Source: Escherichia coli | GTDB lineage: Bacteria; Pseudomonadota; Gammaproteobacteria; Enterobacterales; Enterobacteriaceae | Reading direction: 5' to 3' (one strand) | DNA length: 44,545 nucleotides | NCBI RefSeq assembly: GCF_003334385.1 | Contig: NZ_QOWN01000035.1 | Part shown: one piece after another, positions 1-44,545 of the stretch | Layout: every line of letters begins with the position of its first letter | Numbering within the stretch: the first letter of the stretch is position 1 | Notes under the pieces: generated by a model | The model's database searches: none | What the model was told of the DNA's origin: nothing | What the model saw: the letters and a program-made list of their open reading frames with translations, nothing else | Made by a program: the position numbers and the translations under genes

Positions 1-107
1 AACGCGAGGCATCGTCTTAACGAGGCACCGAGGCGTCGCATTCTTCAGATGGTTCAACCCTTAAGTTAGCGCTTATGGGCGCAGGCCCCACTTTTTGGAG
101 AAATTGT

Positions 108-785
108 ATGATGTACCACATTCCCGGCGTGTTATCGCCACAGGACGTCGCTCGTTTTCGCGAACAACTGGAACAAGCCGAATGGGTGGATGGACGCGTC
201 ACCACCGGCGCACAAGGTGCGCAAGTTAAGAACAATCAACAGGTCGACACCCGCAGCACGTTATACGCCGCCCTGCAAAATGAGGTGCTGAACGCGGTTA
301 ACCAACATGCTTTATTCTTTGCCGCGGCCTTGCCGCGTACCCTTTCCACGCCGCTGTTTAATCGCTATCAGAACAATGAAACCTATGGTTTCCATGTGGA
401 TGGCGCAGTACGCAGCCATCCACAAAACGGCTGGATGCGTACTGACCTTTCTGCCACGCTGTTTTTAAGCGATCCACAAAGCTACGACGGCGGCGAACTG
501 GTCGTTAATGACACCTTCGGACAACATCGGGTAAAACTCCCGGCAGGCGATCTCGTGTTGTATCCCTCCAGCAGCCTGCATTGCGTGACACCCGTAACCC
601 GCGGCGTACGAGTGGCATCATTTATGTGGATCCAGTCGATGATCCGCGATGATAAAAAGCGCGCCATGCTGTTTGAACTGGACAACAATATTCAGTCGCT
701 GAAAAGCCGCTACGGCGAAAGTGAAGAGATCCTGTCGCTGCTTAATCTTTATCATAATCTGCTGCGGGAATGGTCGGAGATCTGA
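108..785 (+). CDS. ybiX: PKHD-type hydroxylase (Fe(II)/2-oxoglutarate oxygenase superfamily), 225 aa
   Basis: ORF 75..785; the protein from the ATG at 108 ([20 protein letters not shown]...) matches my recollection of E. coli YbiX; GGAG Shine-Dalgarno at 97-100. The ATG at 75 is probably an artefactual extension. Confidence 0.85.
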
Positions 786-858
786 TGCTTGAACTGCCCG
801 AGTTCGTCCCTGGATTAGCTACACTTAACTGTACAAGTATTGATATGGGGAGGTCGAT

Positions 859-1125
859 ATGGCATCCGGTTGGGCTAACGATGACGCCGTCAACGAACAG
901 ATCAACAGTACAATTGAAGATGCGATTGCCCGCGCTCGGGGTGAAATTCCGCGCGGCGAAAGCCTGGATGAATGTGAAGAGTGCGGTGCCCCCATCCCGC
1001 AGGCCCGTCGGGAAGCCATTCCTGGCGTGCGCTTATGTATTCATTGTCAGCAGGAGAAAGATTTACAAAAACCAGCTTATACAGGATATAATCGCAGAGG
1101 TTCGAAAGACAGCCAGTTACGTTAA
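859..1125 (+). CDS. ybiI: DksA/TraR-family C4 zinc-finger protein, 88 aa
   Basis: CxxC...CxxC motif (CEECGAPIPQARREAIPGVRLCIHCQ) typical of the DksA/TraR family; position after ybiX matches the K-12 order. Confidence 0.8.
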   Translation: MASGWANDDAVNEQINSTIEDAIARARGEIPRGESLDECEECGAPIPQARREAIPGVRLCIHCQQEKDLQKPAYTGYNRRGSKDSQLR

Positions 1126-1389
1126 CTACAACTGGCGAGATGCATAGCGAGTATAATTTGTATTTTGCGTGTCATTCCGTGCCTTTAACGCTGCTGTGAC
1201 TGCCACGCGGTATAAAACAAGTTCATAAGTACAACAAATAAATGGTTTATCAGTAGGTTAGATATCAATCAATTTATTTGAACAAGGCGGTCAATTCTCT
1301 TCGATTTTATCTCTCGTAAAAAAACGTGATACTCATCACATCGACGAAACAACGTCACTTATACAAAAATCACCTGCGAGAGATTAATT

Positions 1390-1650
1390 ATGAAAACTAT
1401 CAATACTGTTGTTGCTGCTATGGCTCTTTCAACTCTGTCATTTGGCGTGTTCGCGGCGGAACCGGTAACGGCATCCCAGGCACAGAACATGAATAAAATC
1501 GGCGTGGTTTCTGCCGATGGCGCATCCACCCTCGATGCCCTGGAAGCGAAACTGGCTGAGAAAGCCGCGGCAGCCGGTGCCAGTGGATACAGCATCACTT
1601 CCGCCACCAACAACAATAAATTAAGCGGTACTGCGGTAATTTATAAGTAA
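1390..1650 (+). CDS. ybiJ: small secreted DUF1471-family protein, 86 aa
   Basis: N-terminal signal peptide (MKTINTVVAAMALSTLSFGVFA), C-terminal ...SGTAVIYK typical of the YbiJ/McbA family; gene order. Confidence 0.8.
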   Translation: MKTINTVVAAMALSTLSFGVFAAEPVTASQAQNMNKIGVVSADGASTLDALEAKLAEKAAAAGASGYSITSATNNNKLSGTAVIYK

Positions 1651-1655
1651 TTCGT

Positions 1656-1775
1656 AGGACGGATAAGGCGTTTACGCCGCATCCGGCAACAGATGCCTGA
1701 TGCGACGCTACCGCGTCTTATCAGGCCTACAAAATCCGAACCGTTGGACGGATCAGGCGTTTACGCTACGTCCAG
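1656..1775. repeat. REP/BIME palindromic units
   Basis: Imperfect palindromes of the REP type (gcctgatgcgacgct...gcgtcttatcaggcctac; ggacggataaggcgtttacgcc) in an intergenic gap. Confidence 0.6.
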
Positions 1776-1848
1776 CACAAGTATTTCCCTGTCTGTTTGC
1801 CGACAGACGCATATGCTCTAACCCTCATTGATCCTATGTTACCCTTGT

Positions 1849-1878
1849 TTGCCCGTCCGCCACTGGACGGGCTTTTTT
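1849..1878 (+). terminator. Rho-independent terminator candidate
   Basis: Hairpin CCGTCC-gccact-GGACGG followed by a run of 8 T, ending at the hcxB stop codon. Confidence 0.5.
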
Positions 1879-2976
<1,098 letters not shown>

Positions 2977-3021
2977 TTTATGTTATGTGTTTGTTGTATT
3001 TTTATGCTGCACGCCGGGCGT

Positions 3022-3098
<77 letters not shown>

Positions 3099-3104
3099 AA
3101 AGAA

Positions 3105-4067
<963 letters not shown>

Positions 4068-4094
4068 TTACGACTCCTTACCTGACTCACATCA

Positions 4095-6245
4095 TTAACG
4101 CCGCCGACGGCGTGGGGATTTCGTTTTTTCTTTCTTTTTAACTATACCTTCAGGGACTTCCGGTTGCTCTATCGGAAATACCGGTAATGCATCCAGTAGT
4201 CGCTTGCCATAATTTTTGGTCAGCAAGCGTTTGTCGTAGATAACCACTTCGCCCCAGCAACCGTGGCTTCGAATCAGTCGCCCAACCTGCTGAATCAGGT
4301 TAAACGAGGCGCTCGGCAGGCTTTGCACCTCAAACGGATAGCGGTTGAGGCTTTTCAGCCATTCCCCTTCGGTGATCACCACCGGGCTGTCGATGGGCGG
4401 AAAAGCGATTTTGTGGATATGCACCTGGCTGAGCAGATCACCTTTCAAATCAAGCCCTTCGGCAAATGACTGTAAGCCCACCAGCACGCTGCGCTCACCG
4501 TTGGCGACGCGTTTGCGGTGCAGTTCAACTAAACGGTAACGCGGCTGATCGCCCTGAACCAGCAACATCAGACGTAAATCCGTCACATAGTCGAGAAAGC
4601 GCTGCATCGCCCGTCCGCTGGCAAACAGTACCAACATACCGAGATGTTTTTTGCTCTCCACCTGCTTACGGAAAAAGGCCGCCATTTCGGCAATATGCTG
4701 CTCTTCGTTGTCGATGGAAGGCTCAACGCGCATCCGGGGAATAACAATTTTGCCCTGTTCGCAGTGGTTAAAGGGGGAATCCAGCGCCACAAAACGGTCG
4801 CCCGCTTTCTCTTTCAGACCACTCATCTCCTGCAAACGCGAAAAACTGTTCAGCGAACGCAAGGTTGCGGAGGTGACAATAATGTGCGGAATACTGCGCC
4901 ACAGCAGCCTTTCCAGCTGATCGCTGACACGTATTCCCACGCAGTGAAACCAGAGGTGTAGCTGCCCTTCGCGCTCTTCCCGCGTCGCCCATTTGGTCAC
5001 CGGTGCACCGGAAGATTGCGCCAGCGAAGCCAGCCGCCAGAGTTTGCTTTGCGCCTCGAACATCCCCAACGCGCGGTTCATCTGCAAAATCAACCGATGC
5101 AGACGTACAATGTCATGGCTGCCGGTTTTCTCACTTAAATCGTTAAGAAATAACTCCGCCAGGCCACGCAGCATCTCGGTGAGTTTTGCCAGCCGCTGGC
5201 AGATCTCCAGCACTTCATCTGGCAGTTCGCCCATCGCAAAACGGTGCTCTGCCTCCTGCCCGGCAGGCATGTAGAGATTGAGAATGTTGTTTAACGAGGC
5301 GATAAGCTCATACAACTCTTCACAATGCGCATTCAAACGTTCAGGGATCGCCAGCGGTGGGATGGTCTTCGGGCGAAACTGCTCCATGCAGGTAGCGACC
5401 AGTTTCGTGAACAAGTCCAGCTGTAGCCGATACCACGGCGCGGTGATTTCGGCGCTCATCTCAAGCGCATCCCGCGCCACATCCGGCAGGTGATGGCCTT
5501 CGTCCAGCACCAGCAGTAAATTTTTCGGGTCAGGCAATACCGCTTCGCTTTCCATCGCCGCCATCACCAGCGCATGGTTTGCCACCACCACTTCCGCTTC
5601 CTGAATCTCCCGACGAGCGACAAAAAACGGGCATTCACGATAGTAGTAACAATTGCGGTTGAGGCAGCTGGCTTTGTCGGTACTTAAACGACGCCAGAGA
5701 TCGTCATCTATAGCGATATCAGTATGATCGCGCAGACCATCCCATTTATAAGTATCGAGATCGCCCTTCAGCTTCGCACAACGTTTTTGCTCTTCCTGAT
5801 TGTTCGGCGTCAGTTCGTCGTCAAGAAACGCCAGCAGATCCTGTTGCGTGGGTTCAGTACTGGCGAGCGCCGTCAGATTACGCGGACAAACGTAGCGCCC
5901 ACGCCCAAAAGCGGCAGTGAATTTAAGATCGGGAATGATCTTTTTCAGCAGCGGTAAATCTTTGCTGTAAATCTGATCCTGCAATGCCACGTTGGCGGTA
6001 CTCACCACCAGCGTTTTTTGCTCTTCGCGGGCAATGGCGATGCCGGGAATCAAATAAGAGAGCGTTTTCCCAACGCCGGTGGGGGCTTCAATCGCCAGAT
6101 GTCGCCCTTCTTCTCCGGCCAGCGTTTTGGCGACGTCCGCAATCATCTGCCGCTGCGGCGCACGGGGAATAAAGTCGGGGATCTGTTCCTGAAGCGCCTT
6201 ATACCAGGCGGCAATTTGCGCTTTAAGCGCGGCGGTTAATGCCAT
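4095..6245 (-). CDS. dinG: ATP-dependent DNA helicase DinG, 716 aa
   Basis: ORF 4095..6380 contains the DinG sequence from the internal Met (MALTAALKAQIAAWYKALQEQIPDF...), with a helicase Walker A motif (APTGVGKT) and Fe-S cysteines; the 45-codon upstream extension is judged spurious. Confidence 0.9.
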   Translation of the reverse strand: MALTAALKAQIAAWYKALQEQIPDFIPRAPQRQMIADVAKTLAGEEGRHLAIEAPTGVGKTLSYLIPGIAIAREEQKTLVVSTANVALQDQIYSKDLPLLKKIIPDLKFTAAFGRGRYVCPRNLTALASTEPTQQDLLAFLDDELTPNNQEEQKRCAKLKGDLDTYKWDGLRDHTDIAIDDDLWRRLSTDKASCLNRNCYYYRECPFFVARREIQEAEVVVANHALVMAAMESEAVLPDPKNLLLVLDEGHHLPDVARDALEMSAEITAPWYRLQLDLFTKLVATCMEQFRPKTIPPLAIPERLNAHCEELYELIASLNNILNLYMPAGQEAEHRFAMGELPDEVLEICQRLAKLTEMLRGLAELFLNDLSEKTGSHDIVRLHRLILQMNRALGMFEAQSKLWRLASLAQSSGAPVTKWATREEREGQLHLWFHCVGIRVSDQLERLLWRSIPHIIVTSATLRSLNSFSRLQEMSGLKEKAGDRFVALDSPFNHCEQGKIVIPRMRVEPSIDNEEQHIAEMAAFFRKQVESKKHLGMLVLFASGRAMQRFLDYVTDLRLMLLVQGDQPRYRLVELHRKRVANGERSVLVGLQSFAEGLDLKGDLLSQVHIHKIAFPPIDSPVVITEGEWLKSLNRYPFEVQSLPSASFNLIQQVGRLIRSHGCWGEVVIYDKRLLTKNYGKRLLDALPVFPIEQPEVPEGIVKKKEKTKSPRRRRR

Positions 6246-6259
6246 GAGAAAACCTGAAA

Positions 6260-6279
6260 TACTGTATAAACAGCCAATA
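6260..6279. promoter_or_regulatory. LexA (SOS) box of dinG, non-canonical
   Basis: tactgtataaacagccaata is the reverse complement of the recalled dinG SOS box TATTGGCTGTTTATACAGTA (TTG-N10-CAG); it lies 15 bp upstream of the dinG start. Confidence 0.7.
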
Positions 6280-6364
6280 TTGTGGCATTTTTCGGTTTTC
6301 AGGGGTAATGGTTTTTCTGTTTCTGGAAAGCGGCTCGCAATAACCACCAACATAATGCGGTTTA

Positions 6365-6847
6365 ATGCCCGTTCGAGCACAAAGGATCCAACACGTCATG
6401 CAAGACACCATCATAAATTTCTACAGCACCAGCGATGACTACGGTGATTTTTCTAACTTTGCCGCCTGGCCCATCAAGGTTGACGGGAAAACCTGGCCCA
6501 CCTCAGAACACTATTTTCAGGCACAAAAATTCCTTGATGAAAAATACCGCGAAGAGATCCGTCGGGTTTCTTCCCCTATGGTCGCCGCACGCATGGGGCG
6601 CGATCGTTCTAAGCCTCTGCGTAAAAACTGGGAGTCGGTCAAAGAACAGGTGATGCGAAAAGCACTTCGCGCTAAATTCGAACAGCATGCAGAACTGCGT
6701 GCGCTCTTGCTGGCAACCGCGCCCGCAAAACTGGTTGAGCATACGGAAAACGATGCTTACTGGGGAGACGGTGGTCATGGTAAGGGCAAGAATCGACTGG
6801 GCTACCTTTTAATGGAGTTGCGCGAACAATTGGCTATAGAGAAGTAA
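6365..6847 (+). CDS. ybiA: NADAR/DUF1768-family N-glycosidase, 160 aa
   Basis: Full-length ORF (MPVRAQRIQHVMQDTIINFYSTSDDYGDFSNFAAWP...) matching K-12 YbiA; divergent from dinG. Confidence 0.85.
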   Translation: MPVRAQRIQHVMQDTIINFYSTSDDYGDFSNFAAWPIKVDGKTWPTSEHYFQAQKFLDEKYREEIRRVSSPMVAARMGRDRSKPLRKNWESVKEQVMRKALRAKFEQHAELRALLLATAPAKLVEHTENDAYWGDGGHGKGKNRLGYLLMELREQLAIEK

Positions 6848-6917
6848 CGTCTCGGTGGCTTATGGGCGGTAAAACAGATAAATTTTTTCCCGTGTTCTCA
6901 AATTGCTGACAAGTGCT

Positions 6918-7040
<123 letters not shown>

Positions 7041-7078
7041 TCATCAGCCTGATGCCGGGCATAGCCCGGCATAAAAGA

Positions 7079-8443
7079 TTACTGCGCAGCGGCAGGTTTA
7101 CGCGGACGGCGGCGACGTTGTTGTTCGCCTGCCGGTTTGGCATCGCCGAGGCGGCGAGACGGTTTTTCTGCAGGTTTCGCGCTTGCAGATTTTGCGCCAC
7201 CTTCCCCACGGCGTGGTTGCTGTTGACCGCGACCACCACCTTGCCCACGACCGCCGCCGCCACGTTGCTGGCGACCGTTCTGGATCGGTTCGGCTTTGAT
7301 TGACGGGTCCGGCTCATAGCCCGGAATCGCAATGCGCGGGATCTCTTTTTTCAGCAGTTTTTCGATATCACGCAGCAGTTTGTGTTCATCAACACACACC
7401 AGCGACAACGCTTCACCGGTAGCAGCCGCACGACCGGTACGCCCGATACGGTGGACATAATCTTCAGGTACGTTTGGCAGTTCATAGTTGACGACGTGCG
7501 GCAGCTCTTCAATATCCAGGCCGCGCGCAGCGATGTCAGTTGCCACCAGTACACGAATATCGCCCGATTTAAAATCAGCCAGCGCACGAGTACGCGCACC
7601 TTGCGATTTATTGCCGTGGATCGCCGCACTACGGATGCCATCTTTATTGAGCTGTTCAGCCAGATGGTTAGCGCCGTGTTTGGTACGGGTAAACACCAGC
7701 ACCTGCTGCCAGTTCCCTTTCCCAATCATGTGCGACAGCAATTCGCGTTTGCGTTTCTTATCGACAAAGTGAACGTGCTGGGTCACCTGATCAGACGCGG
7801 TATTGCGGCGTGCCACTTCGATTTCCAGCGGGTTGTGCAACAGTTTTTCCGCCAGGGCTTTAATATCGTCAGAGAAGGTCGCGGAGAATAACAGGTTCTG
7901 GCGCTTCGCAGGTAGTTTTGTTAACACGCGACGGATATCGTGGATAAAGCCCATGTCGAGCATGCGGTCAGCTTCATCGAGGACGAGGATTTCAACCTGA
8001 TCCAGCTTCACTGCATTCTGATGTTCCAGGTCCAGCAAACGTCCCGGGGTTGCCACCAGCACATCAACGCCGCCACGCAGTTTCATCATCTGCGGGTTAA
8101 TACTCACACCACCAAACACCACCAGCGAACGAATGTTCAGGTATTTGCTGTAATCACGGACGTTTTCGCCAATCTGCGCCGCCAGTTCACGGGTCGGGGT
8201 AAGAATGAGCGCACGTACCGGACGACGCCCTTTGGCGTGCGGCTGGCGAGTGATCAGGTGTTGCAACAGCGGCAGCGTAAAGCCCGCTGTTTTGCCGGTG
8301 CCGGTCTGGGCGCTAGCCATCAGGTCGCGGCCTTCCAGCACCGCAGGGATCGCCTGCTGCTGAATAGGGGTGGGTTCACGGTAACCCTGCTCGGCAACGG
8401 CGCGCAGGATATCAGGGCTTAAACCCAAAGAATCGAAAGACAT
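7079..8443 (-). CDS. rhlE: DEAD-box ATP-dependent RNA helicase RhlE, 454 aa
   Basis: Q-motif, Walker A (AQTGTGKT), DEAD box (VLDEAD), SAT motif and an arginine/glycine-rich basic C-terminal tail; matches K-12 RhlE. Confidence 0.9.
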
Positions 8444-8636
8444 AACTACTCCGAACCGCCCCGACCGTTACCGGTGTAGTTTTCAGGGAGATACTGAAAA
8501 GGAAAATGACAAAAACCACAATGTCATGAGGGAGCGGAGTGTAGCAGTTTTTGTGACGCAGCGCATAAATTATCCCTGTGACTGGCGTTGCTAAAATTCT
8601 TAGCCATACTGGACAACTCCCCTATGGAGTCATAAT

Positions 8637-8658
8637 CTTAATCAATCATTTGATTAAG
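8637..8658. promoter_or_regulatory. Perfect 9-4-9 palindrome, candidate CecR (TetR-family) operator
   Basis: CTTAATCAA-tcat-TTGATTAAG ends 14 bp upstream of the cecR start; TetR-family repressors usually bind palindromes at their own promoter. Function inferred, not demonstrated here. Confidence 0.45.
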
Positions 8659-8671
8659 AATGGACTGTGCG

Positions 8672-12062
<3,391 letters not shown>

Positions 12063-12070
<8 letters not shown>

Positions 12071-13196
12071 CCCGATCCTGTCCTGGCGTCGCGTACGGGC
12101 GCTGTGCGTTAAAGAGACGCGGCAGATCGTTCGCGATCCGAGTAGCTGGCTGATTGCGGTAGTGATCCCGCTGCTACTGCTGTTTATTTTTGGTTACGGC
12201 ATTAACCTCGACTCCAGCAAGCTGCGGGTCGGGATTTTACTGGAACAGCGTAGCGAAGCGGCGCTGGATTTCACCCACACCATGACCGGTTCGCCCTACA
12301 TCGACGCCACCATCAGCGATAACCGTCAGGAACTGATCGCCAAAATGCAGGCGGGGAAAATTCGCGGTCTGGTGGTTATTCCGGTGGATTTTGCGGAACA
12401 GATGGAGCGCGCCAACGCCACCGCACCGATTCAGGTGATCACCGACGGCAGTGAGCCGAATACCGCTAACTTTGTACAGGGGTATGTCGAAGGGATCTGG
12501 CAGATCTGGCAAATGCAGCGAGCGGAGGACAACGGGCAGACTTTTGAACCGCTTATTGATGTACAAACCCGCTACTGGTTTAACCCGGCGGCGATTAGCC
12601 AGCACTTCATTATCCCCGGTGCGGTGACCATTATCATGACGGTCATCGGCGCGATTCTCACCTCGCTGGTGGTGGCGCGAGAATGGGAACGCGGCACCAT
12701 GGAGGCTCTGCTCTCTACGGAGATTACCCGCACGGAACTGCTGCTGTGTAAGCTGATCCCTTATTACTTTCTCGGGATGCTGGCGATGTTGCTGTGTATG
12801 CTGGTGTCAGTGTTTATTCTCGGCGTGCCGTATCGCGGGTCGCTGCTGATTCTGTTTTTTATCTCCAGCCTGTTTTTACTCAGTACCCTGGGGATGGGGC
12901 TGCTGATTTCCACGATTACCCGCAACCAGTTCAATGCCGCTCAGGTCGCCCTGAACGCCGCTTTTCTGCCGTCGATTATGCTTTCCGGCTTTATTTTTCA
13001 GATCGACAGTATGCCCGCGGTGATCCGCGCGGTGACGTACATTATTCCCGCTCGTTATTTCGTCAGCACCCTGCAAAGCCTGTTCCTCGCCGGGAATATT
13101 CCAGTGGTGCTGGTGGTAAACGTGCTGTTTTTGATCGCTTCGGCGGTGATGTTTATCGGCCTGACGTGGCTGAAAACCAAACGTCGGCTGGATTAG
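12063..13196 (+). CDS. ybhS: ABC-2 type transporter permease, 377 aa
   Basis: Multi-pass membrane protein after an N-terminal soluble region; overlaps the ybhF stop; K-12 order ybhG-F-S-R. Confidence 0.85.
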
Positions 13197-13206
13197 GGAG
13201 AAGAGC

Positions 13207-14313
13207 ATGTTTCATCGCTTATGGACGTTAATCCGCAAAGAGTTGCAGTCGTTGCTGCGCGAACCGCAAACCCGCGCGATTCTGATTTTACCCGTGCTAA
13301 TTCAGGTGATCCTGTTCCCGTTCGCCGCCACGCTGGAAGTGACTAACGCCACCATCGCCATCTACGATGAAGATAACGGCGAGCATTCGGTGGAGCTGAC
13401 CCAACGTTTTGCCCGCGCCAGCGCCTTTACTCATGTGCTGCTGCTGAAAAGCCCACAGGAGATCCGCCCAACCATCGACACACAAAAGGCGTTACTACTG
13501 GTGCGTTTCCCGGCTGACTTCTCGCGCAAACTGGATACCTTCCAGACCGCGCCTTTGCAGTTGATCCTCGACGGGCGTAACTCCAACAGTGCGCAAATTG
13601 CCGCCAACTACCTGCAACAGATCGTCAAAAATTATCAGCAGGAGCTGCTGGAAGGAAAACCGAAACCTAACAACAGCGAGCTGGTGGTACGCAACTGGTA
13701 TAACCCGAATCTCGACTACAAATGGTTTGTGGTGCCGTCACTGATCGCCATGATCACCACTATCGGCGTAATGATCGTCACTTCACTTTCCGTCGCCCGC
13801 GAACGTGAACAAGGTACGCTCGATCAGCTACTGGTTTCGCCGCTCACCACCTGGCAGATCTTCATCGGCAAAGCCGTACCGGCGTTAATTGTCGCCACCT
13901 TCCAGGCCACCATTGTGCTGGCGATTGGTATCTGGGCGTATCAAATCCCCTTCGCCGGATCGCTGGCGCTGTTCTACTTTACGATGGTGATTTATGGTTT
14001 ATCGCTGGTGGGATTCGGTCTGTTGATTTCATCACTCTGTTCAACACAACAGCAGGCGTTTATCGGCGTGTTTGTCTTTATGATGCCCGCCATTCTCCTT
14101 TCCGGTTACGTTTCTCCGGTGGAAAACATGCCGGTATGGCTGCAAAACCTGACGTGGATTAACCCTATTCGCCACTTTACGGACATTACCAAGCAGATTT
14201 ATTTGAAGGATGCGAGTCTGGATATTGTGTGGAATAGTTTGTGGCCGCTACTGGTGATAACGGCCACGACAGGGTCAGCGGCGTACGCGATGTTTAGACG
14301 TAAGGTGATGTAA
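13207..14313 (+). CDS. ybhR: ABC-2 type transporter permease, 368 aa
   Basis: Paralogous to ybhS in architecture; last gene of the ybhGFSR efflux operon. Confidence 0.85.
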
Positions 14314-14685
14314 CTTCTTATCTTTCGCCAGCAAAGACACTACCGCCGGGCCGGCAAGGATTGCCAGCCCTGCAATTGCCAGCAAAAAGTTGTTTTCCAG
14401 AACGCGGGACAACAGCCACAGCACAATCAGCGCTGCGCCAAAATACCAGGTCGTGGTCAGCTCTTCCAGCACGTCTGCCACCTCACGCCAGCGTTGCTCG
14501 GGGTGGCGCTGAAACACCAGCATCATCACTACCGTGACACAATACAGTGCGCATAATCCCACGCCGACGTGAACCAGAGTCTTACTCATCCAGCCCACCA
14601 CCAGCAGCGCCACTACCAGTAAATGCAACATAATCTGCCAGCAACTTAGACCCGTTGCGACACGAACACGTTGTTGCCACTTCAT
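14275..14685 (-). CDS. ybhQ: inner membrane protein, 136 aa
   Basis: Hydrophobic 4-helix protein; convergent with ybhR and overlapping its 3' end by 39 bp. Confidence 0.75.
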
Positions 14686-14817
14686 GGCTTCTCTCCTGAA
14701 GAATTTATCTCTACTTACTCAGAGTACCGAACTTTACGGAAAATTCCGTAAGACCGCACCTTTTTGTGACGCCGACTACACTATTTCAATGAGATAAGAG
14801 GCAAAGACAGGAAAATT

Positions 14818-15579
14818 ATGCCCGATCAAACACAACAATTTTCGTTCAAGGTGCTCACCATCAATATTCACAAAGGCTTTACCGCGTTTAACCGACGCTT
14901 CATTTTGCCGGAACTTCGCGACGCCGTGCGTACCGTCAGCGCCGATATTGTTTGCCTGCAGGAAGTGATGGGCGCGCACGAAGTTCATCCGCTGCATGTG
15001 GAAAACTGGCCCGATACCTCGCACTACGAGTTTCTCGCCGACACTATGTGGAGCGATTTTGCCTACGGTCGCAATGCCGTATACCCGGAAGGGCATCACG
15101 GCAACGCCGTACTGTCGCGTTATCCCATTGAACATTATGAGAATCGCGATGTTTCGGTCGATGGTGCGGAAAAGCGCGGCGTGCTCTACTGCCGCATTGT
15201 GCCGCCGATGACCGGAAAAGCGATTCATGTGATGTGCGTACATCTGGGCCTGCGTGAGGCGCACCGTCAGGCGCAGCTTGCGATGCTCGCCGAATGGGTG
15301 AATGAGCTACCGGACGGCGAACCGGTATTGGTGGCGGGTGATTTCAATGACTGGCGGCAAAAAGCTAATCATCCGTTAAAAGTGCAGGCCGGACTGGATG
15401 AGATTTTTACCCGCGCCCACGGACGCCCGGCGCGCACGTTTCCGGTGCAATTTCCTCTACTACGACTGGACAGGATCTACGTCAAAAATGCCAGCGCCAG
15501 CGCGCCAACCGCGTTGCCGCTGCGGACATGGCGACACCTTTCTGATCATGCCCCTTTAAGTGCGGAGATTCATTTATGA
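14818..15579 (+). CDS. ybhP: endonuclease/exonuclease/phosphatase (EEP) family protein, 253 aa
   Basis: EEP-fold motifs (CLQEV..., GDFND, SDHAPL); first gene of ybhP-clsB-ybhN. Confidence 0.8.
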
Positions 15580-16817
15580 AATGTAGCTGGCGCGAAGGCA
15601 ATAAGATCCAGTTGCTGGAAAACGGCGAGCAATATTATCCCGCGGTGTTTAAGGCGATTGGCGAGGCACAAGAACGCATCATTCTTGAAACGTTTATCTG
15701 GTTTGAGGATGACGTCGGCAAACAACTGCATGCGGCACTACTGGCAGCAGCGCAACGCGGGGTTAAAGCGGAAGTCTTGCTGGATGGCTACGGTTCGCCG
15801 GATCTCAGCGATGAGTTTGTCAATGAACTGACGGCAGCTGGCGTAGTGTTCCGCTACTACGATCCCCGCCCTCGCCTTTTTGGTATGCGCACCAATGTGT
15901 TTCGCCGGATGCATCGCAAAATTGTGGTGATCGACGCGCGTATAGCCTTTATTGGCGGGCTGAATTACTCCGCCGAGCATATGTCCAGCTACGGTCCAGA
16001 GGCTAAACAGGATTACGCGGTACGCCTTGAAGGGCCGATTGTCGAAGATATTCTCCAGTTTGAGCTGGAAAACCTGCCTGGACAGAGCGCGGCACGACGC
16101 TGGTGGCGACGTCATCACAAAGCGGAAGAGAACCGCCAGCCGGGAGAAGCGCAGGTATTGCTGGTCTGGCGCGATAACGAAGAACATCGCGATGATATTG
16201 AACGCCATTATTTGAAAATGCTCACTCAGGCGCGGCGGGAAGTGATTATCGCCAACGCCTACTTCTTCCCCGGCTATCGATTTTTACACGCCTTGCGTAA
16301 AGCGGCACGGCGCGGGGTGCGGATCAAACTGATCATTCAGGGCGAACCGGATATGCCGATTGTCAGAGTCGGTGCGCGCTTGCTGTATAACTATCTGGTT
16401 AAAGGCGGCGTTCAGGTTTTTGAGTACCGCCGCCGCCCGCTCCACGGCAAAGTGGCATTGATGGACGATCACTGGGCGACAGTAGGGTCCAGTAATCTCG
16501 ATCCGCTCAGTTTGTCACTGAATCTCGAAGCAAATGTCATCATCCACGATCGTCATTTTAACCAGACGCTGCGCGATAATCTGAACGGCATTATTGCCGC
16601 AGATTGTCAGCAGGTGGATGAAACCATGCTGCCCAAACGCACCTGGTGGAACCTGACCAAAAGCGTGCTGGCGTTCCACTTTTTACGCCACTTCCCGGCG
16701 CTGGTTGGCTGGCTTCCGGCACACACGCCACGTCTGGCGCAGGTTGATCCGCCCGCACAACCGACAATGGAAACGCAGGATCGGGTAGAAACTGAAAACA
16801 CGGGGGTAAAACCCTGA
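15576..16817 (+). CDS. clsB: cardiolipin synthase B (phospholipase D family), 413 aa
   Basis: Two HxK(x)4D PLD motifs (HRKIVVID... and HGKVALMDD...); start overlaps the ybhP stop. Confidence 0.85.
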
Positions 16818-17773
16818 TGAGTAAATCACACCCGCGCTGGCGCTTAGCAAAGAAGATCCTCACCTGGCTGTTTTTTATCGCGGTGATTGTGTTGCTGGTG
16901 GTCTACGCCAAAAAAGTGGACTGGGAAGAGGTCTGGAAGGTCATCCGCGACTACAATCGCGTTGCGCTGCTTAGTGCGGTCGGGCTGGTGGTCGTCAGCT
17001 ATCTGATTTACGGCTGCTATGACCTGCTCGCCCGCTTTTACTGCGGTCACAAACTGGCGAAGCGCCAGGTGATGCTGGTGTCGTTTATCTGCTACGCCTT
17101 CAACCTGACGCTCAGTACCTGGGTCGGCGGCATTGGTATGCGCTATCGTTTGTACTCTCGTCTGGGGTTGCCCGGTAGCACTATTACGCGGATTTTCTCG
17201 CTCAGTATTACCACCAACTGGCTGGGCTACATTTTACTGGCAGGGATTATCTTTACCGCAGGCGTGGTGGAGTTGCCGGATCACTGGTATGTCGATCAAA
17301 CTACGCTGCGTATTCTCGGCATTGGCTTACTGATGATTATCGCGGTTTATTTGTGGTTTTGCGCTTTCGCGAAGCACCGCCATATGACCATCAAAGGGCA
17401 AAAGCTGGTGCTGCCTTCATGGAAATTCGCCCTCGCTCAGATGCTGATTTCCAGCGTTAACTGGATGGTAATGGGGGCGATTATCTGGCTGTTACTTGGT
17501 CAAAGCGTGAACTATTTCTTTGTACTGGGCGTGTTACTGGTTAGTAGTATTGCTGGCGTCATCGTGCATATTCCGGCGGGGATCGGTGTGCTGGAAGCGG
17601 TGTTTATCGCACTACTGGCTGGGGAGCATACCTCCAAAGGTACAATTATCGCCGCCCTACTCGCTTACCGTGTGCTGTATTACTTTATCCCACTGCTGCT
17701 GGCGCTGATCTGTTACCTGTTGCTGGAAAGCCAGGCGAAGAAGCTACGGGCGAAAAATGAAGCGGCGATGTGA
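16817..17773 (+). CDS. ybhN: inner membrane protein (lysylphosphatidylglycerol-synthase-like transmembrane domain family), 318 aa
   Basis: Polytopic membrane protein; start overlaps the clsB stop, as in the K-12 operon. Confidence 0.8.
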   Translation: MSKSHPRWRLAKKILTWLFFIAVIVLLVVYAKKVDWEEVWKVIRDYNRVALLSAVGLVVVSYLIYGCYDLLARFYCGHKLAKRQVMLVSFICYAFNLTLSTWVGGIGMRYRLYSRLGLPGSTITRIFSLSITTNWLGYILLAGIIFTAGVVELPDHWYVDQTTLRILGIGLLMIIAVYLWFCAFAKHRHMTIKGQKLVLPSWKFALAQMLISSVNWMVMGAIIWLLLGQSVNYFFVLGVLLVSSIAGVIVHIPAGIGVLEAVFIALLAGEHTSKGTIIAALLAYRVLYYFIPLLLALICYLLLESQAKKLRAKNEAAM

Positions 17774-17808
17774 AGTTTAGTTAAGTTCTTTAGTATGTGC
17801 ATTTACGG

Positions 17809-18522
17809 CTAATGAAAAAAACGCGTATGCCTTTGCCAGACAAGCGTTATAGCTATCGCGGCAAGTATCCCAAAGAAGCCGATAAAATAGTAATAGAGTG
17901 TTAATGCACCTGTAAAAGCGCAACGAACCGGACTCCACAACTCTTCACTATGGCATTTCCCCGCCAATTCAAGGAGCTTATTTCGTCCATGCGAGATAAT
18001 GCCTGACCATAACACAATCATTAAGCAACTTATTACCCAAATGGGCCGTTCACTCATTAATGCCGCATTCACGATGATTACCAGGGCCAACCCTGTCAAC
18101 GTCATCATAATGATAAAACGGTGAGAACCAGGATCAACATTAAATAATAAACCGGCCAGCATACTGATTAAAAACATCGCGCCCGCAGTGCTGAACACGA
18201 TGATAATGGCATATACAGGAACTAAACTTGCAACGACAATCGCCACCAAAGAGAGTAAAAACAGATATATTACGCCCGCGATGGCGGCATTTATCTTGTT
18301 GATATCCTTACTTAAGCCATACATACAAAGTAATAATAACCCTATGGCGACATACATTGGTGGTGAATCATATTTGGTTGCCGTAATTTCGAGATACTTA
18401 GCTCCCCAGGCTAGTCCTGCGGTTGCCACCAAACCTAAAGCGGTAATGAGCCATATACCGTTTAATATCCTGGCCTCGTGCTGAAAATCTAATTTATTGC
18501 TGTTTTGCGAGTATGATTCCAT
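17809..18522 (-). CDS. ybhM: BAX inhibitor-1/YccA-like inner membrane protein, 237 aa
   Basis: Seven hydrophobic segments; paralogous architecture to ybhL; noticeably more AT-rich than its flanks. Confidence 0.7.
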   Translation of the reverse strand: MESYSQNSNKLDFQHEARILNGIWLITALGLVATAGLAWGAKYLEITATKYDSPPMYVAIGLLLLCMYGLSKDINKINAAIAGVIYLFLLSLVAIVVASLVPVYAIIIVFSTAGAMFLISMLAGLLFNVDPGSHRFIIMMTLTGLALVIIVNAALMSERPIWVISCLMIVLWSGIISHGRNKLLELAGKCHSEELWSPVRCAFTGALTLYYYFIGFFGILAAIAITLVWQRHTRFFH

Positions 18523-18689
18523 TCTTTTAGTTATCCTTAGAAAAAATATTAATATTCACCATCAATAAATTTAAAACCACGCATACAAAATACTTTTGCA
18601 TTTATGGATACAGAAAACGCTTCCGCTCGTCCATAAGGCATATTTTATACCTGGTACTTGTTAAGTGTCGTTTTTAGTAAGAAAAAAAT

Positions 18690-18710
18690 CCCGACACATG
18701 GCCGGGATAG
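18690..18710 (-). terminator. Rho-independent terminator candidate for ybhL
   Basis: On the minus strand, hairpin ATCCCG-gccatgtgt-CGGGAT followed by TTTTTTT, just downstream of the ybhL stop. Confidence 0.5.
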
Positions 18711-18726
18711 TGATGGTGAAAAAGAA

Positions 18727-19431
18727 TTAACGGCGGTTGCCGAAGATCCGCAACAACATCAGGAACAGGTTGATGAAGTCCAGATACAAGGTTAACGCGC
18801 CAAGAATGGAATATTTGCGCAGGTTCGACGTGTCGCGGGTATCAATCTGCTCACCCATATTTTTCAGTTTCTGCGTGTCATACGCCGTCAATCCGACAAA
18901 GACAATCACGCCGATGTAGGTAACTGCCCACATCAATGCTTCGCTTTTCAACCAGAAGTTGACCAGCGATGCCAGCACAATGCCGATTAACGCCATAAAC
19001 AGCATATTGCCAAAGCCACTTAAATCGCGCTTCGTGGTGTAACCGTACAGGCTCATTGCGCCGAACATCCCGGCAGTAACGACGAAAGTACTGGCGATAG
19101 AAGCAGCGGTATAGACAATGAATATACTGGAAAGCGTAAGACCCGTCAGCGCCGAATAAAGCATAAAGAGCATCGTCGTTACACCTGCGCTCAGCTTTTG
19201 AATCATCGCTGATAACACAATAACCAATGCTAATTGCGCGATGATCAGACCGATTAAAAAGACACGGTTAGTGAACAACAGCTCCATCACGGCCGCGGAA
19301 TTAGCCGCATACCAGGCAACAAATGCGGTCAGCAACAAGCCAACGGTCATCCAGCCATAGACTTGAGCCATATAAGTTTGCAAGCCAGCCCGGGGTTGTA
19401 CGATTGAATCAGAACGTGGGAATCTGTCCAT
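18727..19431 (-). CDS. ybhL: BAX inhibitor-1 family inner membrane protein, 234 aa
   Basis: Seven-helix membrane protein with the family's conserved C-terminal charged region; K-12 position next to the moa operon. Confidence 0.8.
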   Translation of the reverse strand: MDRFPRSDSIVQPRAGLQTYMAQVYGWMTVGLLLTAFVAWYAANSAAVMELLFTNRVFLIGLIIAQLALVIVLSAMIQKLSAGVTTMLFMLYSALTGLTLSSIFIVYTAASIASTFVVTAGMFGAMSLYGYTTKRDLSGFGNMLFMALIGIVLASLVNFWLKSEALMWAVTYIGVIVFVGLTAYDTQKLKNMGEQIDTRDTSNLRKYSILGALTLYLDFINLFLMLLRIFGNRR

Positions 19432-19567
19432 GACGATCTCCTGAAGATATAAGGAATATCTTAAGGATACTGCAAAATGATGAGGCTGTGCATCGACGCA
19501 GCGTAAACGTATGTACTGAGCGGTGAAATTGCCGGACGCAGCGGTGCCTTATCCGGCTAACAAAAAA

Positions 19568-20020
19568 CTACCAGCGTTTTGCCGCCTGCTGATCGCTCTC
19601 CCGAGCTTCAACCCAGCGGTCGCCTTCCGGCGTGGCTTCGCGCTTCCAGAACGGTGCGCGGGTTTTGAGATAATCCATAATAAACTGCCCGGCTTCAAAC
19701 GCACTGCTGCGATGCGCACTGGTGACACCGACAAAAACGATTTCATCGCCCGGCCATAATTCCCCGATGCGGTGAATCACAGTGACGCGCCCCAGCGGCC
19801 AGCGGTTACGCGCTTCATCAACAATTTCTGCCAGTGCTTTTTCAGTCATCCCCGGATAGTGTTCGAGGGTTAATGCGTTGACGCTGTCGCCCAGGTTATG
19901 GTTGCGCACCTTACCAGTAAAGGTGACTACCGCACCGTCTTCGTCACGCTCCGCCAGCCACGGGTACTCTTCTCCTACGCTGAACGGCTGCGGACCAACA
20001 ACAATTTTGGTTTCTGCCAT
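19568..20020 (-). CDS. moaE: molybdopterin synthase catalytic subunit, 150 aa
   Basis: Full-length match to MoaE; last gene of moaABCDE. Confidence 0.9.
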   Translation of the reverse strand: MAETKIVVGPQPFSVGEEYPWLAERDEDGAVVTFTGKVRNHNLGDSVNALTLEHYPGMTEKALAEIVDEARNRWPLGRVTVIHRIGELWPGDEIVFVGVTSAHRSSAFEAGQFIMDYLKTRAPFWKREATPEGDRWVEARESDQQAAKRW

Positions 20021-20021
20021 C

Positions 20022-20267
20022 TTAACCTCCGGTTACCGGCGGGAAGAAAGCTACTTCGTCGCCGTCAGTCAGCGGATGGTCAAAACTCACCAGCGTCTGG
20101 TTGACGGCAGCCAGTAATTTGCCATCTTCCAGCGCCAGCGCCCAGCGATCGCTCTGCGCAGCCATGTGCTGGCGTAACGCTTCAACAGTTGGGAAATCCG
20201 CAGCCACTTCGGTTGCATCTGTTCCCACCAACTCGCGCACCTGGGCGAAAAAAAGAACTTTAATCAT
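20022..20267 (-). CDS. moaD: molybdopterin synthase sulfur-carrier subunit, 81 aa
   Basis: ORF 20022..20330 contains [21 protein letters not shown]...FFPPVTGG with the C-terminal GG typical of MoaD; start taken at the internal Met. Confidence 0.85.
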
Positions 20268-20745
20268 CCGCTTCCACCTTAAAGTCACCCGACTTGCCGC
20301 CGCTCTTCGCCAGCAAACGTACCGGACCAATCACCATATCTTTTTGCACCGCTTTGCACATGTCATAAATGGTCAGCGCCGCCACGGAGGCCGCGGTTAA
20401 TGCTTCCATTTCGACACCGGTTTTCCCGGTCAGGCGGCATAAGGTTTCTATACGCACCCGATTGTGCTCCGGCTCGGCCTGTAAATTGACTTCAACTTTG
20501 CTGAGCATCAGCGGATGACAGAGCGGGATCAGATCCCAGGTGCGTTTTGCCGCCTGAATACCGGCAATACGCGCAGTGGCAAATACGTCGCCTTTGTGGT
20601 GGCGACCATCAATAATCATCGCCAGCGTCTCGCTGCGCATGGTGACAAAGGCTTCCGCCCGCGCTTCACGCACGGTTTCCGCTTTGGCGGAGACATCCAC
20701 CATGTGCGCTTCGCCAGCGGCGTTGATATGGGTCAGTTGCGACAT
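20260..20745 (-). CDS. moaC: cyclic pyranopterin monophosphate synthase accessory protein, 161 aa
   Basis: Full-length match to MoaC; overlaps the moaD start by 8 bp. Confidence 0.9.
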
Positions 20746-20747
20746 AC

Positions 20748-21260
20748 TTATTTCTTCAAATGTGGATGGAAATTACACGGACGCGTACGGGCATCCAGCT
20801 GCGGCGCGATGATATTTTCCCATGCGGTACGGCACGCTTTGGTCGAACCCGGCATGGCGAAAATCAGCGTTTTGTTGGCGACGCCCGCTACCGCACGAGA
20901 TTGCAACGTGGAAGTGCCAATCTCTTCAAACGACAACATCCGGAACACTTCACCAAAACCTTCAACTTCACGGTCGAACAACGGCAGCAATGCTTCGGGA
21001 GCCTGATCACCTTCCGTCAGGCCAGTACCACCCGTAATCAATACCACTTGTACATCGTCGCTGGCGATCCACGCAGATACCTGAGCGCGAATAGCGTAGC
21101 GGTTTTCTTTCACAATGGCTTTATCGACAACGTGATGGCCCGCTTCTTGCGCCGAATCGCGCAGATAGTGACCGGAGGTATCGTCTTCTTCACCGCGACG
21201 ATTAGAAACCGTAAGAATAGCAATACGGGTCGGGATAAATTCAGTGCTTACCTGACTCAT
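20748..21260 (-). CDS. moaB: molybdenum cofactor biosynthesis protein B (MogA/MoaB family), 170 aa
   Basis: MogA/MoaB-fold motif (ITGGTG); operon position. Confidence 0.9.
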
Positions 21261-21281
21261 CTGATCTCTCCTTTTGACGTT

Positions 21282-22271
21282 TTAGCCGCCAATGTACGAT
21301 AAGTTTTGCGTAATACCGGTGTTGTTTTGATGCAGGAAATGGGTCTGTTTCTTCTCCCGCAGCGCCGCTGAAATACGCGCTTCCAGCGCCTGTTGCTGGG
21401 TATCGTCTTCCAGCAGATCGCGCAGGTTAACGCCGCCTTCACCAAACAGGCAGAGATGGAGTTTACCAATGGAGGAAACGCGCAGGCGGTTGCAAGTGGC
21501 GCAGAAGTCTTTTTCATACGGCATGATAAGGCCAATCTCTCCGGCGTAATCTGGATGGCAAAAGACTTGCGCGGGACCGTCGCTGCGTTGACGTAATTGG
21601 TGGATCCAGCCGCGACGCAGTAGCTCGTCACGCAGAACCTGACCAGAGATGTGATGCTTACGGAAGAGCTCGCTGCCCTCGCCCGTTTCCATCAGTTCGA
21701 TGAAACGCAGCTGGATAGGGCGATGCTGGATCCAGTTCAGAAAGGTGTCGAGCTGGTGATGATTAACATCACGCATCAGCACGGTATTGACTTTGACCTT
21801 CTCAAAACCGGCCTCAAATGCAGCATCAATCCCTGCCATGACCTGGTTGAATTTATCCTGCCCGGTAATAGCGTGAAACTGGCGGGCGTCCAGACTGTCG
21901 ACACTGACGTTAATGCCAGTAAGTCCCGCATCGCGCCAGCTCGCCACATCGCGTTCCAGACGGTAACCATTGGTTGTGACCGCAATCTGGCGGATAGCGT
22001 CGTTTTCCCGCACAGCGGCGATGATATCGGTAAAGTCGCGGCGTAAAGACGGCTCTCCTCCTGTCAGGCGCACTTTTTCGGTGCCCAGACTGGCGAAGGC
22101 GCGCGTAACCCGGCGAATTTCATCGACGGTAAGAAAGCCTTTATTGGTGACGCCGCTCGGTTTGTAGCCATCCGGCAGGCAGTAGGTGCAACGAAAGTTA
22201 CACACATCGGTAATCGACAGGCGCAAGTAGTAAAACTTACGCGCAAATGCATCAGTCAGTTGTGAAGCCAT
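21282..22271 (-). CDS. moaA: GTP 3',8-cyclase (radical SAM), 329 aa
   Basis: CNFRCTYC radical-SAM cysteine motif and C-terminal Fe-S cysteines; start taken at [19 protein letters not shown] (ORF 21282..22352 is N-terminally extended). Confidence 0.9.
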
Positions 22272-22275
22272 GTAC

Positions 22276-22420
22276 ACCTTTCCAGATACGGGAGGCGAAG
22301 TCATTTCTTCCTTCGCCCTGGTGGCAATCTTTACGAGCATTGTCACGGCCAAAGCACCGTATCAGTTGACCCAGGTGCAGAGGCTAGAGTGTTTAGTGGT
22401 TATGCCGATACTAGCGTGTA
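22276..22420 (-). ncRNA. Probable Moco riboswitch in the moaA 5' leader
   Basis: Placement from established knowledge that the E. coli moaABCDE leader carries the Moco RNA motif; I have not verified the conserved structure by folding, and the boundaries are approximate. Confidence 0.4.
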
Positions 22421-22607
22421 AATGAGATTTTTACCATCCACACTTTCGCTATGTAATCATGTATATAGCGTCATGATCGTGCTATTTCGCTACAGAATAA
22501 GGGAAAATGGCGGTTTTACTTTGATATACATCATCAGGGAGGCATAGCGTGCATCGTCCTTTAGAGGTAGAAGAAAATAGTTTGTATCCTCAATATTGGC
22601 AGGTTAA

Positions 22608-23576
<969 letters not shown>

Positions 23577-23626
23577 CGGAAATCCGAAGGAAAATTCCGG
23601 CTTCCTATTGAAGACAAAGTGCGCGT

Positions 23627-23740
23627 TGTTTATGCCGGATGCGGCGTGAACGCCTTATCCGGCCTACAAACCGCGCAAATTCAATATATTGCGGAGAAAA
23701 TGTAGGCCTGATAAGCGTAGCGCATCAGGCTGTTTTCCGT
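23627..23740. repeat. RIP-type BIME (second copy)
   Basis: gccggatgcggcgtgaacgccttatccggcctac ... caaattcaatatattgc ... gtaggcctgataagcgtagcgcatcaggc; same orientation as, and nearly identical to, 6918..7040. Confidence 0.65.
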
Positions 23741-23767
23741 TTGTCATCAGTCTTCTTCGCTATCCTG

Positions 23768-25789
<2,022 letters not shown>

Positions 25790-25863
25790 GAGTCGCTACC
25801 TGAAGGAGTTGGGCGGGCAGGTATGTAATTTTACTCGTCGTACTTAATTATGCCAACAAATTA

Positions 25864-25883
25864 TACTGGATAAAAAAACAGTT
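25864..25883. promoter_or_regulatory. LexA (SOS) box of uvrB
   Basis: tactggataaaaaaacagtt contains CTG-N10-CAG in the uvrB promoter region, as known for uvrB. Confidence 0.7.
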
Positions 25884-26185
25884 CATCACCATAATATTTC
25901 TGATACAGCGTAAACTCCGCTGTCAATCATGAGCAAAATTTACTCTGTGGCGAGATAAAACTCCGGCCTTACCGGGTTATCCCCAAAGCAACGGCTTTTT
26001 TAACATTTGTCAAGATGAGTGATGACAGTTTTATGGCAAGAGATGCCTGTTCAGTGACTGCCATTGCATTTATCTAACCAGTTAAAAAATAAAAGATATT
26101 TCTTTGAGCCGTCTTTAACGCCAATTCGCGTGCAAGCCGCGTATTCTCTCGCTTGCCTCGTGTTTTCTAACTCTAATACACATGG

Positions 26186-26208
26186 TTATCCACAGGAATA
26201 GTGGATAA
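26186..26208. promoter_or_regulatory. Pair of inverted DnaA-box-like 9-mers
   Basis: TTATCCACA ... gtGGATAAct in the uvrB upstream region; the DnaA box consensus is TTATNCACA. Binding is inferred. Confidence 0.4.
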
Positions 26209-26367
26209 CTGTCTCCAGCCCCTATCCCCCGCCGCCTGGGCAATTCCCACATTCGCCGCATGAGGCGGAAGTAAAATTTTTTTCGTGATTATTTTAGAAT
26301 TTAATTGGTTAAATTGCAGTCAATCGAAGACGCGATCTCGCTCGCAATTTAACCAAATACAGAATGG

Positions 26368-27045
26368 CTACAACAAGGCAAGGTTTATGTACTTTCCGAT
26401 TGCCGCATTTTCTGGATTTTCTGCAAGCCAGGGGATCTCTCCCAGCAGCGGCGCGGGAATCATGCGGGTGAGCGTGGTCATATATTCAGCGTGACGTTTT
26501 CCCGGAGGCGTAACATCGTTCGCCACCCAACCCGCCAGAGTCAGTCCGGCGTGTTGTATTACCTGTGCAGTCAACATCGCGTGATTAATACAGCCGAGTT
26601 TCACACCAACTACCAGTATCACCGGCAGTTGTTCCTGTGTTACCCAATCTGCAAAAGTGAAAGTGTCAGAAAGCGGCGTAAACCAGCCGCCAGCACCTTC
26701 CACTAACACCCAGTCAGCCTGTTGTTCAAGCGCGCGTAATCCGGCGCTCATTACCAATGATTCTATCGGTCTGCCCTCTTGCGCGCTGATGATGTGCGGC
26801 GAAGTGGGTTCTGCGAAGGTGTAAGGATTTACTGTTGCGTAATCCAGCTGCAGGCTGCTGTTGCGCTGTAACGCCAGCGCGTCGCTATTGCGTAAACCTT
26901 CCGGGGTCTTTTCGCTGCCAGAGGCGACCGGTTTATAACCTGCCGTCCGGTAGCCTGCTGCCTTTGCGGCTTGTAAAAGTGCACAACTGGCGACAGTTTT
27001 CCCCACTTCGGTATCCGTTCCGGTGACAAAATAACGTTTACTCAC
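26368..27045 (-). CDS. bioD: dethiobiotin synthetase, 225 aa
   Basis: P-loop (GTDTEVGKT); GTG start inferred to give MSKRYFVTG...; last gene of bioBFCD. Confidence 0.9.
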
Positions 27046-27793
27046 GAGCAATCACTCCCAAAAAAAGATGATACGTCAGAGGATATCGCCCCTGCTGTTG
27101 CGGCCAGGCCAGTTGCAATCGCTGCAACTGCGAACGCGTTAATATTCGCGGGTCGCGCCCTTCATGAAGATGCGTGGCACCGATGCCTTTCAGCGAACGC
27201 ATGGCACTGAGCGCATCATCAAACCACAGCGTGATGGGCTGAATATGATGTTGATAATGCACGCCGTTCAGCGACTGTTCGATTTCATCTGGCGGTAAAA
27301 AGCGATTAGCATGCGGACGCTCGTCCACCGCCTGCCACGCCTGATGCAGTTCGGGTAACGATCCCTGCACCAGCGTGGTAAACGCGACCACGCCTTTGGG
27401 GCGCACCACCCGATACAGCTCGCGGAGTGCCGTGGATAAATTACCGCACCACTGCACTGCGAGATTGCTCCATGCAAGATCGAACGTCGCAGTCGCTAAC
27501 GGCAGGGATTCGATATCTCCCGCCAGATAATGGTCTGCGGCATCCTTCTGGCGTGCCTGAACAAGCATTGGCGGCGAGAGATCTAAGGCCGTCACCTGCG
27601 CGTGACGTTCCCGCCAGTGGCGGCTCATCCAGCCAGGTCCACAACCCGCGTCCAGTACGTGGGTGTATTTACGCTGTGGAAGCATTGCCAGTAAGGCGTC
27701 AGCACTCTGGCGCTGTAGATCTGCATGTTGCTCATAGTGTGCGGCTGCCCGACCAAATGCCGCTGCAATGGCTTGTTTATTAACCGTTGCCAT
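27038..27793 (-). CDS. bioC: malonyl-ACP O-methyltransferase, 251 aa
   Basis: SAM-methyltransferase motif (VLDAGCGPG); start taken at [13 protein letters not shown]...; overlaps bioD. Confidence 0.9.
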
Positions 27794-28934
27794 GCAGCAC
27801 CTCCAGCAGACGGTCGATATCCTGCATTTCATGCGCAGCGGTTAGCGTTAAGCGCAGTCGCGCAGTACCAGCGGGTACGGTTGGCGGGCGAATCGCCGTG
27901 ACCCAGCAGCCTTGCTGGCGCAGTTTTTCTGCCAGTTGTAACGCACGGCTGTTATCACCGACAATCAATGGCTGGATGGCGCTGCATGAATCAGCAAGCG
28001 TAAACGGCAAATCCTGTACTCCGGCACGAAAACGCGTAATGAGTGCCGCCAGTTTTTCGCGCCGTGCATCACCCTCATCACTGCGAATGACCGCCAGCGA
28101 CGCACGTAATGCCTGCGCCTGAGCGGGCGGCATACTGGTGCTGTAGATAAGGTGGCGGGCGAATTGCAGCAGATAATCCGCCACCGTACTGGAGCAAAGC
28201 ACCGCTGCCCCGCTGACGCCAAATCCTTTGCCAAAAGTCACTACCAGCAATTCTGGTTTTACCTTTTGCAGCCAGCAGCTGCCGCGCCCCTGCTCCCCGA
28301 TAACGCCCGTGCCGTGGGCATCATCGACCATCAACCAGCCATTGTGCTGTTGCGTTACCTGCTGGATTTCCGCCAGTGGCGCACTATCGCCGTCCATGCT
28401 GAACACGCCTTCTGTCACCACCATTTGCTGCCCCGGACAGGGGGAAGCAAGCAATCGCGCCAAATGAGTGACATCGTTATGAGCAAAACGGCGAAGCTGC
28501 GACGGGCTTAAACTGGCAGCTTCCAGCAATGAGGCATGGCTAAGCCGGTCGGCAGCAATACGGTCCTCTTTCGCCATCATCGCGGCAATAACTGCCTGAT
28601 TAGCGGCGAAACCAGAGATAAACAGCAGTGCCCGCGAATAGCCAAGCCACTCGGCCAGCTCTTCTTCCAGTGCCTGATGCACCACGCTATAACCGCTGAC
28701 GTGACCGGAGCCGCCGCTACCGATGCCAAATTGCTCCGCCCCCTGCTGCCAGGCACGGATAATTTGCGGATGATGGCTTAAACCTAAATAATCGTTACTG
28801 GAAAAGTTCAGATACTGGCGATCATCCGCCACCAGCCAGCGTCCGGCTCCTTGCGCCACCGGATAACGGCGACGCAGGGCATCGGCAGCACGCCGCGCAT
28901 CGAGCGCCGCGTTGATTTTCTCCTGCCAGCTCAT
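27780..28934 (-). CDS. bioF: 8-amino-7-oxononanoate synthase, 384 aa
   Basis: PLP-dependent aminotransferase class II fold, full length; overlaps bioC and bioB. Confidence 0.9.
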
Positions 28935-29971
28935 AATGCTGCCGCGTTGTAATATTCGTCGGTGTCCGGGGTCATCAGCGCCTGTTCAAGACGTTGCTGT
29001 TGTTCGTTATCCCCTGCCAGCACGGCAGTTTGCTGCGGATTTAGCCCCAGTTTGCGGAACAGTTGCAGGTCTTTATCTTCTTCCGGATTCGGCGTGGTCA
29101 GCAGTTTGCAACCGTAGAAAATCGAGTTTGCGCCTGCCATAAAGCACATCGCCTGAGTCTGTTCGTTCATCTGCTCGCGTCCGGCAGAAAGGCGCACGTA
29201 AGAGGTTGGCATCATGATCCGCGCGACCGCAATGGTGCGAATAAAATCAAAGGCATCGACATCATCGTTATCGGCAAGCGGCGTGCCTTTCACCTTCACC
29301 AGCATGTTGATTGGCACGCTTTCCGGCGGCGTCGGCAGGTTTGCCAGTTGCAGCAATAATCCGGCGCGATCTTTTACCGTTTCGCCTAAGCCCACAATGC
29401 CGCCAGAACAGACTTTGATCCCGGCATCGCGCACTTTTTCCAGCGTATCGAGGCGTTCCTGATAAGTGCGTGTGGTGATGATATTGCCGTAAAACTCCGG
29501 CGAGGTGTCCAGGTTGTGGTTGTAGTAATCCAGCCCGGCGTTCGCGAGGCGCTGCGCCTGAGATTCACTCAACGTGCCCAGCGTCATACACGCCTCCAGC
29601 CCCATCGCTTTTACCCCCTGCACCATTTGTTCCAGGTACGGCATATCGCGTTCGTGGGGATTCTTCCACGCCGCGCCCATACAGAAGCGCGTCGATCCTG
29701 CCGCTTTCGCTTTGCGCGCCGACTCCAGCACCTGTTCAACTTCCATCAACCGCTCGGCTTCCAGCCCGGTTTTGTAGCGCGAGCTTTGCGGGCAGTATTT
29801 GCAATCTTCCGGACAAGCTCCGGTCTTAATCGACAGCAACGTGCTGACCTGCACCTGACGAGGATCGAAATGCTGGCGATGCACCTGCTGCGCTTCAAAC
29901 AGCAGATCCAGCAACGGTTTTTCAAATAATTCTGTGACTTGCGACAATGTCCAGCGTGGGCGGTGAGCCAT
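28931..29971 (-). CDS. bioB: biotin synthase (radical SAM), 346 aa
   Basis: CPEDCKYC radical-SAM motif; first gene of the leftward bio operon. Confidence 0.95.
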
Positions 29972-30016
29972 GGGGCTTCTCCAAAACGTGTTTTTTGTTG
30001 TTAATTCGGTGTAGAC

Positions 30017-30050
30017 TTGTAAACCTAAATCTTTTCAATTTGGTTTACAA
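30017..30050. promoter_or_regulatory. bio operator (BirA binding site) between divergent bioA and bioB promoters
   Basis: Imperfect palindrome TTGTAAACC-taaatcttttcaatt-TGGTTTACAA, matching the known bioO sequence. Confidence 0.8.
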
Positions 30051-30057
30051 GTCGATT

Positions 30058-31347
30058 ATGACAACGGACGATCTTGCCTTTGACCAACGCCATATCTGGC
30101 ACCCATACACATCCATGACCTCCCCTCTGCCGGTTTATCCGGTGGTGAGCGCCGAAGGTTGCGAGCTGATTTTGTCTGACGGCAGACGCCTGGTTGACGG
30201 TATGTCGTCCTGGTGGGCGGCGATCCACGGCTACAATCACCCGCAGCTTAATGCGGCGATGAAGTCGCAAATTGATGCCATGTCGCATGTGATGTTTGGC
30301 GGTATCACCCATGCGCCAGCCATTGAGCTGTGCCGCAAACTGGTGGCGATGACGCCGCAACCGCTGGAGTGCGTTTTTCTCGCGGACTCCGGTTCCGTAG
30401 CGGTGGAAGTGGCGATGAAAATGGCGTTGCAGTACTGGCAAGCCAAAGGCGAAGCGCGCCAGCGTTTTCTGACCTTCCGCAATGGTTATCATGGCGATAC
30501 CTTTGGCGCGATGTCGGTGTGCGATCCGGATAACTCAATGCACAGTCTGTGGAAAGGCTACCTGCCAGAAAACCTGTTTGCTCCCGCCCCGCAAAGCCGC
30601 ATGGATGGCGAATGGGATGAGCGCGATATGGTGGGCTTTGCCCGCCTGATGGCGGCGCATCGTCATGAAATCGCGGCGGTGATCATTGAGCCGATTGTCC
30701 AGGGCGCAGGCGGGATGCGCATGTACCATCCGGAATGGTTAAAACGAATCCGCAAAATATGCGATCGCGAAGGTATCTTGCTGATTGCCGACGAGATCGC
30801 CACTGGATTTGGTCGTACCGGGAAACTGTTTGCCTGTGAACATGCAGAAATCGCGCCGGACATTTTGTGCCTCGGTAAAGCCTTAACCGGCGGCACAATG
30901 ACCCTTTCCGCCACACTCACCACGCGCGAGGTTGCAGAAACCATCAGTAACGGTGAAGCCGGTTGCTTTATGCATGGGCCAACTTTTATGGGCAATCCGC
31001 TGGCCTGCGCGGCAGCAAACGCCAGCCTGGCGATTCTCGAATCTGGCGACTGGCAGCAACAGGTGGCGGATATTGAAGTACAGCTGCGCGAGCAACTTGC
31101 CCCCGCCCGTGATGCCGAAATGGTTGCCGATGTGCGCGTACTGGGGGCCATTGGCGTGGTCGAAACCACTCATCCGGTGAATATGGCGGCGCTGCAAAAA
31201 TTCTTTGTCGAACAGGGTGTCTGGATCCGGCCTTTTGGCAAACTGATTTACCTGATGCCGCCCTATATTATTCTCCCGCAACAGTTGCAGCGTCTGACCG
31301 CAGCGGTTAACCGCGCGGTACAGGATGAAACATTTTTTTGCCAATAA
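30058..31347 (+). CDS. bioA: adenosylmethionine-8-amino-7-oxononanoate aminotransferase, 429 aa
   Basis: ORF 29947..31347; start taken at [20 protein letters not shown]...; class III PLP aminotransferase. Confidence 0.9.
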
Positions 31348-31405
31348 CGAGAAGTCCGCGTGAGGGTTTCTGGCTACACTTTCTGCAAACAAGAAAGGAG
31401 GGTTC

Positions 31406-31882
31406 ATGAAACTCATCAGTAACGATCTGCGCGATGGCGATAAATTGCCGCATCGTCATGTCTTTAACGGCATGGGTTACGATGGCGATAATATTTCACC
31501 GCATCTGGCGTGGGATGATGTTCCTGCGGGAACGAAAAGTTTTGTTGTCACCTGCTACGACCCGGATGCGCCAACCGGCTCCGGCTGGTGGCACTGGGTA
31601 GTTGTTAACTTACCCGCTGATACCCGCGTATTACCGCAAGGGTTTGGCTCTGGTCTGGTAGCAATGCCAGACGGCGTTTTGCAGACGCGTACCGACTTTG
31701 GTAAAACCGGGTACGATGGCGCAGCACCGCCGAAAGGCGAAACTCATCGCTACATTTTTACCGTTCACGCGCTGGATATAGAACGTATTGATGTCGATGA
31801 AGGTGCCAGCGGCGCGATGGTCGGGTTTAACGTTCATTTCCACTCTCTGGCAAGCGCCTCGATTACTGCGATGTTTAGTTAA
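31406..31882 (+). CDS. ybhB: PEBP/Raf-kinase-inhibitor-like family protein, 158 aa
   Basis: Full-length match to K-12 YbhB; the last host gene before attB-lambda. Confidence 0.85.
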   Translation: MKLISNDLRDGDKLPHRHVFNGMGYDGDNISPHLAWDDVPAGTKSFVVTCYDPDAPTGSGWWHWVVVNLPADTRVLPQGFGSGLVAMPDGVLQTRTDFGKTGYDGAAPPKGETHRYIFTVHALDIERIDVDEGASGAMVGFNVHFHSLASASITAMFS

Positions 31883-31890
31883 TCACTCTG

Positions 31891-31913
31891 CCAGATGGCG
31901 CAATGCCATCTGG
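31891..31913 (+). terminator. Perfect hairpin downstream of ybhB, possible terminator
   Basis: CCAGATGGC-gcaat-GCCATCTGG (9-bp stem); the downstream T-tract is weak, so terminator function is uncertain. Confidence 0.4.
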
Positions 31914-31972
31914 TATCACTTAAAGGTATTAAAAACAACTTTTTGTCTTTTTACCTTCCCGTTTCGCTCAAG

Positions 31973-32125
31973 TTAGTATAAAAAAGCTGAACGCGAAACA
32001 TTAAAAACCATTAATATCAATGTGTTACAATATCTTTAGTCTAAAAAATAGACTACATGATGCTACAAAACACAACATATCCAGTCACTATGAATCAACT
32101 ACTTAGATGGTATTAGTGACCTGTA
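31973..32125. other. Prophage attR: lambda-type core plus P arm
   Basis: Core TTAGTATAAAAAAGC is the reverse complement of the lambda core GCTTTTTTATACTAA. The host side matches attB (cgctcaag); the phage side resembles the lambda P arm (cagtcactatgaatcaactacttagatggtattagtgacctgtaacagagcattagcgcaagg) with scattered substitutions. Confidence 0.85.
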
Positions 32126-32612
32126 ACAGAGCATTAGCGCAAGGTGATTTTTTGTCTTCTTGCGCTAATTTTTTGTCAAACACATTACGTCGTTTGCTGA
32201 ATTTACAACCATGCTCAGTATCTCGATAAGCGCAGAGAAATGATGCAATGGTGGGCGGAATGGCTTGATGGGAAGGCTGAGTAATTAATCTTTAATCAGA
32301 GGGTAACAATGCATGGCTCAGTGAACTAAGCCAATCATTTGTGATCTCCAATTGTTAATCTTATTAGTTCTAGATACTTGATTTATGCCATGATGCTTGT
32401 AGATTAGAAAGCAGTAGACTATACAACACTGCGGTCAAATAATTATCAAGCATAATCACGGTATACACATTTTTTTGATAGCGTAAGGATAGTGAGCCAT
32501 CGATGCCATATTCAATATTTATGCAATTTAAGCATGGTTTATATACACTAATTTTCTTAGTGCCCACAAAATCTTTGATTGTACAAAAAACACAGGGGTA
32601 ATGGAGATTTTT

Positions 32613-33779
32613 ATGTTTGACGGATTTAATGGCTTTTTAATTGCTTCTTTATCGGTGATTACTTCACTTTCTGTTGCAAGAATATTTGTCACAGAAACAC
32701 ATTTATCACCTATCAAAGGAAGGAGTGAATCAATTGATGGGCTTAGAGGATTTCTTGCTTTAATGGTTTTCCTTCATCATTCCAGTTTCTGGTGGCAATA
32801 CATACATACTGGGGTTTGGTCTGATCCTGATTCGTTATTTTATACTAATATTGGAAAAATAGCTGTTATTTTCTTTTTTATGATTACAGGCTTCTTGTTC
32901 TTCGGGAAATTGATTTCGAATAAATCAGTAAATTGGGAAGATTTATTTTGGTCAAGAATAATGAGACTAACACCTATGTATCTGGTTTCGTTATCTCTAC
33001 TATTCATAATTGTGTTCTATGTTTCTGATTGGAAAATTAACACAGGAATTGACAATCTCATAATATCTATGGCGAGATGGGTTCCTTTTTCTTTCCTTGG
33101 AATGCCTGATGTTAACGGTCTTCACAAGACGTCGCTTATCATGGCCGGAGTTCCGTGGTCACTTGTTTATGAATGGTTTTTTTATTTATCTCTTCCTTTT
33201 ATGGCTTTTATAATGAGAAGAGACAAATTTAATACTTACACAATTCTTAGTATTGCGAGTGTATTTGCTTTTATTTTCTATCCATCATTAAAAATACATA
33301 TTTTATCATTTGTTTTTGGTTATCTGGCAGCAAAAATAAATCACAAACTGTCTAACGGCTTGCCTTTCAATAAAATATTATCAAGCTTATTCGTCATCGT
33401 TATCTTATGTGTAACTTGTTTTTTAATTCCAAATCCTTACAATCCAATAACAATATCACTCTGTGGTATTGCATTTATTATGATATCAAATGGATGCGAT
33501 ATTTTTGGAGTTCTTAAGATAAAAACCTGTCAAGTTTTTGGAGAAGCTACATATAGCATGTATCTTCTACATGGCATTATACTTTTTATAACATTTAAAA
33601 TAATACTTCCGGTTAGCTATGTTAATCAAATTAACAGCCTTGTATTTTCAGCTATTATTATAATCCTCTCTGGGTTTATCACGCTTATATCATTACTATG
33701 TTTTAGATATATTGAGACACCGTGTAGTAAGTTTAAAAAATTTAATGTACTAACATACACAAGAAGAAAACTTCAGTAA
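32613..33779 (+). CDS. acyltransferase-3 family membrane protein, probable O-antigen O-acetyltransferase (Oac-like), about 388 aa
   Basis: About 10 hydrophobic segments and the AT3 motif R...HH (IDGLRGFLALMVFLHHSS); very AT-rich; sits between the tailspike and att like serotype-conversion genes of P22-like phages. Start at 32613 preferred (GGAG 6 nt upstream) over 32601. Confidence 0.7.
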   Translation: MFDGFNGFLIASLSVITSLSVARIFVTETHLSPIKGRSESIDGLRGFLALMVFLHHSSFWWQYIHTGVWSDPDSLFYTNIGKIAVIFFFMITGFLFFGKLISNKSVNWEDLFWSRIMRLTPMYLVSLSLLFIIVFYVSDWKINTGIDNLIISMARWVPFSFLGMPDVNGLHKTSLIMAGVPWSLVYEWFFYLSLPFMAFIMRRDKFNTYTILSIASVFAFIFYPSLKIHILSFVFGYLAAKINHKLSNGLPFNKILSSLFVIVILCVTCFLIPNPYNPITISLCGIAFIMISNGCDIFGVLKIKTCQVFGEATYSMYLLHGIILFITFKIILPVSYVNQINSLVFSAIIIILSGFITLISLLCFRYIETPCSKFKKFNVLTYTRRKLQ

Positions 33780-33814
33780 AACCACCTCACAAATGAGATG
33801 GTTGTTGGTAATAA

Positions 33815-33838
33815 AAAGGCGGGCGTGGGCTCGCCTTT
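33815..33838. terminator. Bidirectional Rho-independent terminator between convergent acyltransferase and tailspike genes
   Basis: aaaaaGGCG-ggcgtgggct-CGCCtttt: GC stem flanked by an A-run and a T-run, usable from either strand. Confidence 0.55.
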
Positions 33839-36175
33839 TCAGATTGGATAATTACTTACTCTAACATCAGCAAAACTAGTTGTTCCTGTCAAGGAAATAT
33901 CCATGCGTTCATCACAAGCAGGAGCAAGAAAAACCTCTACAGCTACACATTCTGATCTTTTAACATGATATATTGCCTGACGCTCAAGCCACGAATTATC
34001 AGATAATAATTTTATTGCAGTATTAGATAACGAATTACCTGTAGAATCCAATTCGCGAAAAATGACCGCCGATGATATTGATGTTTCTGATAACGTCCAT
34101 AGTCTTACATAGACAGCACTTCGTTGAGCTACTCGAAGTGTTGCCACTAATAAACTCTGTACTGATGCGGTATTCTTATCGTTAAGAGTGAATGCATAAG
34201 GCGTACCTACAGGCTTTGTAGTTGCATCTGTTTTCTCTGGCGCAATAGATATAACAGTCTGAAAAAATCTATCCTGATTAGCTAGAATATGACCAGCTAT
34301 GGAACGCATCGGTAGAGGGTTAGTACTATGGACAGCATCACTTCTTCCAACACGAAAACCACCGCCTGTATTCTGGCTATTGGCAGTGATAAATACGTCT
34401 TGGTTATTGTCTACAAACACTTCACCTGAACACGAACTAGTTATGATCTTACCTACAGAGTTAAATCTTGGTTTTATCTCTTGATTGTCAATTCCGCTAA
34501 TTAGTCCAGGCACAAATTCGAATGATACACCAACACCGTTACAGCTAACAGCCGTGATATCTTCAACGTTGATGTCATACCCATTGACAATGCGTACCGC
34601 ATTATTGTTTACCCTTTCGGCATAGACATTTTTAATTCGAATGTGCTGTGATTGGAAGTATGTAGACTCAGAAGGATACGAGTAATTAGTCACGAATATA
34701 CCAGCCAAGCCAGCCACACTGGTTGCTGCAGCAACATACTTTCCACCAAGAACATCAATATTCTCTCCTTGAATTTCAAGAAAATTTTTAGTTGCTTTTG
34801 ATTTTCCTGTTTGAATTCCGATATTGCCAGCAAGGAATACACCACGGCGTGAACCATCCGTAGAGTGATGGCAATCGTTCATGTCGAATGTTTTGCATGC
34901 ATCGATAACCCAATTTTCGCAACCTCTCTTAAAGTCATTCAATGTACGATGGCCGAAAGCAGTGTTGCCGAAACTGAAGATGTTTTTAATGGTATATGTA
35001 CCGTATTCGCCAGGTGAATCAATAGAGCCATTCATACACTTAAATGCATTGAATCCAACAGCGGTAAGCATTGGGTCTGTTCCCTCTGATGAACAATACA
35101 AATAATTAATACCATCAATCATTCCACCATTAGTTGTGTATCCTTCCCATGCTTCATGTGGGCAGTTTTTGAAATGACATCTTAAAGCAGTAATATTGCG
35201 ACCAATGGCACCGTTATTGAAATGCCAGCAGAATGCGCGAATAATCTTCTGCGGCGCAATGTTATTTATTTCGTAACCGTCTTGGTATTGTCCATCAAAA
35301 CAAATATCCTGCAGCATCGCAAAATATAGATCCTTGTCAGGGTTCTTACGGATGAACCAAGAGTAATAGCCAAAGCCATTATTCTCAACGTCTTGCTTTG
35401 TTAGTGAGATTGGTCTGATAGTAGTACTTGACTTACCTGCACCAATCCAATGAAACCAGTCGCCAATTTGCACACTACCACTAAACGAGATCACATCTAT
35501 ACCTCTAAAATCTAGAGGAACCCTTTTATATTCTGATAATATTTGTAATTTATTTATTACCGATGCGCAGTCAACTCCGCTCTGAATGTAGCGACTGCAC
35601 ATGATCGCATCATTGAAATTAGAACCATCCATGACGCATAACCATTGACTATTAAGATTTGGATTTTCTGTTGGCGCTACAGTTTTCGGAAGGGAACCAA
35701 GCCATTGGTAATAAAGTCCATCAGTGTATTTAAGGACCTGTTTTCTATTGGTAATAGTATATCCAGACGCAAAATCGCCATCAATTATTCGACTGTATTC
35801 TGATATTTCGAAATTTCCCTTTGCCCACAAGGAAAACTGATCAGGATCATACTTCAGAACATTCGGAAAATAGAACTGCTGCGCTCCATATGCATCATAA
35901 ACAGCCATCGAATGACCTTGCACAGTTACAAACTTGGCAATCTGCCCGTTATATACAGGATATCCAGCAGCGTTAATGATGATTGGTTGCGATACAGGAA
36001 CATGAGAGCCGTCTTCGTTCTCCACATAAACCTGGATCTGGTTTTCAGTATTTACCGGATCAGTGTCAATTTTTCCGATATAAATCTTTCCATTAGCTAC
36101 GGCTTTAAAAGAACGAGCCATAGTGAAGAGTTGCGAAGGCATGCTTACCACAACATTTGCGGTGATATCTGACAT
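33839..36175 (-). CDS. tailspike protein: P22 gp9-like N-terminal head-binding domain plus divergent receptor-binding domain, about 778 aa
   Basis: From the second ATG (GGAG 7 nt upstream): [42 protein letters not shown]...[15 protein letters not shown]...LKYDPDQFS closely resembles the P22/HK620 tailspike N-terminus; the remaining ~650 aa are divergent and AT-rich. Confidence 0.85.
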
Positions 36176-36270
36176 TTCATTGCTCCAGACGAATGATATG
36201 ATGCAACCATGATGTGATTGCATACCGAAATGGTACTATTGAGTATTTATCCAGTAGGTTACGATGCCAT

Positions 36271-36288
36271 TCCACCCAACTGGTGAGG
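36271..36288. promoter_or_regulatory. Imperfect palindrome, candidate Mnt operator in the tailspike/mnt divergent region
   Basis: tCCACC-caact-GGTGag resembles the half-sites of the P22 Mnt operator (TCCAC...GTGGA). Inference only. Confidence 0.3.
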
Positions 36289-36296
36289 CATCAAGG

Positions 36297-36557
36297 ATGT
36301 ACAGCAAATACGACGAGGCGCAGTTTCACTTGAGACTTCCGCATGAACTCCACGCGAAAATTAAGCAGCGTGCGAAGATGAATAACAGGTCGCTGAACTC
36401 AGAGATAATTGCAGCGATGGAGGAATCATTGGATAAACAAAGCTCTGCATCAGTTTACATTGACGATGCAGAGCGTATGGCAGAACAACAATCTGATATG
36501 GTTAAGAAAATTGTCTTTGATACGCTCAAGAAGCTATATAAAAAAGACAGCAGATAA
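36297..36557 (+). CDS. mnt: Mnt-like ribbon-helix-helix repressor, about 86 aa
   Basis: QFHLRLPHELHAKIKQRAKMNNRSLNSEIIAAMEESL...NDAERMAEQQSDMVKKIVFDTLKKLYKK aligns with recalled P22 Mnt (HFNFRMPMEVREKLKFRAEANGRSMNSELLQIV...DAERLADEQSELVKKMVFDTLKDLYKK). Start at the internal Met preferred; the ORF could begin at 36264. Confidence 0.8.
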   Translation: MYSKYDEAQFHLRLPHELHAKIKQRAKMNNRSLNSEIIAAMEESLDKQSSASVYIDDAERMAEQQSDMVKKIVFDTLKKLYKKDSR

Positions 36558-36646
36558 CCATCCGTTACGGAGGATTTATGCACAGAGATATGCTGAATAT
36601 TGCGTTCTACATATTTGGTTTTTACACGTTCCTGGTGTTTGCGAAG

Positions 36647-39040
36647 CTATTCTGACAGCGCATCAGACTTAGCCCCCTGAGTCAGGGCGTTAATGGCCTT
36701 TTGTGCCTGCTGCATGGCTTTCTCGAACGCTGTTGATCCGCGTGGGGTGTTTGCCATTCGGAGCATTGCATTTCTGAATGGCTCGCTCTCATAGGCGCGA
36801 GTAAGAAGTCCGTAGCTTACCGCTGCGCCAGTTGTCGCAGGGTTCATTGCCGTCCCATACCCGATAATGAACGGGATGGTTTGCTGCCCTGTTGGTGTTG
36901 TTACTGCCGCTTTTGCAGCCTGCTGCGTGGATTGCAGGTAGTTTTTCAATCCTTTCAGATAAGCAGCGTCCTGCCCCTTAAATGTGATGCCAGTCTGGTT
37001 TTGCAGGATGTTAAGCTGCCGAAGGAACTGGTCAGGGGATCCGCCAGATTTCTCCATCGCCTTTCCAATGATGCCATTGCGCATTTGCGCCCTGCCAACA
37101 CGACCAACTGAGTTATACAGCGTCTTAATTTCCGATTTGTTCTTGCTGAATAGCATGTTGTTGACAACTTCCGGCGTCAGATCGCCTTTCATGAGAACAT
37201 TCTTCAGCCTGGTATTCTTTAGTTTCGCGGCTTCGTCAGCGTAGACGGCATTGGCCTGCTGATATTTACGGAGAGTATCGTTGCCAAGATTCTGACCAAT
37301 GGCACCATTGATATCGTCGGTCATTGCCTTGTAAACGCGCTGAATGGCAGCATCGGAACGGTTTGGTAACACTGGTCGCTCACCCTTCACGTCCATTCTG
37401 AACTGGCTGCGCAGATCGCTTAATTGCTTCAAATCCAGATTTACCGGACCATCAGGACCAGCATTGCGAACAAGCTCATCACGATATGACTGAAGTTTTG
37501 AAATTGTCTCGTTATCAGCGACCTTACCAAGCTTCTGCAGATTAGATATTTCTGTATCAATCTGCTGAATTGCTCGCGCTGGCTGAATGTTTACTCCAGC
37601 CATAGCATTCTGAACCTGCTCCAGTCGATTACCGGCGGCACGACGAATTCCTGATGTTTTCGCTTTAAGGCTGTCAATAACAACCGCTGGATCATACTCA
37701 CCGAATTTATCGGCAAATCTCTGCACCAACTGGCTTCTCGCTTCCTGTTGCGTTGCTCTCATTCCGCTTGTGCCAGCCAGGGGGATATTTTCTGCTGTAG
37801 TCTGCGCCATTTTCCCGACGCGGGAAGTAGGCTGTAACAGGTCTGTGGTGTGCAGAGGAACTCCTTCACGCTCTGCAAACCTGATAGCCTGTTGAGCTTC
37901 TGGTGCTATCGAACCACGAACACCACGATAAGCAGAACCTAATCCACGTCCGGCAGCGTTAATAGCACCGCCAGCCAGCACACCAACGCCTAAATCGGTG
38001 GCGAGTGCTTCCGCATCATCTTTCGCACTGTTTGCAGCAAGTGATCCAACTGCGTTTTCTGCTAGAAGGCGAGTTGCCCCCTGAGCAATTCGACCAGCAA
38101 GTGTTGGTGACTGTGTTGCCGCTCTCTCAACGCCAGCAGGAGTGAGGTAAGGCAATGCTTCAGCAAATACCCTTCCCTCTGTCGTTTGTGGAGTCAGCGC
38201 GCCTTGCTGAAGGCCAAAGTCCTGCTCTAATCCCTGCGTTGTTACTCGTGGTGCTGGTTGATATGTACCATCGCCAATGCCGAGTTTACCTCCAGCCCAA
38301 GCCGCCGCGCTTGTTACAGCATCAGTGAGTTCAGCAGGTATGTTCGCTACGTTGATTCCTGCCTGTAGTAAGCCGCGCCCGGTTTCAGCAAGTCCATTAC
38401 CAAGGTCAGACATTATTCCGCCTTGCTGCTGAACAGGTTTCGGTGCGACAGAACTTACGGGTTGAGGTGGCTGCTGACTGGCTGCCTGCTGCTCAATCTG
38501 AGCAAATGGATTATTTGGGTCTGACTGCACGCCTGATGCCGATACTTGTTCGGATGACTGTGCTTCCAGTTGTGCAAACGGGTTGTTAGGGTCTTGCTGA
38601 GGATGTACCTTTGCAGAGGTGGCGCGCTGTTCGACTGTTGAGTCTGTCACCGGGTCACCCGCCCATTGAGCAAAGCGATCATCAACGTAACCGCGGCCTT
38701 CAGATCCTGGCGTATATTCACCACGCTTTGCCTTCATAACGTTGCCGGGACCGTCGTGATAAGCCTGAAGAGCGTCACGCCAGTTACCAAACTGCTGGTA
38801 CATCTTTGCCAGATAGCGCGCGCCAGCGTCAGCCTGATATTCGGGGTTTTGCATTTGCTCATCGGTATAACCCATATCACGCCATGTCCCAGGCATGACC
38901 TGAGTCAATCCTACAGCCCCGGCGGAGCTTACTGCGGCAGGGTTGTAAGAAGACTCCTTGGCACCCAGTGCAGTCATCAACCCTTCTGGCACACCGTAAC
39001 GTGCGCCAGCCTGCTCTAACAAATCACGGTAATTAGCCAT
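36647..39040 (-). CDS. virion ejection/internal protein at the P22 gp16 position, with an N-terminal lytic transglycosylase (SLT) domain, 797 aa
   Basis: N-terminus carries an SLT-like catalytic motif (GAKESSYNPAAVSSAGAVGLTQVMPGTW...YLAKMY), followed by a tandem DPNNPFAQ(L/I)E repeat and a long Ala/Gln-rich region; last gene of the ejection-protein block. Confidence 0.7.
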   Translation of the reverse strand: MANYRDLLEQAGARYGVPEGLMTALGAKESSYNPAAVSSAGAVGLTQVMPGTWRDMGYTDEQMQNPEYQADAGARYLAKMYQQFGNWRDALQAYHDGPGNVMKAKRGEYTPGSEGRGYVDDRFAQWAGDPVTDSTVEQRATSAKVHPQQDPNNPFAQLEAQSSEQVSASGVQSDPNNPFAQIEQQAASQQPPQPVSSVAPKPVQQQGGIMSDLGNGLAETGRGLLQAGINVANIPAELTDAVTSAAAWAGGKLGIGDGTYQPAPRVTTQGLEQDFGLQQGALTPQTTEGRVFAEALPYLTPAGVERAATQSPTLAGRIAQGATRLLAENAVGSLAANSAKDDAEALATDLGVGVLAGGAINAAGRGLGSAYRGVRGSIAPEAQQAIRFAEREGVPLHTTDLLQPTSRVGKMAQTTAENIPLAGTSGMRATQQEARSQLVQRFADKFGEYDPAVVIDSLKAKTSGIRRAAGNRLEQVQNAMAGVNIQPARAIQQIDTEISNLQKLGKVADNETISKLQSYRDELVRNAGPDGPVNLDLKQLSDLRSQFRMDVKGERPVLPNRSDAAIQRVYKAMTDDINGAIGQNLGNDTLRKYQQANAVYADEAAKLKNTRLKNVLMKGDLTPEVVNNMLFSKNKSEIKTLYNSVGRVGRAQMRNGIIGKAMEKSGGSPDQFLRQLNILQNQTGITFKGQDAAYLKGLKNYLQSTQQAAKAAVTTPTGQQTIPFIIGYGTAMNPATTGAAVSYGLLTRAYESEPFRNAMLRMANTPRGSTAFEKAMQQAQKAINALTQGAKSDALSE

Positions 39041-40372
39041 TTACTGCCCCAAAGATGGAAGATATCCGTAGCGATTAATGAAGTCGATTGACAGCTCGGG
39101 GTGCTGCTTCAGGTAATCTATAGAAGCCTGAGGCGCTTCCACTCGCTTGATACCGTTTTGCTGAACGTACTTACCAACCGCCTCATTACGCTTCTGGTTG
39201 AGCGTGTTCAGGATGACGCCAGCGTTGCGACGAAAGGACTCCTCGCTCTGCGAGTTCTGCAGCGAACCAACAGCCTGGTCGAGCTTTTTGCCCTCGGCAT
39301 CAGAAAGTGCGCCCATGCCTCGCATGGCCTGAACCGCTGTCAGGTATGCTTGTGATTTAAAGGTATCAAGTCGTGCCTGAGTGTCTGCAGCCTGTGAGCC
39401 TGGAACGTTGGGGATTACTCCACGTAAGCCTGTAATGCTCTTAAGTGAAGGAGAACTAACGATATCGTTCAGAGTGAACATGCTGGTTGTGATGGTGTTG
39501 ATGCCGTCTTTGTAGCCATCATTTAGCGCTTGCTGCTTCTGCTGCAACTGCTGGTTGTTGGCTGCTATGCGGCTCTGTATTTCCTGGCGCTTCAGGTCGT
39601 TAGTTTCTGCTGATAGCATCCGGTCAAGGCGCTTATTTTCGTTGTTAATGCGGTTTGTTTCTGCGTCCAGATTAATGCGCTGCTGACCTAAATTCGCCTG
39701 GATATCTTGTCCGCGCATTGTGATTGCCTGATTCCGAGCGGCGGTTTGCGAATCCAGATCCTGACCGCGCATGGTAACCTGTCGACCCTGCATTTTATCC
39801 TGTAGGTCAAAGTATTTTTCGGGCCCGAGACTGTTCATCCCCAGGTGATCGACAAATTCGCCGAACTGCCGCGGGTTCTGTTGGTACATCTGAGCGACGT
39901 CATGAGGATTAACGCCAACACGAGCTAACTCACCGGCGTTGTTTTGCAGCCATGATTGCATTGCTTCTGGAGAAGATGACGCAAGACGTGCGCCAGCCGC
40001 TAATGTACCGATAGAATTACGCTGGTCTTCATCAATGAATCCCATGCCTTTACGAACGGATTCAATCTGGTCTGGATATTGAGTAGCCAACTGACGCAAA
40101 GCACCGCGATCACCAGAAGCATAAGCATTAGCGTATGCCTGCTGAAATTCTTTCTGCCGCTGAGCCTGCTTTTCCTGCTGAAACACCCCCGCAATACCTG
40201 AAAGGCCTTGCAAAGCAGTCAGCCCAACATTGTTAGCGCCTGAACGCTCAATATCATTGTTCTGCCTGATAAGCTGAAGCGTATTGCCGATGTCATTTAC
40301 GCTCGGAGCGTTTGAGTTGACGCCGCCGATACCAGCCAACAATCCGCCGTTTGTTCCTTGCCAAGTAGCCAT
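39041..40372 (-). CDS. ejection protein at the P22 gp20 position, 443 aa
   Basis: Called by position and size (P22 gp20 is of similar length) and by Gln/Asn-rich low-complexity composition; stop abuts the start of the next gene (coupled). Confidence 0.55.
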   Translation of the reverse strand: MATWQGTNGGLLAGIGGVNSNAPSVNDIGNTLQLIRQNNDIERSGANNVGLTALQGLSGIAGVFQQEKQAQRQKEFQQAYANAYASGDRGALRQLATQYPDQIESVRKGMGFIDEDQRNSIGTLAAGARLASSSPEAMQSWLQNNAGELARVGVNPHDVAQMYQQNPRQFGEFVDHLGMNSLGPEKYFDLQDKMQGRQVTMRGQDLDSQTAARNQAITMRGQDIQANLGQQRINLDAETNRINNENKRLDRMLSAETNDLKRQEIQSRIAANNQQLQQKQQALNDGYKDGINTITTSMFTLNDIVSSPSLKSITGLRGVIPNVPGSQAADTQARLDTFKSQAYLTAVQAMRGMGALSDAEGKKLDQAVGSLQNSQSEESFRRNAGVILNTLNQKRNEAVGKYVQQNGIKRVEAPQASIDYLKQHPELSIDFINRYGYLPSLGQ

Positions 40373-40381
40373 GATTACCCC

Positions 40382-41074
40382 TTAAAACAACGAGCCAAGC
40401 AATCCGATACCAGCACCAATTCCAGCGCCCCAAGGCGTTGATGTTCCCAAAAGGCTGGCAAGACCTGCACCGGCAATCGCACCAGACGTGCCACCGCTAA
40501 TTGCAGTCTGAAGACTTGATGGTTTGTTGGCATTAGCAGCGGCAAGAGCTGCGCTTTGCTGTGCAATGCTGCTCATGTTGTTGGCGTACGTCTGCCCGGC
40601 GTTTGCCTGACCTTGCAGAGCACCAAGCCCAACGTTTGCCAGATTGTTGTAATTGCTCATCTGGTTTGATAACCAAGACTGACCGAGAGTCGGCGCGATC
40701 GTAGCCAGTTGATTGCTTGTGGCTGTCGAACCAAGTCCACCCGTCGCCTCCGCAGCAGCGAGACTCTGGTAACGCGCCTGACCTGCAAGGTCTTTATACT
40801 GCTGAGAGTTGTAATACTGATTAAGTGCCTGCCCCTGACCTTCTAAACTGGAAAGGTTCTGAAGCTGGTTAACATACTGTTCCGCAAGAGGCGTGAACGG
40901 AGCAAGGTTTTTCATGATCGTCTGCCACTGCTGATTTTGCAGGTCTGCTGCATACTTCTGAGCTTCTGCGGCATACTTTGCGCTTTTATCAGAACTGCCA
41001 CCTTTCCCACCCTTTTCAGGGCAATAAGGTTCCTCGCCGCGCAGTTTTCTGCCCAGCTTAAATGCATATAACAT
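40382..41074 (-). CDS. ejection protein at the P22 gp7 position, 230 aa
   Basis: Size and position match P22 gp7; Gly/Ala-rich C-terminus ending in a hydrophobic tail (GAGIGAGIGLLGSLF). Confidence 0.55.
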   Translation of the reverse strand: MLYAFKLGRKLRGEEPYCPEKGGKGGSSDKSAKYAAEAQKYAADLQNQQWQTIMKNLAPFTPLAEQYVNQLQNLSSLEGQGQALNQYYNSQQYKDLAGQARYQSLAAAEATGGLGSTATSNQLATIAPTLGQSWLSNQMSNYNNLANVGLGALQGQANAGQTYANNMSSIAQQSAALAAANANKPSSLQTAISGGTSGAIAGAGLASLLGTSTPWGAGIGAGIGLLGSLF

Positions 41075-41076
41075 GG

Positions 41077-41532
41077 CTATCTCCCGTGATTCAGGAAGTC
41101 GATTAGTTCTTCGCGTGTGGCGCTGTAAAAAGTCACGTCATCCACGCCTTTGAAGTATTTCTTGATGGTTCCTACACGCTTAAGGCCAATCATTGCGCAG
41201 TACATCTGACCGTGGCGGAATTTGCGTGCAGCGAACGATGTTACGCACTGAACGGTGGTGTTAGTCAGAATGTATCGCCAGAACGCCAGCCCGATTTCCT
41301 TGCTGAATCCACGAACCTCTGGCAGGTACATGGCGTGGCAATCGAATGTCAGCGGCTGAATCTCCTGATAGTAAACAATGCCGCCGAACTGCCCGTGCAC
41401 GTTCACCTCAAAGTAACGGCAATCATGTTTATAGTCGTATCCATCACCGTTGTTGCTCCCGGCAATAATGTCAGGGTGATTTCCGACTGCTTCGATCAGG
41501 TCGATGTTTCGCGTTGGTTTGAACTGAATCAT
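41077..41532 (-). CDS. hypothetical virion-associated protein at the P22 gp14 position, 151 aa
   Basis: Position between tail needle and ejection genes; translationally coupled (ATGA overlap) to the tail-needle gene. No family recognised. Confidence 0.45.
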   Translation of the reverse strand: MIQFKPTRNIDLIEAVGNHPDIIAGSNNGDGYDYKHDCRYFEVNVHGQFGGIVYYQEIQPLTFDCHAMYLPEVRGFSKEIGLAFWRYILTNTTVQCVTSFAARKFRHGQMYCAMIGLKRVGTIKKYFKGVDDVTFYSATREELIDFLNHGR

Positions 41533-42380
41533 TACTGCTCCGCGATTATCTTGATGGTTGTGGCAGTAAACGCCGCACCATTTGACTGAATGGTTAACGT
41601 ACTGCCATTTGTGGCAAGAAAGCCGTCTTTATCCACGCTGAAGAACGTAGCTAACAGGATGTTATCGGTTGTTGTCGCCGCATTACGACTGCTGACCAAC
41701 GTGTCAGGAACAGAGCCGGAAAAGGTTAGCTGCATTGATCTGTTGGCGGTTCCGCTGGGCCACGTCCCGACAATCGACAGCTTGAAGAACAAGGGTTTGT
41801 TCTCGTTGAACACAACCATCTTGTTGTTAACGGTGTCGAAGAATGGTGCCAACGTTCCGGATGACGGCGTGAGCGTTTTCAGCAGGCTAACAAGGTTGGT
41901 CGGCGCTGTCGGGATGGTTACTGATACGCCAGAGTAAACAACCTCTGACTTCTTGCGAGCAGTGGCATACTCCAGAGCATCGATGCGCGTTTCATGGTCT
42001 GAAACCTGCGATTCCAGCGACTGAACTCTGGTATCAAGCGACGCAATATCGCTTTCATTCTGAGCTATTCGTGTTTCATGTTCCTGAAGAGTTGATTCTG
42101 CCTGGCTGATTCGCTCCTCATGATTAACAAGCGTTGCTTCCGCAGCAGAAATTCGCTGCTCATGGTCAGCGAGAATCACATCCTGCTCATCGTTCCTGAC
42201 CTGTGCATCATAAGCGCCCTGTCCGGCCTCGTTGGCCTTGTTAGCCACGTTACCAACATCAGTGCCCTGTGCGATAACGTAAAGCAGATACGACTGCGAG
42301 AAGATATTGCGTGGAAGGACTGATGTGTCGAGCCGTGTAGCCTGAATGATTACCGGCACATTGAGATTCGAATCCGCCAT
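41532..42380 (-). CDS. tail needle protein (P22 gp26-like) with an extended C-terminal domain, 282 aa
   Basis: N-terminus ...[60 protein letters not shown] resembles P22 gp26 (PVVIQATRLD...[14 protein letters not shown]...[17 protein letters not shown]); heptad-like repeats, then about 120 extra C-terminal residues. Confidence 0.8.
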
Positions 42381-43798
42381 TACTCAATCCTTATCTGAGC
42401 GCCAGACAGAGTGACAGGTGACTTCGTGATAACGCGCAATTTGAAGCCGACATTTTTCCTGATACGCCCGACTCGCTTCCACAAAACACGCTTGTCGTAA
42501 ACGAACGGTTCATTCTGCTCAATCATCTGCTCACGACCGTAATTTATGCCGTCAGTGGTTGCAGAGAGAAAAAGGCGGTCAGCGTACTGAGCAACGCCAG
42601 TTGACGATTCAACCTCAAGGTCGAACACTCTGGCGTTATCCGCTTTGAAGAGTGGAGTAAACAGCAGGTGTTCCTGTTGCTTGTCGTACTGGCTGCTGAT
42701 ATCGAACTGCAATTTCCCGGTCACGGATTCCAGCTTATCGCCGCACGTTATTTGGTTGCCTTCGTAAATGAAGTCGATAGCGCGGTACACATCGTCATAC
42801 AGGCCCGTTTTCAGCACACACCATTGCGGACCATTAGCGCTTGAAGATGCGTCGTACACCAGAACATGGCGCGGAAGGTGGATAATCAGCAATTCATGAG
42901 CATCAAATCGCAGCGATTCCATCACGCCATCAGCCAGTTCATCAGCAGTGTAGGAGCGGAGTATTTTCTCAATGCTCGCGCTGGCGATTGGTGATACCTG
43001 ACCGGAACCGATGATATACACAGACGGCGCACCTGTTGCCGGATTGCTGATGAACGCATACGAATCAGCGAATGGCGTTTTGCAGTAAGTCCCGGCGATG
43101 CCTTTTTGCACCATCAGCGATGGCTGTGCGACATACAAAGCGGCACCAACAGTGGTTGCACCTGTCAGGGAAAAATATTCAATCGTCGATGAACCAAAGC
43201 AGACGATGAAGTCTCGCCATGTTCCGATGCCGAGGATACCGTCCGGCTGCGATTCTGCGCGATATTGTGCGCTGTAACGGTCAGGATGCGATTCGTCTTC
43301 AAGGTCAGTGATAAACCATGAATCCGTGCCGTCTTTTGACCACGCATAACGCCCACGTAAGCGTGTAATGTCGCGGACTGAACCTAACTCATACTGCGTG
43401 AATCCGCTGTCTGTAGGCCAGTTTGAGACGGTTTTAACCGTGCCATCATAGCGGTATTCGACCAGTTGACCATTAACGCCTACCGCCTGTGATGTTCTAC
43501 CATGCGCCATTGATACGCGACCACTTCCGGCAACATCACCGACTTCACTTTCTCCTTTGTACAGCTTGCCGCCACACACGCGATAAACAGCACTCTGCGC
43601 CATGTTGTACTCAACTCCGCGCGATACGCCGTTTACATCAGAACGTTTTGCAATGCCAGGGAATGAGCGAAGATATCCGCTGCTGTTCAGGATTTCTTTG
43701 GGTGTAGCCAACATATTTACTGGCAGATAGTCGATATAGTCGGCGTTTCTGAAATCTTTGCCGACGCCTTTCATGAGCGGAAGTTGCTGAATCGGCAT
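42380..43798 (-). CDS. tail accessory factor gp10-like, 472 aa
   Basis: [49 protein letters not shown]... matches the recalled P22 gp10 N-terminus and its length (472 aa). Confidence 0.8.
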
Positions 43799-43807
43799 TT
43801 ATTCACC

Positions 43808-44269
43808 TCACGTACTCGGATCATCTTTCTCGATGTAAAACCGATTCCACGTAAACGCGCTTTTGTTACCACTACCGCGAGGCATGTCATTTCGCCGCTC
43901 AAGTGGTGGTATTTTGGTTAAAGCGATACAGATTGTCTGATATGCGCTGTCGGCAGCGGTAAGGAGAGCGTCTGCCGGCTGAATGACGTTATCCATGCAC
44001 ACTTGCACAGCGAGTTTCAAAGCGACGCCATCATTTGCCCATGCAGGGATACCTGAATCATCGTCAGGTAACGGCATGATGCCGTTTTCTGTATCAGCAA
44101 ACTGATACCCAAGCTCGATACCTTTCGCCTGCCATGCTGCCATCATGTCTTCGAGGTCATTAATGGCATCTTCAATTGCCTGAGGGTCAGCATCTGTCAA
44201 CGTGGCATTGGAATACAGCCCGGCTTTTCGTAAAGCCTTTAGAACGAGATCACCCTTCGTTTTCGCCAT
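43808..44269 (-). CDS. tail accessory factor gp4-like, 153 aa
   Basis: N-terminus (MAKTKGDLVLKALRKAGLYSNATLTD...DLEDMMAAWQAKGI) resembles P22 gp4; sits directly upstream of gp10 as in P22. Confidence 0.7.
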   Translation of the reverse strand: MAKTKGDLVLKALRKAGLYSNATLTDADPQAIEDAINDLEDMMAAWQAKGIELGYQFADTENGIMPLPDDDSGIPAWANDGVALKLAVQVCMDNVIQPADALLTAADSAYQTICIALTKIPPLERRNDMPRGSGNKSAFTWNRFYIEKDDPST

Positions 44270-44438
44270 CTTCTTCCGCCTTAGCCACTTTTTGCTTCGT
44301 TGCGGTTTCTTCAGGAGTTTTTACCCAACCTTTTTTCAGGTGAGATTTAACTTCTTCGTCATCAACAATGATGTAATCGACAGCAAACTGACCACAGGTG
44401 ATCATGTTGCCCGGCTTATAGAGCATTGTTCGTGCCAT
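44250..44438 (-). CDS. small hypothetical protein with acidic/lysine-rich C-terminus, 62 aa
   Basis: ORF with a GGAGAA Shine-Dalgarno 6 nt upstream, preceded by a terminator-like hairpin; overlaps the gp4 start by 20 bp. No family recognised. Confidence 0.4.
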   Translation of the reverse strand: MARTMLYKPGNMITCGQFAVDYIIVDDEEVKSHLKKGWVKTPEETATKQKVAKAEEDGENEG

Positions 44439-44459
44439 TGTCTTCTCCCAATAAAAATG

Positions 44460-44471
44460 GGGCCGAAGCCC
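44460..44471 (-). terminator. GC hairpin plus T-tract downstream of an upstream late gene whose 3' end lies at the window edge
   Basis: On the minus strand GGGC-TTCG-GCCC followed by cATTTTTATT, then the Shine-Dalgarno and ATG of the 62-aa ORF. Confidence 0.5.
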
Positions 44472-44545
44472 ATAAGCGCTAACTTAAGGGTTGTGGTATT
44501 ACGCCTGATATGATTTAACGTGCCGATGAATTACTCTCACGATAA

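Follow-up and report, generated by a model that had tools for sequence, protein, structure and literature searches.

The dinG and ybiA genes of Escherichia coli are divergent and share an intergenic spacer with a single LexA box, which raises the question of whether SOS control acting at this box stops at dinG or extends to ybiA as well. The question was studied computationally in a 44,545-nucleotide stretch of E. coli DNA (hereafter, the window) and in related genomes, in combination with published expression and promoter data. A first-pass annotation of this DNA had suggested possible SOS control of both genes. For dinG the suggestion held; for ybiA it was found to be plausible and to have some support, short of proof. 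The explanation reached here, which we hold with considerable confidence as a whole, is that an asymmetric LexA operator lies within the dinG promoter and probably represses the divergent ybiA gene too.

Materials and methods

LexA-like sites were scored with a symmetrised PWM. Eighteen LexA boxes have been tabulated (PMC3009722 Table 4), and 16 of them were used for the matrix; the dinG and uvrB boxes were left out because both lie within the window. A scan of positions 6150–6480 for consensus promoters and terminators returned no sigma-70 promoter or terminator at threshold. A relaxed hexamer scan, together with published SELEX assignments, was used in place of this threshold promoter scan. 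When positions 6000–7200 were scanned against Rfam (E ≤ 1), no match to an RNA family fell within the dinG/ybiA spacer. For the study of conservation, species-representative genomes were scanned with DinG residues 1–300, which yielded 80 Enterobacteriaceae loci; anchored column counts covered 79 species.

Organisation of the dinG/ybiA locus

Positions 5900–6900 of the window were 100% identical to many complete E. coli genomes. When the rhlE-ybiA-dinG region was compared with that of K-12 MG1655, one difference was found in 4349 bases, and the dinG/ybiA spacer was the same base for base. The length of 119 bp previously given for this spacer agrees with the distance between the annotated dinG and ybiA starts (positions 6246–6364; RefSeq annotation of identical DNA). 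The operator is flanked by a 12-nt inverted repeat, which supplies CTGAAA −35-like hexamers on both strands. The features of the locus are listed in Table 1.

Table 1. Coordinates of genes, LexA boxes and candidate promoter elements in the window
Feature	Position	Strand	Details
dinG CDS (ATP-dependent DNA helicase DinG)	4095–6245	−	ORF list and RefSeq annotation of identical DNA
dinG start codon	6245–6243	−	AGG Shine-Dalgarno at 6253–6255
12-nt inverted repeat flanking the operator	6248–6300		arms 6248–6259 GAAAACCTGAAA and 6289–6300 TTTTCGGTTTTC; 83% complementary
Candidate ybiA promoter A	6254–6283	+	−35 CTGAAA (6254–6259), 18-nt spacer formed by the LexA box, −10 TATTGT (6278–6283)
LexA operator (SOS box) of dinG	6260–6279		+ strand TACTGTATAAACAGCCAATA; dinG strand TATTGGCTGTTTATACAGTA; exact match
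Strong consensus half-site	6260–6269		TACTGTATAA; CTG at 6262–6264; 14.0 bits, among the best in the published set
Weak half-site	6270–6279		dinG strand TATTGGCTGT; TTG replacing CTG; −1.3 bits
Candidate dinG core promoter	6261–6288	−	−35 ATGCCA (6288–6283), 16-nt spacer, −10 TACAGT (6266–6261); 8/12 match
Alternative dinG promoter	6287–6279	−	extended −10 TGcCACAAT; equally conserved
Candidate ybiA promoter B	6283–6299	+	extended −10-like TGgCATTTT (6283–6291); TSS 6299
ybiA cassette	6345–7040		in variable slot between rhlE and dinG control region
−10-like hexamer CATAAT in ybiA cassette	6351–6356	+	5/6 match; 72 nt from the box
ybiA (NADAR-family N-glycosidase / guanosine-ADP-ribose hydrolase)	6365–6847, as annotated	+	
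rhlE	7079–8443	−	
Canonical uvrB LexA box	25864–25883	−	AACTGTTTTTTTATCCAGTA; 24 bits, top PWM score; upstream of uvrB (ATG near 25789)

Sequence and score of the LexA box

The 20-mer that had been pointed out as the LexA box was confirmed on the + strand at 6260–6279. It is present as a single copy in the window, with zero copies expected in shuffles, and on this strand it reads TA-CTG-N10-CAA-TA. The dinG operator at this position is already known and is a textbook SOS site. Mutagenesis and gel shift by Lewis et al. in 1992 reportedly set this 20-mer as the dinG operator, with LexA binding it directly, and Wade et al. in 2005 are said to have carried out ChIP-chip for LexA. Its earlier description as a non-canonical dinG LexA box agrees with the literature, in which the same 20-mer is the dinG SOS box (PMC3009722 Tables 4 and 7). 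The heterology index (HI) of the box is 8.6, inside the list of boxes below 14 (PMC11228462 Table 1), and dinG is included in a list of genes with a "known SOS box" (PMC6590174). Additionally, a recA promoter fitted with the dinG operator has been used in LexA binding assays (PMC5999292).

One half of the box departs from the strict SOS-box consensus TACTG(TA)5CAGTA with CTG-N10-CAG, and the box as a whole falls within the degenerate definition. Relative to the 16-mer core CTGT-N8-ACAG, the dinG box has two mismatches and is overlooked by a one-mismatch search. With the PWM, the box scored 12.7–13.1 bits and ranked second among the 44,526 positions of the window, behind the uvrB box; the window holds two SOS operators of very unequal strength. 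The score is near those of the weakest confirmed boxes, polB (13.9 bits) and dinB (16.6 bits), and by this leave-out PWM the similarity of the dinG box falls in the range of experimentally confirmed LexA boxes. The per-position probability of such a score was 5.4e-6, which corresponds to ~0.0005 occurrences expected per 119-bp spacer but ~25 per genome. Scores of 12.1–12.5 bits were also reached at two unrelated positions of the window. Because ~25 chance matches of equal score are expected per genome, the sequence match alone is not decisive.

Promoter and damage induction of dinG

An RpoD-holoenzyme SELEX peak has been reported in the spacer, and promoters were given for both the dinG and the ybiA directions (PMC3946193 Table 1). 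The candidate dinG core promoter in Table 1, ATGCCA-16-TACAGT, is exactly the dinG promoter of that study (PMC3946193). We infer the assignment of its −35 and −10 hexamers, and it is treated here as a predicted promoter, next to an extended −10 alternative. The dinG start site is absent from the TSS-seq table of PMC3415461.

The end of the LexA box was found to be 14 nt from the dinG ATG. With the predicted hexamers, the operator would be embedded in the dinG core promoter, where it would overlie the −10 TACAGT together with the greater part of the spacer; with the extended −10, it would cover positions +1 to +20. Since the operator overlaps the dinG promoter in either reading, bound LexA would exclude RNA polymerase. 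One LexA dimer would grip the perfect half TACTGTATAA together with the degenerate half, which has xTGG without the consensus C.

In every dataset examined, dinG was damage-inducible. Its expression was increased 3.2-fold by AZT, with a lexA dependence of 1.7-fold (PMC11228462), and in reporter kinetics it behaved as an "early" UV-inducible promoter with a low ED50 (PMC5999292). Bleomycin treatment of the wild type induced dinG 1.7-fold and ybiB 2.0-fold, and no induction of SOS genes was reported in the recA mutant (PMC3305319). In Salmonella, dinG was induced 10.6-fold by nalidixate, and its box lies 14 nt from the start codon (PMC8072944). Apparently, the weakness of the operator allows dinG and ybiB, the gene downstream of it, to be derepressed early and at a low damage dose, with a modest induction ratio. 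By its score range, position and conservation and by the published induction of dinG, the site at 6260–6279 is a member of the LexA-operator family.

Origin of ybiA

The slot occupied by the ybiA cassette is variable. Homology to Escherichia genomes with other or no cargo ended at 6340/6344 and was picked up again at 7041/7051. The ybiA junction was kept in 3424 of 5422 E. coli genomes (~63%), and the others broke at 6340, 6344 or 6359. Otherwise, the slot (loci L002–L009) contained a RelE/ParE toxin-antitoxin module, espX2 (in an O157:H7 strain) or nothing (in strain E69). A form of ybiA with a 287-bp 5′ deletion (6360–6646) was observed in B2 strains such as LF82 and also in E. albertii. REP-type repeats were found at 6908–7005, in the 3′ flank of ybiA inside the cassette and by the convergent rhlE end; among the REP-type Rfam matches, ES036 scored 43.3 bits, over its gathering score, and naRNA4 was under threshold.

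Intact ybiA was found beside dinG in none of the 80 Enterobacteriaceae species sampled. In these species, the usual upstream neighbour of dinG was a co-directional rhlE, and otherwise there were various genes, co-directional or distant. An orthologue of b0798 has been reported to be absent from K. pneumoniae (PMC3415461). The identity of YbiA homologues dropped from 91% (E. marmotae) straight to ~70% (64–75%; Planctomycetota and environmental metagenomes), and the nearest homologues beyond Escherichia were not from other Enterobacteriaceae. This drop in identity indicates that ybiA was acquired horizontally. The gene is specific to Escherichia.

The annotated ybiA start codon, ATG 6365, is ATT in E. 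marmotae (L087 1501–1536), where ATG 6398 is kept. Distant YbiA homologues are 146–155 aa long and covered 88–91% of the query, leaving the first ~11 residues uncovered. Because of the ATT in E. marmotae and the length of the homologues, ATG 6398 is the likelier start; it is probably the real one and would give a protein of 149 aa. With this start, the dinG/ybiA spacer would be lengthened from 119 to 152 bp, and the cassette DNA 5′ of ybiA would amount to 53 nt, as compared with 20 nt for ATG 6365.

Transcription of ybiA and its relation to the LexA box

Promoter A was the best + strand candidate in the hexamer scan (8/12), and it is the promoter given for ybiA in PMC3946193 Table 1. By TSS-seq of MG1655, a ybiA start with a 5′UTR of 66 nt was located at NC_000913.2 832239 (−), with 2 reads only (PMC3415461 Table S1). 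The published sequence from −50 to +1 of this start ends at window position 6299, that is, 20 nt past the box, and the LexA box then occupies −39 to −20. Promoter B fits this sole published ybiA start site. A sigma-54 reading of TGGCAT-N5-GGTTT was considered by eye and dropped, the −12 GC element being missing.

In a bleomycin microarray based on a single RNA set, ybiA was up 2.7-fold in the wild type, above dinG and ybiB, and it was not among the induced genes listed for the recA mutant (PMC3305319). The canonical LexA-regulon table does not contain ybiA (PMC6590174 Table 1), and neither the UV tiling-array paper nor the AZT RNA-seq paper (PMC11228462) mentions the gene in its main text. It was considered whether absence from the MEME table of the UV tiling-array study means that ybiA is not UV-induced. 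This argument fails: the absence is uninformative because a region of 100 nt taken upstream from the annotated start (6265–6364) cuts into the box. A search of the literature on b0798/b0799 and on ybiA with DNA-damaging drugs found nothing relevant.

On this evidence, we lean towards LexA control of ybiA. According to the proposed mechanism, the ybiA cassette of K-12-like E. coli would have been inserted beside the conserved block around the operator, bringing at most a −10-like hexamer. Transcription of ybiA would then most likely start at a weak promoter of the resident DNA, divergent from that of dinG and overlapping the dinG operator, and the single LexA site would probably repress both directions, as at uvrA/ssb. 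Tentatively, and with less than even confidence, this may be extended to a promoter-capture history in which ybiA arrived without a complete promoter and captured the divergent activity of an ancient LexA-controlled dinG promoter, the operator of which has been kept weak across Enterobacteriaceae.

It is unlikely, though worth serious consideration, that the LexA box serves dinG-ybiB only, that ybiA is transcribed from a LexA-insensitive promoter nearer its start codon, and that the reported induction of ybiA was array noise. The CATAAT hexamer with its five matches of six lies inside the ybiA cassette, and TGGAAA-18-CAACAT at 6324–6353 (7/12) is a candidate for a separate ybiA promoter. However, these candidates have no usable −35 or extended −10; for CATAAT, no −35 hexamer with at least three matches was found at a spacing of 15–19 nt, and no ybiA start site near 6360 is reported in PMC3415461. 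A dinG-only box would be consistent with the omission of ybiA from the canonical regulon list, with the 2 reads at 6299 and with the fact that the authors themselves call the bleomycin array a single RNA set, but it does not fit the induction of ybiA by bleomycin, which exceeded that of dinG and ybiB and is off the induced list of the recA mutant, nor the assignment of a box-overlapping promoter to ybiA by RpoD-holoenzyme SELEX. Repression of both genes from the one box is the reading preferred here.

Conservation of the box and its weak half

Each of the 80 Enterobacteriaceae species had the LexA box at a distance of 13–15 nt from the dinG ATG. In 79 species, it was contained in a near-invariant 31-nt block, AA..TG.CACAATA(g)TGGCTGTTTATACAGT. 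The conservation of this block started a few bases 5′ of the −35-like TG and stopped at the end of the box/−10, with none farther upstream. Within E. coli, the 50-mer at 6246–6295 was unchanged in 5405 of 5421 complete genomes. It is the conservation, the position and the published experiments, not the sequence score, that settle that the dinG box is real.

In the strong half, the core ATACAGT was invariant in the 79 species, and TTT(A)T was nearly so, with one A-to-G exception. In the weak half, position 3 of the box (window 6277; ~1466 in loci L006–L085) was G in 75 species, T in 3 and A in 1, and never C. It was the sole variable position of the operator, the remaining weak-half positions being invariant or nearly invariant. 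The TTG half-site is specific to Escherichia, and GTG is found in most other species. The inner CTG of the weak half and the strong half together form CTGT-N4-ACAG, which was invariant in every species aligned. The T at 6277 in Escherichia makes the palindromes AATATT (6276–6281) and CAATATTG; other genera mostly carry the palindrome GCCAC-AATA-GTGGC at the weak half.

One transition at position 3 would yield the canonical box. That C never occurs there would fit selection for operator weakness, short of proof; this absence is suggestive only, because just ~2 substitution events are visible at the position.

The pattern of conservation could also mean that the weak half and the CACAATA flank are held by a second constraint, either another DNA-binding protein or the promoter spacer/initial transcribed sequence, which we regard as rather improbable. 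The "20-bp LexA box" would then be, with equally low probability, one LexA half-site plus something else. Such a constraint would account for the weak-half positions 4–10, which match the strong half in invariance even though variation is tolerated there in canonical boxes, and for the fact that the only variable position is the one that LexA should read, the consensus C. The GCCAC-N4-GTGGC of most non-Escherichia species and the invariant inner CTGT-N4-ACAG also point in this direction. However, the former palindrome is interrupted in Escherichia (GCCACAATATTGGC), where regulation shows no sign of having been lost, and no candidate factor is known. The conserved block also extends over the same stretch as the −35 to −10 region, so a promoter and an operator are enough to explain it. 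The mutagenesis of Lewis et al. is also said to have made the whole 20-mer the operator. A LexA operator with one degenerate half, embedded in a promoter, is favoured over a half-site plus a second element.

That the 20-mer resembles a LexA box by chance and regulates nothing, as might be argued from its score and from the almost equal scores of the sites at 4179–4198 and 36237–36256, is already refuted by its fixed distance from the dinG ATG in all 80 species, where the 4179 site decays outside Escherichia, and by the damage induction of dinG published in several independent datasets.

The site at 4179–4198 (TACTGGATGCATTACCGGTA on the dinG strand; 12.1 bits) lies in the 3′ end of dinG, ~110 nt upstream of ybiB, and was considered as a ybiB operator. 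It was rejected: its score was 5 or lower in most of the 79 species, and because it is unconserved outside Escherichia, it is taken to be a chance match in coding sequence. The site at 36237–36256 (TATTGAGTATTTATCCAGTA; 12.5 bits), with CTG...CAA on the − strand, belongs to a P22-like prophage (from ~33.8 kb), where it sits between a Mnt/Arc-family repressor gene (+) and a tailspike gene. It is partly palindromic (CTAyTGrrTA) and may be a Mnt-type operator rather than a LexA site.

An insertion was observed inside the LexA box of E. coli TUM13064 (L005 616–2500). It consists of the ISL3-like ISEc53 and a neighbouring ClbS/DfsB-family gene, with common inverted repeats, and has an 8-bp target duplication, ATAAACAG, corresponding to window positions 6266–6273. 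The strong half-site remains with dinG on one side of the insertion, and the weak half lies with the −35 on the other. A split match to the box was found in ~6–8 complete genomes.

Significance

The dinG box can serve as a calibration case, namely a functional LexA site in which one half is devoid of information content. Statistically, a site of this type is like the ~25 chance matches per genome, and only position and conservation expose it. What is new for the dinG operator is the 31-nt block conserved over 80 species and the Escherichia-specific TTG.

In vitro, YbiA has hydrolase activity towards guanosine-ADP-ribose on DNA (PMC11125620). Should ybiA be under LexA control, an ADP-ribose-DNA repair activity would enter the SOS regulon in most E. 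coli. If promoter capture is true, ~63% of E. coli genomes would have put the reversal of DNA ADP-ribosylation under SOS control via one weak asymmetric operator, and a gene brought in by horizontal transfer with an incomplete promoter would have gained stress regulation by its place beside a bidirectional, repressor-controlled promoter. What remains new is the probable status of ybiA as a NADAR gene that has captured a promoter and is under SOS control, a modest extension of SOS biology.

Comparison with known systems

The operator studied here is that of K-12 dinG, with the same 20-mer at the same position and nothing that differs. It resembles the weak SOS operators of polB, dinB, uvrD and ftsK, in which a low PWM score or high HI goes together with derepression that is early or of low threshold and with a small induction ratio; dinG has been grouped with the "early" promoters of ssb, uvrD, lexA and ftsK (PMC5999292). 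In the 18-site set, dinG is the sole box without the invariant C of one CTG (PMC3009722 Table 4). The polB, dinB, uvrD and ftsK boxes, unlike that of dinG, have both halves of CTG...CAG intact, and their scores are lowered at other positions.

Bidirectional sigma-70 promoters were reportedly described by Warman et al. in 2021 as arising from sequence symmetry. Like these, the dinG/ybiA region has opposed elements around an AT-rich core, with AATATT at 6276–6281, CTGAAA on both strands and the inverted repeat. However, the ybiA TSS at 6299 does not fit a symmetric AATATT −10, and membership in this class is only putative.

The closest parallel in layout is uvrA-ssb, where one LexA box likewise lies between divergent genes and is assigned to both; uvrA and ssb are listed with the same HI value (PMC11228462 Table 1, PMC8072944). 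The two systems differ in that uvrA and ssb form an ancient, conserved neighbourhood with a stronger box (HI 6.2–7.0), whereas ybiA was inserted recently, is carried by ~63% of E. coli genomes and is putatively LexA-dependent.

Follow-up and report, generated by a model that had tools for sequence, protein, structure and literature searches.

A conserved palindrome over the cecR promoter of Escherichia coli is very probably the operator of the TetR-family repressor CecR

Operators of CecR and related TetR-family repressors

The TetR protein of Tn10 is a TetR-family homodimer that binds a palindromic operator, tetO, which lies over the promoter of an efflux gene, and it is released by its inducer. 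CecR appears to be alike in these respects. The half-sites of tetO and those of the dyad described here both contain an ATCA...TGAT-type core. The tetO operator is 15 bp long, is bound by one dimer and is present in two tandem copies that control the divergent tetR and tetA genes, whereas a single 20-bp palindrome would control an operon that begins with the regulator gene in the case of CecR.

The QacR operator IR1 of Staphylococcus aureus is a 28-bp palindrome which lies over or downstream of the transcription start site of an efflux gene, where it blocks the passage to productive transcription. The CecR dyad is similarly positioned. QacR is known to bind as two paired dimers. IR1 is 8 bp longer than the CecR operator, which, like IR1, is internally repeated (AATC AATC GATT GATT), an arrangement compatible with two offset dimers.

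AcrR of E. coli is another local TetR-family repressor of multidrug efflux, with a palindrome of about 24 bp in the promoter region of acrAB. In that system the regulator gene acrR and its target acrAB diverge, whereas cecR heads the operon that is its target. The AcrR and CecR operators show no sequence similarity.

CecR (YbiH) has itself been described as a single-target factor, with a genomic SELEX peak at cecR/rhlE and a recognition sequence identified within the spacer between these two genes; in reporter assays the cecR-ybhGFSR operon was controlled negatively and rhlE positively (Yamanaka et al. 2016, as related in PMC5934670 and PMC12998191). A preliminary description of the present locus had named CecR as the regulator of the downstream ybhGFSR genes, in line with this published negative control. 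In vivo ChIP-exo data for CecR (Gao et al. 2018) agree with SELEX, with some extra peaks and a palindromic AT-rich motif, whose description there is not literally that of a 9-4-9 or a 20-bp palindrome. According to published accounts CecR is homodimeric, its DNA-binding domain is of the canonical TetR type, and its affinity for antibiotics has been measured. The YbhGFSR ABC-type efflux system has been associated with sensitivity to cefoperazone, chloramphenicol, tetracycline and CCCP, and mutations in the cecR/rhlE intergenic region are reported to have been selected during evolution under CCCP.

The protected CecR sequence is quoted in none of the CecR texts in the literature searched, Yamanaka et al. 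2016 itself being outside that search, and neither the dyad nor its arms gave a relevant match in a CecR context in that literature. The dyad is almost certainly the published site, since the spacer contains no other long, short-spaced palindrome and since the evidence from conservation, promoter position and linkage given below points to it. The two have in common the organism, the 228-bp spacer, the regulator and, as far as the published accounts go, the outcome, which is repression of the operon. There is probably no difference between them, and we infer that they are identical base for base.

Gel shift and DNase I footprinting of the CecR site were reportedly carried out by Yamanaka, Shimada, Yamamoto and Ishihama 2016 (Microbiology 162:1253), and the EMSA of CecR proposed in the preliminary description is in effect said to have been performed there already. 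The abstract of that work reportedly refers to a complete palindrome, whose arm on the other strand would correspond to TTAATCAA/TTGATTAA.

The CecR operator in E. coli has been known from experiment since 2016, and the present finding is correct but ordinary. Added here are the base-resolution placement of the operator relative to the mapped transcription start site (-8 to +14) and the definition of the conserved unit as a 20-bp palindrome, TTAATCAATCGATTGATTAA, which is retained down to about 40% identity of the regulator.

The cecR locus and its promoter

The stretch of DNA analysed, referred to as the window, is 44,545 nucleotides of E. coli chromosome. The 321 bp around the dyad are found at an identity of at least 95% in 5424 of 5426 complete E. 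coli genomes, and are annotated as the rhlE/cecR spacer. The gene order in a K-12 derivative is rhlE (minus strand), cecR (plus strand), ybhG, ybhF, ybhS and ybhR, and cecR is divergent from rhlE in this annotation, as the preliminary description had supposed in placing the dyad in a region common to both. From cecR to ybhR the neighbouring genes overlap or are 2-10 bp apart, therefore cecR-ybhGFSR forms one transcription unit. The coordinates of the genes and of the other features are collected in Table 1.

Table 1. Features of the cecR-rhlE region, in window coordinates
Feature	Position	Strand	Description
rhlE	7079-8443	-	DEAD-box helicase gene, divergent from cecR
rhlE TSS	8529 (NC_000913 830009)	-	11 reads, 86-nt leader (PMC3415461)
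cecR P1 -35	8610-8615	+	TGGACA; -35 to -30 of P1; kept in nearly all 80 species
Minor cecR TSS (P2)	8618 (NC_000913 829920)	+	65 reads, 54-nt leader (PMC3415461)
cecR P1 -10	8633-8638	+	TAATCT; positions -12 to -7; 17-bp spacer; register set by the mapped TSS
Maximal perfect inverted repeat in E. coli	8636-8659		10-4-10
CecR dyad as first noted	8637-8658		CTTAATCAA-tcat-TTGATTAAG; perfect 9-4-9 inverted repeat; -8 to +14 of cecR P1
Conserved operator core	8638-8657		TTAATCAATC[A/G][T/A]TTGATTAA; 16/20 columns invariant in 81 sequences
Main cecR TSS (P1)	8645 (NC_000913 829893)	+	142 reads, 27-nt leader (Kim et al. 2012, PMC3415461)
cecR (ybiH)	8672-9343	+	TetR-family regulator, 223 aa
ybhG	9346-10341	+	ybhG-ybhF-ybhS-ybhR set, encoding a membrane-fusion protein and an ABC exporter
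ybhF	10334-12070	+	same set
ybhS	12063-13196	+	same set
ybhR	13207-14313	+	same set

The cecR product scores 418 bits against the NCBIfam equivalog NF008587 (cutoff 365) and contains the Pfam domains TetR_N (PF00440) and CecR_C (PF09209). It matches the solved CecR structure (PDB 9i1x) over all 223 residues with an E-value of 3.3e-148 and is close to a Salmonella structure (PDB 1t33). These matches uphold the earlier assignment of cecR to the TetR family, and the dyad adjoins the gene of this regulator.

An in-frame ATG is present four codons 5' of the annotated cecR start (8660-8662), within the P1 leader. This codon is not conserved outside Escherichia and is destroyed by the substitution A8660T, which lies outside the dyad, in E. 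coli strain Ec-U10 (the one variant examined), so 8672 is taken as the real cecR start.

The whole dyad sequence at 8637-8658 is CTTAATCAATCATTTGATTAAG. The perfect 9-4-9 inverted repeat first noted here is present, and a repeat search showed that complementarity reaches 10-4-10: the 10-nt arms TCTTAATCAA (8636-8645) and TTGATTAAGA (8650-8659) are 100% complementary and 4 nt apart. The distance of 14 bp to the cecR start given earlier is also correct in that the ATG (8672, RefSeq annotation) begins 14 bp downstream of the dyad end (8658), with 13 nt between them. In the repeat search the dyad is the sole long, short-spaced palindrome of the 228-bp cecR-rhlE spacer, and no second or weaker CecR half-sites were found in this spacer.

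The dyad is unique in the window even when three mismatches are allowed, and it was found in 0 of 100 shuffles, a test which is specific to that one sequence. A count of any inverted repeat is fairer. There are two perfect inverted repeats with arms of at least 10 and a loop of at most 8 in the window, against 0.5 expected under a first-order Markov model, and five with arms of at least 9, against 1.6 expected. The palindrome by itself is only modestly above chance expectation, so the argument is carried by its context, that is by its conservation and its position in the promoter.

Other perfect inverted repeats in the window, which are G+C-rich and have arms of 9-10 nt, are located at 3069-3094, 7052-7072 and 31891-31913. 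The repeat at 7052-7072 closely follows the rhlE stop codon (7079, minus strand) and resembles a terminator of that gene. At 26185-26209 there is a perfect 9-7-9 inverted repeat, GTTATCCAC-aggaata-GTGGATAAC, each arm of which is DnaA-box-like (TTATCCACA).

Transcription start sites were taken from the genome-wide map of Kim et al. 2012 (PMC3415461, supplementary file 2) and converted to window coordinates. The upstream sequence of P1, as printed in that table, ends in ...GGAGTCATAATCTTAATCAA (...CATAATCTTAATCAA). The main cecR start falls on the final base of the dyad's left arm, and the dyad therefore spans -8 to +14. The -10 element TAATCT keeps the key bases T(-12), A(-11) and T(-7), and its last two bases (8637-8638) are inside the dyad; T8633, A8634 and T8638 are invariant. 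A scan of 8350-8750 with the sigma-70 consensus called no promoter, P1 being missed because TAATCT matches only three of the six consensus positions. We also considered CATAAT (8631-8636), with a 15-bp spacer, as the -10 element. This was dropped, as TAATCT with a 17-bp spacer fits the mapped start and as T8636 is replaced by A in 15 species while T8638 does not vary.

The dyad has 2 bp in common with the -10 element and covers the transcription start site. A repressor bound there would sit on DNA that RNA polymerase has to open and move into, as is classic for steric repression.

The minor start P2 precedes P1 by 27 nt and lies in a region that other genera do not conserve. A transcript begun at P2 would include the dyad in full, potentially folded as a hairpin, and CecR would be a roadblock to it.

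Conservation of the palindrome with CecR

A CecR protein scan with one genome per species gave 80 loci from about 20 genera, in which CecR is 73-100% identical. The genera include Escherichia, Citrobacter, Salmonella, Kluyvera, Enterobacter, Klebsiella, Raoultella, Kosakonia, Leclercia, Trabulsiella, Yokenella and Pluralibacter. The dyad was found in all 80 species, 11-15 bp before the start codon; an apparent distance of 36 bp at one locus (L074) is the product of a truncated protein match. Column statistics were calculated from 81 sequences aligned by anchoring on the motif. Besides the invariant columns of the core (Table 1), two columns have a single exception, and variation is confined to the two central columns, 8648 (74 G, seven A) and 8649 (70 A, 11 T). 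The canonical form, found in most genera, has the centre TCGA and is a perfect 20-bp palindrome. The Escherichia centre TCAT is a derived variant. The dyad symmetry takes the form of a perfect 10-4-10 repeat in E. coli and of a perfect palindrome of 20-24 bp in most other genera.

The information content drops to 0-0.5 bit within a few bases (about 5 bp) on either side of the core, where the flanks are scrambled. Near the dyad, conservation is otherwise limited to two islands, TGGACA at -35 and CA-TA (-14 to -11). The outer pair of the 9-4-9 repeat is unconserved, with C at 8637 in 54 of the 81 sequences and G at 8658 in 19, and the commonest combination, C..T, is non-complementary. The two outer pairs of the 10-4-10 repeat (8636-8659) are not conserved in other genera either. 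The repeat proposed in the preliminary description is thus real, but the conserved unit is the 20-bp core at 8638-8657 and not the 22 bp of the 9-4-9, because the outer C/G pair varies freely.

A block of the spacer at 8507-8575 is conserved as strongly as the operator across the 80 Enterobacteriaceae. It surrounds the rhlE start at 8529 (minus strand) and holds the small inverted repeats ATGACA..TGTCAT (8507-8526) and ACAAAAAC/GTTTTTGT (8509-8516 / 8547-8554). This block is probably a control region comprising the putative rhlE promoter and leader.

Distant homologues were collected with a cluster-representative search for full-length CecR_C-domain proteins of 40-59% identity, from which five loci were sampled. 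The motif is present 5' of four of these five CecR-like genes. At L082 (59% protein identity) the canonical 20-mer is matched at 20/20 positions, within a 24-bp perfect palindrome that is separated from the ATG by 13 nt. L084 (49%) has a 17/20 match, TTAATCATATGATTGATTAA, and two loci from G+C-rich genomes, L087 (43%) and L088 (40%), have matches of 16/20 and 17/20. The exception is L086 (46%), for which no recognisable operator copy was found in the 290-bp AT-rich upstream region (2711-3000). L086 has the same arrangement as E. coli, with a divergent DEAD-helicase neighbour, ybhG/ybhF downstream and an identical helix-turn-helix. Genes of the ybhG/ybhF type are found downstream in L086, L087 and L088, the loci with enough downstream sequence. 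In the 534 kb of DNA fetched, matches of at least 16/20 occur at the operator position only, with a maximum of one per locus.

The helix-turn-helix segment (21 residues) is identical in all six CecR-type proteins aligned, which fits an unchanged recognition sequence. The palindrome is co-conserved with the regulator and its recognition helix in 80/80 species and in four of the five distant loci, and across the species and the distant homologues it is the most conserved non-coding element adjoining cecR. The dyad core is under strong sequence-specific constraint together with CecR-type genes, L086 excepted.

The gene neighbourhood of cecR differs between genera. In Klebsiella pneumoniae (L045) a co-directional LysR-type gene (1507-2430) stops 73 bp short of cecR, and five genes (the LysR-type gene and four more) stand between cecR and rhlE. 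Despite this 73-bp spacer the K. pneumoniae cecR gene keeps both TGGACA-17-TAAAGT and the dyad. The upstream neighbour at L087 is a DabA-type gene. The motif is kept next to these LysR-type and DabA-type neighbours and therefore belongs to cecR, not to rhlE.

The 30 nt around the dyad are identical in 5409 of 5424 E. coli genomes. A 30-nt query finds one place per genome (median), and the maximum of two is the copy number of the whole 321-bp spacer. The preliminary description had suggested a scan for other copies of the dyad; for near-exact copies in the E. coli genomes and in the 44.5-kb window, the dyad proved single-copy in the former and unique in the latter. A dispersed REP/BIME-like repeat was considered and rejected, given one place per genome and a maximum set by the spacer as a whole.

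Probable repression by CecR and alternative explanations

The dyad is very probably the operator of the TetR-family repressor CecR. It had been put forward as a candidate for this role, and the case is strengthened by the transcription start site that it covers, by a core conserved with cecR and by the published site in the same spacer. A CecR homodimer, or possibly two, would bind the dyad through the invariant helix-turn-helix, and bound CecR would sterically block the RNA polymerase open complex at P1. This block would switch off cecR itself and, in the same transcript, the ybhGFSR efflux genes. CecR would then be released, and the operon de-repressed, on binding an effector, given in the literature as chloramphenicol or cephalosporins. 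The centre of the dyad is at -118.5 relative to the rhlE start, beyond the reach of ordinary class I or II activators, so the reported activation of rhlE is more likely to be indirect; it might, for instance, result when the two divergent promoters cease to compete.

The dyad might instead work at the RNA level, as a hairpin of the cecR 5' leader with an effect on translation or on mRNA stability, and not as a protein-binding DNA site. The RNA of 8630-8665 is predicted to form a 10-bp stem of -10.9 kcal/mol (z = -4.6), and the minor start at 8618 (65 reads) would transcribe both arms. However, the P1 transcript (142 reads) is without the left arm, because the main start is the last base of that arm, and the predicted fold of the P1 leader is no more stable than that of shuffled sequence (z = +0.4). 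Neither P2 nor the sequence around it is conserved, which also speaks against a hairpin. What is conserved is the sequence of the arms and not their pairing: the arms are invariant and show no compensatory changes, and the variable outer pair is most often the non-pair C..T. Where arms do differ the changes are uncompensated, with three in the left arm of L084 and three in the right arm of L088. An Rfam search of the dyad region gave no match at E <= 1. A function as a leader hairpin is thus very unlikely.

An intrinsic terminator or structured leader was also tried and rejected. The stem is AT-rich and has no T-run, the terminator scan was negative, there is no covariation, and the transcription start site is inside the stem.

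It is similarly improbable that the dyad is the site of another regulator, global or neighbouring, with CecR binding elsewhere in the spacer. The strongly conserved block at 8507-8575, with its small inverted repeats, could be seen as a second candidate region. That block, however, surrounds the rhlE start and is absent 5' of cecR where rhlE is not the neighbour; at Klebsiella cecR it is absent because the spacer there is only 73 bp. The 20-bp motif accompanies CecR-type genes with as little as 40% protein identity, in very different gene neighbourhoods and in genomes of unlike base composition. The dyad is single-copy in E. coli, unlike the site of a global regulator. CecR is, in the published accounts, a single-target factor with its site in this spacer, and no long, short-spaced palindrome other than the dyad was found there.

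By chance, a 44.5-kb window would hold about 0.5 perfect inverted repeats with arms of 10 bp, but a functionless AT-rich palindrome of chance origin is refuted by conservation and has next to no probability left, with 16 of 20 core positions invariant in 81 sequences amid randomised adjacent non-coding DNA and with the motif recurring at distant loci.

As the operator of CecR, the palindrome has a further internal pattern. The canonical operator consists of four tetramers, TT-AATC-AATC-GATT-GATT-AA, which make up two overlapping AATC-N4-GATT dyads with a 4-bp offset. The inner right (third) tetramer is lost in Escherichia, where GATT has become ATTT, and the inner left (second) tetramer is lost at L084 (49% identity), where AATC has become ATAT. 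The Escherichia and L084 operators each have one intact AATC-N4-GATT dyad plus the outer pair. This four-tetramer pattern was not found in the literature searched. It is compatible with binding of two offset CecR dimers in a QacR-like manner, although the pattern does not by itself establish the stoichiometry. We suggest only tentatively, and as a rather unlikely possibility, that two offset dimers occupy the canonical site and that the Escherichia operator is a naturally weakened variant of it. If this were true, the Escherichia operator would have an altered stoichiometry or affinity, and basal YbhGFSR efflux would be higher in Escherichia than in Citrobacter, Salmonella or Klebsiella.

The position of the repressor explains how mutations in the operator or in cecR could change drug tolerance. 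The TTAATCAATCGATTGATTAA motif may be used for predicting CecR-type operators in other proteobacteria.

Follow-up and report, generated by a model that had tools for sequence, protein, structure and literature searches.

Convergent overlapping gene pairs of prokaryotes have been analyzed since the early 2000s (Rogozin et al. 2002; Lillo & Krakauer 2007; Palleja et al. 2008). Among well-characterized genes in 338 genomes, 7% of overlaps are convergent, and this is the only orientation in which long overlaps are sometimes real. A 2007 study of Escherichia coli counted approximately 58 convergent overlaps; most of the genes concerned have no Rho-independent terminator, and their terminators must sit inside the partner gene. 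A second relevant class consists of Rho-dependent mRNAs whose precise steady-state ends fall a short way past a stable stem-loop without a U-tract; this structure blocks exonucleases, and a Rho-utilization (rut) site follows it immediately (Dar & Sorek 2018). A third is the convergent excludon, for which ExcludonFinder (Sanmartin et al. 2025, NAR) lists 165 convergent pairs, the criterion being detection in at least 50% of 58 MG1655 RNA-seq samples. The authors of that study argued that the conserved overlaps of such pairs are regulatory and reported higher synteny for excludon pairs; their p19 double-stranded RNA validation failed for convergent pairs in general.

Here, we describe the convergent pair ybhR/ybhQ in a 44,545-nt stretch of E. 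coli DNA (hereafter, the window; contig NZ_QOWN01000035.1 of assembly GCF_003334385.1). The overlap is already known (i.e., it stands in the reference annotation, and the pair is one of the 165 in the ExcludonFinder list), and it is an ordinary member of the convergent class. Our additions are the breadth of its conservation, the asymmetry of constraint between the two reading frames, an apparently selected stop position, and a conserved stem-loop at the 3' end of ybhQ that lies within ybhR. As a whole, the locus is best explained by a stable overlap with a constrained YbhR tail and with Rho-ended transcripts that finish inside the partner genes, a reading to which we assign a probability of roughly 0.78.

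The ybhR/ybhQ gene pair

YbhR is an ABC-2 type permease encoded at the distal end of the efflux operon cecR-ybhGFSR, and YbhQ is an inner-membrane protein of Pfam family PF11076 (Table 1). The original prediction held that the 3' ends of the two coding sequences overlap by 39 bp; this is exact according to both the open reading frame (ORF) list and the RefSeq annotation of K-12 MG1655 (ybhQ, 824630..825040; ybhR, 825002..826108), and an identical overlap is annotated in strain 720632, which is 100% identical. MG1655 positions (x) were converted to window positions (w) by w = 14275 + (825040 - x). A 901-bp query around the site matched 5,424 of 5,426 complete E. coli genomes at 95 to 100% identity, and both ybhR and ybhQ were annotated beneath all of these matches. 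The neighboring operons in K-12 are tightly packed, with short codirectional overlaps (ybhG/ybhF, 8 bp; ybhF/ybhS, 8 bp; ybhP/clsB, 4 bp; clsB/ybhN, 1 bp), and ybhQ/ybhR is the only convergent overlap in that neighborhood.

Table 1. Features of the ybhR/ybhQ locus (window coordinates)
Feature	Position	Strand	Description	Source
ybhR CDS	13207..14313	+	368 aa; stop TAA at 14311-14313	ORF list, RefSeq
ybhQ CDS	14275..14685	-	136 aa; stop TGA at 14277-14275	ORF list, RefSeq
Convergent CDS overlap	14275..14313	both	39 bp; 12 sense codons plus stop per gene, in register	
11-bp stem-loop	14241..14267	-	GUGGCCGUUAU-CACCA-GUAGCGGCCAC; ybhQ 3' UTR, inside ybhR CDS	
Dominant 3' end of ybhQ mRNA	14235	-	40 nt past stop, 6 nt past hairpin	Adams et al. 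2021
Peak of Rho termination region	14133	-	MG1655 825182 (+); antisense to ybhR	Adams et al. 2021
Peak of Rho termination region	14386	+	MG1655 824929 (-); 73 nt past ybhR stop, antisense to ybhQ	
Candidate rut region for ybhQ transcripts	14200..14240	-	C-rich, G-poor; directly 3' of hairpin	

The codon boundaries of the two genes share the phase 1 mod 3 in window coordinates, which places the ybhR and ybhQ codons in register: second codon positions face each other, and first positions face third positions. The ybhR stop codon is the reverse complement of the ybhQ Leu125 codon (TTA), and the ybhQ stop codon is the reverse complement of the ybhR Ser356 codon (TCA). Three sense codons (TTA, CTA, and TCA) are the only ones that place a stop on the opposite strand in this register; their combined share is 4.3% in ybhR and 2.9% in ybhQ. 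For genes that already abut, 12 consecutive codons would stay open with a probability of approximately 0.6, and the length of 39 bp is therefore unremarkable in itself.

Conservation of the overlap in Enterobacteriaceae

The locus was taken from representatives of 80 Enterobacteriaceae species, in which both stop codons were placed by tblastn and frame extension. YbhR shows 81 to 100% identity along its entire length in the 80 species. YbhQ has 817 database homologs, all matching PF11076, and 136 aa is the usual length among those of Citrobacter, Salmonella, Leclercia, and Enterobacter. The exact 39-bp geometry is present in 68 of the 80 species, a degree of conservation that is not due to chance, and both genes are intact in 65. 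Frame extension had initially scored 67 loci at 39 bp, of which two (Phytobacter; L031 and L032) proved to be false positives; the final 68 comprise the 65 intact loci and three in which ybhR is frameshifted upstream. The genera with an intact overlap include Escherichia, Salmonella, Citrobacter, Leclercia, Enterobacter, Kluyvera, Yokenella, Atlantibacter, Siccibacter, Mangrovibacter, Trabulsiella, Buttiauxella, and Cedecea, among others. This comparison establishes both stop positions as real and conserved. An earlier end of one ORF in orthologs, named at the outset as the outcome that would speak against the overlap, is not what the alignment returned, given the 65 species with an intact overlap.

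The three frameshifted loci are from Leclercia adecarboxylata NCTC13032 (L021), Kluyvera genomosp. 3 YDC799 (L035), and Citrobacter amalonaticus AUH_CA_2023_1 (L046), and the C-terminal region of ybhR is otherwise intact in each. Because all three records are complete chromosomes or contigs of near-chromosome length (4.9 Mb for L046), homopolymer errors of long-read sequencing have to be considered, and these are as likely as true pseudogenes.

The remaining species depart from the common geometry in several ways. Kosakonia cowanii (L053) has a longer overlap (48 bp). Nine of the 80 loci have no overlap, with gaps of 2 to 206 nt between the genes: three from Raoultella, three from Kosakonia, "Enterobacter" sp. 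Bisph1 and JUb54, and a strain labeled C. freundii M-21. The YbhQ proteins of these loci are approximately 145 aa long and carry a different, mutually homologous tail of approximately 20 residues, which diverges exactly at the codon opposite the ybhR stop. In Phytobacter diazotrophicus and P. ursingii (L031:3001-3399 and L032), YbhQ terminates prematurely (…AKEKRIPSKSFKV*), leaving a gap of 18 nt to the ybhR stop, and the former antisense reading of the tail (LHHLTPEHRIGR*) persists downstream as a relic, because the YbhR tail holds the sequence in place. Phytobacter is a case of recent, independent loss of the overlap.

Two further observations concern the variable side of the pair. In Raoultella, a stretch of 183 to 206 nt replaces the overlap (L070:3436-3618 in sp. 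BIGb0138; L073:3439-3644 in R. ornithinolytica). It holds two copies of an approximately 50-nt unit (…CCCGTCATCGTTC[AG]GGCTGCCTC[TG]GCGTTGGCTTCCT…), is highly structured (-61 to -99 kcal/mol), and resembles an insertion of an intergenic repeat or a miniature mobile element. Among metagenome-predicted, E. coli-like YbhQ proteins (P0002, P0003, P0008, P0029, and others), many are 157 to 165 aa long rather than 136 aa; some have apparent N-terminal extensions from an upstream start, and others match only from residue 1 to approximately residue 120, which suggests C-terminal frame changes into the ybhR antisense.

Constraint on the shared tail and origin of the overlap

Nucleotide diversity was calculated for 65 species anchored on the stop codons. 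Third-position diversity of ybhQ is 0.19 inside the overlap versus approximately 0.55 outside it, and that of ybhR is 0.33 inside versus 0.39 outside, which corresponds to the 23rd percentile of 12-codon windows. Synonymous variation of ybhR at Arg (AGA/CGN) and Tyr (TAC/TAT) codons, together with Lys/Asn variation, is read in YbhQ as S/A/T/P, V/I, and L/F/I/V substitutions. The tail of YbhR is equally conserved in species without the overlap. On the basis of this asymmetry and of the equal conservation without an overlap, the YbhR tail drives the conservation: it looks like the constrained partner, and the 12-residue YbhQ tail looks like a largely overprinted by-product.

The ybhQ stop follows a different pattern from the tail that precedes it. 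At ybhR codon -13, all 63 overlap species with Ser use TCA, which is not among the favored Ser codons; the other two have CTA (Leu), which yields a TAG stop for ybhQ in the same place. In the nine species without the overlap, this codon is TCA in six, TCG in two, and ACA in one (Fisher test, ~0.0013). The next two ybhR codons (GCG/GTG and then GCG) have nearly invariant third positions, and position 14283 has the fourth-lowest synonymous diversity of 96 conserved 4-fold-degenerate sites in ybhR. In YbhQ, the stop position and the terminal basic (Arg) residues alone appear to be selected.

Distant YbhQ homologs (33 to 51% identity; 121 to 132 aa) end near E. coli residue 123 to 125 with short basic tails of their own, and the last 12 residues of E. 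coli YbhQ would accordingly represent a lineage-specific extension onto ybhR. These distant ybhQ genes do not adjoin ybhR; they are located between moaE/ybhL-like genes and an rhlE-like helicase gene or on tiny contigs, and one of them (L083) has a canonical hairpin with a T-tract terminator directly after its stop. The ybhQ frame enters the antisense of the last 12 ybhR codons and halts there at the first in-register antisense stop, i.e., the TGA opposite the ybhR Ser codon TCA. Within Enterobacteriaceae, the relic codons TCA GCG GCG are kept in six of the nine species without the overlap, which suggests that the overlap is the older state and was later broken by insertions. The distant homologs without ybhR adjacency are uninformative as to whether the Klebsiella/Raoultella-type long tail or the overlap was the first state.

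Transcript 3' ends

No intergenic DNA separates the two stop codons, and therefore each transcription unit ends inside the other gene. Published mapping data agree with this arrangement. In the Term-seq data of Adams et al. (2021, eLife; Supplementary file 1), a "primary" 3' end of ybhQ is listed at MG1655 825080 (+) in two condition tabs, and its flanking sequence agrees with the window. Supplementary file 2 of the same study reports Rho termination regions on both strands, from bicyclomycin DirectRNA-seq with 800-nt windows that limit their resolution. The region at 825182 (+) has a Rho score of 3.95 (significance, 5e-7), and its downstream/upstream read ratio rises from 0.27 in untreated cells to 1.08 with bicyclomycin; the region at 824929 (-) has a score of 3.85 (significance, 2e-7). 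Read-through thus increases upon Rho inhibition on both strands (p < 1e-6 at the resolution of 800-nt windows). For ybhR, no 3' end is reported in the Term-seq data of that study, and its end is represented by the Rho region only.

A scan for the intrinsic-terminator consensus found none at or just after either stop codon and made no call at the hairpin 14241..14267. The sole call nearby (14357..14343, minus strand) was rejected; its T-tract is poor, and transcription from the ybhQ side reaches it ahead of the stop codon. The C:G ratio is 2.0 to 3.4 in 50-nt windows beginning 0 and 25 nt past the ybhQ stop (i.e., the first 75 nt), and the segment directly 3' of the hairpin (Table 1) is a candidate rut region that would fit the model of Dar & Sorek (2018). 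In the ybhR 3' untranslated region (UTR) (plus strand, 14308..14420), RNAalifold predicted 0 conserved pairs across 66 species; a hairpin of the E. coli sequence at 14345..14373 (plus strand) had a z score of -0.5, is not conserved across species, and was discarded.

Two local features inside ybhQ are recorded here in their own right. The segment 14345-14385 (plus strand), just upstream of the Rho-region peak at 14386, contains two copies of the direct repeat ATTGCCAGC alongside a local hairpin (GCCGGGCCGGCAAGGATTGCCAGCCCUGC). The conserved YbhQ motif LAILAGPAV is encoded in this segment, which has no conserved RNA structure across species. Adams et al. (2021) also list, in one condition, a second Term-seq end at window position 14625 (minus strand; MG1655 824690 [+]), 60 nt past the ybhQ start codon. 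It is marked "No" in the Rho test and has a second score of 4.9, above the cutoff of 3, which is probably the intrinsic-terminator score of that study. This end suggests premature termination or processing early in ybhQ.

The original prediction that the overlap leaves no room for independent terminators is contradicted by these results: the signals sit inside the coding sequence of the partner, with Rho-dependent termination on both strands and a conserved ybhQ stem-loop in ybhR. Its companion claim of complementary 3' ends on the two mRNAs is borne out by the mapped ybhQ end inside ybhR and by the transcript overlap in the ExcludonFinder list. With regard to antisense INTERFERENCE, complementarity between the RNAs spans at least 14235..14313 and probably reaches approximately 14386.

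We propose that the ribosome leaves each mRNA at the stop codon and that the untranslated antisense RNA beyond it would be ended by Rho within approximately 70 to 150 nt on both strands. The ybhQ mRNA would be trimmed back to, or would end at, the U-tract-less stem-loop in the ybhR codons, which would produce the precise 3' end at 14235. A complementary RNA overlap of approximately 150 nt (14235 to approximately 14386) would then be a structural consequence of the arrangement.

A conserved stem-loop in the ybhQ 3' UTR

The stem-loop was found as an inverted repeat that starts 8 nt past the ybhQ stop; its folding energy in isolation is -18.5 kcal/mol, and the 81-nt context gives a z score of -3.3. 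No U-tract follows it on either strand (the minus strand continues AAACUAUUCC, and the plus strand continues GACAGGGUCAGC), and a search of Rfam with 13900..14900, on both strands and with E values of up to 1, returned no match. Across 65 distinct orthologous sequences, 92% of the cells in the stem are standard pairs, compared with 24 to 58% in a control in which the 3' partners were slid by one to three columns, and seven cells are compensatory.

The stem falls in the ybhR codons for Trp-Pro-Leu ... Ala/Thr-Ala-Thr. When 96 conserved 4-fold-degenerate ybhR codons were ranked by synonymous diversity, the third positions 14265 (Ala GCC; invariant) and 14247 (Pro CCG; 63 of 66) in the stem had the lowest and third-lowest values, respectively. 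This conservation points to selection on the nucleotide sequence beyond that on the protein.

The mean stability across species is -17.1 kcal/mol for the plus strand versus -18.0 kcal/mol for the minus strand (paired test, p = 0.07), the minus strand being more stable in 34 of 57 distinct sequences. G.U cells outnumber A.C cells (61 versus 31), a count that is inflated by the closing pair. We assign the structure to the minus strand because the Term-seq end is located there and the plus-strand copy is translated. The stem-loop is kept in Raoultella although the ybhQ stop is now 56 to 206 nt away; there it may serve something besides the ybhQ 3' end or may not yet have decayed. In E. coli, we infer that it is the putative 3'-exonuclease-blocking end structure of the Rho-terminated ybhQ mRNA.

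Alternative explanations

One alternative treats the overlap as a selected regulatory device, in which transcription of ybhQ and of ybhGFSR would be mutually repressive and expression consequently exclusive (i.e., a convergent excludon), by means of RNA polymerase collision and RNase III cleavage of an RNA duplex of approximately 150 bp. The presence of the pair among the 165 of the ExcludonFinder list, the higher synteny of excludon pairs in that study, the retention of the exact overlap in many genera, and the position of the ybhQ 3' end and of both Rho regions inside the partner gene would all suit such a device. However, the conservation has a simpler account, in that an indel or a stop change either harms the constrained YbhR tail or lengthens YbhQ. 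Raoultella, some Kosakonia, and Phytobacter have lost the overlap yet keep both genes, Rho limits the antisense extension to approximately 70 to 150 nt on both strands, the p19 data did not validate convergent pairs, and neither a pair-specific anticorrelation of expression nor RNase III cleavage at the pair was found in the literature consulted. Any interference between the two units is probably slight, given their apparently weak expression. We consider the device rather unlikely, and give a regulatory role of any kind equally little weight, because no evidence of reciprocal expression was found, lineages have lost the overlap, and the double coding constraint suffices.

A related and quite improbable proposal is that the 39-bp overlap and the ybhR-embedded hairpin together form a selected module coupling YbhQ to the YbhFSR efflux pump, which may operate through transcription into the shared zone or through a cis-antisense effect of the ybhQ 3' UTR on the 3' end of ybhR. 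Were it true, the module would set the YbhQ/YbhFSR ratio and would be conserved across Enterobacteriaceae.

In E. coli, convergent genes are often separated by bidirectional terminators, and the hairpin 14241..14267 could be read as a bidirectional intrinsic (Rho-independent) terminator for both genes: it is a stable, GC-rich inverted repeat that is foldable on both strands, and it sits between the bodies of the two genes. The definition of such a terminator (an A-tract, a GC-rich hairpin, and a U-tract) describes a different element, however, as the hairpin is present but neither strand has a U-tract next to it, and the terminator scan passed it over. Moreover, the plus-strand copy is 46 nt short of the ybhR stop, and termination there would truncate ybhR; in addition, bicyclomycin-sensitive termination has been reported on both strands; we regard this explanation as very improbable.

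Least credible of all is an annotation artifact in which one ORF ends earlier or is no gene, since, despite the many long convergent overlaps in databases that are 3'-extension misannotations and despite the weak constraint on the last 12 YbhQ residues and their absence from distant homologs, neither frame has an earlier stop (a translating ribosome must therefore reach the annotated one), both proteins belong to conserved families with conserved lengths, and the ybhQ stop position itself appears to be under selection.

Comparison with known systems

ybhR and ybhQ are both real genes, and their tail-to-tail overlap is genuine and has been stable in evolution. The meaning of this goes little beyond bookkeeping, and the locus has modest worth as a clean worked example. 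It suggests that a convergent overlap can be preserved with base-pair precision in many genera mainly via one constrained protein tail, with the tail of the other partner as a passive antisense readout, and that the 3'-end stem-loop of one gene can persist via selection on the synonymous sites of the other. Were the overlap regulatory after all, it would link an uncharacterized membrane protein to an efflux pump reportedly implicated in tetracycline efflux.

As in other pairs of the convergent class, two bona fide coding sequences share their 3' ends, with conservation between species and with no sign of 3'-extension misannotation. The overlap of 39 bp exceeds most overlaps and stays under the 60-bp limit where misannotation is common. 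It is conserved in more than 20 genera, whereas most long convergent overlaps are limited to "very close species." The pair resembles the excludons of ExcludonFinder in that neighboring convergent transcripts overlap, as seen in both the published list and the Term-seq end, but here the overlap takes in coding sequence and not UTRs alone; the defining outcome of an excludon is mutually exclusive expression by way of interference or RNase III, and ybhQ-ybhR is placed in this class by transcript overlap only.

With the Rho-dependent mRNAs of Dar & Sorek (2018), ybhQ shares a U-tract-less stem-loop, a 3' end a few nucleotides beyond it, C-rich sequence, and bicyclomycin-sensitive read-through downstream. 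It differs from them in that the putative protective stem-loop is encoded in the coding sequence of a convergent gene and is apparently kept there through selection on ybhR synonymous sites. Finally, the YbhQ tail recalls overprinting by stop-codon loss: it is read from the antisense of a preexisting, constrained coding sequence and varies passively with ybhR synonymous sites. In contrast to overprinting proper, it would comprise only 12 residues and no new domain or gene, and its history would be one in which a deletion made the overlap or an insertion broke it in some lineages.

Follow-up and report, generated by a model that had tools for sequence, protein, structure and literature searches.

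AT-rich ybhM is probably part of a small, lineage-restricted cassette between ybhL and ybhN in Escherichia coli

The stretch of the Escherichia coli chromosome considered here (44,545 nucleotides, referred to below as the window) contains one gene, ybhM, whose base composition sets it apart from its neighbors, and the question is what made it so. The GC content of ybhM is 42.6–42.7%, compared with 53.2% for the non-prophage backbone of the window (positions 1–31882), 52.4% for ybhN, 48.7–48.9% for ybhL and 51.1% for the window as a whole. The intergenic region 18523–18726 has 32.8% GC (67% AT), the lowest value among 13 intergenic regions of at least 60 bp between assigned gene models. The initial annotation had described both the gene and this region as AT-rich, and both descriptions hold; it had rated the signal as weak, and here it underestimated both its strength (relative to 27 conserved genes in the window, ybhM has z-scores of -5.75 in total GC and -3.44 in GC3) and the complexity of the locus. 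Of all 714-nt segments in the window, 11% match the AT-richness of ybhM, nearly all of them within a P22-like prophage (31.9–44.5 kb), while in the backbone the fraction is 1.85%, almost all of it overlapping ybhM itself. Elsewhere in the backbone, no 918-nt segment reaches the AT-richness of ybhM taken together with its spacer. The parts of the locus are as follows.

17809..18522, minus strand: ybhM coding sequence, an intact ORF of 237 aa; divergent Bax1-I inner-membrane protein with seven predicted helices
18523..18726, minus strand: ybhL–ybhM spacer, with the ybhL terminator, the ybhM promoter and, inside it, a published H-NS site
18688..18708, minus strand: predicted intrinsic terminator of ybhL, stem-loop ATCCCGGCCATGTGTCGGGAT followed by a T-run (consensus scan and sequence)
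18644..18671, minus strand: predicted sigma-70 promoter of ybhM, -35 ACGACA (18671–18666), 16-nt spacer, -10 TATAAA (18649–18644) (sequence and scan)
18556..18680, minus strand: 125-nt segment specific to the locus form that has ybhM only (BLASTN against loci L081 and L088)
17780..18685, no strand assigned: stretch absent from the divergent Escherichia genome L001, which has an empty site (BLASTN breakpoints, TBLASTN)
18096..18408, minus strand: segment lost in an internal deletion of about 313 nt, which leaves a 129-aa remnant
18727..19431, minus strand: ybhL, a conserved canonical BI-1/YetJ-like paralog directly upstream of ybhM
16817..17773, plus strand: ybhN, the conserved flank convergent with ybhM

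Only 35 nt (17774–17808) separate ybhM from ybhN. In L001, ybhL and ybhN abut, and the stretch absent there gives the extent of the cassette. No mobility ORF was found between ybhL and ybhN and no tRNA gene in 14–23 kb, and the direct repeats flanking the ybhM site are short and at chance level; hence the classical signature of a genomic island is absent. No RNA family matched anywhere in 16.5–20 kb in an Rfam scan (E ≤ 1), and the AT-rich spacer therefore corresponds to no known sRNA or riboswitch.

YbhM matches the Pfam family PF01027 (Bax1-I; i-Evalue 1.1e-20) with residues 19–222, covering model positions 3–205 of 207; 55% of its residues are hydrophobic, and the AlphaFold2 model has seven helices with a mean pLDDT of 83.7. 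Judged by the full-length profile match and the predicted helices, YbhM is a divergent member of the Bax1-I (BI-1/YccA) family. Its identity to the neighboring YbhL is 25%. D185 and D218 of YbhL align with the YD and LDF motifs of Bacillus subtilis YetJ (BsYetJ, PDB 4PGR), and YbhL keeps both aspartates. The family alignment shows Gly and Tyr in YbhM at these two sensor columns, in TM6 and TM7, and none of the YbhM-like proteins keeps both residues. YbhM had no match among NCBIfam models (E ≤ 0.01), including the YccA model NF007765, to which YbhL scores just 23 bits, where the cut-off is 353. Neither did a phmmer search of PDB sequences return any relative of YbhM, YetJ included, nor was YetJ among the significant structural matches of the AlphaFold2 model. 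YbhM therefore resembles the BI-1/YetJ/YccA proteins in its length of about 235 aa, its seven predicted helices and its full-length HMM match, but it is devoid of the di-aspartyl pH sensor present in YetJ and YbhL, and its non-synonymous rate is about ten times that of YbhL.

The distribution of ybhM is narrow. All 68 word-index matches to YbhM came from Escherichia or Shigella wherever the organism was named, and phmmer, run exhaustively over 1.84 billion representatives, gave only 97 matches. Ten full-length relatives, 25–35% identical to YbhM, outscored YbhL-type proteins, the next-best matches; the named ones all belong to Enterobacteriaceae, and phmmer found no relative outside this family closer to YbhM than YbhL-type proteins are. 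By these sequence searches, close homologs of YbhM are restricted to Escherichia and Shigella. In Citrobacter, Enterobacter, Klebsiella, Lelliottia, Trabulsiella, Pantoea and others the gap between ybhL and ybhN is about 50–200 nt and, by TBLASTN, contains no gene, indicating that ybhM is absent from the syntenic junction in most other genera of Enterobacterales examined.

More distant YbhM-like genes occur directly 3' of ybhL in Salmonella, Kluyvera, Pseudocitrobacter, Phytobacter and a metagenomic contig (L097). The Phytobacter gene has a GC content of 0.60, and AT-richness is consequently not universal in the YbhM-like subfamily. In Superficieibacter the YbhM-like gene lies at another site, 3.3 kb from a vgrG gene, and the 864-aa protein encoded between the two had no family match, which left no effector to be assigned. 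A neighbor-joining tree of the family with bootstrap was poorly supported, too poorly to separate duplication from import.

To characterize selection, we compared six alleles, picked partly for their divergence, which gave a dN/dS ratio of 0.28 for ybhM and 0.019–0.035 for clsB, ybhN, ybhL and moaE (0.035 for ybhN and 0.024 for ybhL). The dS values are similar, 0.17 for ybhM and 0.10–0.16 for the four other genes (0.15–0.16 for clsB, ybhN and ybhL). The ratio for ybhM is well below one, which implies that purifying selection is still acting, and the agreement of its dS with that of the flanks implies vertical inheritance of the gene within E. coli, as for core DNA.

We consider it likely that the AT-richness of ybhM stems from membership in a small cassette between ybhL and ybhN that is lineage-restricted, fast-evolving, weakly constrained and often lost. 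A flexible block of DNA would sit at the junction of the two conserved genes, and ybhM belongs to a fast-evolving YbhM-like subfamily that has lost the di-aspartate pH sensor. In this window a single cassette gene would be left, while other Escherichia have up to five or none, or carry a deleted or IS-disrupted ybhM. The AT-richness itself may reflect foreign-type DNA, or relaxed, AT-biased evolution, combined with weak selection on codon usage. YbhM may act through protein–protein interactions in the membrane and not as a pH-gated channel. The two readings offered in the initial annotation, older horizontal acquisition and membrane-protein codon bias, are partly borne out. An old, lineage-restricted origin, be it by transfer from outside or by tandem duplication of ybhL, is supported by the distribution, the empty site and dS; membrane-protein bias proves insufficient (see below). 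Observations that speak against the cassette include the GC-rich Phytobacter copy, the absence of mobility genes, the dS equal to that of the flanks, the YbhM-like genes 3' of ybhL and the rank of YbhL-type proteins as next-best matches.

The last two of these fit an ancient tandem duplication of ybhL better than an import. The gene would then have arisen in situ, lost its channel function and come under relaxed constraint, with AT-biased mutation lowering GC3 and with repeated loss in most genera. We regard this as a possible but clearly less probable account. It is favored by the position of ybhM directly 3' of ybhL in the same orientation, by the occupation of the same position in the genera listed above, by YbhL-type proteins being the nearest outgroup by phmmer score, by the tenfold increase of dN/dS at normal dS, by the loss of both sensor aspartates and by the absence of mobility signatures. 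However, unrelated AT-rich genes accompany the YbhM-like genes (a DUF3969 gene, a gene for a 73-aa protein and Sip4-like genes), and in Salmonella a three-gene module is present at a second site, 3' of guaA, which, with the Superficieibacter copy elsewhere, indicates that the YbhM-like family moves. Moreover, the YbhM-like proteins of Escherichia and Salmonella are 24–30% identical, whereas their YbhL proteins are 87% identical, so that simple orthology of the former is hard to sustain. Duplication of ybhL overlaps with the cassette explanation rather than excluding it.

The variability of the locus was analyzed in 5,426 complete E. coli genomes. The flanking genes are nearly always present (ybhL in 5,425 and ybhN in 5,421 genomes), and ybhM is found at a coverage of at least 80% in 4,788 genomes (88%) and at least as a remnant in 5,400 (99.5%). 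A single common internal deletion accounts for 545 genomes (10%), counted as those in which the coverage of a junction-spanning query is at least 80%. In 749–793 genomes (about 14%) an 840-nt stretch with a second YbhM-like gene, ybhM2, stands where the 125-nt segment lies in the ybhM-only form; compared with the ybhM2 stretch as a candidate remnant of it, this segment showed no significant similarity, and it is 72% identical to E. albertii. The ybhM3/DUF3969 genes were found in 29 genomes. One to four extra AT-rich genes occur at the ybhM site in other strains, and loci L088–L090, some of them labeled just "Escherichia sp.", harbor a five-gene array (ybhM2, ybhM, ybhM3, the DUF3969 gene with 30% GC and the 73-aa gene) with gene GC contents of 0.30–0.44. 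States without ybhM look like deletions or replacements. In E. albertii, a 553-aa ORF lying between ybhL and a ybhM fragment was considered as a toxin candidate and rejected, as it encodes a phosphoethanolamine transferase of the EptA/CptA family.

Such losses could also mean that ybhM is a decaying, non-functional pseudogene whose AT-richness and variability are signs of erosion. Apart from the common deletion, this is suggested by IS1 or IS5 insertions in ybhM in some strains, HB101/RR1 among them, by many truncated YbhM protein clusters and by the raised dN/dS. On the other side, the window has an intact, full-length ORF, most genomes retain at least 80% of the gene, the dN/dS ratio is well under one, the promoter is bound in vitro by RNA polymerase holoenzyme (PMC3946193), and transcript levels in O157 Sakai rose 4.6- to 5.1-fold on lettuce (PMC6891304). 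Erosion thus appears an improbable explanation. Given the loss of the sensor aspartates and the fact that at least 10% of strains can do without the gene, ybhM should not be regarded as functionally equivalent to YbhL, YccA or BI-1.

Composition could also follow from the protein, ybhM being ordinary core DNA that encodes an Ile-, Leu- and Phe-rich polytopic membrane protein. Indeed, its amino acids alone predict 49.7% GC, compared with about 54–55% for soluble neighbors, and the equally hydrophobic ybhL is also low at 48.9%. We measured the codon-level effect as GC3 against the expectation conditioned on amino acid composition. The observed GC content (42.7%) is seven points below the predicted one, so that membrane-protein bias covers only about one third of the deficit, and GC3 is 0.449 where 0.600 is expected. 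Five comparable membrane-protein genes nearby, ybhN, ybhL, ybhQ, ybhS and ybhR, have GC3 values of 0.62–0.71 at hydrophobic fractions of 0.49–0.55 (0.55 for ybhM); the GC3 of ybhM lies below this range. The initial annotation had named ybhL among the neighbors less AT-rich than ybhM; the total GC of ybhL is itself somewhat lower than that of its own neighbors, but its GC3 (0.618) is normal, so that this deficit of ybhL is the ordinary membrane-protein effect. The composition of ybhM is atypical beyond the effect of the encoded protein, the compositional mark of an islet. In addition, the non-coding spacer is still more AT-rich than the gene, and the restricted distribution and high dN/dS would be left unexplained. 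The comparison of GC3 with the amino acid expectation largely refutes membrane-protein bias as the sole cause, which we consider very unlikely.

Recent horizontal gain by the strain or its lineage as a strain-specific islet, to which the AT-rich composition and the E. coli and other Escherichia genomes without ybhM might point, is refuted by the near-universal presence of the gene or its remnants and by its flank-like dS (0.17 versus 0.15–0.16 in clsB, ybhN and ybhL), and has hardly any probability left given that E. albertii and L088–L090 also carry ybhM or its fragments and that the ybhM-less states resemble deletions and replacements. Presence in 99.5% of E. coli genomes and dS equal to that of the flanks together place the origin of ybhM before the radiation of E. 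coli.

The cassette gene would be transcribed from its own sigma-70 promoter, located 3' of the ybhL terminator. The predicted promoter agrees with that found by genomic SELEX with RpoD; the study, which covered RpoD and H-NS, lists "ybhL > HNS > ybhM, ACGACA-16-TATAAA" (Shimada et al. 2014, PMC3946193). The H-NS site in the spacer comes from this in-vitro SELEX. The AT content of the spacer, 67%, is compatible with silencing of ybhM by H-NS, which may operate in vivo; given the very AT-rich spacer and the reported H-NS binding, expression of ybhM is probably low or conditional.

In these features the locus resembles the H-NS-bound, AT-rich xenogeneic islets of E. coli and Salmonella: it is AT-rich and phylogenetically restricted, it occupies a fixed site between conserved genes with variable gene content, and an H-NS site has been reported by SELEX in its promoter spacer. 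It differs from them in having no integrase, tRNA gene or flanking repeats, in its tiny size (one gene in this window), in its cargo, a paralog of the adjoining core gene that may have arisen in situ, and in being near-universal in E. coli rather than strain-specific.

The linkage of YbhM-like genes in Salmonella raises the question of function. Sip4 of Serratia marcescens is an inner-membrane immunity protein with four TM segments that acts against the pore-forming T6SS effector Ssp4 (PMC12669606). Downstream of the YbhM-like gene in Salmonella come genes for two proteins with 3–4 TM segments, whose sole NCBIfam match is Sip4 (NF053812), at E = 3.5e-8 to 3e-4 and 21–34 bits, far under the curated cut-off of 240. 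The Sip4-like genes beside the YbhM-like gene have 37–46% GC. The three-gene module is kept at two loci, next to ybhL and downstream of guaA, and the copy in the guaA island adjoins a gene of the TsiV immunity family. This linkage suggests, speculatively, an immunity-like role for YbhM. For YbhM itself, no similarity to Sip4 or known immunity families was detected (NCBIfam, PADLOC), PADLOC gave no defense-system match for YbhM or its Salmonella partners, and a homology search with the Salmonella Sip4-like partner returned only its own cluster. No Sip4-like partner genes of E. coli ybhM were found. Neither the surroundings of ybhM in the window nor the Escherichia arrays contain a gene for an effector, VgrG or PAAR protein, and no effector gene adjoins ybhM in any locus examined.

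Orphan immunity arrays of T6SS and CDI systems provide a further comparison. Like them, the ybhM site has tandem, diverged paralogous genes for small membrane proteins, presence/absence polymorphism, raised dN/dS and AT-richness; unlike Sip4 and such arrays, YbhM lacks Sip4 similarity, an effector neighbor and, in E. coli, Sip4-like partners. The hints for immunity comprise the tandem diverged paralogs, the polymorphism, the tenfold rise in dN/dS, the loss of the sensor and the Salmonella linkage. It would be a bold and rather doubtful step to propose that YbhM-like proteins form an unrecognized, BI-1-derived class of immunity-type or protective inner-membrane proteins against membrane-depolarizing toxins that competitors deliver (for example, pore-forming T6SS effectors of the Ssp4 family), the ybhL–ybhN junction being an orphan-immunity island of Enterobacteriaceae and the K-12-type ybhM its last remaining cassette.

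In summary, our analysis offers a concrete account of why one gene in a much-studied part of the E. coli chromosome has an odd composition. An AT-rich cassette of this kind is an ordinary genome feature and modestly interesting, and without the Sip4 link ybhM would be an ordinary weakly constrained, H-NS-associated, lineage-specific gene. If the link holds, the ybhL–ybhN site would become a candidate reservoir of genes conferring resistance to pore-forming T6SS toxins, and the uncharacterized E. coli gene ybhM would gain a first function. The junction of ybhL and ybhN appears as a small hot spot in which several enterobacterial genera carry arrays of fast-evolving membrane-protein genes.

The initial annotation described ybhM and the region upstream of it as more AT-rich than the neighboring genes, which agrees with the base composition of the locus:

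16817-17773, plus strand: ybhN, GC 52.4%
17809-18522, minus strand: ybhM (237 aa), GC 42.6%
18523-18726: spacer between ybhL and ybhM, GC 32.8%
18727-19431, minus strand: ybhL, GC 48.7%
Whole window: GC 51.1%

ybhM falls short of the mean for 27 conserved window genes by 5.75 SD in GC and by 3.44 SD in GC3, and the spacer has the lowest GC among 13 intergenic regions compared. Of the 714-nt windows taken over the full stretch, 11% equal ybhM in AT-richness, these being located in a prophage; in the chromosomal backbone the fraction is 1.85%, almost all of them overlapping ybhM, and outside the locus no backbone window of 918 nt is as AT-rich as ybhM with its spacer. The AT-richness of ybhM is real. 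Membrane-protein codon bias, proposed as one cause, explains a part of it and is not sufficient: given the amino acid sequence of ybhM and the synonymous codon usage of the other window genes, the expected GC is 49.7% and GC3 is 0.600, whereas 42.7% and 0.449 are observed, so that about 4 of the 11-12 missing GC points are due to protein composition and the rest to codon choice, while GC3 is 0.62-0.71 in five neighboring membrane-protein genes (ybhN, ybhL, ybhQ, ybhS and ybhR) with hydrophobic fractions of 0.49-0.55 (ybhM, 0.55).

From left to right, the window, a segment of an E. coli chromosome, carries dinG, rhlE, cecR-ybhGFSR, ybhQ, ybhP-clsB-ybhN (plus strand), ybhM, ybhL and moaEDCBA (all minus strand), ybhK, uvrB, the bio operon and ybhB. 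Almost all its other AT-rich stretches sit in a P22-like prophage (31883-44545, reaching the right end of the window), which adjoins ybhB and bioA in the lambda attachment region:

32601-33779: O-acetyltransferase, GC 0.31
33839-36223: tailspike
36647-41074: DNA-transfer and ejection proteins
41077-41532: head-morphogenesis protein, 151 aa
41532-42380: tail needle
42380-44269: head-closure and adaptor proteins

The sole other backbone stretch approaching the AT content of ybhM in 714-nt windows is the uvrB-bioD intergenic region (25790-26367, GC 0.42; stretch flagged, 25650-26540).

YbhM matches the whole Pfam Bax1-I model (BI-1/YccA family, E = 1.1e-20) and shares 25% identity with YbhL, the product of the adjoining upstream gene on that strand; neither an NCBIfam model nor a PDB sequence matched it. 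YbhL aligns to YetJ of B. subtilis (4PGR), the conserved YD and LDF motifs included. In the family alignment both aspartates are kept in every canonical member, YbhM has Gly and Tyr at these positions, and no YbhM-like protein (a fast-evolving Bax1-I subfamily) has both. As both sensor aspartates are gone, the alignment makes it unlikely that YbhM forms a pH-gated Ca2+/H+ leak channel as YetJ does. Its AlphaFold2 model has seven helices (pLDDT 83.7), and fold searches with this model did not significantly recover YetJ.

An index of 5.8 billion proteins contained 68 YbhM matches, many of them truncated, from Escherichia, Shigella or E. albertii wherever the source names the organism. Only 97 matches at E <= 1e-3 came from an exhaustive phmmer search over 1.84 billion representatives. 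Outside the YbhM cluster, ten full-length relatives (25-35% identity to YbhM) outscored YbhL-type proteins, which came next. Exact look-ups covered nine of these ten: two Escherichia types (ybhM2 and ybhM3), two Salmonella enterica types, relatives from Kluyvera georgiana, Superficieibacter and Pseudocitrobacter, and two clusters from metagenomic assemblies only.

The distribution across Enterobacterales was followed in 80 loci fetched with YbhL (one genome per species), in which MoaE, YbhL, YbhM, YbhN and ClsB were placed by tblastn. In most loci retaining ybhN, a gene-free gap of about 50-200 nt separates it from the convergent ybhL; genera with this empty junction include Citrobacter, Enterobacter, Lelliottia, Trabulsiella, Pseudescherichia, Pantoea and Erwinia. 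In Klebsiella oxytoca the two genes are 308 nt apart and the gap holds no ORF of at least 60 aa, and a divergent Escherichia (L001) has a clean empty site lacking window positions 17780-18685. The next gene downstream of ybhL is YbhM-like in Kluyvera, Pseudocitrobacter, Phytobacter and Salmonella, with two more membrane-protein genes after it in Salmonella; a metagenomic contig (L097) has two YbhM-like copies there plus small ORFs, and unrelated insertions occupy the junction in other genera. In Kluyvera georgiana (L091 5150-7257) ybhQ directly follows ybhL and the YbhM-like gene, ybhN, clsB and ybhP being absent. The longest Escherichia form, found in some strains (L088 5455-8299; also L089 and L090), is ybhL-ybhM2-ybhM-ybhM3-DUF3969-73aa-ybhN, the GC of the cassette genes being 0.44, 0.41, 0.36, 0.30 and 0.39, respectively. 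Strain GDSC2227PM (L083) has only the DUF3969 and 73-aa genes left. The E. albertii junction holds a phosphoethanolamine transferase gene, a ybhM fragment, ybhM3 and DUF3969; in NBRC 107761 the transferase gene (L002 6063-7724; 553 aa, EptA/CptA-like, Sulfatase domain, GC 0.37) is an insertion that separates ybhL from a C-terminal remnant of ybhM. Given these varied contents, the junction is a small hot spot, of which the window carries a reduced form.

Variation within the species was counted in 5,426 complete E. coli genomes:

ybhM: some match in 5,400, at least 80% coverage in 4,788, below 95% identity in 1,256
ybhL: at least 80% coverage in 5,425, below 95% identity in 182
ybhN (3' 714 nt): at least 80% coverage in 5,421, below 95% identity in 70
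ybhM2: 749-793
ybhM3/DUF3969 part: 29
Common internal ybhM deletion of about 313 nt (window 18096-18408): 545

This deletion has an 11-nt overlap at its junction (cf. L082 2886-2896) and leaves a 129-aa ORF. IS1 and IS5 interrupt ybhM in some genomes, the laboratory strain RR1/HB101 among them.

Nei-Gojobori estimates were obtained from six alleles, a small sample picked partly for divergence:

ybhM: dN 0.049, dS 0.172, dN/dS 0.28
clsB: dN 0.0028, dS 0.146, dN/dS 0.019
ybhN: dN 0.0057, dS 0.161, dN/dS 0.035
ybhL: dN 0.0038, dS 0.158, dN/dS 0.024
moaE: dN 0.0019, dS 0.099, dN/dS 0.019

Among these six alleles amino acid change is about 10 times faster in ybhM than in its flanks, and some purifying selection still acts on it. 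Since its dS equals that of the flanks, within E. coli ybhM has been inherited with its neighbors and is not a recent import. Together with the junction being empty in most genera examined, this supports the suggestion of an older, lineage-specific origin, which is broadly right.

The spacer contains two signals:

18708-18688: terminator-like hairpin and T-run after ybhL
18671-18644, minus strand: promoter, ACGACA-16 nt-TATAAA

The latter is identical to the "constitutive" RpoD promoter reported in this spacer by Shimada et al. 2014 (PMC3946193), where an H-NS binding site was also flagged by genomic SELEX. No Rfam family matched in the ybhM region. One transcriptome study found ybhM induced 4.6- to 5.1-fold in O157 Sakai on lettuce (PMC6891304); beyond these reports the literature on ybhM is almost empty.

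The AT-richness probably marks ybhM as part of a cassette array at the ybhL/ybhN junction that is weakly constrained, lineage-restricted and H-NS-associated. Two origins are possible and mutually compatible, and the family tree does not discriminate between them. The gene may be an ancient tandem duplicate of ybhL that then underwent relaxed, AT-biased evolution, as suggested by its adjoining ybhL, the recurrence of this position in several genera, the place of YbhL as closest outgroup and the lack of mobility signatures. It may also have been imported as flexible DNA, which is consistent with the similar AT-richness of unrelated cassette neighbors and Salmonella modules and with YbhM-like copies at other loci.

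One such case is Superficieibacter electus (L098 7001-12275), where the YbhM-like gene lies away from the ybhL site; downstream of it are the gene for an 864-aa protein that matches no family and, at a distance of 3.3 kb, a vgrG (Phage_GPD) gene. In Salmonella enterica the three-gene module occurs at two loci, the ybhL/ybhN junction and an island downstream of guaA, with 35-43% identity gene by gene (L084 6001-7908; L085 6001-7900), and a TsiV immunity-family gene lies beside one of them. The two 3-4-TM proteins encoded after the YbhM-like gene match a single NCBIfam model, Sip4 (E = 3.5e-8 to 3e-4), with scores that fall far short of its curated cut-off. Sip4 resides in the inner membrane and provides immunity to Ssp4, a Serratia T6SS effector that forms pores (PMC12669606). 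In their tandem paralogues, polymorphism, raised dN/dS and Sip4/TsiV/vgrG neighborhood, the YbhM-like genes resemble an orphan-immunity array; however, no effector adjoins them at any locus examined, YbhM matches no immunity family, and E. coli lacks the Sip4-like partner genes of Salmonella, so we regard this role as speculative and rather improbable. The Ssp4 study (PMC12669606) reports that Pseudomonas fluorescens lacking moaC fares slightly better when attacked with Ssp4, and in Enterobacteriaceae the moa operon (moaEDCBA, 19568-22271 in the window) borders the cassette site; this is probably a coincidence.

The ybhM feature is a small AT-rich variable islet with a divergent paralogue, and the functional lead that it offers is modest in interest and testable.

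Follow-up and report, generated by a model that had tools for sequence, protein, structure and literature searches.

Among the closest described relatives of the locus analysed here are P22-like podoviruses that carry an attachment site and integrase of the lambda type. Huey (PQ850609), JEP4 (MT740315), and vB_EcoP-720R6 (ON470605) each encode a 356-aa lambda-type Int and have a lambda-type att followed by a remnant of an IntS-type integrase; Huey and 720R6 also have an annotated Xis of 72 aa, whereas JEP4 has none annotated. The free phages Huey and JEP4 have the same int-attP-virion gene order, and 720R6 is a prophage record that was deposited with its bio and ybhB flanks. The genome announcement of Huey does not mention the integrase. 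Another P22-like phage, phiHS3 (“Hueyvirus”), has been shown to lysogenise upstream of ybhC (bioRxiv 10.64898/2026.05.19.726188), and its likeness to our locus rests on this report of lysogeny, not on sequence. Salmonella Lederbergvirus SI8 (MK972688) and its relatives show the order xis, int, lambda-like attP, acyltransferase (ExoZ-like), and tailspike. Lambda, 434, and HK97 belong to the siphoviruses and have virion genes of the lambda or HK97 type, and Sf6 and the argW-integrated Sf6-like prophages (e.g., that of 18KM2445) encode a full-length IntS and integrate at the tRNA-Arg gene argW.

We compared these systems with a 44,545-nucleotide stretch of Escherichia coli DNA (contig NZ_QOWN01000035.1; “the window” throughout), in which host sequence gives way to phage sequence just beyond ybhB. 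We conclude, with high confidence, that this junction is the right-hand one, the attR, of a prophage at attB-lambda (ybhB/ybhC), in which an Sf6/P22-like virion module is combined with a lambda/434/HK97-type integration module, and which most likely integrated by standard lambda biology. The window shares with the lambda, 434, and HK97 attP sites the core, C, P1, H1, P2, X1, and sib (with one extra loop T relative to lambda). Homology to lambda and HK97, which lack the IntS remnant, ends at sib, whereas 434 has the remnant. With Sf6 and the Sf6-like prophages the window shares the virion module at 94-96% identity, but it retains only the last 27 codons of IntS and lies at attB-lambda rather than argW. 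Huey, JEP4, and 720R6 differ from the window in their tailspikes and in the cargo between att and tailspike (a UmuD-like gene in Huey and other small ORFs in JEP4 and 720R6), and their P arms are 10-20 nt from that of the window. SI8 conserves the overlap region, P1 (AGGTCACTAAT), and the TAGTGACTG part of P2; it differs in its Salmonella host, in a P arm that is ~78% identical, and in one change in the C site (CATCTTT).

The complete P22-like prophage at attB-lambda in E. coli G3/10 (NZ_CP060075.1, 3372.5-3411.3 kb) shows the same succession of ybhB, attR, IntS remnant, acyltransferase, tailspike, Arc/Mnt, and gp16 to gp4, with the same core and P-arm type as the window, and at its far end has xis, int, attL, and ybhC, with two exact copies of the core and the K-12 B arm. 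A missing second core, or a far-side neighbour other than that of K-12 attB-lambda, would have counted against the first-pass annotation of the window; this architecture-matched relative has both the second core and ybhC. When window positions 31400-44545 were used as the query (which includes ybhB), 62% was matched in G3/10 at 95.7% identity; the two differ in the acyltransferase, the receptor domains of the tailspike, and the gp16 type, and G3/10 has no IS421 at the coat/gp4 boundary.

A query with the bio region and the virion genes found P22-like genes beside bio in all of the 60 best-ranked complete genomes, and an evenly spaced sample of the ranking points to a P22-like prophage at the bio site in ~105-210 genomes (2-4%). 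The combination of this exact P arm and junction with the acyltransferase occurs in none of 5,426 complete E. coli genomes, where the cassette is found only in one argW-integrated prophage, and the junction of sib, remnant, and cassette has no match in IMG/VR. A look-up with the Huey coat protein retrieved unrelated samples only, since this protein recurs across 2,762 blocks of the collection. A first-pass annotation of the window had implied that the pairing of a lambda att with a P22-type virion was novel. The mosaic is already known and common, from Huey, JEP4, 720R6, SI8, at least 60 complete E. coli genomes, and the phiHS3 preprint, and thus from public phage records as well as the literature.

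The junction at attB-lambda and the prophage genes

The chromosomal side of the window, up to 31972, contains the moa genes, uvrB, bioDCFB, bioA, and ybhB, and positions 24000-31989 match ETEC H10407 and further strains at 100% identity. The window follows the attB of K-12 MG1655 base for base from the stop codon of ybhB through the core. The two diverge at the base immediately past the core, where K-12 reads AGGCTTCAACGG... toward ybhC and the window reads TGAACGCGAAAC.... The core itself is the same in lambda, 434, HK97, Huey, JEP4, and 720R6. Beyond it, window positions 31988-32178 align to lambda 27535-27723, which comprises the P arm and sib, and the alignment is gap-free across the 165 nt adjacent to the core; the lambda homology ends at 32178, directly 3' of a terminator T-run. 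Judged by its sequence, the interval 31969-32178 is attR (P-C-O-B') at attB-lambda (Table 1). The first-pass annotation had described host sequence running from ybhB into the lambda core and then into a P arm with scattered substitutions, an account that the exact attB match and the gap-free arm bear out, and its interval of 31950-32200 framed the junction correctly. Alignment to lambda attP and K-12 attB, which it had proposed as a check, maps the Int, IHF, Xis, and Fis sites and places 23 substitutions.

Table 1. Host, attachment-site, prophage, and insertion-sequence features of the window
Feature	Position	Strand	Remarks
ybhB, host gene, bio side of attB-lambda	31406-31882	+	ORF; matching E. 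coli records name the product a kinase inhibitor
B' core-type Int site TAACTTG, host half of attR	31969-31975	-	Same as K-12 attB
15-bp common core GCTTTTTTATACTAA	31973-31987	-	Single exact match in window; 0 expected (100 shuffles)
7-bp overlap TTTATAC	31976-31982		Unchanged vs lambda
C core-type Int site CAGCTTT, phage half of attR	31983-31989	-	Same as lambda
H2 IHF site TAACACATTGATA	32015-32027	-	Reverse complement TATCAATGTGTTA, fits WATCAANNNNTTR; 2 substitutions vs lambda, both at N positions
Fis site F GTCTATTTTTTAGAC, overlaps X2	32039-32053	-	3 substitutions vs lambda
X2 Xis site	32045-32059	-	2 substitutions vs lambda; same X2 in HK97
X1.5 Xis site GTAGCAT	32060-32066	-	3 substitutions vs lambda; same GTAGCAT in HK97 and 434
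X1 Xis site	32067-32079	-	Same as lambda
P2 arm-type Int site ATAGTGACTG	32082-32091	-	Same as lambda; within “int 2” binding feature of lambda record
H1 IHF site	32093-32105	-	Same as lambda; fits IHF consensus WATCAANNNNTTR
P1 arm-type Int site AGGTCACTAAT	32112-32122	-	Same as lambda; within “int 1” feature of lambda record
sib/tI hairpin and T-run, end of lambda homology	32133-32178	+	Identical to lambda except for one extra T in loop
IntS-type (argW, Sf6/KplE1-like) integrase fossil, 3' end	32201-32284	+	27 codons and stop; possibly from ~32179
O-antigen acyltransferase (Acyl_transf_3)	32613-33779	+	PHROG 3333 O-acetyltransferase, E = 8e-53; 388 aa, PF01757 in identical NCBI contigs
Tailspike, P22-type N-terminal head-binding domain	33839-36175	-	PHROG tailspike families, residues 17-131 of 794-aa ORF
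Arc/Mnt-family repressor (immI-like)	36297-36557	+	PF03869 Arc, PF11423 Repressor_Mnt, Arc-like PHROGs
gp16 homologue, N-terminal SLT domain	36647-39040	-	797 aa; PF01464 fused to P22_gp16
gp20	39041-40372	-	
gp7	40382-41074	-	
gp14	41077-41532	-	
gp26 needle, Sf6-type knob	41532-42380	-	
gp10	42380-43798	-	
gp4	43808-44269	-	
IS421 (IS4-family) left end, end of window	44469-44545	+	77 nt; 100% matches to IS421 in E. coli plasmids

The first gene inside the prophage encodes the acyltransferase, a candidate lysogenic-conversion gene, and is followed by the tailspike (778 aa in the gene call, with PF09008 Head_binding) and a repressor of the Arc/Mnt family. The ejection and head-completion genes at 36647-44269 match PHROGs with E values of 1e-69 to 1e-239 and the Pfam families P22_gp16, Inj_translocase, P22_gp7, Phage_tail_NK, and Phage_stabilise. 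The virion genes lie in P22/Sf6 order, with colinear DNA matches of 94-96% to Sf6, IME10, Sf101, phiKp_30, and Huey. The gp16 homologues of other relatives are 608-702 aa long and lack the SLT lytic transglycosylase domain. That the virion genes are P22-like and not lambda-like, and that the element joins a lambda-type integration module to P22-type morphogenesis, had both been proposed in the first-pass annotation; the PHROG and Pfam families and the DNA identity to Sf6-type phages agree with the former, and the lambda-type att joined to Sf6/P22-like genes with the latter.

This arrangement is the one that lambda biology would produce. A lambda-type heterobivalent tyrosine integrase acting with IHF would recombine attP with attB across the overlap TTTATAC, so that the P arm would come to lie beside ybhB, and the P' arm (attL), together with int-xis, at the opposite end, beside ybhC. 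This copy presumably has, or has had, int, xis, and attL of its own, and its sites would be expected to function.

The IS421 end and the state of the prophage

Because the window stops within the prophage, in IS421, int, xis, and attL lie outside it, and the positions of the coat, scaffold, portal, and terminase genes would likewise fall beyond 44469. The part of IS421 that is present takes in the first 20 nt of the transposase gene and the 57 nt that precede it. The insertion point is a terminator-like hairpin between the coat gene and a small ORF upstream of gp4, and homology to Huey and G3/10 breaks at ~44471. It is because of IS421 that the contig breaks at the end of the window. An exact-protein look-up with the acyltransferase further led to two public draft contigs, each 100% identical to the window, that also end within ~80 nt of the IS421 end (~44470). 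One of them, LYBI01000012.1 (GCA_002190145.1), ends at IS421 and begins at window position 31973, the first base of the core, as would a contig that starts at an assembly fork between attR and attP; this may be a sign, short of proof, that the element is still excising or is present as a tandem lysogen.

Polar effects of IS421 on the head-completion genes may have left the prophage defective, and this consideration leads to an alternative reading that we regard as possible, if on balance doubtful: that the element is a defective remnant, which entered by way of the lambda att, was then struck by an IS421 insertion or an IS-mediated deletion, and left attR as a dead scar without a functional int or attL. 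The clustering of the ends of the window and of the two identical contigs within ~80 nt of the IS421 end, between the coat and head-completion genes, speaks for such a history, as does the polar effect that an IS at this position would have on gp4, gp10, and gp26. Yet all 12 prophage genes in the window are full-length ORFs, draft contigs break at a repeated IS even where nothing has been deleted, and the start of LYBI01000012.1 exactly at the core hints at an element that still excises or is present in tandem.

P-arm sites and integrase specificity

We compared eight att sites, those of lambda, 434, HK97, Huey, JEP4, 720R6, a CP-933K-like prophage, and the window, numbering positions from the centre of the core. 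Over 165 nt, the P arm of the window departs from that of lambda by 23 substitutions, all of them between -101 and -14, in addition to the extra T of the sib loop, and P1, H1, P2, X1, C, and the overlap contain none. The arm differs from that of a CP-933K-like attR at 2 nt, from HK97 at 6, and from 434 at 10, as against 23 from lambda. By the established Fis consensus, all seven consensus positions (G1, Y4, R5, W8, Y11, R12, and C15) are retained in site F of the window, which has the form found in 434. The H2 motif ATTGAT is unchanged across seven aligned att sites, Salmonella SI8 included, and P1 is likewise unchanged in 7/7; among the same number of aligned sites, P2 differs at a single base, and only in PPompW. 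With the distant sequences of SI8 and PPompW added to the comparison, P1, the cores of H1 and H2, and the overlap remain invariant, and the spacers vary. Conserved sites set in variable spacers are the footprint that would be expected of a functional lambda-type arm.

The PPompW sequence comes from PPompW_132418 (LC567822.1, ~1485-1720), in which an internal lambda-like P arm adjoins a near-core (GGCTTTTTATACTAA) and a flank resembling host B' (TTTGAGCGAAAC); it looks like a fossil attR inside another prophage, beside the effector genes nleG and espO. A separate case of a partial arm occurs in E. coli SB0258h1 (NZ_CP071954.1, 1-4400), where a second P22-like prophage matches the window only from 32042 onward, in the distal P arm, sib, and the IntS fossil, lacks the core-proximal part, and adjoins a partial integrase and a large gene for an RNA-directed DNA polymerase; this strain has another P22-like prophage at bio.

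How P2, X1-X2, F, and H2 contribute to assembling attR for excision has been described (PMC4880445). Excision from the attR of the window would involve Int bridging P2 to B', Xis at X1, X1.5, and X2, IHF at H2, and, optionally, Fis at F, and the sites that this would use are all present in forms carried by the viable phages HK97 and 434. X1.5 and X2, with three and two substitutions, may be adequate for Xis, to judge solely by the presence of the same variants in HK97 and 434.

The first-pass annotation had raised the possibility that the substitutions in the P arm reflect an integrase of diverged specificity. In its strongest form, this would make them the mark of a coevolved integrase with altered recognition of arm, IHF, or Xis sites and a new att specificity, and the density of substitutions between -101 and -14, where they touch X1.5, X2, F, and H2, is what such a proposal could draw on. 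We consider it very improbable. In the window, P1, P2, H1, X1, C, and the overlap match lambda exactly, and H2 and F keep every base that their consensus specifies; HK97 and 434 carry the same variant arm, and the insertion point is exactly attB-lambda. Furthermore, the Int proteins encoded beside such arms are close to lambda Int: those of 434, HK97, Huey, JEP4, 720R6, and G3/10 are all 356 aa long and identical to it at 352-354 of 356 positions (i.e., two to four changes overall), and in none of the six is any residue of the arm-binding domain (1-64) altered. The Xis proteins of the same phages and prophages, with JEP4 left out, are identical to lambda Xis at 70-71 of 72 positions. Near-lambda integrases beside arms of this type, together with insertion exactly at attB-lambda, thus give no support for a diverged specificity, and the arm is best described as of the HK97/434 type.

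That the lambda-like stretch is a product of chance or of assembly, a chimeric contig join with no real att junction behind it, has next to no probability: nothing was found in its favour, and it is effectively refuted by contigs from independent assemblies that cover the junction and agree with the window at all of the 21,167 and 11,807 bases that were read, and by the 689 of 5,426 complete E. coli genomes in which ybhB, host B', core, P arm, sib, and IntS remnant follow one another in the same arrangement.

The sib hairpin, the IntS fossil, and the module joint

At the end of the lambda homology, the sib/tI hairpin folds with a free energy of -24.2 kcal/mol in the window (z = -5.9), against -24.3 kcal/mol in lambda. 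The HK97 record labels the corresponding region as the sib retroregulation site, and the 434 record labels it as a terminator. A scan for consensus terminators did not flag sib, owing to the stem and loop rules of the scan, and the hairpin is revealed by direct folding; a search of Rfam gave no match in 31800-32700, and the small ORFs in 31950-32620 are short. In the circular phage, sib/tI would lie downstream of int, and in the prophage it would be separated from it; with this separation, sib is positioned for the normal retroregulation of int.

Beyond sib lies the 3' end of an IntS-type integrase gene, whose translation (IYNHAQYLDKRREMMQWWAEWLDGKAE, then stop) is identical at 26 of 27 residues to the C terminus of the annotated IntS of E. 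coli 18KM2445. A full-length ORF for an IntS-type recombinase (~385 aa; the gene of 18KM2445 has 1158 nt) is absent here, where only the last 27 codons remain, and because an in-frame TGA at 32198-32200 directly precedes them the fossil is non-coding. Its RefSeq label is only “hypothetical protein, incomplete.” The same fossil occurs 3' of sib in 434, Huey, JEP4, 720R6, Salmonella SI8, and CP-933K-like prophages. In phage 434 (OL657226.1, 2415-4301), fragments resembling the type III secretion effector genes nleC, nleH, and nleD lie directly beyond att, sib, and the fossil, and the CP-933K-like prophages at attB-lambda (E. coli 14EC047, 5540-10207) show the same arrangement of effector fragments.

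The fossil coincides with a change in affiliation. To the left of ~32200, the window matches the att region of the 434/CP-933K type; from 32201 to 33900, it is 99.2% identical to the acyltransferase-tailspike cassette that lies behind a full intS at argW in 18KM2445. The latter strain is a Swiss dog isolate, and the tailspike was compared only in part, since the query extended to 33900. One cargo cassette is therefore attached to two integration modules, at argW in 18KM2445 and at attB-lambda in the window. The fossil is thus an old stretch common to these elements, and at it integration modules have been recombined with cargo/tailspike cassettes. The exchange of modules is itself evident from these comparisons, and homologous crossover within the fossil patch is its probable route: the patch would have supplied the homology by which a lambda-type att/int cassette was joined to an acyltransferase-tailspike cassette found elsewhere behind intS at argW. 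More tentatively, and with somewhat less than even confidence, we propose that the fossil serves as a recurrent recombination “linker” through which lambdoid and P22-like phages swap a lambda-att for an argW-att cassette, together with cargo and tailspike. If true, this would account for the presence of a 99.2% identical acyltransferase-tailspike cassette at argW in 18KM2445 and at attB-lambda in the window.

Our analysis locates at attB-lambda a P22/Sf6-like prophage that encodes an O-antigen acyltransferase and a tailspike, a result of little significance beyond correct annotation. The IntS fossil pinpoints one module boundary, and nothing in the analysis opens a new question. The case illustrates the textbook exchange of integration modules among lambdoid phages, and the comparison of att sites amounts to phylogenetic footprinting of the lambda P arm on a small scale, in which the protein-binding sites are fixed and the spacers drift.

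What the first reader, a model, noticed from the sequence alone, without database searches (positions are those of the whole stretch)
32200..35900. AT-rich host-recognition cassette: Oac-like acyltransferase plus a swapped tailspike receptor-binding domain
From about 32.2 kb to the middle of the tailspike gene the DNA is conspicuously AT-rich compared with the rest of the prophage and with the host. The shift occurs inside the tailspike ORF: the N-terminal head-binding domain (to about ...LKYDPDQFS) is P22-like, and the remaining ~650 residues are divergent. The adjacent convergent gene encodes an acyltransferase-3 membrane protein with the R...HH motif, the type used by P22-like phages to O-acetylate O-antigen. 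Together they look like a horizontally acquired module that sets which O-antigen the phage binds and then modifies that receptor in the lysogen. Which serotype is involved cannot be read from the sequence.
Basis: partly seen in the sequence, partly recalled or inferred. Interest (0 to 1): 0.6.

Follow-up and report, generated by a model that had tools for sequence, protein, structure and literature searches.

The report
Swappable phage tailspike plus O-antigen acetylase
At the end of a P22-like prophage sits an ordinary but cleanly delimited host-recognition cassette, made of a tailspike receptor-binding domain and an OacB-type O-antigen acetyltransferase, that has been copied almost unchanged between two different prophage backbones and probably targets a rare O48-related E. 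coli O-antigen.

Summary
A low-GC island is present, but it spans 31,871-36,630, wider than reported. Its GC is 0.37, against 0.53 in the rest of the contig. The GC step is not inside the tailspike gene. A mosaic junction does lie there. A 3.6-kb block (32,201 to about 35,845) is 99.4% identical to a block in a different P22-like prophage at argW. The adjoining head-binding domain is only 90% identical.

The block contains:
- an 85-nt remnant of an Sf6-type intS gene;
- a 388-aa AT3 acyltransferase;
- a bidirectional terminator hairpin;
- tailspike residues from about 116 to 778.

The acyltransferase is 40% identical to the characterised Sf101 OacB. It keeps 6 of OacB's 7 critical residues and its 11-helix layout. 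It is only distantly related to Sf6 Oac.

The receptor-binding domain is predicted to be a beta-helix depolymerase-like fold. It belongs to a small family with no Pfam model or solved structure.

Among 5,426 complete E. coli genomes this domain family occurs in two. Both carry the same rare O48-related O-antigen cluster, which only three genomes have.

In other temperate phages the slot downstream of this domain holds OacB-type AT3, another AT3, or gtrABC.

Verdict: a new member of a well-known kind. Interest is modest.

The parts
31973..31987 (.). attR core of a lambda-type attachment site (TTAGTATAAAAAAGC, the reverse complement of GCTTTTTTATACTAA). This is the host/prophage boundary just after ybhB.
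   Evidence: It aligns to lambda misc_recomb 27724-27738. Identity breaks on the host side exactly at the core.
31988..32178 (+). Lambda-type P arm of attP. It includes a sib/tI-like terminator hairpin (32133-32169) followed by a T run.
   Evidence: It aligns to the reverse complement of lambda 27,5xx-27,723 and is near-identical from 32,08x to 32,178. The same arm is present in the sister prophage L002.
32201..32285 (+). Remnant of the last 85 nt of an Sf6-type integrase gene (intS), ending ...MMQWWAEWLDGKAE*. It is the left homology anchor of the cassette.
   Evidence: It is invariant in the alignment with the full-length intS of 18KM2445 and Sf6, and with the annotated pseudogene remnant in JNE170426.
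32286..32612 (+). Non-coding leader of the acyltransferase gene. In the integrated state it must hold the gene's own promoter, which was not identified.
   Evidence: It is 98-100% identical to 18KM2445 and unrelated to the sister prophage and to Sf6. Promoter-like hits are no more frequent than in shuffled sequence.
32613..33779 (+). AT3-only membrane acyltransferase of 388 aa, OacB-type. It is the predicted O-antigen O-acetyltransferase responsible for seroconversion.
   Evidence: PF01757 E = 6.2e-29; PHROG 3333 O-acetyltransferase, E = 8.5e-53. It is 40% identical to Sf101 OacB over 376 aa, E = 2e-89. R45, H56, W69, F96, R115 and R118 are conserved. The AF2 model has pLDDT 92 and 11 TM helices.
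33780..33839 (.). Gap between the convergent genes. It holds two hairpins, and the second (33814-33839, A-run/GC stem/T-run) looks like a bidirectional intrinsic terminator.
   Evidence: RNA fold gives -28.1 kcal/mol with z = -3.6 against shuffles. Sf6 has an annotated terminator at the same place.
33839..34255 (-). Tailspike C-terminal beta-sandwich domain (aa ~641-778) plus the stop codon.
   Evidence: AF2 model with pLDDT > 90 and all-beta strands over aa 647-774. It is conserved in the family alignment A1.
34256..35608 (-). Tailspike right-handed parallel beta-helix (aa ~190-640), the predicted glycan-binding and depolymerase domain. It carries the invariant motif N433-D-C-H-H-S-T-D440-G.
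35609..35830 (-). Tailspike linker plus the Tail_spike_N (TSP1/gp66-type) domain, aa ~116-189.
   Evidence: PF18668 E = 3.1e-5 over aa 130-172. A profile of the family hits the N-terminal domains of CBA120-type tailspikes in the PDB.
35583..35845 (.). Interval that contains the right-hand recombination junction of the cassette, at the hinge between the head-binding and receptor-binding domains.
   Evidence: There are no mismatches to 18KM2445 between 35,583 and 35,845. There are then 35 mismatches in the 345 nt of the head-binding domain.
35831..36175 (-). Tailspike head-binding domain (aa 1-115). It belongs to the prophage backbone and serves as the right homology anchor.
   Evidence: PF09008 E = 2.6e-66. 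Amino-acid identity is 91% to Sf6 and 94% to Sf101. Nucleotide identity to 18KM2445 is only 89.9%, against 99.4% for the cassette.

Best explanation
WHAT IT IS
This is the host-recognition and seroconversion cassette of a P22-like (Sf101/Sf6-like) prophage integrated at the lambda attachment site between ybhB and the gal side.

HOW IT LIKELY WORKS
- The tailspike is anchored to the virion by a conserved head-binding domain.
- Its beta-helix receptor-binding domain binds, and probably cleaves, the repeat units of one particular O-antigen. The predicted target is a rare O48-related, rhamnose-containing type.
- In the lysogen, the convergent OacB-type AT3 enzyme is expressed from its own promoter. 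It passes an acetyl group from cytoplasmic acetyl-CoA across the inner membrane onto that same O-antigen.
- The cognate tailspike, on this phage and on relatives, then no longer recognises or cuts the O-antigen. The result is seroconversion with superinfection exclusion.

HOW IT MOVES
The two genes travel as one unit. Homologous recombination occurs between two conserved anchors: the 3' end of an Sf6-type int gene, and the hinge at the end of the head-binding domain.

SHOWN VERSUS INFERRED
- Shown: gene identities, motifs, predicted folds, cassette boundaries, transfer between backbones, and linkage to one O-antigen gene cluster.
- Inferred: O-antigen as the substrate of both proteins, acetyl as the group transferred, the blocking effect, and expression in the lysogen.
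For: 1. Exchange as one block. Window 32,201-35,830 is 99.4% identical to a prophage at argW in strain 18KM2445. Identity falls to 90% in the head-binding domain and to background outside it. The same cassette with a full intS is in GCA_030357955.1.
2. Alternative cassettes in the same slot. Sister prophages at att-lambda have the same attR, P arm and intS remnant but a 328-aa AT3 and a 632-aa tailspike.
3. Synteny with characterised systems. Sf6 has int-oac-terminator-tailspike. Sf101 has SLT-gp16, mnt-like gene, tailspike, oacB and int.
4. Homology to a characterised enzyme. The AT3 is 40% identical over 376 aa to Sf101 OacB, an enzyme shown to O-acetylate Shigella O-antigen (PMC4159516, PMC8952252). 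Six of its seven experimentally critical residues are conserved (R45, H56, W69, F96, R115, R118). The 11-TM layout also matches (PMC8952252). The R/K-X10-H and RXXR motifs are those named for AT3 proteins in PMC9558356. The best solved fold match is the transmembrane acetyl-CoA transferase HGSNAT.
5. Receptor-binding domain fold. It is predicted to be a beta-helix tailspike or depolymerase-like fold.
6. Link to an O-antigen type. In 5,426 complete E. coli genomes the domain family occurs in only two: 18KM2445 and 2017.17.01CC. The two copies are 53% identical and sit in different phage types. Both genomes carry the same O-antigen cluster, which only three genomes have. By my arithmetic the chance of this is about 2e-7. 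Accession-number series also place the tailspike or AT3 and this wzy/wzx in the same draft assemblies at least five times (this is an inference).
7. Occupants of the downstream slot. In temperate phages that carry this domain family, the convergent slot holds the orthologous AT3 (L004, L009; AT3 65-67% and domain 55% identical), another AT3 (L005), or a gtrABC O-antigen glucosylation operon (L017, L018). Lytic T7-like and Drexlerviridae carriers have nothing there.
Against: - There is no biochemical or expression evidence.
- No promoter was identified for the AT3 gene. At 31% GC it could be H-NS-silenced.
- The O-type of the window's own genome (GCA_003334385.1) could not be determined.
- The third complete genome with this O-cluster has no such prophage.
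- One OacB-critical residue (S146) is Gly here.
- AT3 proteins also modify ECA, capsules, peptidoglycan and glucans (PMC9558356).
- Domain relatives occur in Enterobacter phages and in a phage propagated on rough BL21. Specificity within the family must therefore vary, or the spike is dispensable there.
- The pairing of this domain with this AT3 is not universal (L005, L017, L018).
- The prophage runs off the contig, so its integrity is unknown.
Confidence: 0.68

Rival explanations
1. The cassette targets a surface glycan other than O-antigen, such as a capsule, colanic acid, enterobacterial common antigen or another exopolysaccharide. The tailspike would depolymerise it and the AT3 would acylate it.
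For: Beta-helix depolymerases of capsule-specific phages are among the fold matches: K5 lyase, K1, K2 and K21 depolymerases, and the Phi92 colanidase. AT3-only enzymes modify ECA, capsules and glucans (PMC9558356). Domain relatives occur across Escherichia, Enterobacter, Xenorhabdus and Vibrio, and in a phage grown on O-antigen-less BL21.
Against: The domain family co-occurs with one rare O-antigen gene cluster in independent prophages. The same slot holds gtrABC in Enterobacter relatives, a system known for O-antigen glucosylation (PMC2629481). The closest characterised AT3 is an O-antigen acetylase. All characterised P22-like coliphage and Shigella phage spikes except CUS-3 bind O-antigen; that statement is from my own knowledge.
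Confidence: 0.12
2. The acyltransferase is a lysogenic-conversion moron whose modification is unrelated to the adjacent tailspike. It might change antigenicity, serum resistance or sensitivity to other phages, and its adjacency would reflect only a permissive insertion slot next to att.
For: The slot is occupied by unrelated modification genes in phages with similar receptor-binding domains. L005 has a 28%-identical AT3, and L017/L018 have gtrABC, at comparable domain identity of 50-53%. The same OacB-type AT3 subfamily sits next to an unrelated 804-aa tailspike in a Uetakevirus-like prophage. In Kapi1, the genes in this slot did not explain the O-antigen change (PMC8787464).
Against: The orthologous AT3 (65-67%) is retained next to the orthologous domain (55%) in two other, non-P22-like prophages. 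The two genes moved together at 99.4% identity between backbones. In Sf6 the Oac modification is reported to block the phage's own endorhamnosidase (PMC9558356).
Confidence: 0.14
3. The region is an inert relic. The prophage would be defective, and the AT-rich cassette transcriptionally silent or non-functional.
For: The contig ends inside the virion genes, so completeness is unknown. An integrase pseudogene remnant lies next to the cassette. No promoter is recognisable. GC is very low at 0.31.
Against: Both ORFs are full length relative to homologues, and all tested motifs are intact. The cassette is nearly identical in at least three backbones or assemblies and also occurs in E. albertii. 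The intS remnant is shared by sister prophages and marks an old int-module replacement, not decay of this cassette.
Confidence: 0.06

Closest known systems
Shigella phage Sf101: tailspike (gp15), OacB (gp16) and int
   Same: It is a P22-like phage with the same local order: SLT-gp16, mnt-like gene, tailspike, convergent AT3, then int. The head-binding domain is 94% identical. The AT3 is the same subfamily: 40% identity, an 11-TM layout with an extra N-terminal helix, and 6 of 7 critical residues (PMC8952252).
   Different: The receptor-binding domain is unrelated. The AT3 is 60% diverged and the counterpart of S146 is Gly. Sf101 integrates at sbcB (PMC4159516), whereas this prophage is at att-lambda. 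The predicted target O-antigen is different.
Shigella phage Sf6: gene 14 tailspike, oac (OacA) and intS
   Same: The architecture is the same: attP, int, oac promoter, oac, terminator, and a convergent tailspike. The window still carries the last 85 nt of an Sf6-type intS. The head-binding domain is 91% identical. It provides the mechanistic model in which acetylation of the O-antigen blocks the phage's own endorhamnosidase (PMC9558356).
   Different: The AT3 is only 30% identical over 107 aa and lacks the N-terminal extra helix. The receptor-binding domain is unrelated in sequence. The functional int/att module here is lambda-type.
P22 / epsilon34 tailspike followed by gtrABC
   Same: An O-antigen-modifying conversion cassette lies between the tailspike gene and att, is convergent to the tailspike, and is highly mobile between phage types (PMC2629481). 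Enterobacter relatives of this receptor-binding domain have gtrABC in exactly this slot.
   Different: The chemistry differs: glucosylation through three proteins versus a single AT3 acyltransferase.
Uetakevirus-type prophages (PhiV10-like) with tailspike plus Oac
   Same: A convergent AT3 lies directly after the tailspike. One E. coli example carries a 53%-identical domain (L005), and another carries a 42%-identical OacB-type AT3 (L025). PhiV10 Oac is cited as an O157 O-antigen acetylase in PMC9558356.
   Different: The virion type and N-terminal anchor differ, and there the slot is followed by lysis genes rather than att.
Beta-helix tailspike depolymerases (CBA120 TSP2-4, Sf6, P22, HK620, Klebsiella K2 depolymerases) and AlgE4-type beta-helices
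   Same: They share the predicted fold class: a right-handed parallel beta-helix with an N-terminal Tail_spike_N domain and a C-terminal beta-sandwich.
   Different: Identity is <= 12-22%. There is no profile-level sequence homology to AlgE4 (hhalign probability 0.08). The catalytic residues and chemistry are unknown.

Membership tests
Acyl_transf_3 (AT3, PF01757) membrane acyltransferases | Significant match to the Pfam AT3 profile over the whole domain | tested here: met
   E = 6.2e-29, residues 44-361 of the 392-aa ORF, model positions 3-318 of 326.
Acyl_transf_3 (AT3, PF01757) membrane acyltransferases | R/K-X10-H motif in TM1 and RXXR motif in the first cytoplasmic loop (as named in PMC9558356) | tested here: met
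   R45-X10-H56 and R115-I-M-R118 are present. All four residues are invariant in a 60-sequence alignment.
Acyl_transf_3 (AT3, PF01757) membrane acyltransferases | Polytopic membrane protein with a ~10-helix core and, for the AT3-only class, no fused SGNH domain | tested here: met
   The AF2 model (pLDDT 92, pTM 0.91) has 11 long helices. The protein ends at 388 aa and has a single Pfam domain.
OacB-type O-antigen O-acetyltransferases (Sf101 OacB) | Full-length sequence homology to OacB | tested here: met
   40% identity and 61% positives over 376 aa, E = 2e-89. It is the only characterised phage hit in 50,697 phage records.
OacB-type O-antigen O-acetyltransferases (Sf101 OacB) | The seven residues shown critical by mutagenesis: R47, H58, W71, F98, R116, R119, S146 (PMC8952252) | tested here: inconclusive
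   Six are conserved (R45, H56, W69, F96, R115, R118). The S146 counterpart is G145, with T144 adjacent (alignment, read by hand).
OacB-type O-antigen O-acetyltransferases (Sf101 OacB) | 11 TM segments with a periplasmic N-terminus (PMC8952252) | tested here: met
   An extra N-terminal helix, aa 4-29, precedes the canonical TM1. The extension is shared by the subfamily and absent from Sf6 Oac. Orientation in the membrane was not tested.
OacB-type O-antigen O-acetyltransferases (Sf101 OacB) | O-acetylation of an O-antigen sugar in vivo | not testable with these tools
   This needs LPS NMR or MS, or serology, on lysogen versus cured strain.
Sf6 Oac (OacA) orthologue | Sequence similarity over the whole protein | tested here: not met
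   Only 30% identity over 107 N-terminal residues, E = 1e-5.
P22-like (Lederbergvirus) tailspike | N-terminal head-binding domain | tested here: met
   PF09008 E = 2.6e-66 over aa 1-113. PDB hits to Sf6 gp14 and P22 gp9 cover only aa 1-125.
P22-like (Lederbergvirus) tailspike | Receptor-binding domain co-linear with the P22, Sf6 or HK620 spike | tested here: not met
   There is no significant alignment beyond aa 114-125 to the P22, Sf6 or Sf101 spikes.
Beta-helix tailspike depolymerases | Right-handed parallel beta-helix fold | tested here: met
Beta-helix tailspike depolymerases | Glycan-cleaving activity and identified catalytic residues | not testable with these tools
   Invariant acidic and His residues exist (D294, D354, E420, D434, H436, D440, E467), but they could not be mapped to a known active site. 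The AlgE4 comparison failed.
Lambda-type attachment site | 15-bp core identical to lambda attP/attB, with P-arm homology on the phage side only | tested here: met
   The core at 31973-31987 is identical. P-arm identity extends to 32,178, and the host side diverges at the core.

The most novel reading that the evidence does not exclude
The receptor-binding domain may found a small, uncharacterised depolymerase family. It has 65 cluster representatives among 1.84 billion proteins, no Pfam model and no solved structure, and it carries an invariant NDCHHSTDG motif. Its chemistry and specificity could be new, directed at an un-named O48-related, rhamnose-containing E. coli O-antigen. Its OacB-type partner could be co-adapted to it, so that the pair moves between podovirus-type and siphovirus-type prophages of Escherichia, E. 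albertii and Enterobacter as a 'key plus lock-changer' unit.
Probability: 0.2. Interest if true: 0.5.

Novelty: new member of a known kind. Interest (0 to 1): 0.3.

Why it matters
Tailspike-plus-seroconversion cassettes decide which strains a temperate phage can infect, and they change the serotype of the lysogen. This example matters for four reasons.
- It has unusually clear recombination end-points: an int remnant on one side and the head-binding hinge on the other.
- It supports the idea that prophage tailspike type can predict the host O-antigen type, here for a rare, un-named O48-related type.
- It extends the OacB branch of AT3 enzymes from Shigella to commensal or animal E. coli, E. 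albertii and Enterobacter prophages.
- It offers a candidate depolymerase and a candidate O-acetylase for a poorly studied O-antigen.
None of this changes current understanding. It is a well-documented new instance of a known kind.

Tried and rejected
- Rfam search of 31.7-36.7 kb at E <= 1 found no match. No tRNA or tRNA fragment was found in the window, so no argW-type att remnant could be shown.
- The promoter scan found 19 sites against 19.6 +/- 3.6 in shuffles. No promoter is claimed.
- Aligning the AT3 upstream regions with those of the Enterobacter and thrS-contig orthologues revealed LexA-box-like CTGTAT...ATACAG sites there. These are degenerate in the window, so SOS control is not proposed here.
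- NCBIfam gave only a weak hit to the AT3-like N-terminus of VanT. PDB sequence search for the AT3 found nothing. Foldseek found only HGSNAT, at E ~0.05.
- Literature searches for the E. coli O48 structure or an OgN name for this cluster found nothing usable.
- I could not link the window's own assembly to an O-type. The exact-match look-up lists too few places. Accession-series overlap gave only indirect support from other assemblies.
- The argW region of the third genome with the same O-cluster (JNEC-KY203) holds an unrelated degraded prophage.
- Synonymous versus non-synonymous counts between the two cassette copies were 3 versus 3 in the AT3. That is too few to say anything about selection.
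- GATC/Dam-OxyR phase-variation signature upstream of the AT3: by eye there is only one GATC, so I did not pursue it.

Full report
SETTING

The window is the whole contig QOWN01000035.1 (44,545 bp) of E. coli assembly GCA_003334385.1. Positions 1-31,882 are ordinary chromosome ending with bioA and ybhB.

At 31,973-31,987 lies the 15-bp lambda attachment core. It is followed by about 190 bp that align to the lambda P arm, including the sib/tI hairpin. This is therefore the attR end of a prophage sitting in the lambda site.

The prophage itself is P22-like. Reading inward from the tailspike, it encodes a Mnt/Arc-type repressor and a gp16-type ejection protein fused to a lytic transglycosylase. 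It then encodes gp20- and gp7-type ejection proteins, gp14, a tail needle with an Sf6-type knob, gp10 and gp4. The contig ends inside the virion genes.

THE OBSERVATION

The AT-rich island is real and large. The best two-breakpoint segmentation is 31,871-36,630 with GC 0.372. One-kb windows elsewhere average 0.528 +/- 0.032 and never fall below 0.410.

GC by segment:
- AT3 gene: 0.312
- receptor-binding part of the tailspike: 0.394
- head-binding domain: 0.420
- mnt-like gene: 0.429
- prophage backbone: 0.509

The compositional step at the right-hand side lies at the end of the ejection-protein gene, not inside the tailspike ORF. The only internal change point is the AT3/tailspike boundary at 33,780.

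Low GC is also generic for such cassettes. In five other phages the modification gene has GC 0.30-0.42 and the tailspike 0.38-0.44, against 0.47-0.57 for neighbouring genes. The O-unit genes of the presumed target O-antigen have GC 0.30.

THE MOSAIC JUNCTION

Among 5,426 complete E. coli genomes only one, the dog isolate 18KM2445, contains the cassette. There it lies in a different P22-like prophage at argW, next to a full-length intS gene. A base-by-base comparison shows:
- 22 mismatches in 3,630 nt (99.4% identity) from 32,201 to 35,830;
- no mismatch between 35,583 and 35,845;
- 35 mismatches in the 345 nt of the head-binding domain (89.9% identity);
- unrelated sequence beyond the start codon.

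On the left, homology starts at 32,196-32,201. At that point the lambda P arm abuts the last 85 nt of an Sf6-type intS gene.

Sister prophages at the lambda site, such as JNE170426, share the attR, the P arm, the intS remnant, the head-binding domain and the mnt-like gene. Between those anchors they carry an unrelated 328-aa AT3 and a 632-aa tailspike.

The cassette is thus a discrete exchangeable unit bounded by two conserved anchors. The intS remnant also shows that a lambda-type int/att module once replaced an Sf6-type one in this lineage.

THE ACYLTRANSFERASE

The likely start is the ATG at 32,613. It has a GGAG seven nucleotides upstream, and it matches the homologues and the RefSeq annotation of 18KM2445. 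The 388-aa product matches Pfam Acyl_transf_3 (E = 6.2e-29) and PHROG 3333 'O-acetyltransferase'.

It is only marginally similar to Sf6 Oac: 30% over 107 residues. The one characterised relative in 50,697 phage records is OacB of Shigella phage Sf101, at 40% identity over 376 residues, E = 2e-89. OacB O-acetylates rhamnose III, and GlcNAc, of the S. flexneri O-antigen (PMC4159516, PMC8952252).

Seven OacB residues were shown critical by mutagenesis (PMC8952252). Six are conserved here: R45, H56, W69, F96, R115 and R118. The S146 counterpart is Gly. R45-X10-H56 and R115-x-x-R118 are the two AT3 signature motifs named in PMC9558356, and they are invariant in 60 homologues.

A confident AlphaFold model (pLDDT 92) shows 11 membrane helices. 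These are the canonical core plus an extra N-terminal helix, matching the 11-segment topology reported for OacB. The nearest solved fold is human HGSNAT, a transmembrane acetyl-CoA-dependent acetyltransferase. That match is weak (E ~0.05, probability 0.95-0.97).

THE TAILSPIKE

Residues 1-113 are a textbook head-binding domain, 91% identical to Sf6 and 94% to Sf101. Residues 130-172 match the Tail_spike_N domain of CBA120-type spikes. The rest has no Pfam, NCBIfam or PDB sequence match.

With a 36-sequence alignment, AlphaFold models residues 130-778 at pLDDT > 90. The model has a capping helix, a long right-handed parallel beta-helix and a C-terminal beta-sandwich.

The family is small:
- 38 proteins in a word-seeded search of 5.8 billion;
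- 65 cluster representatives in an exhaustive search of 1.84 billion;
- four phage genomes among 50,697.

The same domain is grafted onto several N-terminal anchors: P22 head-binding domains, T7 fibre N-termini, tail-collar domains and Drexlerviridae lateral spikes.

WHAT THE CASSETTE RECOGNISES

The O-antigen locus of 18KM2445 runs rfbBDAC, three glycosyltransferases, wzx, a hypothetical or ATP-grasp gene, a glycosyltransferase, wzy and galE. It is shared at >= 98.9% identity by only three of the 5,426 complete genomes. The next relatives are O48-family clusters at 85% identity.

One of the other two genomes, 2017.17.01CC, is the only other complete genome with a member of this receptor-binding-domain family. 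That copy is 53% identical, in a different phage type, and is followed by a different AT3. Two independent acquisitions both landing among three genomes out of 5,426 has a chance probability of about 2e-7 by my arithmetic.

Consecutive GenBank protein accession series also place the tailspike or AT3 and this wzy/wzx in the same draft assemblies at least five times. This is an inference from the numbering.

The slot downstream of the domain is a seroconversion slot:
- orthologous AT3 in an Enterobacter hormaechei siphovirus-like prophage and in a contig next to thrS (AT3 65-67%, domain 55% identical);
- a different AT3 in 2017.17.01CC;
- gtrABC in two Enterobacter prophages;
- nothing in the lytic carriers.

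A 42%-identical member of the same AT3 subfamily sits next to an unrelated tailspike in a Uetakevirus-like prophage.

Together these results make O-antigen the most likely substrate of both proteins. They fit the Sf6/Sf101 model in which the prophage modifies the receptor that its own spike recognises (PMC9558356). None of this is biochemical proof.

OTHER ANATOMY

The 59-nt gap between the convergent genes folds into two hairpins (z = -3.6). The second has an A-run, a GC-rich stem and a T-run, as expected of a bidirectional terminator. Sf6 has an annotated terminator at the same place.

In the integrated state the AT3 gene is cut off from the phage int operon by the att site and the sib/tI hairpin. 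It therefore needs its own promoter within 32,179-32,612. I could not identify one above chance.

COMPARISON WITH WHAT IS KNOWN, AND VERDICT

The closest described system is Sf101, which has the same backbone neighbourhood and the same AT3 subfamily. Next come Sf6 (same architecture, source of the int remnant) and P22/epsilon34 (gtrABC in the same slot). The literature already states that such conversion cassettes and tailspike C-terminal domains are highly mobile (PMC2629481, PMC4159516, PMC10408124).

The finding is therefore a new member of a known kind. It has an uncharacterised receptor-binding-domain family, an OacB-type enzyme outside Shigella, sharply defined recombination end-points, and a testable prediction of the O-type. 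Interest is modest at 0.3.

Noticed in passing
window 31973-32178: A P22-like prophage uses the lambda attachment site. The 15-bp core is identical to lambda's, and a lambda-type P arm with the sib/tI hairpin lies on the phage side. The matching lambda-type int must be at the other prophage end, outside the contig.
   Followed up: yes
window 32201-32285: The last 85 nt of an Sf6-type intS gene are fused to the lambda P arm. The same remnant is annotated as a pseudogene in sister prophages. It is a scar of an old int/att module replacement that now serves as a recombination anchor.
   Followed up: yes
window 36647-39040 (-): A 797-aa ejection protein consists of an N-terminal SLT lytic transglycosylase domain, a tandem DPNNPFAQ(L/I)E repeat and a P22 gp16-like body. 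Sister prophages (L002, L012) have a 665-aa gp16 without the SLT domain. Sf101 gp13 appears to be of the fused type.
   Followed up: partly
window 36264-36557 (+): Only a Mnt/Arc-type repressor gene lies between the ejection genes and the tailspike. No arc or ant genes are present, unlike the 18KM2445 prophage. PHROG and Sf101 annotate this protein misleadingly as 'partition protein ATPase'.
   Followed up: partly
L004 ~9520-9560; L009 ~3850-3880; window 32459-32490: LexA-box-like CTGTAT-N-ATACAG sequences lie upstream of the orthologous AT3 genes in the Enterobacter and thrS-contig prophages. In L004 the site is next to a divergent S24 peptidase gene. The corresponding window sequence is degenerate.
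   Followed up: partly
window 32622-32699 (AT3 aa 4-29): The OacB-type subfamily has an extra N-terminal transmembrane helix before the canonical AT3 TM1. This would place the N-terminus in the periplasm. It is absent from Sf6 Oac and from the other AT3 proteins compared.
   Followed up: partly
window 34853-34879 (tailspike aa 433-441): The motif N-D-C-H-H-S-T-D-G is invariant or nearly so in 36 homologues of the receptor-binding domain. It is a candidate active site or metal site that could not be assigned to a known catalytic motif.
   Followed up: partly
L011 (18KM2445) 11909-12934 and 19106-20110: The rare O-antigen locus contains a hypothetical or ATP-grasp gene. This gene probably accounts for the ~13% of the query that the O48 clusters do not cover; I inferred this from its size and did not check it. 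An NAD-dependent epimerase also lies between ugd and wzzB. Together these hint at a uronic-acid or amino-acid-substituted O-unit.
   Followed up: no
window 22259-22403 (-), 1657-1727 (+), 6963-7005 (+), 23668-23709 (+): Expected chromosomal RNA elements are present: the Moco riboswitch upstream of moaA, plus naRNA4 and two ES036 REP-type sRNA matches.
   Followed up: no
window ~17600-18900: This is the lowest-GC stretch of the host part, at about 0.41 in 1-kb windows. It covers two minus-strand ORFs of about 235 aa. It was not examined.
   Followed up: no

Follow-up and report, generated by a model that had tools for sequence, protein, structure and literature searches.

The window, the whole stretch of DNA analysed here, comprises 44,545 bp of Escherichia coli sequence, of which the segment from 33.8 to 44.5 kb is prophage and the remainder chromosome (bioA, ybhB and others). 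The prophage segment covers only the late end of a P22-like prophage, and searches for antirepressors and operators were for this reason extended to complete relatives, namely Sf101, IME10 and the prophages of E. coli no107. The chromosomal part carries a Moco riboswitch and naRNA4 and ES036 repeat-derived sRNAs (22259–22403 on the minus strand; 1657–1727, 6963–7005 and 23668–23709 on the plus strand), all of which are ordinary E. coli features, and a region identical to the one described here was absent from the complete E. coli genomes. The local gene order starts with an acyltransferase gene on the plus strand (32601–33779), followed on the minus strand by the tailspike gene (33839–36175), which encodes a P22-type head-binding N-terminus (MSDITANVV...) that matches the tailspikes of Sf101, IME10, Sf6 and HK620. 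An intergenic region (36176–36296) separates this gene from mnt on the plus strand (36297–36557), after which come an unannotated small ORF of 25 residues on the same strand (36578–36655) and, on the minus strand, a gp16-like DNA-transfer gene with a lytic transglycosylase domain (36647–39040), the final late gene ahead of the moron. The mnt gene thus sits between homologues of genes 16 and 9, where it is transcribed against the late operon and diverges from the tailspike gene. The divergent region, which the original prediction had put at roughly 120 bp, measures exactly 121 bp.

The 86-residue product of mnt contains both domains of a Mnt-family repressor. Its N-terminal Arc-like RHH DNA-binding domain (residues 7–49) matches the Pfam profile Arc (PF03869, 2.4e-14), its C-terminal tetramerisation helix (residues 57–82) matches Repressor_Mnt (PF11423, 1.4e-14), and the solved domains of P22 Mnt are found as matches in the PDB (1mnt, 1.5e-18, residues 6–78; 1qey, 4.4e-8), which bears out the Mnt homologue that had been predicted between the gp16-like gene and the tailspike. 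Its identity to P22 Mnt amounts to 48.8%. In work by Knight and Sauer, the specificity of Mnt is said to reside in the N-terminal residues Arg2, His6, Asn8 and Arg10. The alignment of both proteins places His6, Asn8 and Arg10 of P22 Mnt at Gln9, His11 and Arg13 of the window protein, whose recognition strand reads Q9-F-H11-L-R13 (QFHLRL type). Since specificity residues are altered (His6 to Gln, Asn8 to His), a changed operator specificity is to be expected, and the protein is predicted to bind its operator as a tetramer and to repress transcription. A longer version of 97 residues starting from the ATG at 36264 is ruled out, since this codon lies within the conserved −10 element, the extension contains an in-frame TAA in divergent loci, and the alignment with P22 begins at 36297. 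The record of Sf101 takes this upstream start for its 97-residue protein, and in IME10 mnt was left unannotated. Mnt also carries a propagated mislabel as 'partition protein ATPase' (Sf101 NC_027398 gp14, P22 NC_002371 mnt, PHROG 795), which is widespread in RefSeq and in PHROG-based annotation.

The region resembles P22 immI in its two-domain Mnt, its position in the late operon, a promoter equivalent to Pmnt and the register of the operator to the −35 of this promoter, but it lacks arc, ant, the sar RNA, Pant, O_arc, sieA and orf59a, and its specificity residues and operator are changed. Searches by tblastn with Arc and Ant of P22, Ant of CUS-3, KilA and Rha of JEP4 and P22AR of E. coli HS revealed no antirepressor module in the window, and the same queries gave no match in Sf101 and IME10, two complete genomes with the same module. 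The sole match to Arc (E = 0.024) falls within the tailspike gene on the opposite strand, and an arc gene of 53 codons cannot fit into the gap between tailspike and mnt. The sar RNA (Rfam RF00262) was not detected in the window; the P22 locus, which served as control, scores 97.8 bits. Likewise, a promoter scan of the minus strand between 35900 and 36900 found no sigma-70-like site facing the tailspike, while in P22, as a control, it located Pant (TTGACA-17-TATATT, 11/12) and Pmnt (10/12) where they are annotated. In the window, the counterparts of the Pant hexamers (ATGGCA-15-TAAATA) are degenerate, lack the invariant final T and differ among intergenic types, and on these grounds, together with the negative scan, we reject a promoter of the Pant kind directed at the tailspike. 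The components of a complete P22 immI region, which are arc, ant, sar and a strong Pant that overlaps Pmnt under the control of O_mnt, are all missing here, with ant searched in the window, Sf101 and IME10. The absence of an arc or ant ORF, as had been proposed, is thus confirmed by tblastn in the window, and the assignment to immI is supported, with a region derived from that of P22 and deprived of arc, ant, sar and Pant.

E. coli no107 (NZ_CP075374, 1549000–1597000) contains a tandem pair of P22-like prophages, both of which have this mnt module. One copy contains many frameshifted genes, and the intact copy carries Tad2 (anti-Thoeris) genes as well as an antirepressor-like KilAC gene, which is situated in the nin region. 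This KilAC gene and a KilA-N gene of the no107 prophage were considered as antirepressor-like genes away from mnt and set aside, since a copy of the operator is absent from their vicinity.

Upstream of mnt, a promoter equivalent to Pmnt is predicted by orthology on the plus strand, with a −35 element TTGAGT (36239–36244) and a −10 element TACGAT (36260–36265), which correspond to the annotated Pmnt of P22 (TTGAGA-17-TATCAT). Its spacer of 15 bp is suboptimal and beyond the range of 16–18 covered by the scan tool. Loci with a 135-bp type of intergenic region display TTGTTG, a 17-bp spacer and TACGAT, and the latter is invariant across all loci of the QFHLRL type. Transcription from this promoter would start near 36272. 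A different plus-strand promoter (CTGACA-17-AATGAT, 36169–36197) was rejected, as loci of the 135-bp type do not preserve it and the tailspike start codons account for its −35; if used, it would leave the operator downstream of the start.

Adjoining the −35 of Pmnt, and centred at about −43 from its predicted start, is the 15-bp sequence ATACCGAAATGGTAC (ATACC-GAAAT-GGTAC, 36222–36236; core TACC-N5-GGTA at 36223–36235, centre 36229), which we propose from sequence comparison to be the likely operator of Mnt. The 17-bp O_mnt of P22 (AGGTCCAC-C-GTGGACCT) ends at the T of TATTGAGA, in which TTGAGA is the −35 of Pmnt, and an alignment on ATTG(A/T)G places 36222–36236 exactly in the register of this site. 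Three classes of recognition strand can be compared in this way: PHFNFRM of P22 and epsilon34 with the operator GGTCCAC-C-GTGGACC, PQFNLRL of L, ST160 and Gally with AGACCAC-N-GTGGTCT, and QFHLRL of the window type, which extends to about 150 loci, with (G/A)TACC-N5-GGTAC. The sites of all three stop 1 nt short of ATTG(A/T)G and have CC..GG at positions ±3 and ±4 in common, and they show symmetric changes at ±5 and ±6 from the centre, with GT..AC for P22, GA..TC for the L class and TA..TA for the window type. Loci of the QFHLRL class retain both arms and vary in the central five bases (GAAAT, GAAAC, TAAAT, TAAAC, AAAAT, GAGAC), and the most divergent among them contain a perfect GTACC/GGTAC palindrome. 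It is this orthology, combined with the covariation with the recognition strand, that points to 36222–36236 as the likely site of Mnt binding, although in the window its arms are short (4–5 bp) and its centre is asymmetric. The core would be expected by chance 0.1–0.2 times per 40 kb. It is present once in the genome of Sf101 and at each mnt locus of IME10 and the no107 prophages, where the only extra copies are one within a portal gene and one within a capsid gene, and the chromosomal part of the window holds another at 9856. No other copy of the operator was found in intergenic DNA of the complete relatives. The search for an ant/arc pair or additional Mnt operators elsewhere, as suggested with the original prediction, was thus negative in Sf101, IME10 and E. 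coli no107.

A different element had initially been singled out, a partial palindrome resembling Mnt half-sites just upstream of mnt (CCACC-caact-GGTG, 36272–36285, plus strand). The palindrome does exist within the 5' UTR of mnt, but it is weak, and its assignment as operator does not hold. The ribosome-binding site of mnt takes in its right arm: the Shine-Dalgarno sequence GGTGAGG (36282–36288) is located 8 nt ahead of the ATG and has GGAG of P22 and GAGG of Gally and ST160 as aligned counterparts. The entire element is placed past the conserved −10, on its downstream side. In divergent loci whose recognition strand is unchanged, this place reads TCCATTAACTGGCG and TCCATTAACTGGCGAGG, with GAGG retained and the symmetry gone, and one divergent locus is devoid of the palindrome sequence altogether. 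Palindromes of this kind with arms of 4–5 bp are expected by chance 0.2 times per window, and a search for other copies, which had been recommended, returned a single one at 12659, consistent with the chance rate. The overlap with the Shine-Dalgarno sequence, the position past the −10, the lost symmetry and the chance frequency together rule out this element as operator, and as RNA its folding is no better than that of shuffled sequence (z = 0.11).

On the opposite side of the intergenic region, the true start of the tailspike gene is the ATG at 36175, which is served by the Shine-Dalgarno sequence GGAG (36187–36184); the ORF of 794 residues that extends to 36223 in the ORF list is merely an upstream in-frame extension. 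A 23-nt inverted repeat on the minus strand (36201–36223) gives rise in the late mRNA to AUGCAAUCA-CAUCA-UGGUUGCAU, a hairpin with a 9-bp stem that ends 14 nt before this Shine-Dalgarno sequence. Four distinct natural transitions in the repeat lead to G.U pairs on the minus strand and C.A on the plus strand, and perfect pairing is restored in two variants. A non-homologous hairpin (CCGUAGC-CAU-GCUGCGG, the 'boundary sequence') is found at the same distance from the Shine-Dalgarno sequence in P22 and in loci of the 135-bp type, where it is 97% paired across 38 variants, with no double compensatory change. On the late mRNA, the hairpin might constitute a processing or stabilising element. As a candidate for the Mnt operator the 23-bp repeat was rejected, since VSe13, JEP4 and loci of the 135-bp type do not contain it despite having the same recognition strand.

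Downstream of mnt, the scan detected no terminator-like site. A hydrophobic ORF of 25 residues (MHRDMLNIAFYIFGFYTFLVFAKLF) starts 20 nt past the mnt stop codon, is preceded by a strong Shine-Dalgarno sequence (GGAGGA, 36569–36574) and shares 9 nt with the 3' end of the gp16-like gene, which is encoded on the other strand. It is probably co-transcribed with mnt. About 70 of 80 related loci preserve the ORF intact, with third-position changes, and it is also found, unannotated, in Gally, 683R2, 720R6 and, at the end of gene 16, in Sf6, which has no mnt. No match was obtained in PHROG, and the exact sequence is absent from a collection of 15 billion proteins. Its product may be a small membrane protein that the prophage expresses.

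The organization of the locus is shared with IME10 (NC_019501), with a DNA identity of 96.4% over all of 36003–36800, and with Sf101 (NC_027398), with the same value over the first 70% of this segment (to about 36565). In both phages Mnt is 95–99% identical and the intergenic region of 121 bp, the operator and the hairpin are the same as in the window, whereas the receptor-binding parts of the tailspike differ. Sf101 differs also by a longer homologue of gene 16 and the lack of the 25-residue ORF, and its mnt is annotated between genes 13 and 15. In Sf6 and HK620, the flanking genes are as in the window but mnt and operator are absent. A layout in which mnt diverges from the tailspike gene in the absence of arc and ant is found as well in ST160/SE1, Gally, VSe13, L/ST64T and the Proteus phage Brookers. 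The mnt-only morons of ST64T, ST104, L and Para1 resemble the window in the placement of mnt between homologues of genes 16 and 9, in its orientation against the late operon, in the absence of arc, ant and sieA, and in a palindromic operator that abuts the −35 of Pmnt. They are distinct in their PQFNLRL recognition strand and AGACCAC-N-GTGGTCT operator, compared to QFHLRL and TACC-N5-GGTA in the window, and in an intergenic region of the 135-bp type in place of the 121-bp type with its own hairpin. The genes downstream of mnt also differ, with the 25-residue ORF in the window, a convergent orf62 in L and a lipoprotein in Brookers. Two further features emerged from JEP4, E. coli HS and 16 IMG/VR loci. 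Morons of the JEP4 and HS type contain a second module on the gene-16 side of mnt, in which an HTH repressor gene diverges from genes for Rha/P22AR and KilA. A further RHH class (..RFNIRLP..) is found beside a perfect 16-bp palindrome, TTGGTTCTAGAACCAA.

Such loci are known from the literature. Villafane et al. (2008; PMC2629481) count ten types of 'ant moron' in sixteen genomes, describe those of ST64T, ST104 and Para1 as mnt plus one unknown gene only, report none in Sf6 and also draw the prophages of E. coli B7A and HS. Phage L is described by Zaworski et al. (2020; PMC8022706) as mnt-only and genetically without immI function. The question of whether such a gene is a remnant or repurposed is thus already in print, for the 'ant moron' and for phage L respectively. 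Literature on Sf101 with Mnt and the Kapi1 preprint contained nothing relevant. The arrangement of an orphan mnt is common in prophages of E. coli and Shigella, occurs in sequenced phages and has been described previously; it is ordinary and of little weight as a discovery.

At least 80% of 36000–36560 is carried by 245 of 5426 complete E. coli genomes, and the cluster of Mnt at 90% protein identity has 681 members. Among the 80 closest loci in IMG/VR, 70 have the 121-bp intergenic type. A further group of about 70 loci shares the recognition strand but not the C-terminus, and here mnt nearly always sits 129–135 bp from a tailspike start. Over these about 150 loci the distance is nearly always 121–135 bp, and none has arc or ant as neighbour. 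All of the 80 sampled copies of mnt are intact, with a uniform length of 261 nt and an invariant QFHLRL recognition strand. Across 55 distinct alleles, pS is 0.091 and pN 0.013 (pN/pS 0.147), with a lower ratio of 0.107 in codons 1–50, which encode the DNA-binding half. The gene is under purifying selection and not decaying, and the cassette as a whole is for this reason not simply in decay. The decayed immI region that had been offered as one explanation of the locus finds no support as far as decay is concerned.

Collectively, these properties lead us to regard the locus, with a probability of roughly 60%, as a minimal 'ant moron', in which the immI region of a P22-like phage (Lederbergvirus) would have been reduced to an mnt cassette whose product binds ATACCGAAATGGTAC and regulates its own expression, without acting as a switch for the tailspike. 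The Mnt tetramer would be made in the lysogen and occupy the single site at 36222–36236, from where it would regulate the leftover transcript of mnt and the 25-residue ORF. The tailspike itself would be expressed by read-through of the late operon, which would traverse mnt in antisense, then the operator and the conserved hairpin, and enter the ribosome-binding site of the tailspike gene, and bound Mnt together with converging transcription from Pmnt may incidentally damp this read-through. Local autoregulation of mnt and the 25-residue ORF is thus the most likely role that we would assign from the sequence. Regarding the proposed repurposing of Mnt, it is the local binding and autoregulation that appears most plausible, whereas control of the tailspike through a promoter is not upheld, with none found that faces this gene. 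Still, autoregulation on its own fails to account for the selective retention of mnt, and the 25-residue ORF cannot be the general reason for keeping it, since the downstream genes differ between mnt-only phages.

Another proposal, which we consider possible though clearly not the leading one, takes the QFHLRL Mnt as a stable orphan repressor that may have acquired a new job; in the about 150 loci it is without any linked antirepressor and nearly always 121–135 bp away from a tailspike start. This job might be to tune late read-through into the tailspike gene, together with the adjacent conserved hairpin on the late mRNA, or to provide immunity in trans against induction by other P22-like phages. 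The second of these functions, taken by itself, is an unlikely explanation. Mnt would here serve as an immunity factor of the prophage, which represses Pant-type promoters of incoming or co-resident P22-like phages with the same operator and thus blocks antirepressor-mediated induction in a prophage without ant of its own, and which would be compatible with local autoregulation. Such a role would fit with the purifying selection on a gene that is missing its target in cis, with the joint conservation of operator and recognition strand, and with the existence of P22-like polylysogeny as in the tandem prophages of no107. However, neither a Mnt of the QFHLRL type nor its operator was found beside arc or ant in any of the about 150 IMG/VR loci or in 95 phage records, the Rha/KilA-type antirepressor module of JEP4 and HS is equipped with its own HTH repressor, and the KilAC gene of no107 has no operator nearby.

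Control of the tailspike, either by repression of a residual promoter derived from Pant that would now lead directly into this gene or by a roadblock that in conjunction with converging Pmnt transcription would set the level of late transcription arriving there, appears quite improbable. The operator, 47–61 bp ahead of the tailspike ATG, is on the route that late read-through takes, and the spacing between mnt and this gene is stable over many tailspike types (121–135 bp). It has also been suggested, in a passage of PMC2629481 citing Adams et al. (1985), that the ant moron of P22, and with it perhaps Mnt and Arc, may modulate late read-through into gene 9. Conversely, a promoter-like site facing the tailspike is absent, the hexamers in the position of Pant are without their invariant final T and unconserved between intergenic types, a simple loss of arc and ant from the ancestral order would leave the same adjacency, and Sf6 and HK620 produce their tailspike without any mnt. 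That the locus has no function and is what remains of a degrading immI region, carried along between two conserved late genes, is highly improbable, as the loss of arc, ant, sar and Pant, the lack of immI function in the likewise mnt-only phage L (PMC8022706) and the viability of Sf6 without mnt are outweighed by the intact and equally long copies with their low pN/pS and invariant recognition strand, by the conservation of operator, −10 and Shine-Dalgarno sequence across divergent intergenic types and by the size of the Mnt cluster.

Our placement of the operator yields three natural pairs of Mnt and operator that would differ in their specificity and that are open to testing.

Follow-up and report, generated by a model that had tools for sequence, protein, structure and literature searches.

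The window, a 44,545-nt stretch of Escherichia coli DNA (contig NZ_QOWN01000035.1, assembly GCF_003334385.1), carries a P22-like prophage in which an mnt-like repressor gene faces the 3' end of a DNA-ejection (DNA transfer) protein gene. Between them lies a 25-codon ORF that is absent from the PGAP annotation and from phage records (Table 1). The mnt-like gene, a homologue of which PGAP names 'Arc family DNA-binding protein', ends in TAA at 36555-36557; the small ORF opens with ATG at 36578 and closes with TGA at 36653-36655. The ejection gene ends in TAG at 36647-36649, encodes an N-terminal lytic transglycosylase domain (residues 3-103 match models), and is strongly constrained (piN/piS 0.02). 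The original prediction had described an ATG-started, plus-strand frame of 25 codons preceded by GGAGG. Frame and motif stand as described, but both had been placed one base too low, at 36577-36654 and 36568-36572. The claimed 20-bp distance from the mnt stop agrees with the 20 nt measured between TAA and ATG, and the claimed overlap of a few bases with the convergent gene measures 9 nt.

Table 1. Features around the junction of the mnt-like and ejection genes, in window coordinates
Feature	Position	Strand	Remarks
Promoter-like CTGACA-17-AATGAT, 5' of mnt	36169..36197	+	Candidate start of an mnt-small ORF transcript; weak; from a consensus scan only
mnt-like Arc/Mnt-family repressor gene, 86 aa	36297..36557	+	phrog_795, E=8e-36; upstream same-strand cistron
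Spacer from mnt stop to small ORF, 20 nt	36558..36577	+	Has a mosaic junction
Shine-Dalgarno-like GGAGG	36569..36573	+	4 nt between GGAGG and the small-ORF ATG
Small ORF, 25 codons + TGA	36578..36655	+	Product MHRDMLNIAFYIFGFYTFLVFAKLF; putative single-pass aromatic-rich membrane peptide (sequence, conservation, hydropathy)
Convergent DNA-ejection (DNA transfer) protein gene, 797 aa	36647..39040	-	C-terminal part of Sf6 gene-13 / P22 gene-16 type
Convergent-gene overlap, 9 nt	36647..36655	both	Ser, Glu and TAG of the ejection gene, reverse-complemented, yield small-ORF L24, F25 and stop
Weak terminator-like hairpin then T-run, inside ejection gene, antisense	36923..36937	+	Possible 3' end of an mnt-small ORF transcript; weak

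The predicted product of the small ORF starts with a polar MxRD head and ends in a short (A/E)KLF tail; between them runs a hydrophobic helix of ~18 residues, rich in aromatics. Eight of its residues are aromatic, and its GRAVY is 1.06 overall and 1.84 over residues 5-22. This is the predicted shape of a single-pass inner-membrane peptide, and the one transmembrane helix proposed earlier is plausible from the sequence. The GGAGG motif pairs with the 16S 3' end at -9.5 kcal/mol, which falls in the top 0.9% of the 1519 window ATGs scored. Among the 331 ATG ORFs of 20-50 codons in the window, five combine a GRAVY of at least 0.8 with Shine-Dalgarno pairing of -6 kcal/mol or better, and the small ORF is the best of these five. 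Judged from the window alone, the ORF could still be a chance occurrence; it is the related sequences that argue for more.

Relatives were sampled through the end of the ejection gene, hence without bias for the small ORF, yielding 126 distinct IMG/VR sequences. ATG, 25 codons and TGA are intact in 123 of them, with no indel and no nonsense change, and in the other three the entire segment is replaced, with the junction exactly at TGA. The conservation check suggested in the original prediction thus came out in favor of the frame: every distinct relative that carries the segment (123/123) keeps frame, start and stop. These loci include 65 nucleotide versions of the ORF with no indel across 69 nt, unlike the adjoining upstream spacer, which does have one. 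A stop-loss variant of 52 aa (TGA>AGA) was found separately, in decayed prophages only, and the allele of phage VSe13 places an Arg in mid-helix (G14R). Two deep alleles differ at 11 of the 21 nt of codons 2-8, yet their peptides begin with the similar MQRDMLNI and MQRDTINL. Recombination has also occurred inside the ORF, as in the joining of a lipoprotein-context N-terminus to the common core.

The distribution of the small ORF is narrow. It is present in 334 of 5426 complete E. coli genomes (~6%), in P22-like prophages, and its host range comprises Escherichia/Shigella plus one Salmonella phage. A scan of 100,044 species-representative genomes with a degenerate core pattern returned two true matches, both in Escherichia; the pattern is too AT-rich, and the remaining 90 of its 92 matches are due to chance in unrelated AT-rich genomes. 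A degenerate-pattern search of IMG/VR for more divergent alleles recovered three VSe13-type loci that had already been found, along with chance matches. One E. coli match, H94, has the small ORF without the ejection gene, which an IS1 insertion and deletion explains.

Four non-homologous upstream sequences meet the small ORF at its ATG. Of the 123 loci, 70 have mnt there, 35 a gene for a 161-aa lipoprotein, 16 a tailspike spacer of the Sf6 type and 2 a different tailspike spacer, and a same-strand gene ends ~20 nt ahead of the ORF in 105 of them. Both sides of the junction can be seen in individual phages. In Sf101, homology to the window ends a few bases past the mnt stop, a different ejection gene comes next and the small ORF is absent. 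For Sf6 and numerous E. coli prophages, the shared sequence starts 1 nt before the ATG. The ORF is always paired with an Sf6-type gene-16 3' end, but their overlap makes this linkage trivial and a functional link is not thereby proven. The small ORF probably forms a separate mosaic module, one that always accompanies the 3' end of the Sf6-type ejection gene, the analogue of P22 gene 16. The 161-aa upstream gene, found in a third of relatives, was considered as a SieA type and rejected, since its product, assigned to phrog_6067, is a lipoprotein with an LVGC lipobox and does not resemble P22 SieA. This lipoprotein resembles Cor weakly, in the signal peptide only.

Signals for expression vary with context. 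Shine-Dalgarno pairing is strong after mnt (-9.5 kcal/mol) and in the two rare spacers of the second tailspike type (-6.2 and -9.8 kcal/mol). It is modest, at -3.9 kcal/mol, behind the lipoprotein gene and weak in the Sf6 spacer (-2.7 kcal/mol), where a scan also found no sigma-70-like promoter upstream of the ORF. In none of the four contexts does the accessibility of the initiation region stand out, with P(unpaired) at 0.24-0.39. In the lysogen, the mnt transcript would most likely include the small ORF as its distal, translated cistron, running antisense to late transcription, because the ORF lies 20 nt past mnt on the same strand with a strong Shine-Dalgarno sequence and a site scan found no terminator-like site between the two. 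The promoter-like site 5' of mnt is also present in L090; such sites are no commoner than in shuffled sequence. The hairpin that might end this transcript lies within coding sequence, which makes its conservation uninformative.

Substitutions were counted as events on a minimum spanning tree, 106 in all. Synonymous changes account for 40.5 events and non-synonymous changes for 65.5, or 38% synonymous compared with 26% expected (p=0.006, omega ~0.59), and third codon positions have 48 events compared with 31 at first and 27 at second positions. The synonymous excess is limited to the small-ORF frame, except for the antisense frame that shares its wobble position and itself contains a stop. The antisense frame continuous with the ejection gene displays no constraint (p=0.46 to 0.997). 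A read-through extension of the ejection protein was rejected on this basis: the frame past TAG is open, yet lacks a synonymous excess.

Constraint is uneven along the small ORF. Its core (codons 9-21) has 1.5 events per site compared with 5.5 at neighboring third positions of the ejection gene, a rate ~27% of this neutral proxy, and a synonymous excess of its own (p=0.01). Codon position 2 of the core is nearly frozen at 0.46 events per site, and core replacements mainly exchange one hydrophobic residue for another (F/L, L/M, V/M and C/Y/F). Codons 2-8 evolve at ~80% of the neutral proxy, and the ATG is invariant, with 0 events. The 9-nt overlap is likewise nearly invariant (0.11 events per site); its sole change, TGA>AGA, is silent in the ejection gene and abolishes the small-ORF stop. 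The pattern is that of a weakly constrained protein-coding gene whose N-terminus is the least constrained part.

Searches for relatives of the peptide returned the small ORF or nothing. Exact look-up of eight peptide variants among 15 billion proteins gave no match, tblastn against phage genomes found the small ORF itself only, and PHROGs, NCBIfam and PADLOC contained no matching family at E<=1 to 10, a search of low power for a 25-aa query. No longer homologue was found among 5.8 billion predicted proteins, where the 52-aa stop-loss query matched itself only. The suggestion that the ORF is a remnant of a larger gene was rejected on these grounds, as neither the predicted proteins nor the phage genomes hold a longer homologue and the ORF has its own start codon in every context. 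A full-text literature search on peptide strings, together with topical searches, found no paper on the small ORF.

The small ORF is probably a real, never-annotated 25-codon gene for a predicted single-pass membrane peptide, expressed in the lysogen as a cistron of the mnt transcript. An alternative, unlikely but to be taken seriously, is a non-functional spacer that is open by chance and is carried along by the strongly conserved 3' end of its neighbor, the ejection gene. T-rich hydrophobic codons are seldom one step from a stop, so such a frame would survive without selection, and the lack of nonsense changes is uninformative by itself (P=0.13 under neutrality, for 86 events in the first, 53-haplotype analysis). 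The omega of ~0.6, the near-neutral N-terminal third, the stop-loss variant and the absence of the ORF from some relatives all fit a spacer, as do the Sf6 arrangement with its weak Shine-Dalgarno sequence and no promoter, and the narrow taxonomic range with neither annotation nor homologues. However, the synonymous excess is specific to one frame, the core evolves well below the neutral proxy with its second codon positions nearly frozen, and indels are confined to the adjoining spacer. Moreover, four unrelated upstream sequences meet at the ATG and the replaced version meets at TGA. A cis-acting nucleic-acid element is scarcely probable, whether as a 3' untranslated element of the ejection mRNA (for stability, or A/C-rich for Rho loading) or as a recombination-promoting 'linker' between mosaic modules. 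The invariant ATG would go unexplained, three-base periodicity and a one-frame synonymous excess are unexpected for a non-coding element, and the antisense frame that continues the ejection gene is unconstrained. Neither strand folds stably (z -0.17 for the plus and -0.34 for the minus strand), no conserved structure or Rfam match was found, no terminator-like site falls inside or beside the ORF, and an inverted-repeat search gave nothing relevant. Such an element would account for a segment that is always joined to the ejection-gene end, with a core near-identical between contexts and clear recombination within it, and for a minus strand rich in A and C and poor in G (30 A, 18 C, 12 G, 18 T).

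The original prediction also raised a toxin-like function, for which no positive support was found. In this case, the peptide would damage the membrane as type I toxins do and would be repressed by an antisense RNA, either the convergent late transcript or an unrecognized small RNA. Like Ibs, ShoB, Ldr, TisB, DinQ and Hok, it has fewer than 50 residues, a single hydrophobic helix, an antisense overlap and a gene of a kind that routinely goes unannotated; its size and hydrophobicity resemble those of the Ibs, ShoB, TisB and DinQ class. Furthermore, an Sf6-type late operon must run antisense through the whole ORF to reach the tailspike gene. On the other hand, silencing a toxin would serve no purpose once the prophage has been induced, and the late transcript is not made before then. 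In 57% of distinct sequences, the ORF follows a strong Shine-Dalgarno sequence of consensus-like form within the mnt transcript, which is needed constitutively; this arrangement fits poorly with a toxin. The small ORF differs from known type I systems in being a downstream cistron that matches no family in NCBIfam, PHROG or PADLOC and has neither a structured 5' leader nor an antisense promoter of its own, and in encoding an aromatic-rich rather than aliphatic helix. Promoter-like and terminator-like sites are absent from the minus strand between 36000 and 37000, the late operon transcript is the only one that would run antisense, Rfam is silent and the RNA fold is not significant. A toxin is highly improbable.

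Other small or phage-borne membrane proteins are among the closest known systems. AcrZ, MgtS, MgrB, KdpF, CydX and PmrR, small regulatory membrane proteins of E. coli and Salmonella, are similar in size, have a single transmembrane helix and are usually lineage-restricted and weakly conserved, as here. Such proteins act by binding larger membrane proteins. The small ORF has no homology to them and differs in being phage-borne and tied to a virion gene. Prophage 'moron' exclusion proteins such as HK97 gp15, Cor and T5 Llp are accessory, prophage-expressed and envelope-located, with genes among or beside late structural genes. The peptide is much smaller and lacks homology to these proteins, and a classical moron comes with its own promoter and terminator, which were not found for the small ORF.

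The closest positional parallel is SieA. The original prediction placed the small ORF in the slot where P22 carries membrane proteins, and this is borne out: in P22, mnt and gene 16 are separated by sieA and orf59a, both on the strand of mnt. The end of P22 sieA is 22 nt from the gene 16 stop, and in prophage HS1 of E. coli HS the convergent gene in this slot, also sieA, ends 21 nt from that stop. Similarly, the small ORF lies on the mnt strand as the nearest gene that converges on the ejection gene, which it overlaps by 9 nt. Both products are hydrophobic, presumed to reside in the inner membrane and expected to be expressed from the prophage. The sequences are dissimilar, and SieA has 164-212 aa and several helices compared with 25 aa and one helix. 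The FxRYPxEAxxFNK motif of P22 SieA (types A-C family) cannot fit in a 25-aa peptide, and SieA has its own mapped promoter, whereas none was found for the small ORF.

As a guess, the peptide may serve an accessory, 'moron' function in the inner membrane of the lysogen, and the favored version is that it interferes with DNA delivery by superinfecting P22-like phages. This version is prompted by the sieA slot that the ORF occupies in P22 and HS1 and by the mapping of SieA escape mutations to the C-terminal regions of gp16 and gp20 (PMC10883804). The gp16 gene is the gene that the small ORF overlaps. More specifically, and as a long shot, an inner-membrane helix of 25 residues made in the lysogen could act as a minimal factor for superinfection exclusion or self-immunity, blocking DNA delivery by binding either the C-terminal, membrane-inserting part of Sf6-type gp16 or the gp16/gp20 conduit. 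P22/Sf6 ejection-protein hybrid phages have already been constructed, and plating and K+ efflux assays have been used for exclusion of P22-like DNA injection (PMC10883804). A start-codon knockout of the small ORF would leave the ejection gene unaltered, and with the existing hybrids the exclusion hypothesis is directly testable.

If the exclusion hypothesis is true, the peptide would do the work of the 164-212-aa SieA in E. coli/Shigella P22-like phages devoid of sieA, and no smaller exclusion protein would be known. If the small ORF is instead non-functional, it would stand as a caution that persistence alone means little for short hydrophobic frames. If it is real, a gene below the length cut-offs of gene callers, and overlooked for that reason, would be present in the model phage Sf6 and, within P22-like prophages, in ~6% of complete E. 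coli genomes.

The 25-codon frame downstream of mnt exists as originally predicted: it opens with ATG, lies on the mnt strand after a 20-nt gap, and overlaps the convergent 3' end of the ejection-protein gene, a P22 gene 16 analogue, by 9 nt. Its predicted coordinates (36577-36654) were one base too far left, and the GGAGG preceding the ATG is present, though not where it had been placed. Because of the overlap, Leu24, Phe25, and the stop of the small ORF are the reverse complement of Ser, Glu, and the TAG stop of the ejection gene. The peptide has eight aromatic residues and a GRAVY of 1.06, rising to 1.84 for residues 5-22. Of the 331 ATG ORFs of 20-50 codons in the window, five have both a GRAVY of at least 0.8 and a Shine-Dalgarno pairing energy no weaker than -6 kcal/mol. 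The small ORF ranks first of these five, its pairing falling in the top 0.9% among all ATGs scored in the window. Judged on the window alone, it is only a good candidate.

Positions of the small ORF, its neighbors, and related features (L-numbers are related loci compared with the window, in their own coordinates)
Feature	Position	Strand	Description
Small ORF	36578-36655	+	ATG 36578, 25 sense codons, TGA 36653-36655; product MHRDMLNIAFYIFGFYTFLVFAKLF
GGAGG (Shine-Dalgarno)	36569-36573	+	4 nt before small-ORF ATG
mnt-like gene	36297-36557	+	Arc/Mnt family, phrog_795, E=8e-36
Ejection-protein gene	36647-39040	-	797 aa
Ejection protein	36650-39040	-	lytic transglycosylase domain, residues 3-103
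Open frame past ejection TAG	36455-36649	-	64 codons, antisense through small ORF into mnt
Weak promoter-like site	36169-36197		upstream of mnt
Weak terminator-like hairpin	36923-36937	+	
392-aa ORF	32601-33779	+	just beyond tailspike gene
161-aa lipoprotein gene	L090:995-1480	+	phrog_6067, function unassigned in PHROG
161-aa lipoprotein gene, other copies	L003:1026-1511, L004:995-1480, L005:965-1480, L089:970-1455		
TGA>AGA variant of small ORF	L158:225-383, L159:2501-2659, L297:2106-2264		
Relative lacking small ORF (E. coli MB64)	L087:1304-1497		ejection protein ends ...LSW, not ...LSE

DNA and tblastn searches detect the small ORF in IME10, ECO26.1, Sf6, Gally, vB_EcoP-720R6, vB_EcoP-683R2, and Salmonella phage VSe13; the records of these seven phages carry no annotation for it. 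Of 5426 complete E. coli genomes, 334 also carry it, and PGAP does not call it there. Two IMG/VR samples, both chosen independently of the small-ORF body (80 loci via the C-terminal 200 residues of the ejection protein and 120 via a DNA pattern in the ejection-gene end), reduce to 126 distinct sequences. Conservation of the frame in related phages, the check proposed with the original prediction, is borne out: ATG, 25 codons, and TGA are intact, with no indel or nonsense codon, in 123 of the 126, and the variation amounts to 65 haplotypes at the nucleotide level and about 35 variants of the peptide. In the remaining three the whole segment is swapped for unrelated AT-rich DNA, with the junction directly after the TGA. 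The few relatives lacking the small ORF have an ejection protein ending ...LSW and an unrelated AT-rich spacer of ~190 nt up to the tailspike gene; here the junction left by recombination coincides exactly with the small-ORF stop codon. The family spans Escherichia and Shigella plus one Salmonella phage, and species-representative genomes yield only two true matches.

The main rival explanation, that the frame is an open, functionless spacer hitchhiking with the ejection gene, is unlikely. Weighing against coding, lack of nonsense codons is uninformative alone (P=0.13 for 86 events in a first analysis), constraint is far weaker than on the ejection gene (piN/piS 0.02), and one allele has an Arg mid-helix. 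The substitution pattern itself points to coding. Placed on a minimum spanning tree, the 65 haplotypes (nt 3-68, overlap excluded) imply 106 substitution events. In the small-ORF frame 40.5 of these are synonymous, against an expected share of 26%, and 65.5 are non-synonymous (p=0.006, omega about 0.59); codon position 3 accounts for 48 events, position 1 for 31, and position 2 for 27. There is no such excess in the two other sense frames or in the codon-aligned antisense frame, which continues the ejection gene beyond its TAG (p=0.46 to 0.997); an excess occurs in just one further frame, which is interrupted by a stop and whose wobble position coincides with that of the sense frame. On a joint tree with 300 nt of the ejection gene, events per site number 5.5 at ejection-gene third codon positions (a neutral proxy), 4.4 in small-ORF codons 2-8, 1.5 in core codons 9-21 (1.9, 0.46, and 2.15 at positions 1, 2, and 3), and 0 in the start codon. 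Core replacements are mostly hydrophobic-for-hydrophobic.

A cis-element is a very improbable reading: fold z-scores are -0.17 and -0.34, Rfam gives no match, and the gap holds no terminator-like site, so that no RNA-based explanation is available from the sequence. It is scarcely more credible that the peptide is a type I toxin. Read-through extension of the ejection protein was rejected, as the frame past the TAG has no synonymous excess; for the same reason that open frame probably arises incidentally from antisense codon structure.

Four unrelated upstream sequences all join the small ORF at its ATG: mnt in 70 distinct sequences (...TACGGAGGATTT-ATG), a 161-aa lipoprotein gene in 35 (...AAAGGTATCGCCT-ATG), an Sf6-type spacer adjoining the tailspike gene in 16 (...GAGATGAGTCT-ATG), and a second tailspike spacer in two (...GGTGGTGGATTAGCG-ATG). 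Sf101 shares this mnt gene but lacks the small ORF, a different ejection gene lying 17 nt further on; this ties the small ORF to the Sf6-type end of gene 16 rather than to mnt. Copies in the lipoprotein context have a diverged 5' part (11/21 nt in codons 2-8; MQRDTINL vs MQRDMLNI) joined to the common core, indicating recombination inside the small ORF. The VSe13 allele (MQRDTINLVFYIFRFFTFMMFTKLF) is diverged throughout. A TGA>AGA change, synonymous in the ejection gene, removes the small-ORF stop to give a 52-aa product; its carriers are two short IMG/VR contigs and one decayed prophage whose tailspike gene carries an IS21 and whose gene 16 is truncated. This variant, 'Uncharacterised protein [Klebsiella pneumoniae]', is the only form in protein databases.

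The ejection gene is itself mosaic. Lengths of 665 aa in Sf6 gp13, 569 aa in some E. coli copies, and 797 aa here, together with 99-100% identity over the last 200 residues across the 80 closest IMG/VR loci among the matches listed, indicate a strongly mosaic N-terminal part and a near-invariant C-terminal part. In about one-third of related prophages, the lipoprotein gene (MKKSLLIIPLLLVGC... lipobox) has the small ORF on one side and mnt or arc on the other. Its product was rejected as SieA, has no PADLOC or NCBIfam family, and weakly resembles Cor in the signal peptide only; it may be an uncharacterized lysogenic-conversion or exclusion lipoprotein. The 392-aa ORF matches the VanT membrane acyltransferase-3 domain, its counterpart in one related E. 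coli prophage bears the annotation 'acyltransferase family protein', and it is probably an Oac-like O-antigen acetyltransferase gene of lysogenic conversion. Roughly the first 32 kb of the window resembles host chromosomal DNA.

A same-strand gene lies ~20 nt upstream of the small ORF in 105 of the 123 distinct sequences, and the peptide would be made in the lysogen from the 3'-terminal cistron of the transcript carrying mnt or the lipoprotein gene. Shine-Dalgarno pairing is strong after mnt (-9.5 kcal/mol) and in the rare tailspike spacers (-6.2 and -9.8 kcal/mol), modest after the lipoprotein gene (-3.9 kcal/mol), and weak in the Sf6 spacer (-2.7 kcal/mol), which has no promoter-like site upstream of the small ORF. 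In none of the four contexts does the accessibility of the initiation region stand out. The weak hairpin within the ejection gene may end the transcript. The window mnt stands alone, without arc or ant, directly adjoining the tailspike gene, and its N-terminal DNA-reading residues differ from those of P22 Mnt; the only obvious candidate target is its own small operon, including the small ORF.

The small ORF occupies the sieA position, as the original prediction proposed. The end of P22 sieA, on the mnt strand, and the gene 16 stop are 22 nt apart, and the small ORF matches sieA in position, not sequence. In this slot, prophage HS1 of E. coli HS has a convergent 212-aa gene ending 21 nt from the stop of its own gene 16; on positional grounds this gene is taken for the type-B sieA that Leavitt et al. 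studied. SieA escape mutations map to the C-terminal regions of gp16 and gp20, and all 22 sequenced phages carrying sieA infect Salmonella (PMC10883804, Leavitt et al. 2024); in the E. coli and Shigella phages examined, the slot holds the small ORF instead. By this analogy, the most attractive guess on function, albeit a long shot, would be an exclusion-type role against the ejection-protein conduit.

The peptide is absent from a collection of 15 billion proteins and from the literature searched, and has no PHROG, NCBIfam, or PADLOC match. On balance, the sequence comparisons favor a genuine, weakly constrained, lineage-restricted gene for a predicted single-pass membrane peptide. Unannotated small hydrophobic prophage proteins are not new as a kind; this family itself is undescribed.

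Follow-up and report, generated by a model that had tools for sequence, protein, structure and literature searches.

The window analyzed here is a 44,545-nucleotide stretch of an Escherichia coli contig (NZ_QOWN01000035.1), and the open reading frame under study belongs to a P22-like E. coli prophage inserted at the lambda attachment site, in which it is the homologue of gene 16. The genes were found in the order gp4-gp10-gp26-gp14-gp7-gp20-[gene 16]-mnt-tailspike. Gene 16 thus followed genes 7 and 20 and preceded the immI/tailspike region, as in Sf6, IME10, and Sf101, and the gp7-gp20-gp16 block agreed with the initial annotation, which had placed this gene at the gp16 position as the last of the ejection block. 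The ATG of gene 16 directly adjoined the stop codon of gene 20 (TAAATG). The product matched phrog_770 ("DNA transfer protein") over residues 108–797 (E = 2.7e-239) and phrog_21143 over residues 1–207 (E = 1.9e-143). A gp4 homologue was also present in the window (43808–44269). The features of the locus are listed in Table 1.

Table 1. Features of the gene-16 locus, with coordinates in the window and the evidence for each assignment.
Feature	Coordinates	Strand	Evidence
Gene-7 homologue, 230 aa, first of three ejection-protein genes	40382–41074	-	phrog_598 "DNA ejection", E = 1.2e-100
Gene-20 homologue, 443 aa, C-terminal part inherited together with the SLT module	39041–40372	-	phrog_2534, E = 2e-194
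Gene-16 homologue, 797 aa (from the N-terminus: SLT domain, repeat-containing linker that is probably disordered, P22/Sf6-type gp16 body)	36647–39040	-	ORF listing, phrog matches
N-terminal SLT lytic transglycosylase domain, aa 1–130	38651–39040	-	PF01464, Slt70 alignment, AF2, Foldseek
Codon of E29, predicted catalytic glutamate (E-S motif)	38954–38956	-	Aligns with Slt70 E478
Repeat copy 1, QDPNNPFAQLEAQ, aa 149–161	38558–38596	-	Protein-level repeat
Repeat copy 2, SDPNNPFAQIEQQ, aa 173–185	38486–38524	-	Protein-level repeat
Gln/Pro-rich linker, aa 186–207, ending at the mosaic joint QQGGIMSDLG	38420–38485	-	AF2 pLDDT <50 over aa 163–218; Sf6 gp13 similarity from aa 208
Sf6-type gp16 body, aa 208–797, largely alpha-helical	36647–38419	-	97% identity to Sf6 gp13; AF2
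Mosaic block in comparison with Sf6 (codons ~180–443 of gene 20, codons 1 to ~204 of gene 16)	38429–39835	-	blastn of the window against Sf6

The initial annotation had described an N-terminal SLT domain with its catalytic glutamate and had proposed a profile search and a structure prediction; both supported the assignment. Pfam PF01464 matched residues 7–110 (E = 6.3e-25), NCBIfam lytic-transglycosylase models matched residues 3–103, and a phmmer search against the PDB aligned residues 4–102 with residues 453–560 of E. coli Slt70. In the latter alignment, E29 (in GAKESSYNP) fell on the catalytic E478 of Slt70 and the pair E29-S30 on E478-S479. The domain also contained a GLTQVMP motif (GLTQ at residues 44–47) and an AYHDGPG motif (AYHDG at residues 93–97). 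When 111 sequences were aligned, conservation reached at least 90% at each of E29, S30, Q47, Y94, and G97, and E29 and S30 were invariant among six aligned gp16 proteins. The AF2 model showed a lytic-transglycosylase fold, with pLDDT values of 86–98 over residues 1–120. The leading Foldseek matches in the PDB were all lytic transglycosylases, with the N-terminal domain of T7 gp16 (7k5c_B) first; 7k5c_B, MltE, MltD, and Slt were each matched with a probability of 1.00, albeit with weak E-values (3.5e-3 at best) because the query was a partly disordered, full-length model of 797 residues. Judged by sequence and model, residues 1–130 thus constitute an intact SLT (family-1) lytic transglycosylase domain. 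It resembles the E. coli family-1 enzymes Slt70, MltE, and MltC in its helical, goose-lysozyme-like fold and in its GLxQ, AYNxG, and catalytic Glu-Ser motifs, but it is a bare catalytic domain without superhelical, lipoprotein, or LysM parts and without a signal peptide. It would reach the periplasm by being ejected from the virion.

The remainder of the protein was of a known phage type. The body (residues 208–797) was 97% identical to Sf6 gp13 and ~75% identical to the P22/ST64T type, and its homologues carry PF26808 (Phage_P22_gp16) as a precomputed domain. The AF2 model of the body was helical, with pLDDT values of 80–94 over much of residues 380–710; no solved structure matched the body by sequence (phmmer against the PDB) or by fold (Foldseek). 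Only residues 207–797 could be aligned to P22-type gp16 and only residues 208–797 to Sf6 gp13, which left ~200 extra N-terminal residues, close to the excess of about 190 residues over P22 gp16 pointed out previously. Sf6 gp13 and P22 gp16 occupy the same gene position, and their gp7 and the N-terminal half of their gp20 are the same as here. In contrast, the gp16 proteins of Sf6 and ST64T begin with an unrelated N-terminus of 75 residues (MAKAWKDVIAS...) without an SLT domain, and the partner gp20 has a different C-terminal part, ending in SLWGD, whereas gp20 here ends in YGYLPSLGQ. The unrelated N-terminus in front of a body 97% identical from residue 208 bore out the domain-level mosaicism proposed in the initial annotation.

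Comparison with Sf6 showed that the mosaic block is bigger than the SLT domain. The flanks of a 1.4-kb block were ~95% identical to Sf6 DNA (blastn), and gp20 was near-identical to that of Sf6 up to about residue 180 and divergent thereafter to its end; similarity to Sf6 came back at residue 208 of gp16 in the protein and at position 38428 in the DNA. The swapped block therefore extended from the middle of gene 20 to codon ~204 of gene 16 and included the C-terminal 60% of gp20. This C-terminal part was at least 97% identical in exactly those phage records that contain an SLT-bearing gp16, namely IME10, phiKp_30, Sf101, APC_JM3.2, Huey, and Dewey, in which the N-terminal module of gp16 (residue 1 to ~205) was 99–100% identical to that described here. 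An unannotated ORF of IME10 was 99% identical over all 797 residues, and Sf101 and APC_JM3.2 (911 aa) and Huey and Dewey (875 aa) carry the same module on quite different gp16 bodies. The identical SLT module thus occurred on bodies of the Sf6, Sf101, and Huey types, and the whole 1.4-kb block was joined to at least three different bodies. The proteins gp10, gp14, gp7, and the N-terminal part of gp20 were 93–100% identical whatever the N-terminal type of gp16. The type of gp4 showed no correlation with the N-terminal type of gp16, and a 95-residue extra module of some relatives had no Pfam or PHROG match.

Between the SLT domain and the body lies a linker (residues ~140–218) that is probably disordered, as judged from AF2 pLDDT values below 50. 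It contains two copies of DPNNPFAQ[LI]E. The copies QDPNNPFAQLEAQ and SDPNNPFAQIEQQ had 10 of 13 residues in common at a distance of 24 residues, a level that none of 200 shuffled gp16 proteins reached (maximum, nine residues). At the DNA level, merely 25 of 39 nucleotides were identical, Tandem Repeats Finder reported no repeat in 36600–39100, and a repeat-finding search of the DNA yielded a single 16-nucleotide match at 75%. The duplicated motif noted earlier was thus retained as a peptide repeat, whereas its description as near-repeats visible in the DNA was not; likewise, the region after the repeats, previously called Ala/Gln-rich, proved to be Gln/Pro-rich. Among 74 distinct N-termini of the subfamily, DPxNPFAQ was at least 97% conserved and the spacer between the copies varied. 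On these alignments, we consider the linker repeats to be conserved short motifs.

One possible role, which we consider rather unlikely, is that the DPNNPFAQ[LI]E copies and the aromatic motifs of relatives are peptides that dock on the C-terminal domain of gp20, in the manner of the T7 "molecular tape," the segment of T7 gp16 after the enzyme that cements gp15 subunits; co-adaptation would then account for the joint inheritance of the SLT module and the C-terminal part of gp20. This proposal concerns the linker only and would complement the main explanation given below rather than replace it. The motif columns were conserved while the spacer varied, and the higher agreement between the two copies in residues than in nucleotides indicated selection at the peptide level. 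In distant homologues, similar motifs lie on either side of the SLT domain (MANVFDQF/GGNVFDQFG; MANPFAQFD/GNPFAQFDK/DPNNPFVQFDK). In four divergent lineages, an N[PV]F[AD]Q[FLI] motif was found together with a gp20 tail of the form YG[YF][LM]P, whereas the gp20 tails paired with other N-terminal types of gp16 were different. The SLT type was associated with a single type of gp20 C-terminal part at all 13 IMG/VR loci of this type, as well as in 66 of 67 E. coli genomes, and gp10, gp14, gp7, and the N-terminal part of gp20 were, as noted above, 93–100% identical across the gp16 types. Moreover, gp16 and gp20 of P22 and Sf6 are not interchangeable singly (SieA preprint), and T7 gp16 contains KPFAKDFWE within its tape region (residues 157–228).

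Other observations weakened the docking proposal. Because the coding sequences of the gp20 tail and the gp16 N-terminus lie next to each other, simple linkage could account for their co-inheritance; two different clusters of gp20 C-terminal parts are found with Sf6-type N-termini; and the likeness to the T7 motif spans only ~6 residues. In an AF2 single-chain chimera (gp20 residues 186–443, a (G4S)6 linker, and gp16 residues 118–218, with a 20-row alignment), the C-terminal part of gp20 was confidently folded (pLDDT 85–96), whereas the gp16 segment remained at 28–42 and no docking was detected; this negative result is weak, given the shallow alignment, in which two rows were partly misaligned, and a gp20 that is probably oligomeric. 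The more specific proposal, that the aromatic motifs around the SLT domain are recognition peptides docking gp16 on the C-terminal domain of its cognate gp20 during assembly of the trans-periplasmic conduit, is in our estimation unlikely. If true, it would explain the exchange of the gp20 C-terminus and the gp16 N-terminus as one cassette and the failure of heterologous gp16/gp20 pairs, and it would provide a sequence code for ejectosome compatibility, in which a gp20 tail type is paired with a gp16 motif type.

The architecture of the protein invites comparison with T7. According to a review, gp4 is the virion lysin of P22 and the gp16 proteins of T7 and T3 are lytic transglycosylases, in agreement with the earlier view that the muralytic activity of P22 is attributed to gp4 and that an SLT fusion is the T7 gp16 arrangement; the best structural match, 7k5c_B, pointed the same way. 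T7 gp16 (PDB ID: 7K5C, 7EYB) likewise comes last in a run of three ejection-protein genes, of which it is the largest, and likewise has an SLT-type domain at its extreme N-terminus, followed by an extended linker. The SLT domains of T7-like gp16 N-termini were 33–35% identical to that found here. However, T7 gp16 is a protein of 1318 residues, its body had no detectable sequence similarity to the present one, with no PDB sequence match outside the SLT domain, and Foldseek comparison of the gp16 model with T7 gp16 (7eyb_I, 9jyy_I) gave weak matches (probability 0.47–0.69, TM 0.11–0.17). The SLT domains of N4-like phages, kuraviruses, and tape-measure proteins were at least as close to the one described here as that of T7; the domain was therefore not acquired recently from a T7-like phage. 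By analogy, the gene-16 product would work like T7 gp16; with no homology detected in the body, it is not assigned to the T7 gp16 family.

Taken with the synteny, these comparisons make it likely that this P22-like prophage, a Lederbergvirus related to Sf6, encodes in gene 16 an ejection (pilot) protein with an optional N-terminal transglycosylase that aids entry. By analogy with P22 gp16 and the genetics of P22, the protein would be incorporated into the virion, carried inside the head until its expulsion through the tail upon infection, and required for DNA entry. Residues 1–130 would be an active family-1 lytic transglycosylase, which in the periplasm would cut the MurNAc-GlcNAc bond locally, and the peptidoglycan mesh would thereby be opened so that the gp20/gp16 conduit could reach the inner membrane, as with T7 gp16. 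The probably disordered linker of ~80 residues would serve as a tether between the enzyme and the conserved body. The SLT domain would be an optional accessory within the 1.4-kb cassette of the gp20 C-terminal part and the gp16 N-terminus, which recombination would move between P22-like phages and join to different gp16 bodies. The domain cannot be essential for entry, because most characterized P22-like phages (P22, Sf6, ST64T, HK620, and CUS-3) manage without it. The gp4 homologue of this prophage also counts against the proposal, the muralytic activity of the P22 virion having been attributed to gp4. Its benefit is presumably conditional: the N-terminal transglycosylase of T7 gp16 is needed for genome entry only with highly cross-linked peptidoglycan (PMC8954989), which fits the presence/absence polymorphism of the SLT module.

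That most P22-like phages enter without such an enzyme would also be compatible with a catalytically dead domain that only binds peptidoglycan and anchors the ejectosome to the sacculus, and motif III reads AYHDG here in place of the canonical AYNxG. We consider this very unlikely, since the E-S pair, the GLxQ motif, and the Tyr and Gly of motif III were retained and highly conserved across the 111 homologues, which include bona fide enzymes, and a degenerate active site was found in no member of the subfamily.

With regard to distribution, a survey of 5426 complete E. coli genomes yielded 70 with the SLT module and 337 with this type of gp16 body; the whole mosaic block was present in 71 genomes compared with 70 for the gene-16 part alone. 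Among 69 sampled IMG/VR loci, comprising relatives that share a roughly identical gp7, 13 were of the SLT type. Distant, fully syntenic P22-like prophages also carry an SLT-bearing gp16, with SLT domains ~50% identical, and on this comparison the module appears to be old and widespread among P22-like prophages. About one in five relatives with such a virion module has the domain, which is thus not shared by all P22-like gp16 proteins; the SLT-bearing gp16 is a common variant that is exchanged between phages and already annotated in databases, and it is less unusual than the initial annotation supposed. Full-length orthologues are present in the isolated phages named above, and the architecture appears to be functional in viable phages. 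Although gp26-gp16, gp7-gp16, and NinG-gp16 chimeras exist in databases (P0111, P0114, P0117), it is extremely improbable that the long ORF is a non-functional artefact of prophage decay, in which a deletion fused a lysis gene or another SLT gene to gene 16, given that the same full-length architecture occurs in plaque-forming isolates and in 67–70 complete E. coli genomes, is kept at ~50% sequence divergence in syntenic P22-like modules, and begins exactly where gene 20 stops.

The presence of an SLT-bearing gp16 in about a fifth of Sf6-related prophages and in several isolated Lederbergvirus phages contradicts a 2022 review that denied such activity to P22-like phages. Phages that share a gp16 body at 97% identity but differ in having or lacking the enzyme provide a natural matched pair, with which one can ask when a podovirus must cut peptidoglycan for DNA delivery; the pair also bears on whether P22 gp4 really supplies the peptidoglycan-cutting activity. 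The cassette, together with the conserved linker motifs, offers a lead on how gp16 and gp20 are joined in the P22-type ejectosome.

Text searches of the literature for P22-like phages or Lederbergvirus in combination with transglycosylase returned only mentions at the level of genome announcements. Other apparent N-terminal "domains" on gp16 homologues (PF25688, PF05766, and a 200-residue segment) were rejected as gp7-, NinG-, and gp26-gp16 deletion fusions of decaying prophages. The NCBI label "lytic transglycosylase domain-containing" was also found on Sf6-type gp16 proteins without an SLT domain and is an over-propagated name. In GenBank, Sf101_0013 is named simply "transglycosylase."

The initial annotation proposed that the homologue of gp16, the last product of the ejection block gp7-gp20-gp16, carries an N-terminal SLT-type lytic transglycosylase domain, and profile and structural searches bore this out. 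PF01464 (SLT) in Pfam matched residues 7–110 (E = 6.3e-25), and a phmmer search against PDB sequences aligned residues 4–102 to residues 453–560 of E. coli Slt70. In this alignment, E29 (in GAKESSYNP) fell on Slt70 E478, the catalytic residue of that enzyme, and GLTQ and AYHDGPG fell on GLMQ and AYNAGPG, respectively. The catalytic Glu is thus kept, E29 being at least 90% conserved, together with S30, Q47, Y94, and G97, in an alignment of 111 sequences. The full-length AF2 model showed pLDDT values of 86–98 over residues 1–120, and its best PDB fold matches were 7k5c_B (the N-terminal fragment of T7 gp16 in the structure of the periplasmic tunnel), MltE, MltD, Slt, and MltF, all with a probability of 1.00 and with E-values that were weak because the query was long and partly disordered.

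The suggestion of a domain-level mosaic also held. The body of the protein (residues 208–797; PF26808/phrog_770) showed 97% identity to Sf6 gp13 and ~75% to the P22/ST64T type, whereas the 665-residue Sf6 gp13 has its own 75-residue N-terminus, unrelated to that of the window gp16. The window DNA was ~95% identical to Sf6 over two stretches, one extending from gp14 into the middle of gene 20 and the other beginning at codon ~204 of gene 16. This identity was interrupted at 38429–39835, and gp20 was near-identical to that of Sf6 up to residue ~180 and divergent beyond. The break indicates that the exchanged block extends into gene 20 and comprises the C-terminal 60% of gp20 (gp20-C) and the gp16 N-terminal module, that is, the SLT domain and a linker with two peptide repeats.

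ORFs 99% and 94% identical to the whole gp16 were found in phages IME10 and phiKp_30, respectively. The 797-residue gene-16 ORF of IME10 (NC_019501.1 31064–33454) is unannotated in both RefSeq and GenBank, where genes 10, 26, 14, 7, and 20 are annotated. The N-terminal module (99–100% identical) was also joined to two other, very different bodies, in Sf101/APC_JM3.2 (911 residues; Sf101_0013 is named 'transglycosylase' in GenBank) and Huey/Dewey (875 residues), and gp20-C in all of these phages was at least 97% identical to that of the window. Among 5426 complete E. coli genomes, 70 carried the SLT module and 71 the block of gp20-C and gp16 N-terminus (66 with at least 80% coverage), compared with 337 carrying the Sf6-type body. 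From 80 IMG/VR loci with essentially identical gp7, 69 complete gp20/gp16 pairs were clustered de novo; the gp16 N-terminal types included Sf6-like (31), MMKVTANGK (15), SLT (13; 19%), Emek-like (5), and Sf6-like with a 95-residue insert (3). The SLT type occurred with a single gp20-C type in 13 of 13 pairs, and the bodies attached to it fell into three or four clusters. The SLT domain is therefore not common to all P22-like gp16 proteins, and, of the alleles in characterised phages, the fusion is a minority one. Distant proteins of 850–1033 residues, with ~50% identity in the SLT domain, kept the architecture, and P22-like synteny around their genes was the same wherever the contig was long enough; the full run coat-gp4-gp10-gp26-gp14-gp7-gp20-[SLT gp16]-tailspike was present in loci L008 and L009. 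Together with the distribution counts, these proteins indicate that the fusion is old and widespread.

By analogy, the arrangement would correspond functionally to that of T7 gp16, an ejection protein with an N-terminal transglycosylase, whereas by descent the window gp16 belongs with P22/Sf6 gp16. Sequence searches against PDB and fold searches detected no similarity between the body and T7 gp16, and the SLT domain resembled that of T7 no more closely than it did its counterparts in N4-like, kuravirus, or tape-measure proteins. The feature is real, and its interpretation as a T7 gp16-like arrangement on a P22-type protein, with 7k5c_B as the top fold match, was correct. From homology and position, gp16 would act as a pilot protein of the P22 type, being packaged and later ejected, and its enzyme domain, having no signal peptide, would therefore reach the periplasm only by ejection. 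Genome internalisation by T7 needs the gp16 transglycosylase only with highly cross-linked peptidoglycan (PMC8954989); a conditional benefit of this kind may apply here and would fit the natural presence/absence polymorphism. At the sequence level, these data contradict the statement in a 2022 review that P22-like phages lack such activity. A second review gives gp4 as the P22 virion lysin, and the window prophage has its own gp4 besides the SLT-gp16.

The duplicated motif in the linker had been described both as a peptide repeat and as a DNA near-repeat, and only the former description stood. The copies at residues 149–161 and 173–185 had 10 of 13 residues in common, a value reached in 0 of 200 shuffles. 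Their DNA was identical at only 25 of 39 positions and yielded nothing in Tandem Repeats Finder; the duplication is therefore an old one that has been preserved as peptide sequence. In the AF2 model, pLDDT was below 50 at residues 140–152 and 163–218, and the linker is probably disordered. Across 74 distinct subfamily N-termini, the DPxNPFAQ[LI]E columns were at least 97% conserved and the spacer between copies was variable. In distant homologues, the SLT domain was flanked on at least one side by related motifs (MANVFDQF/GGNVFDQFG, MANPFAQFD/GNPFAQFDK/DPNNPFVQFDK, and MAGPWEKYQ/GPWSNY), and a Vibrio gp16 without the SLT domain begins with two copies of GRNLFA.Q.

The motif type tracked the C-terminal tail type of the gp20 encoded upstream: YG[YF][LM]P was paired with N[PV]F[AD]Q[FLI] in four divergent lineages, SLWGD with MAKAWKDV, SGIQFTVE with MMKVTANGKTFTFPDG, and KYLGGQ with MAYSREQL. 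A docking role of the repeats toward gp20, which we consider unlikely and keep as a lead rather than a finding, would be consistent with this pattern and with the conservation of the motif columns, as well as with the occurrence of KPFAKDFWE inside the 'molecular tape' region of T7 gp16 and with published genetics in which single swaps of gp16 or gp20 between P22 and Sf6 do not work (SieA preprint). However, the gp20 tail and the gp16 motifs are adjacent in the DNA, so that linkage alone could give the pattern, and when gp20-C was modelled in AF2 as a chimera with the gp16 linker, the two being joined by a flexible linker, gp20-C folded well (pLDDT 85–96) and the gp16 part stayed unstructured (pLDDT 28–42).

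Databases already contain the SLT-gp16 architecture: precomputed matches to both PF01464 and PF26808 were listed for many proteins from the homologue search (one cluster has 1295 member sequences), such proteins bear the NCBI name 'lytic transglycosylase domain-containing protein', and the SLT module is covered by phrog_21143. No experimental or comparative treatment of the fusion was found in the searchable literature, a scope outside which Casjens & Thuman-Commike 2011 lies. The same NCBI name is borne by SLT-less Sf6-type gp16 proteins, namely P0118 (665 residues), L002:2776–4773 (VSe13), and L015:673–2649 (S9-5). These had no SLT match, and P0118 had no NCBIfam match and a recorded Pfam list of PF26808 only; the name appears to have propagated from fused relatives. 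In some SLT-gp16 proteins (P0097, residues 185–290; P0107; P0108), the repeats are followed by an inserted 95-residue module (KGLIQEGNIDIHNRP...AYAE[SR]LHNQQADEYLP), which is also present in SLT-less Sf6-type N-termini (IMG/VR L019-type gp16). Pfam and PHROG searches gave no match to this module, which we therefore regard as a second optional cargo domain on gp16. Homologues P0111, P0114, and P0117 have the gp16 body in an in-frame fusion with an N-terminal portion of gp7, of NinG, or of the gp26 needle; these fusions resemble products of deletions in decaying prophages and were rejected as new domain architectures.

The virion genes of the window are a P22-like (Lederbergvirus) module, with the minus-strand order gp4, gp10, gp26, gp14, gp7, gp20, gp16, Arc/Mnt-like gene (plus strand), and tailspike between the attachment core and the window end. 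The exact lambda attachment core indicates that this P22-like prophage is integrated at lambda attB. P22 and Sf6 integrate at thrW or argW, and the prophage is at neither.

Features of the prophage and its chromosomal flank (window positions)
Feature	Position	Strand	Remarks
bioA	29947-31347		E. coli chromosome
ybhB	31406-31882		E. coli chromosome
lambda attachment core GCTTTTTTATACTAA	31973-31987		exact match (chance expectation, 0), shortly downstream of bioA and ybhB
O-acetyltransferase, 392 aa	32601-33779	+	phrog_3333, E=8e-53; beside attachment site
tailspike with P22 head-binding domain	33839-36223	-	
Arc/Mnt-like ribbon-helix-helix gene	36264-36557	+	phrog_795; between gene 16 and tailspike
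gp16 ORF, 797 aa	36647-39040	-	ATG abuts gene-20 stop codon as TAAATG
gp4 tail adaptor	43808-44269	-	

The window gp4 was only ~40% identical to gp4 of the 80 IMG/VR phages with roughly identical gp7, whose gp10 and gp14 were 93–99% identical to those of the window. This is a further sharp mosaic joint, and it bears no relation to the N-terminal type of gp16, with which the gp4 type did not co-vary. No sieA-like gene was present in the gap of 89 bp that follows gene 16. The O-acetyltransferase gene lies in an island of 33–34% GC, with the attachment site on one side and the tailspike gene on the other, and is probably an O-antigen-modifying lysogenic-conversion gene resembling Sf6 oac. Annotated tailspike families matched only the first ~115 residues of the tailspike (the head-binding domain), and its receptor-binding part was matched by one PHROG of unknown function, only up to residue ~200. 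The real start of the tailspike (MSDITANVV...) is probably 16 codons downstream of the mechanical ORF start at 36223.
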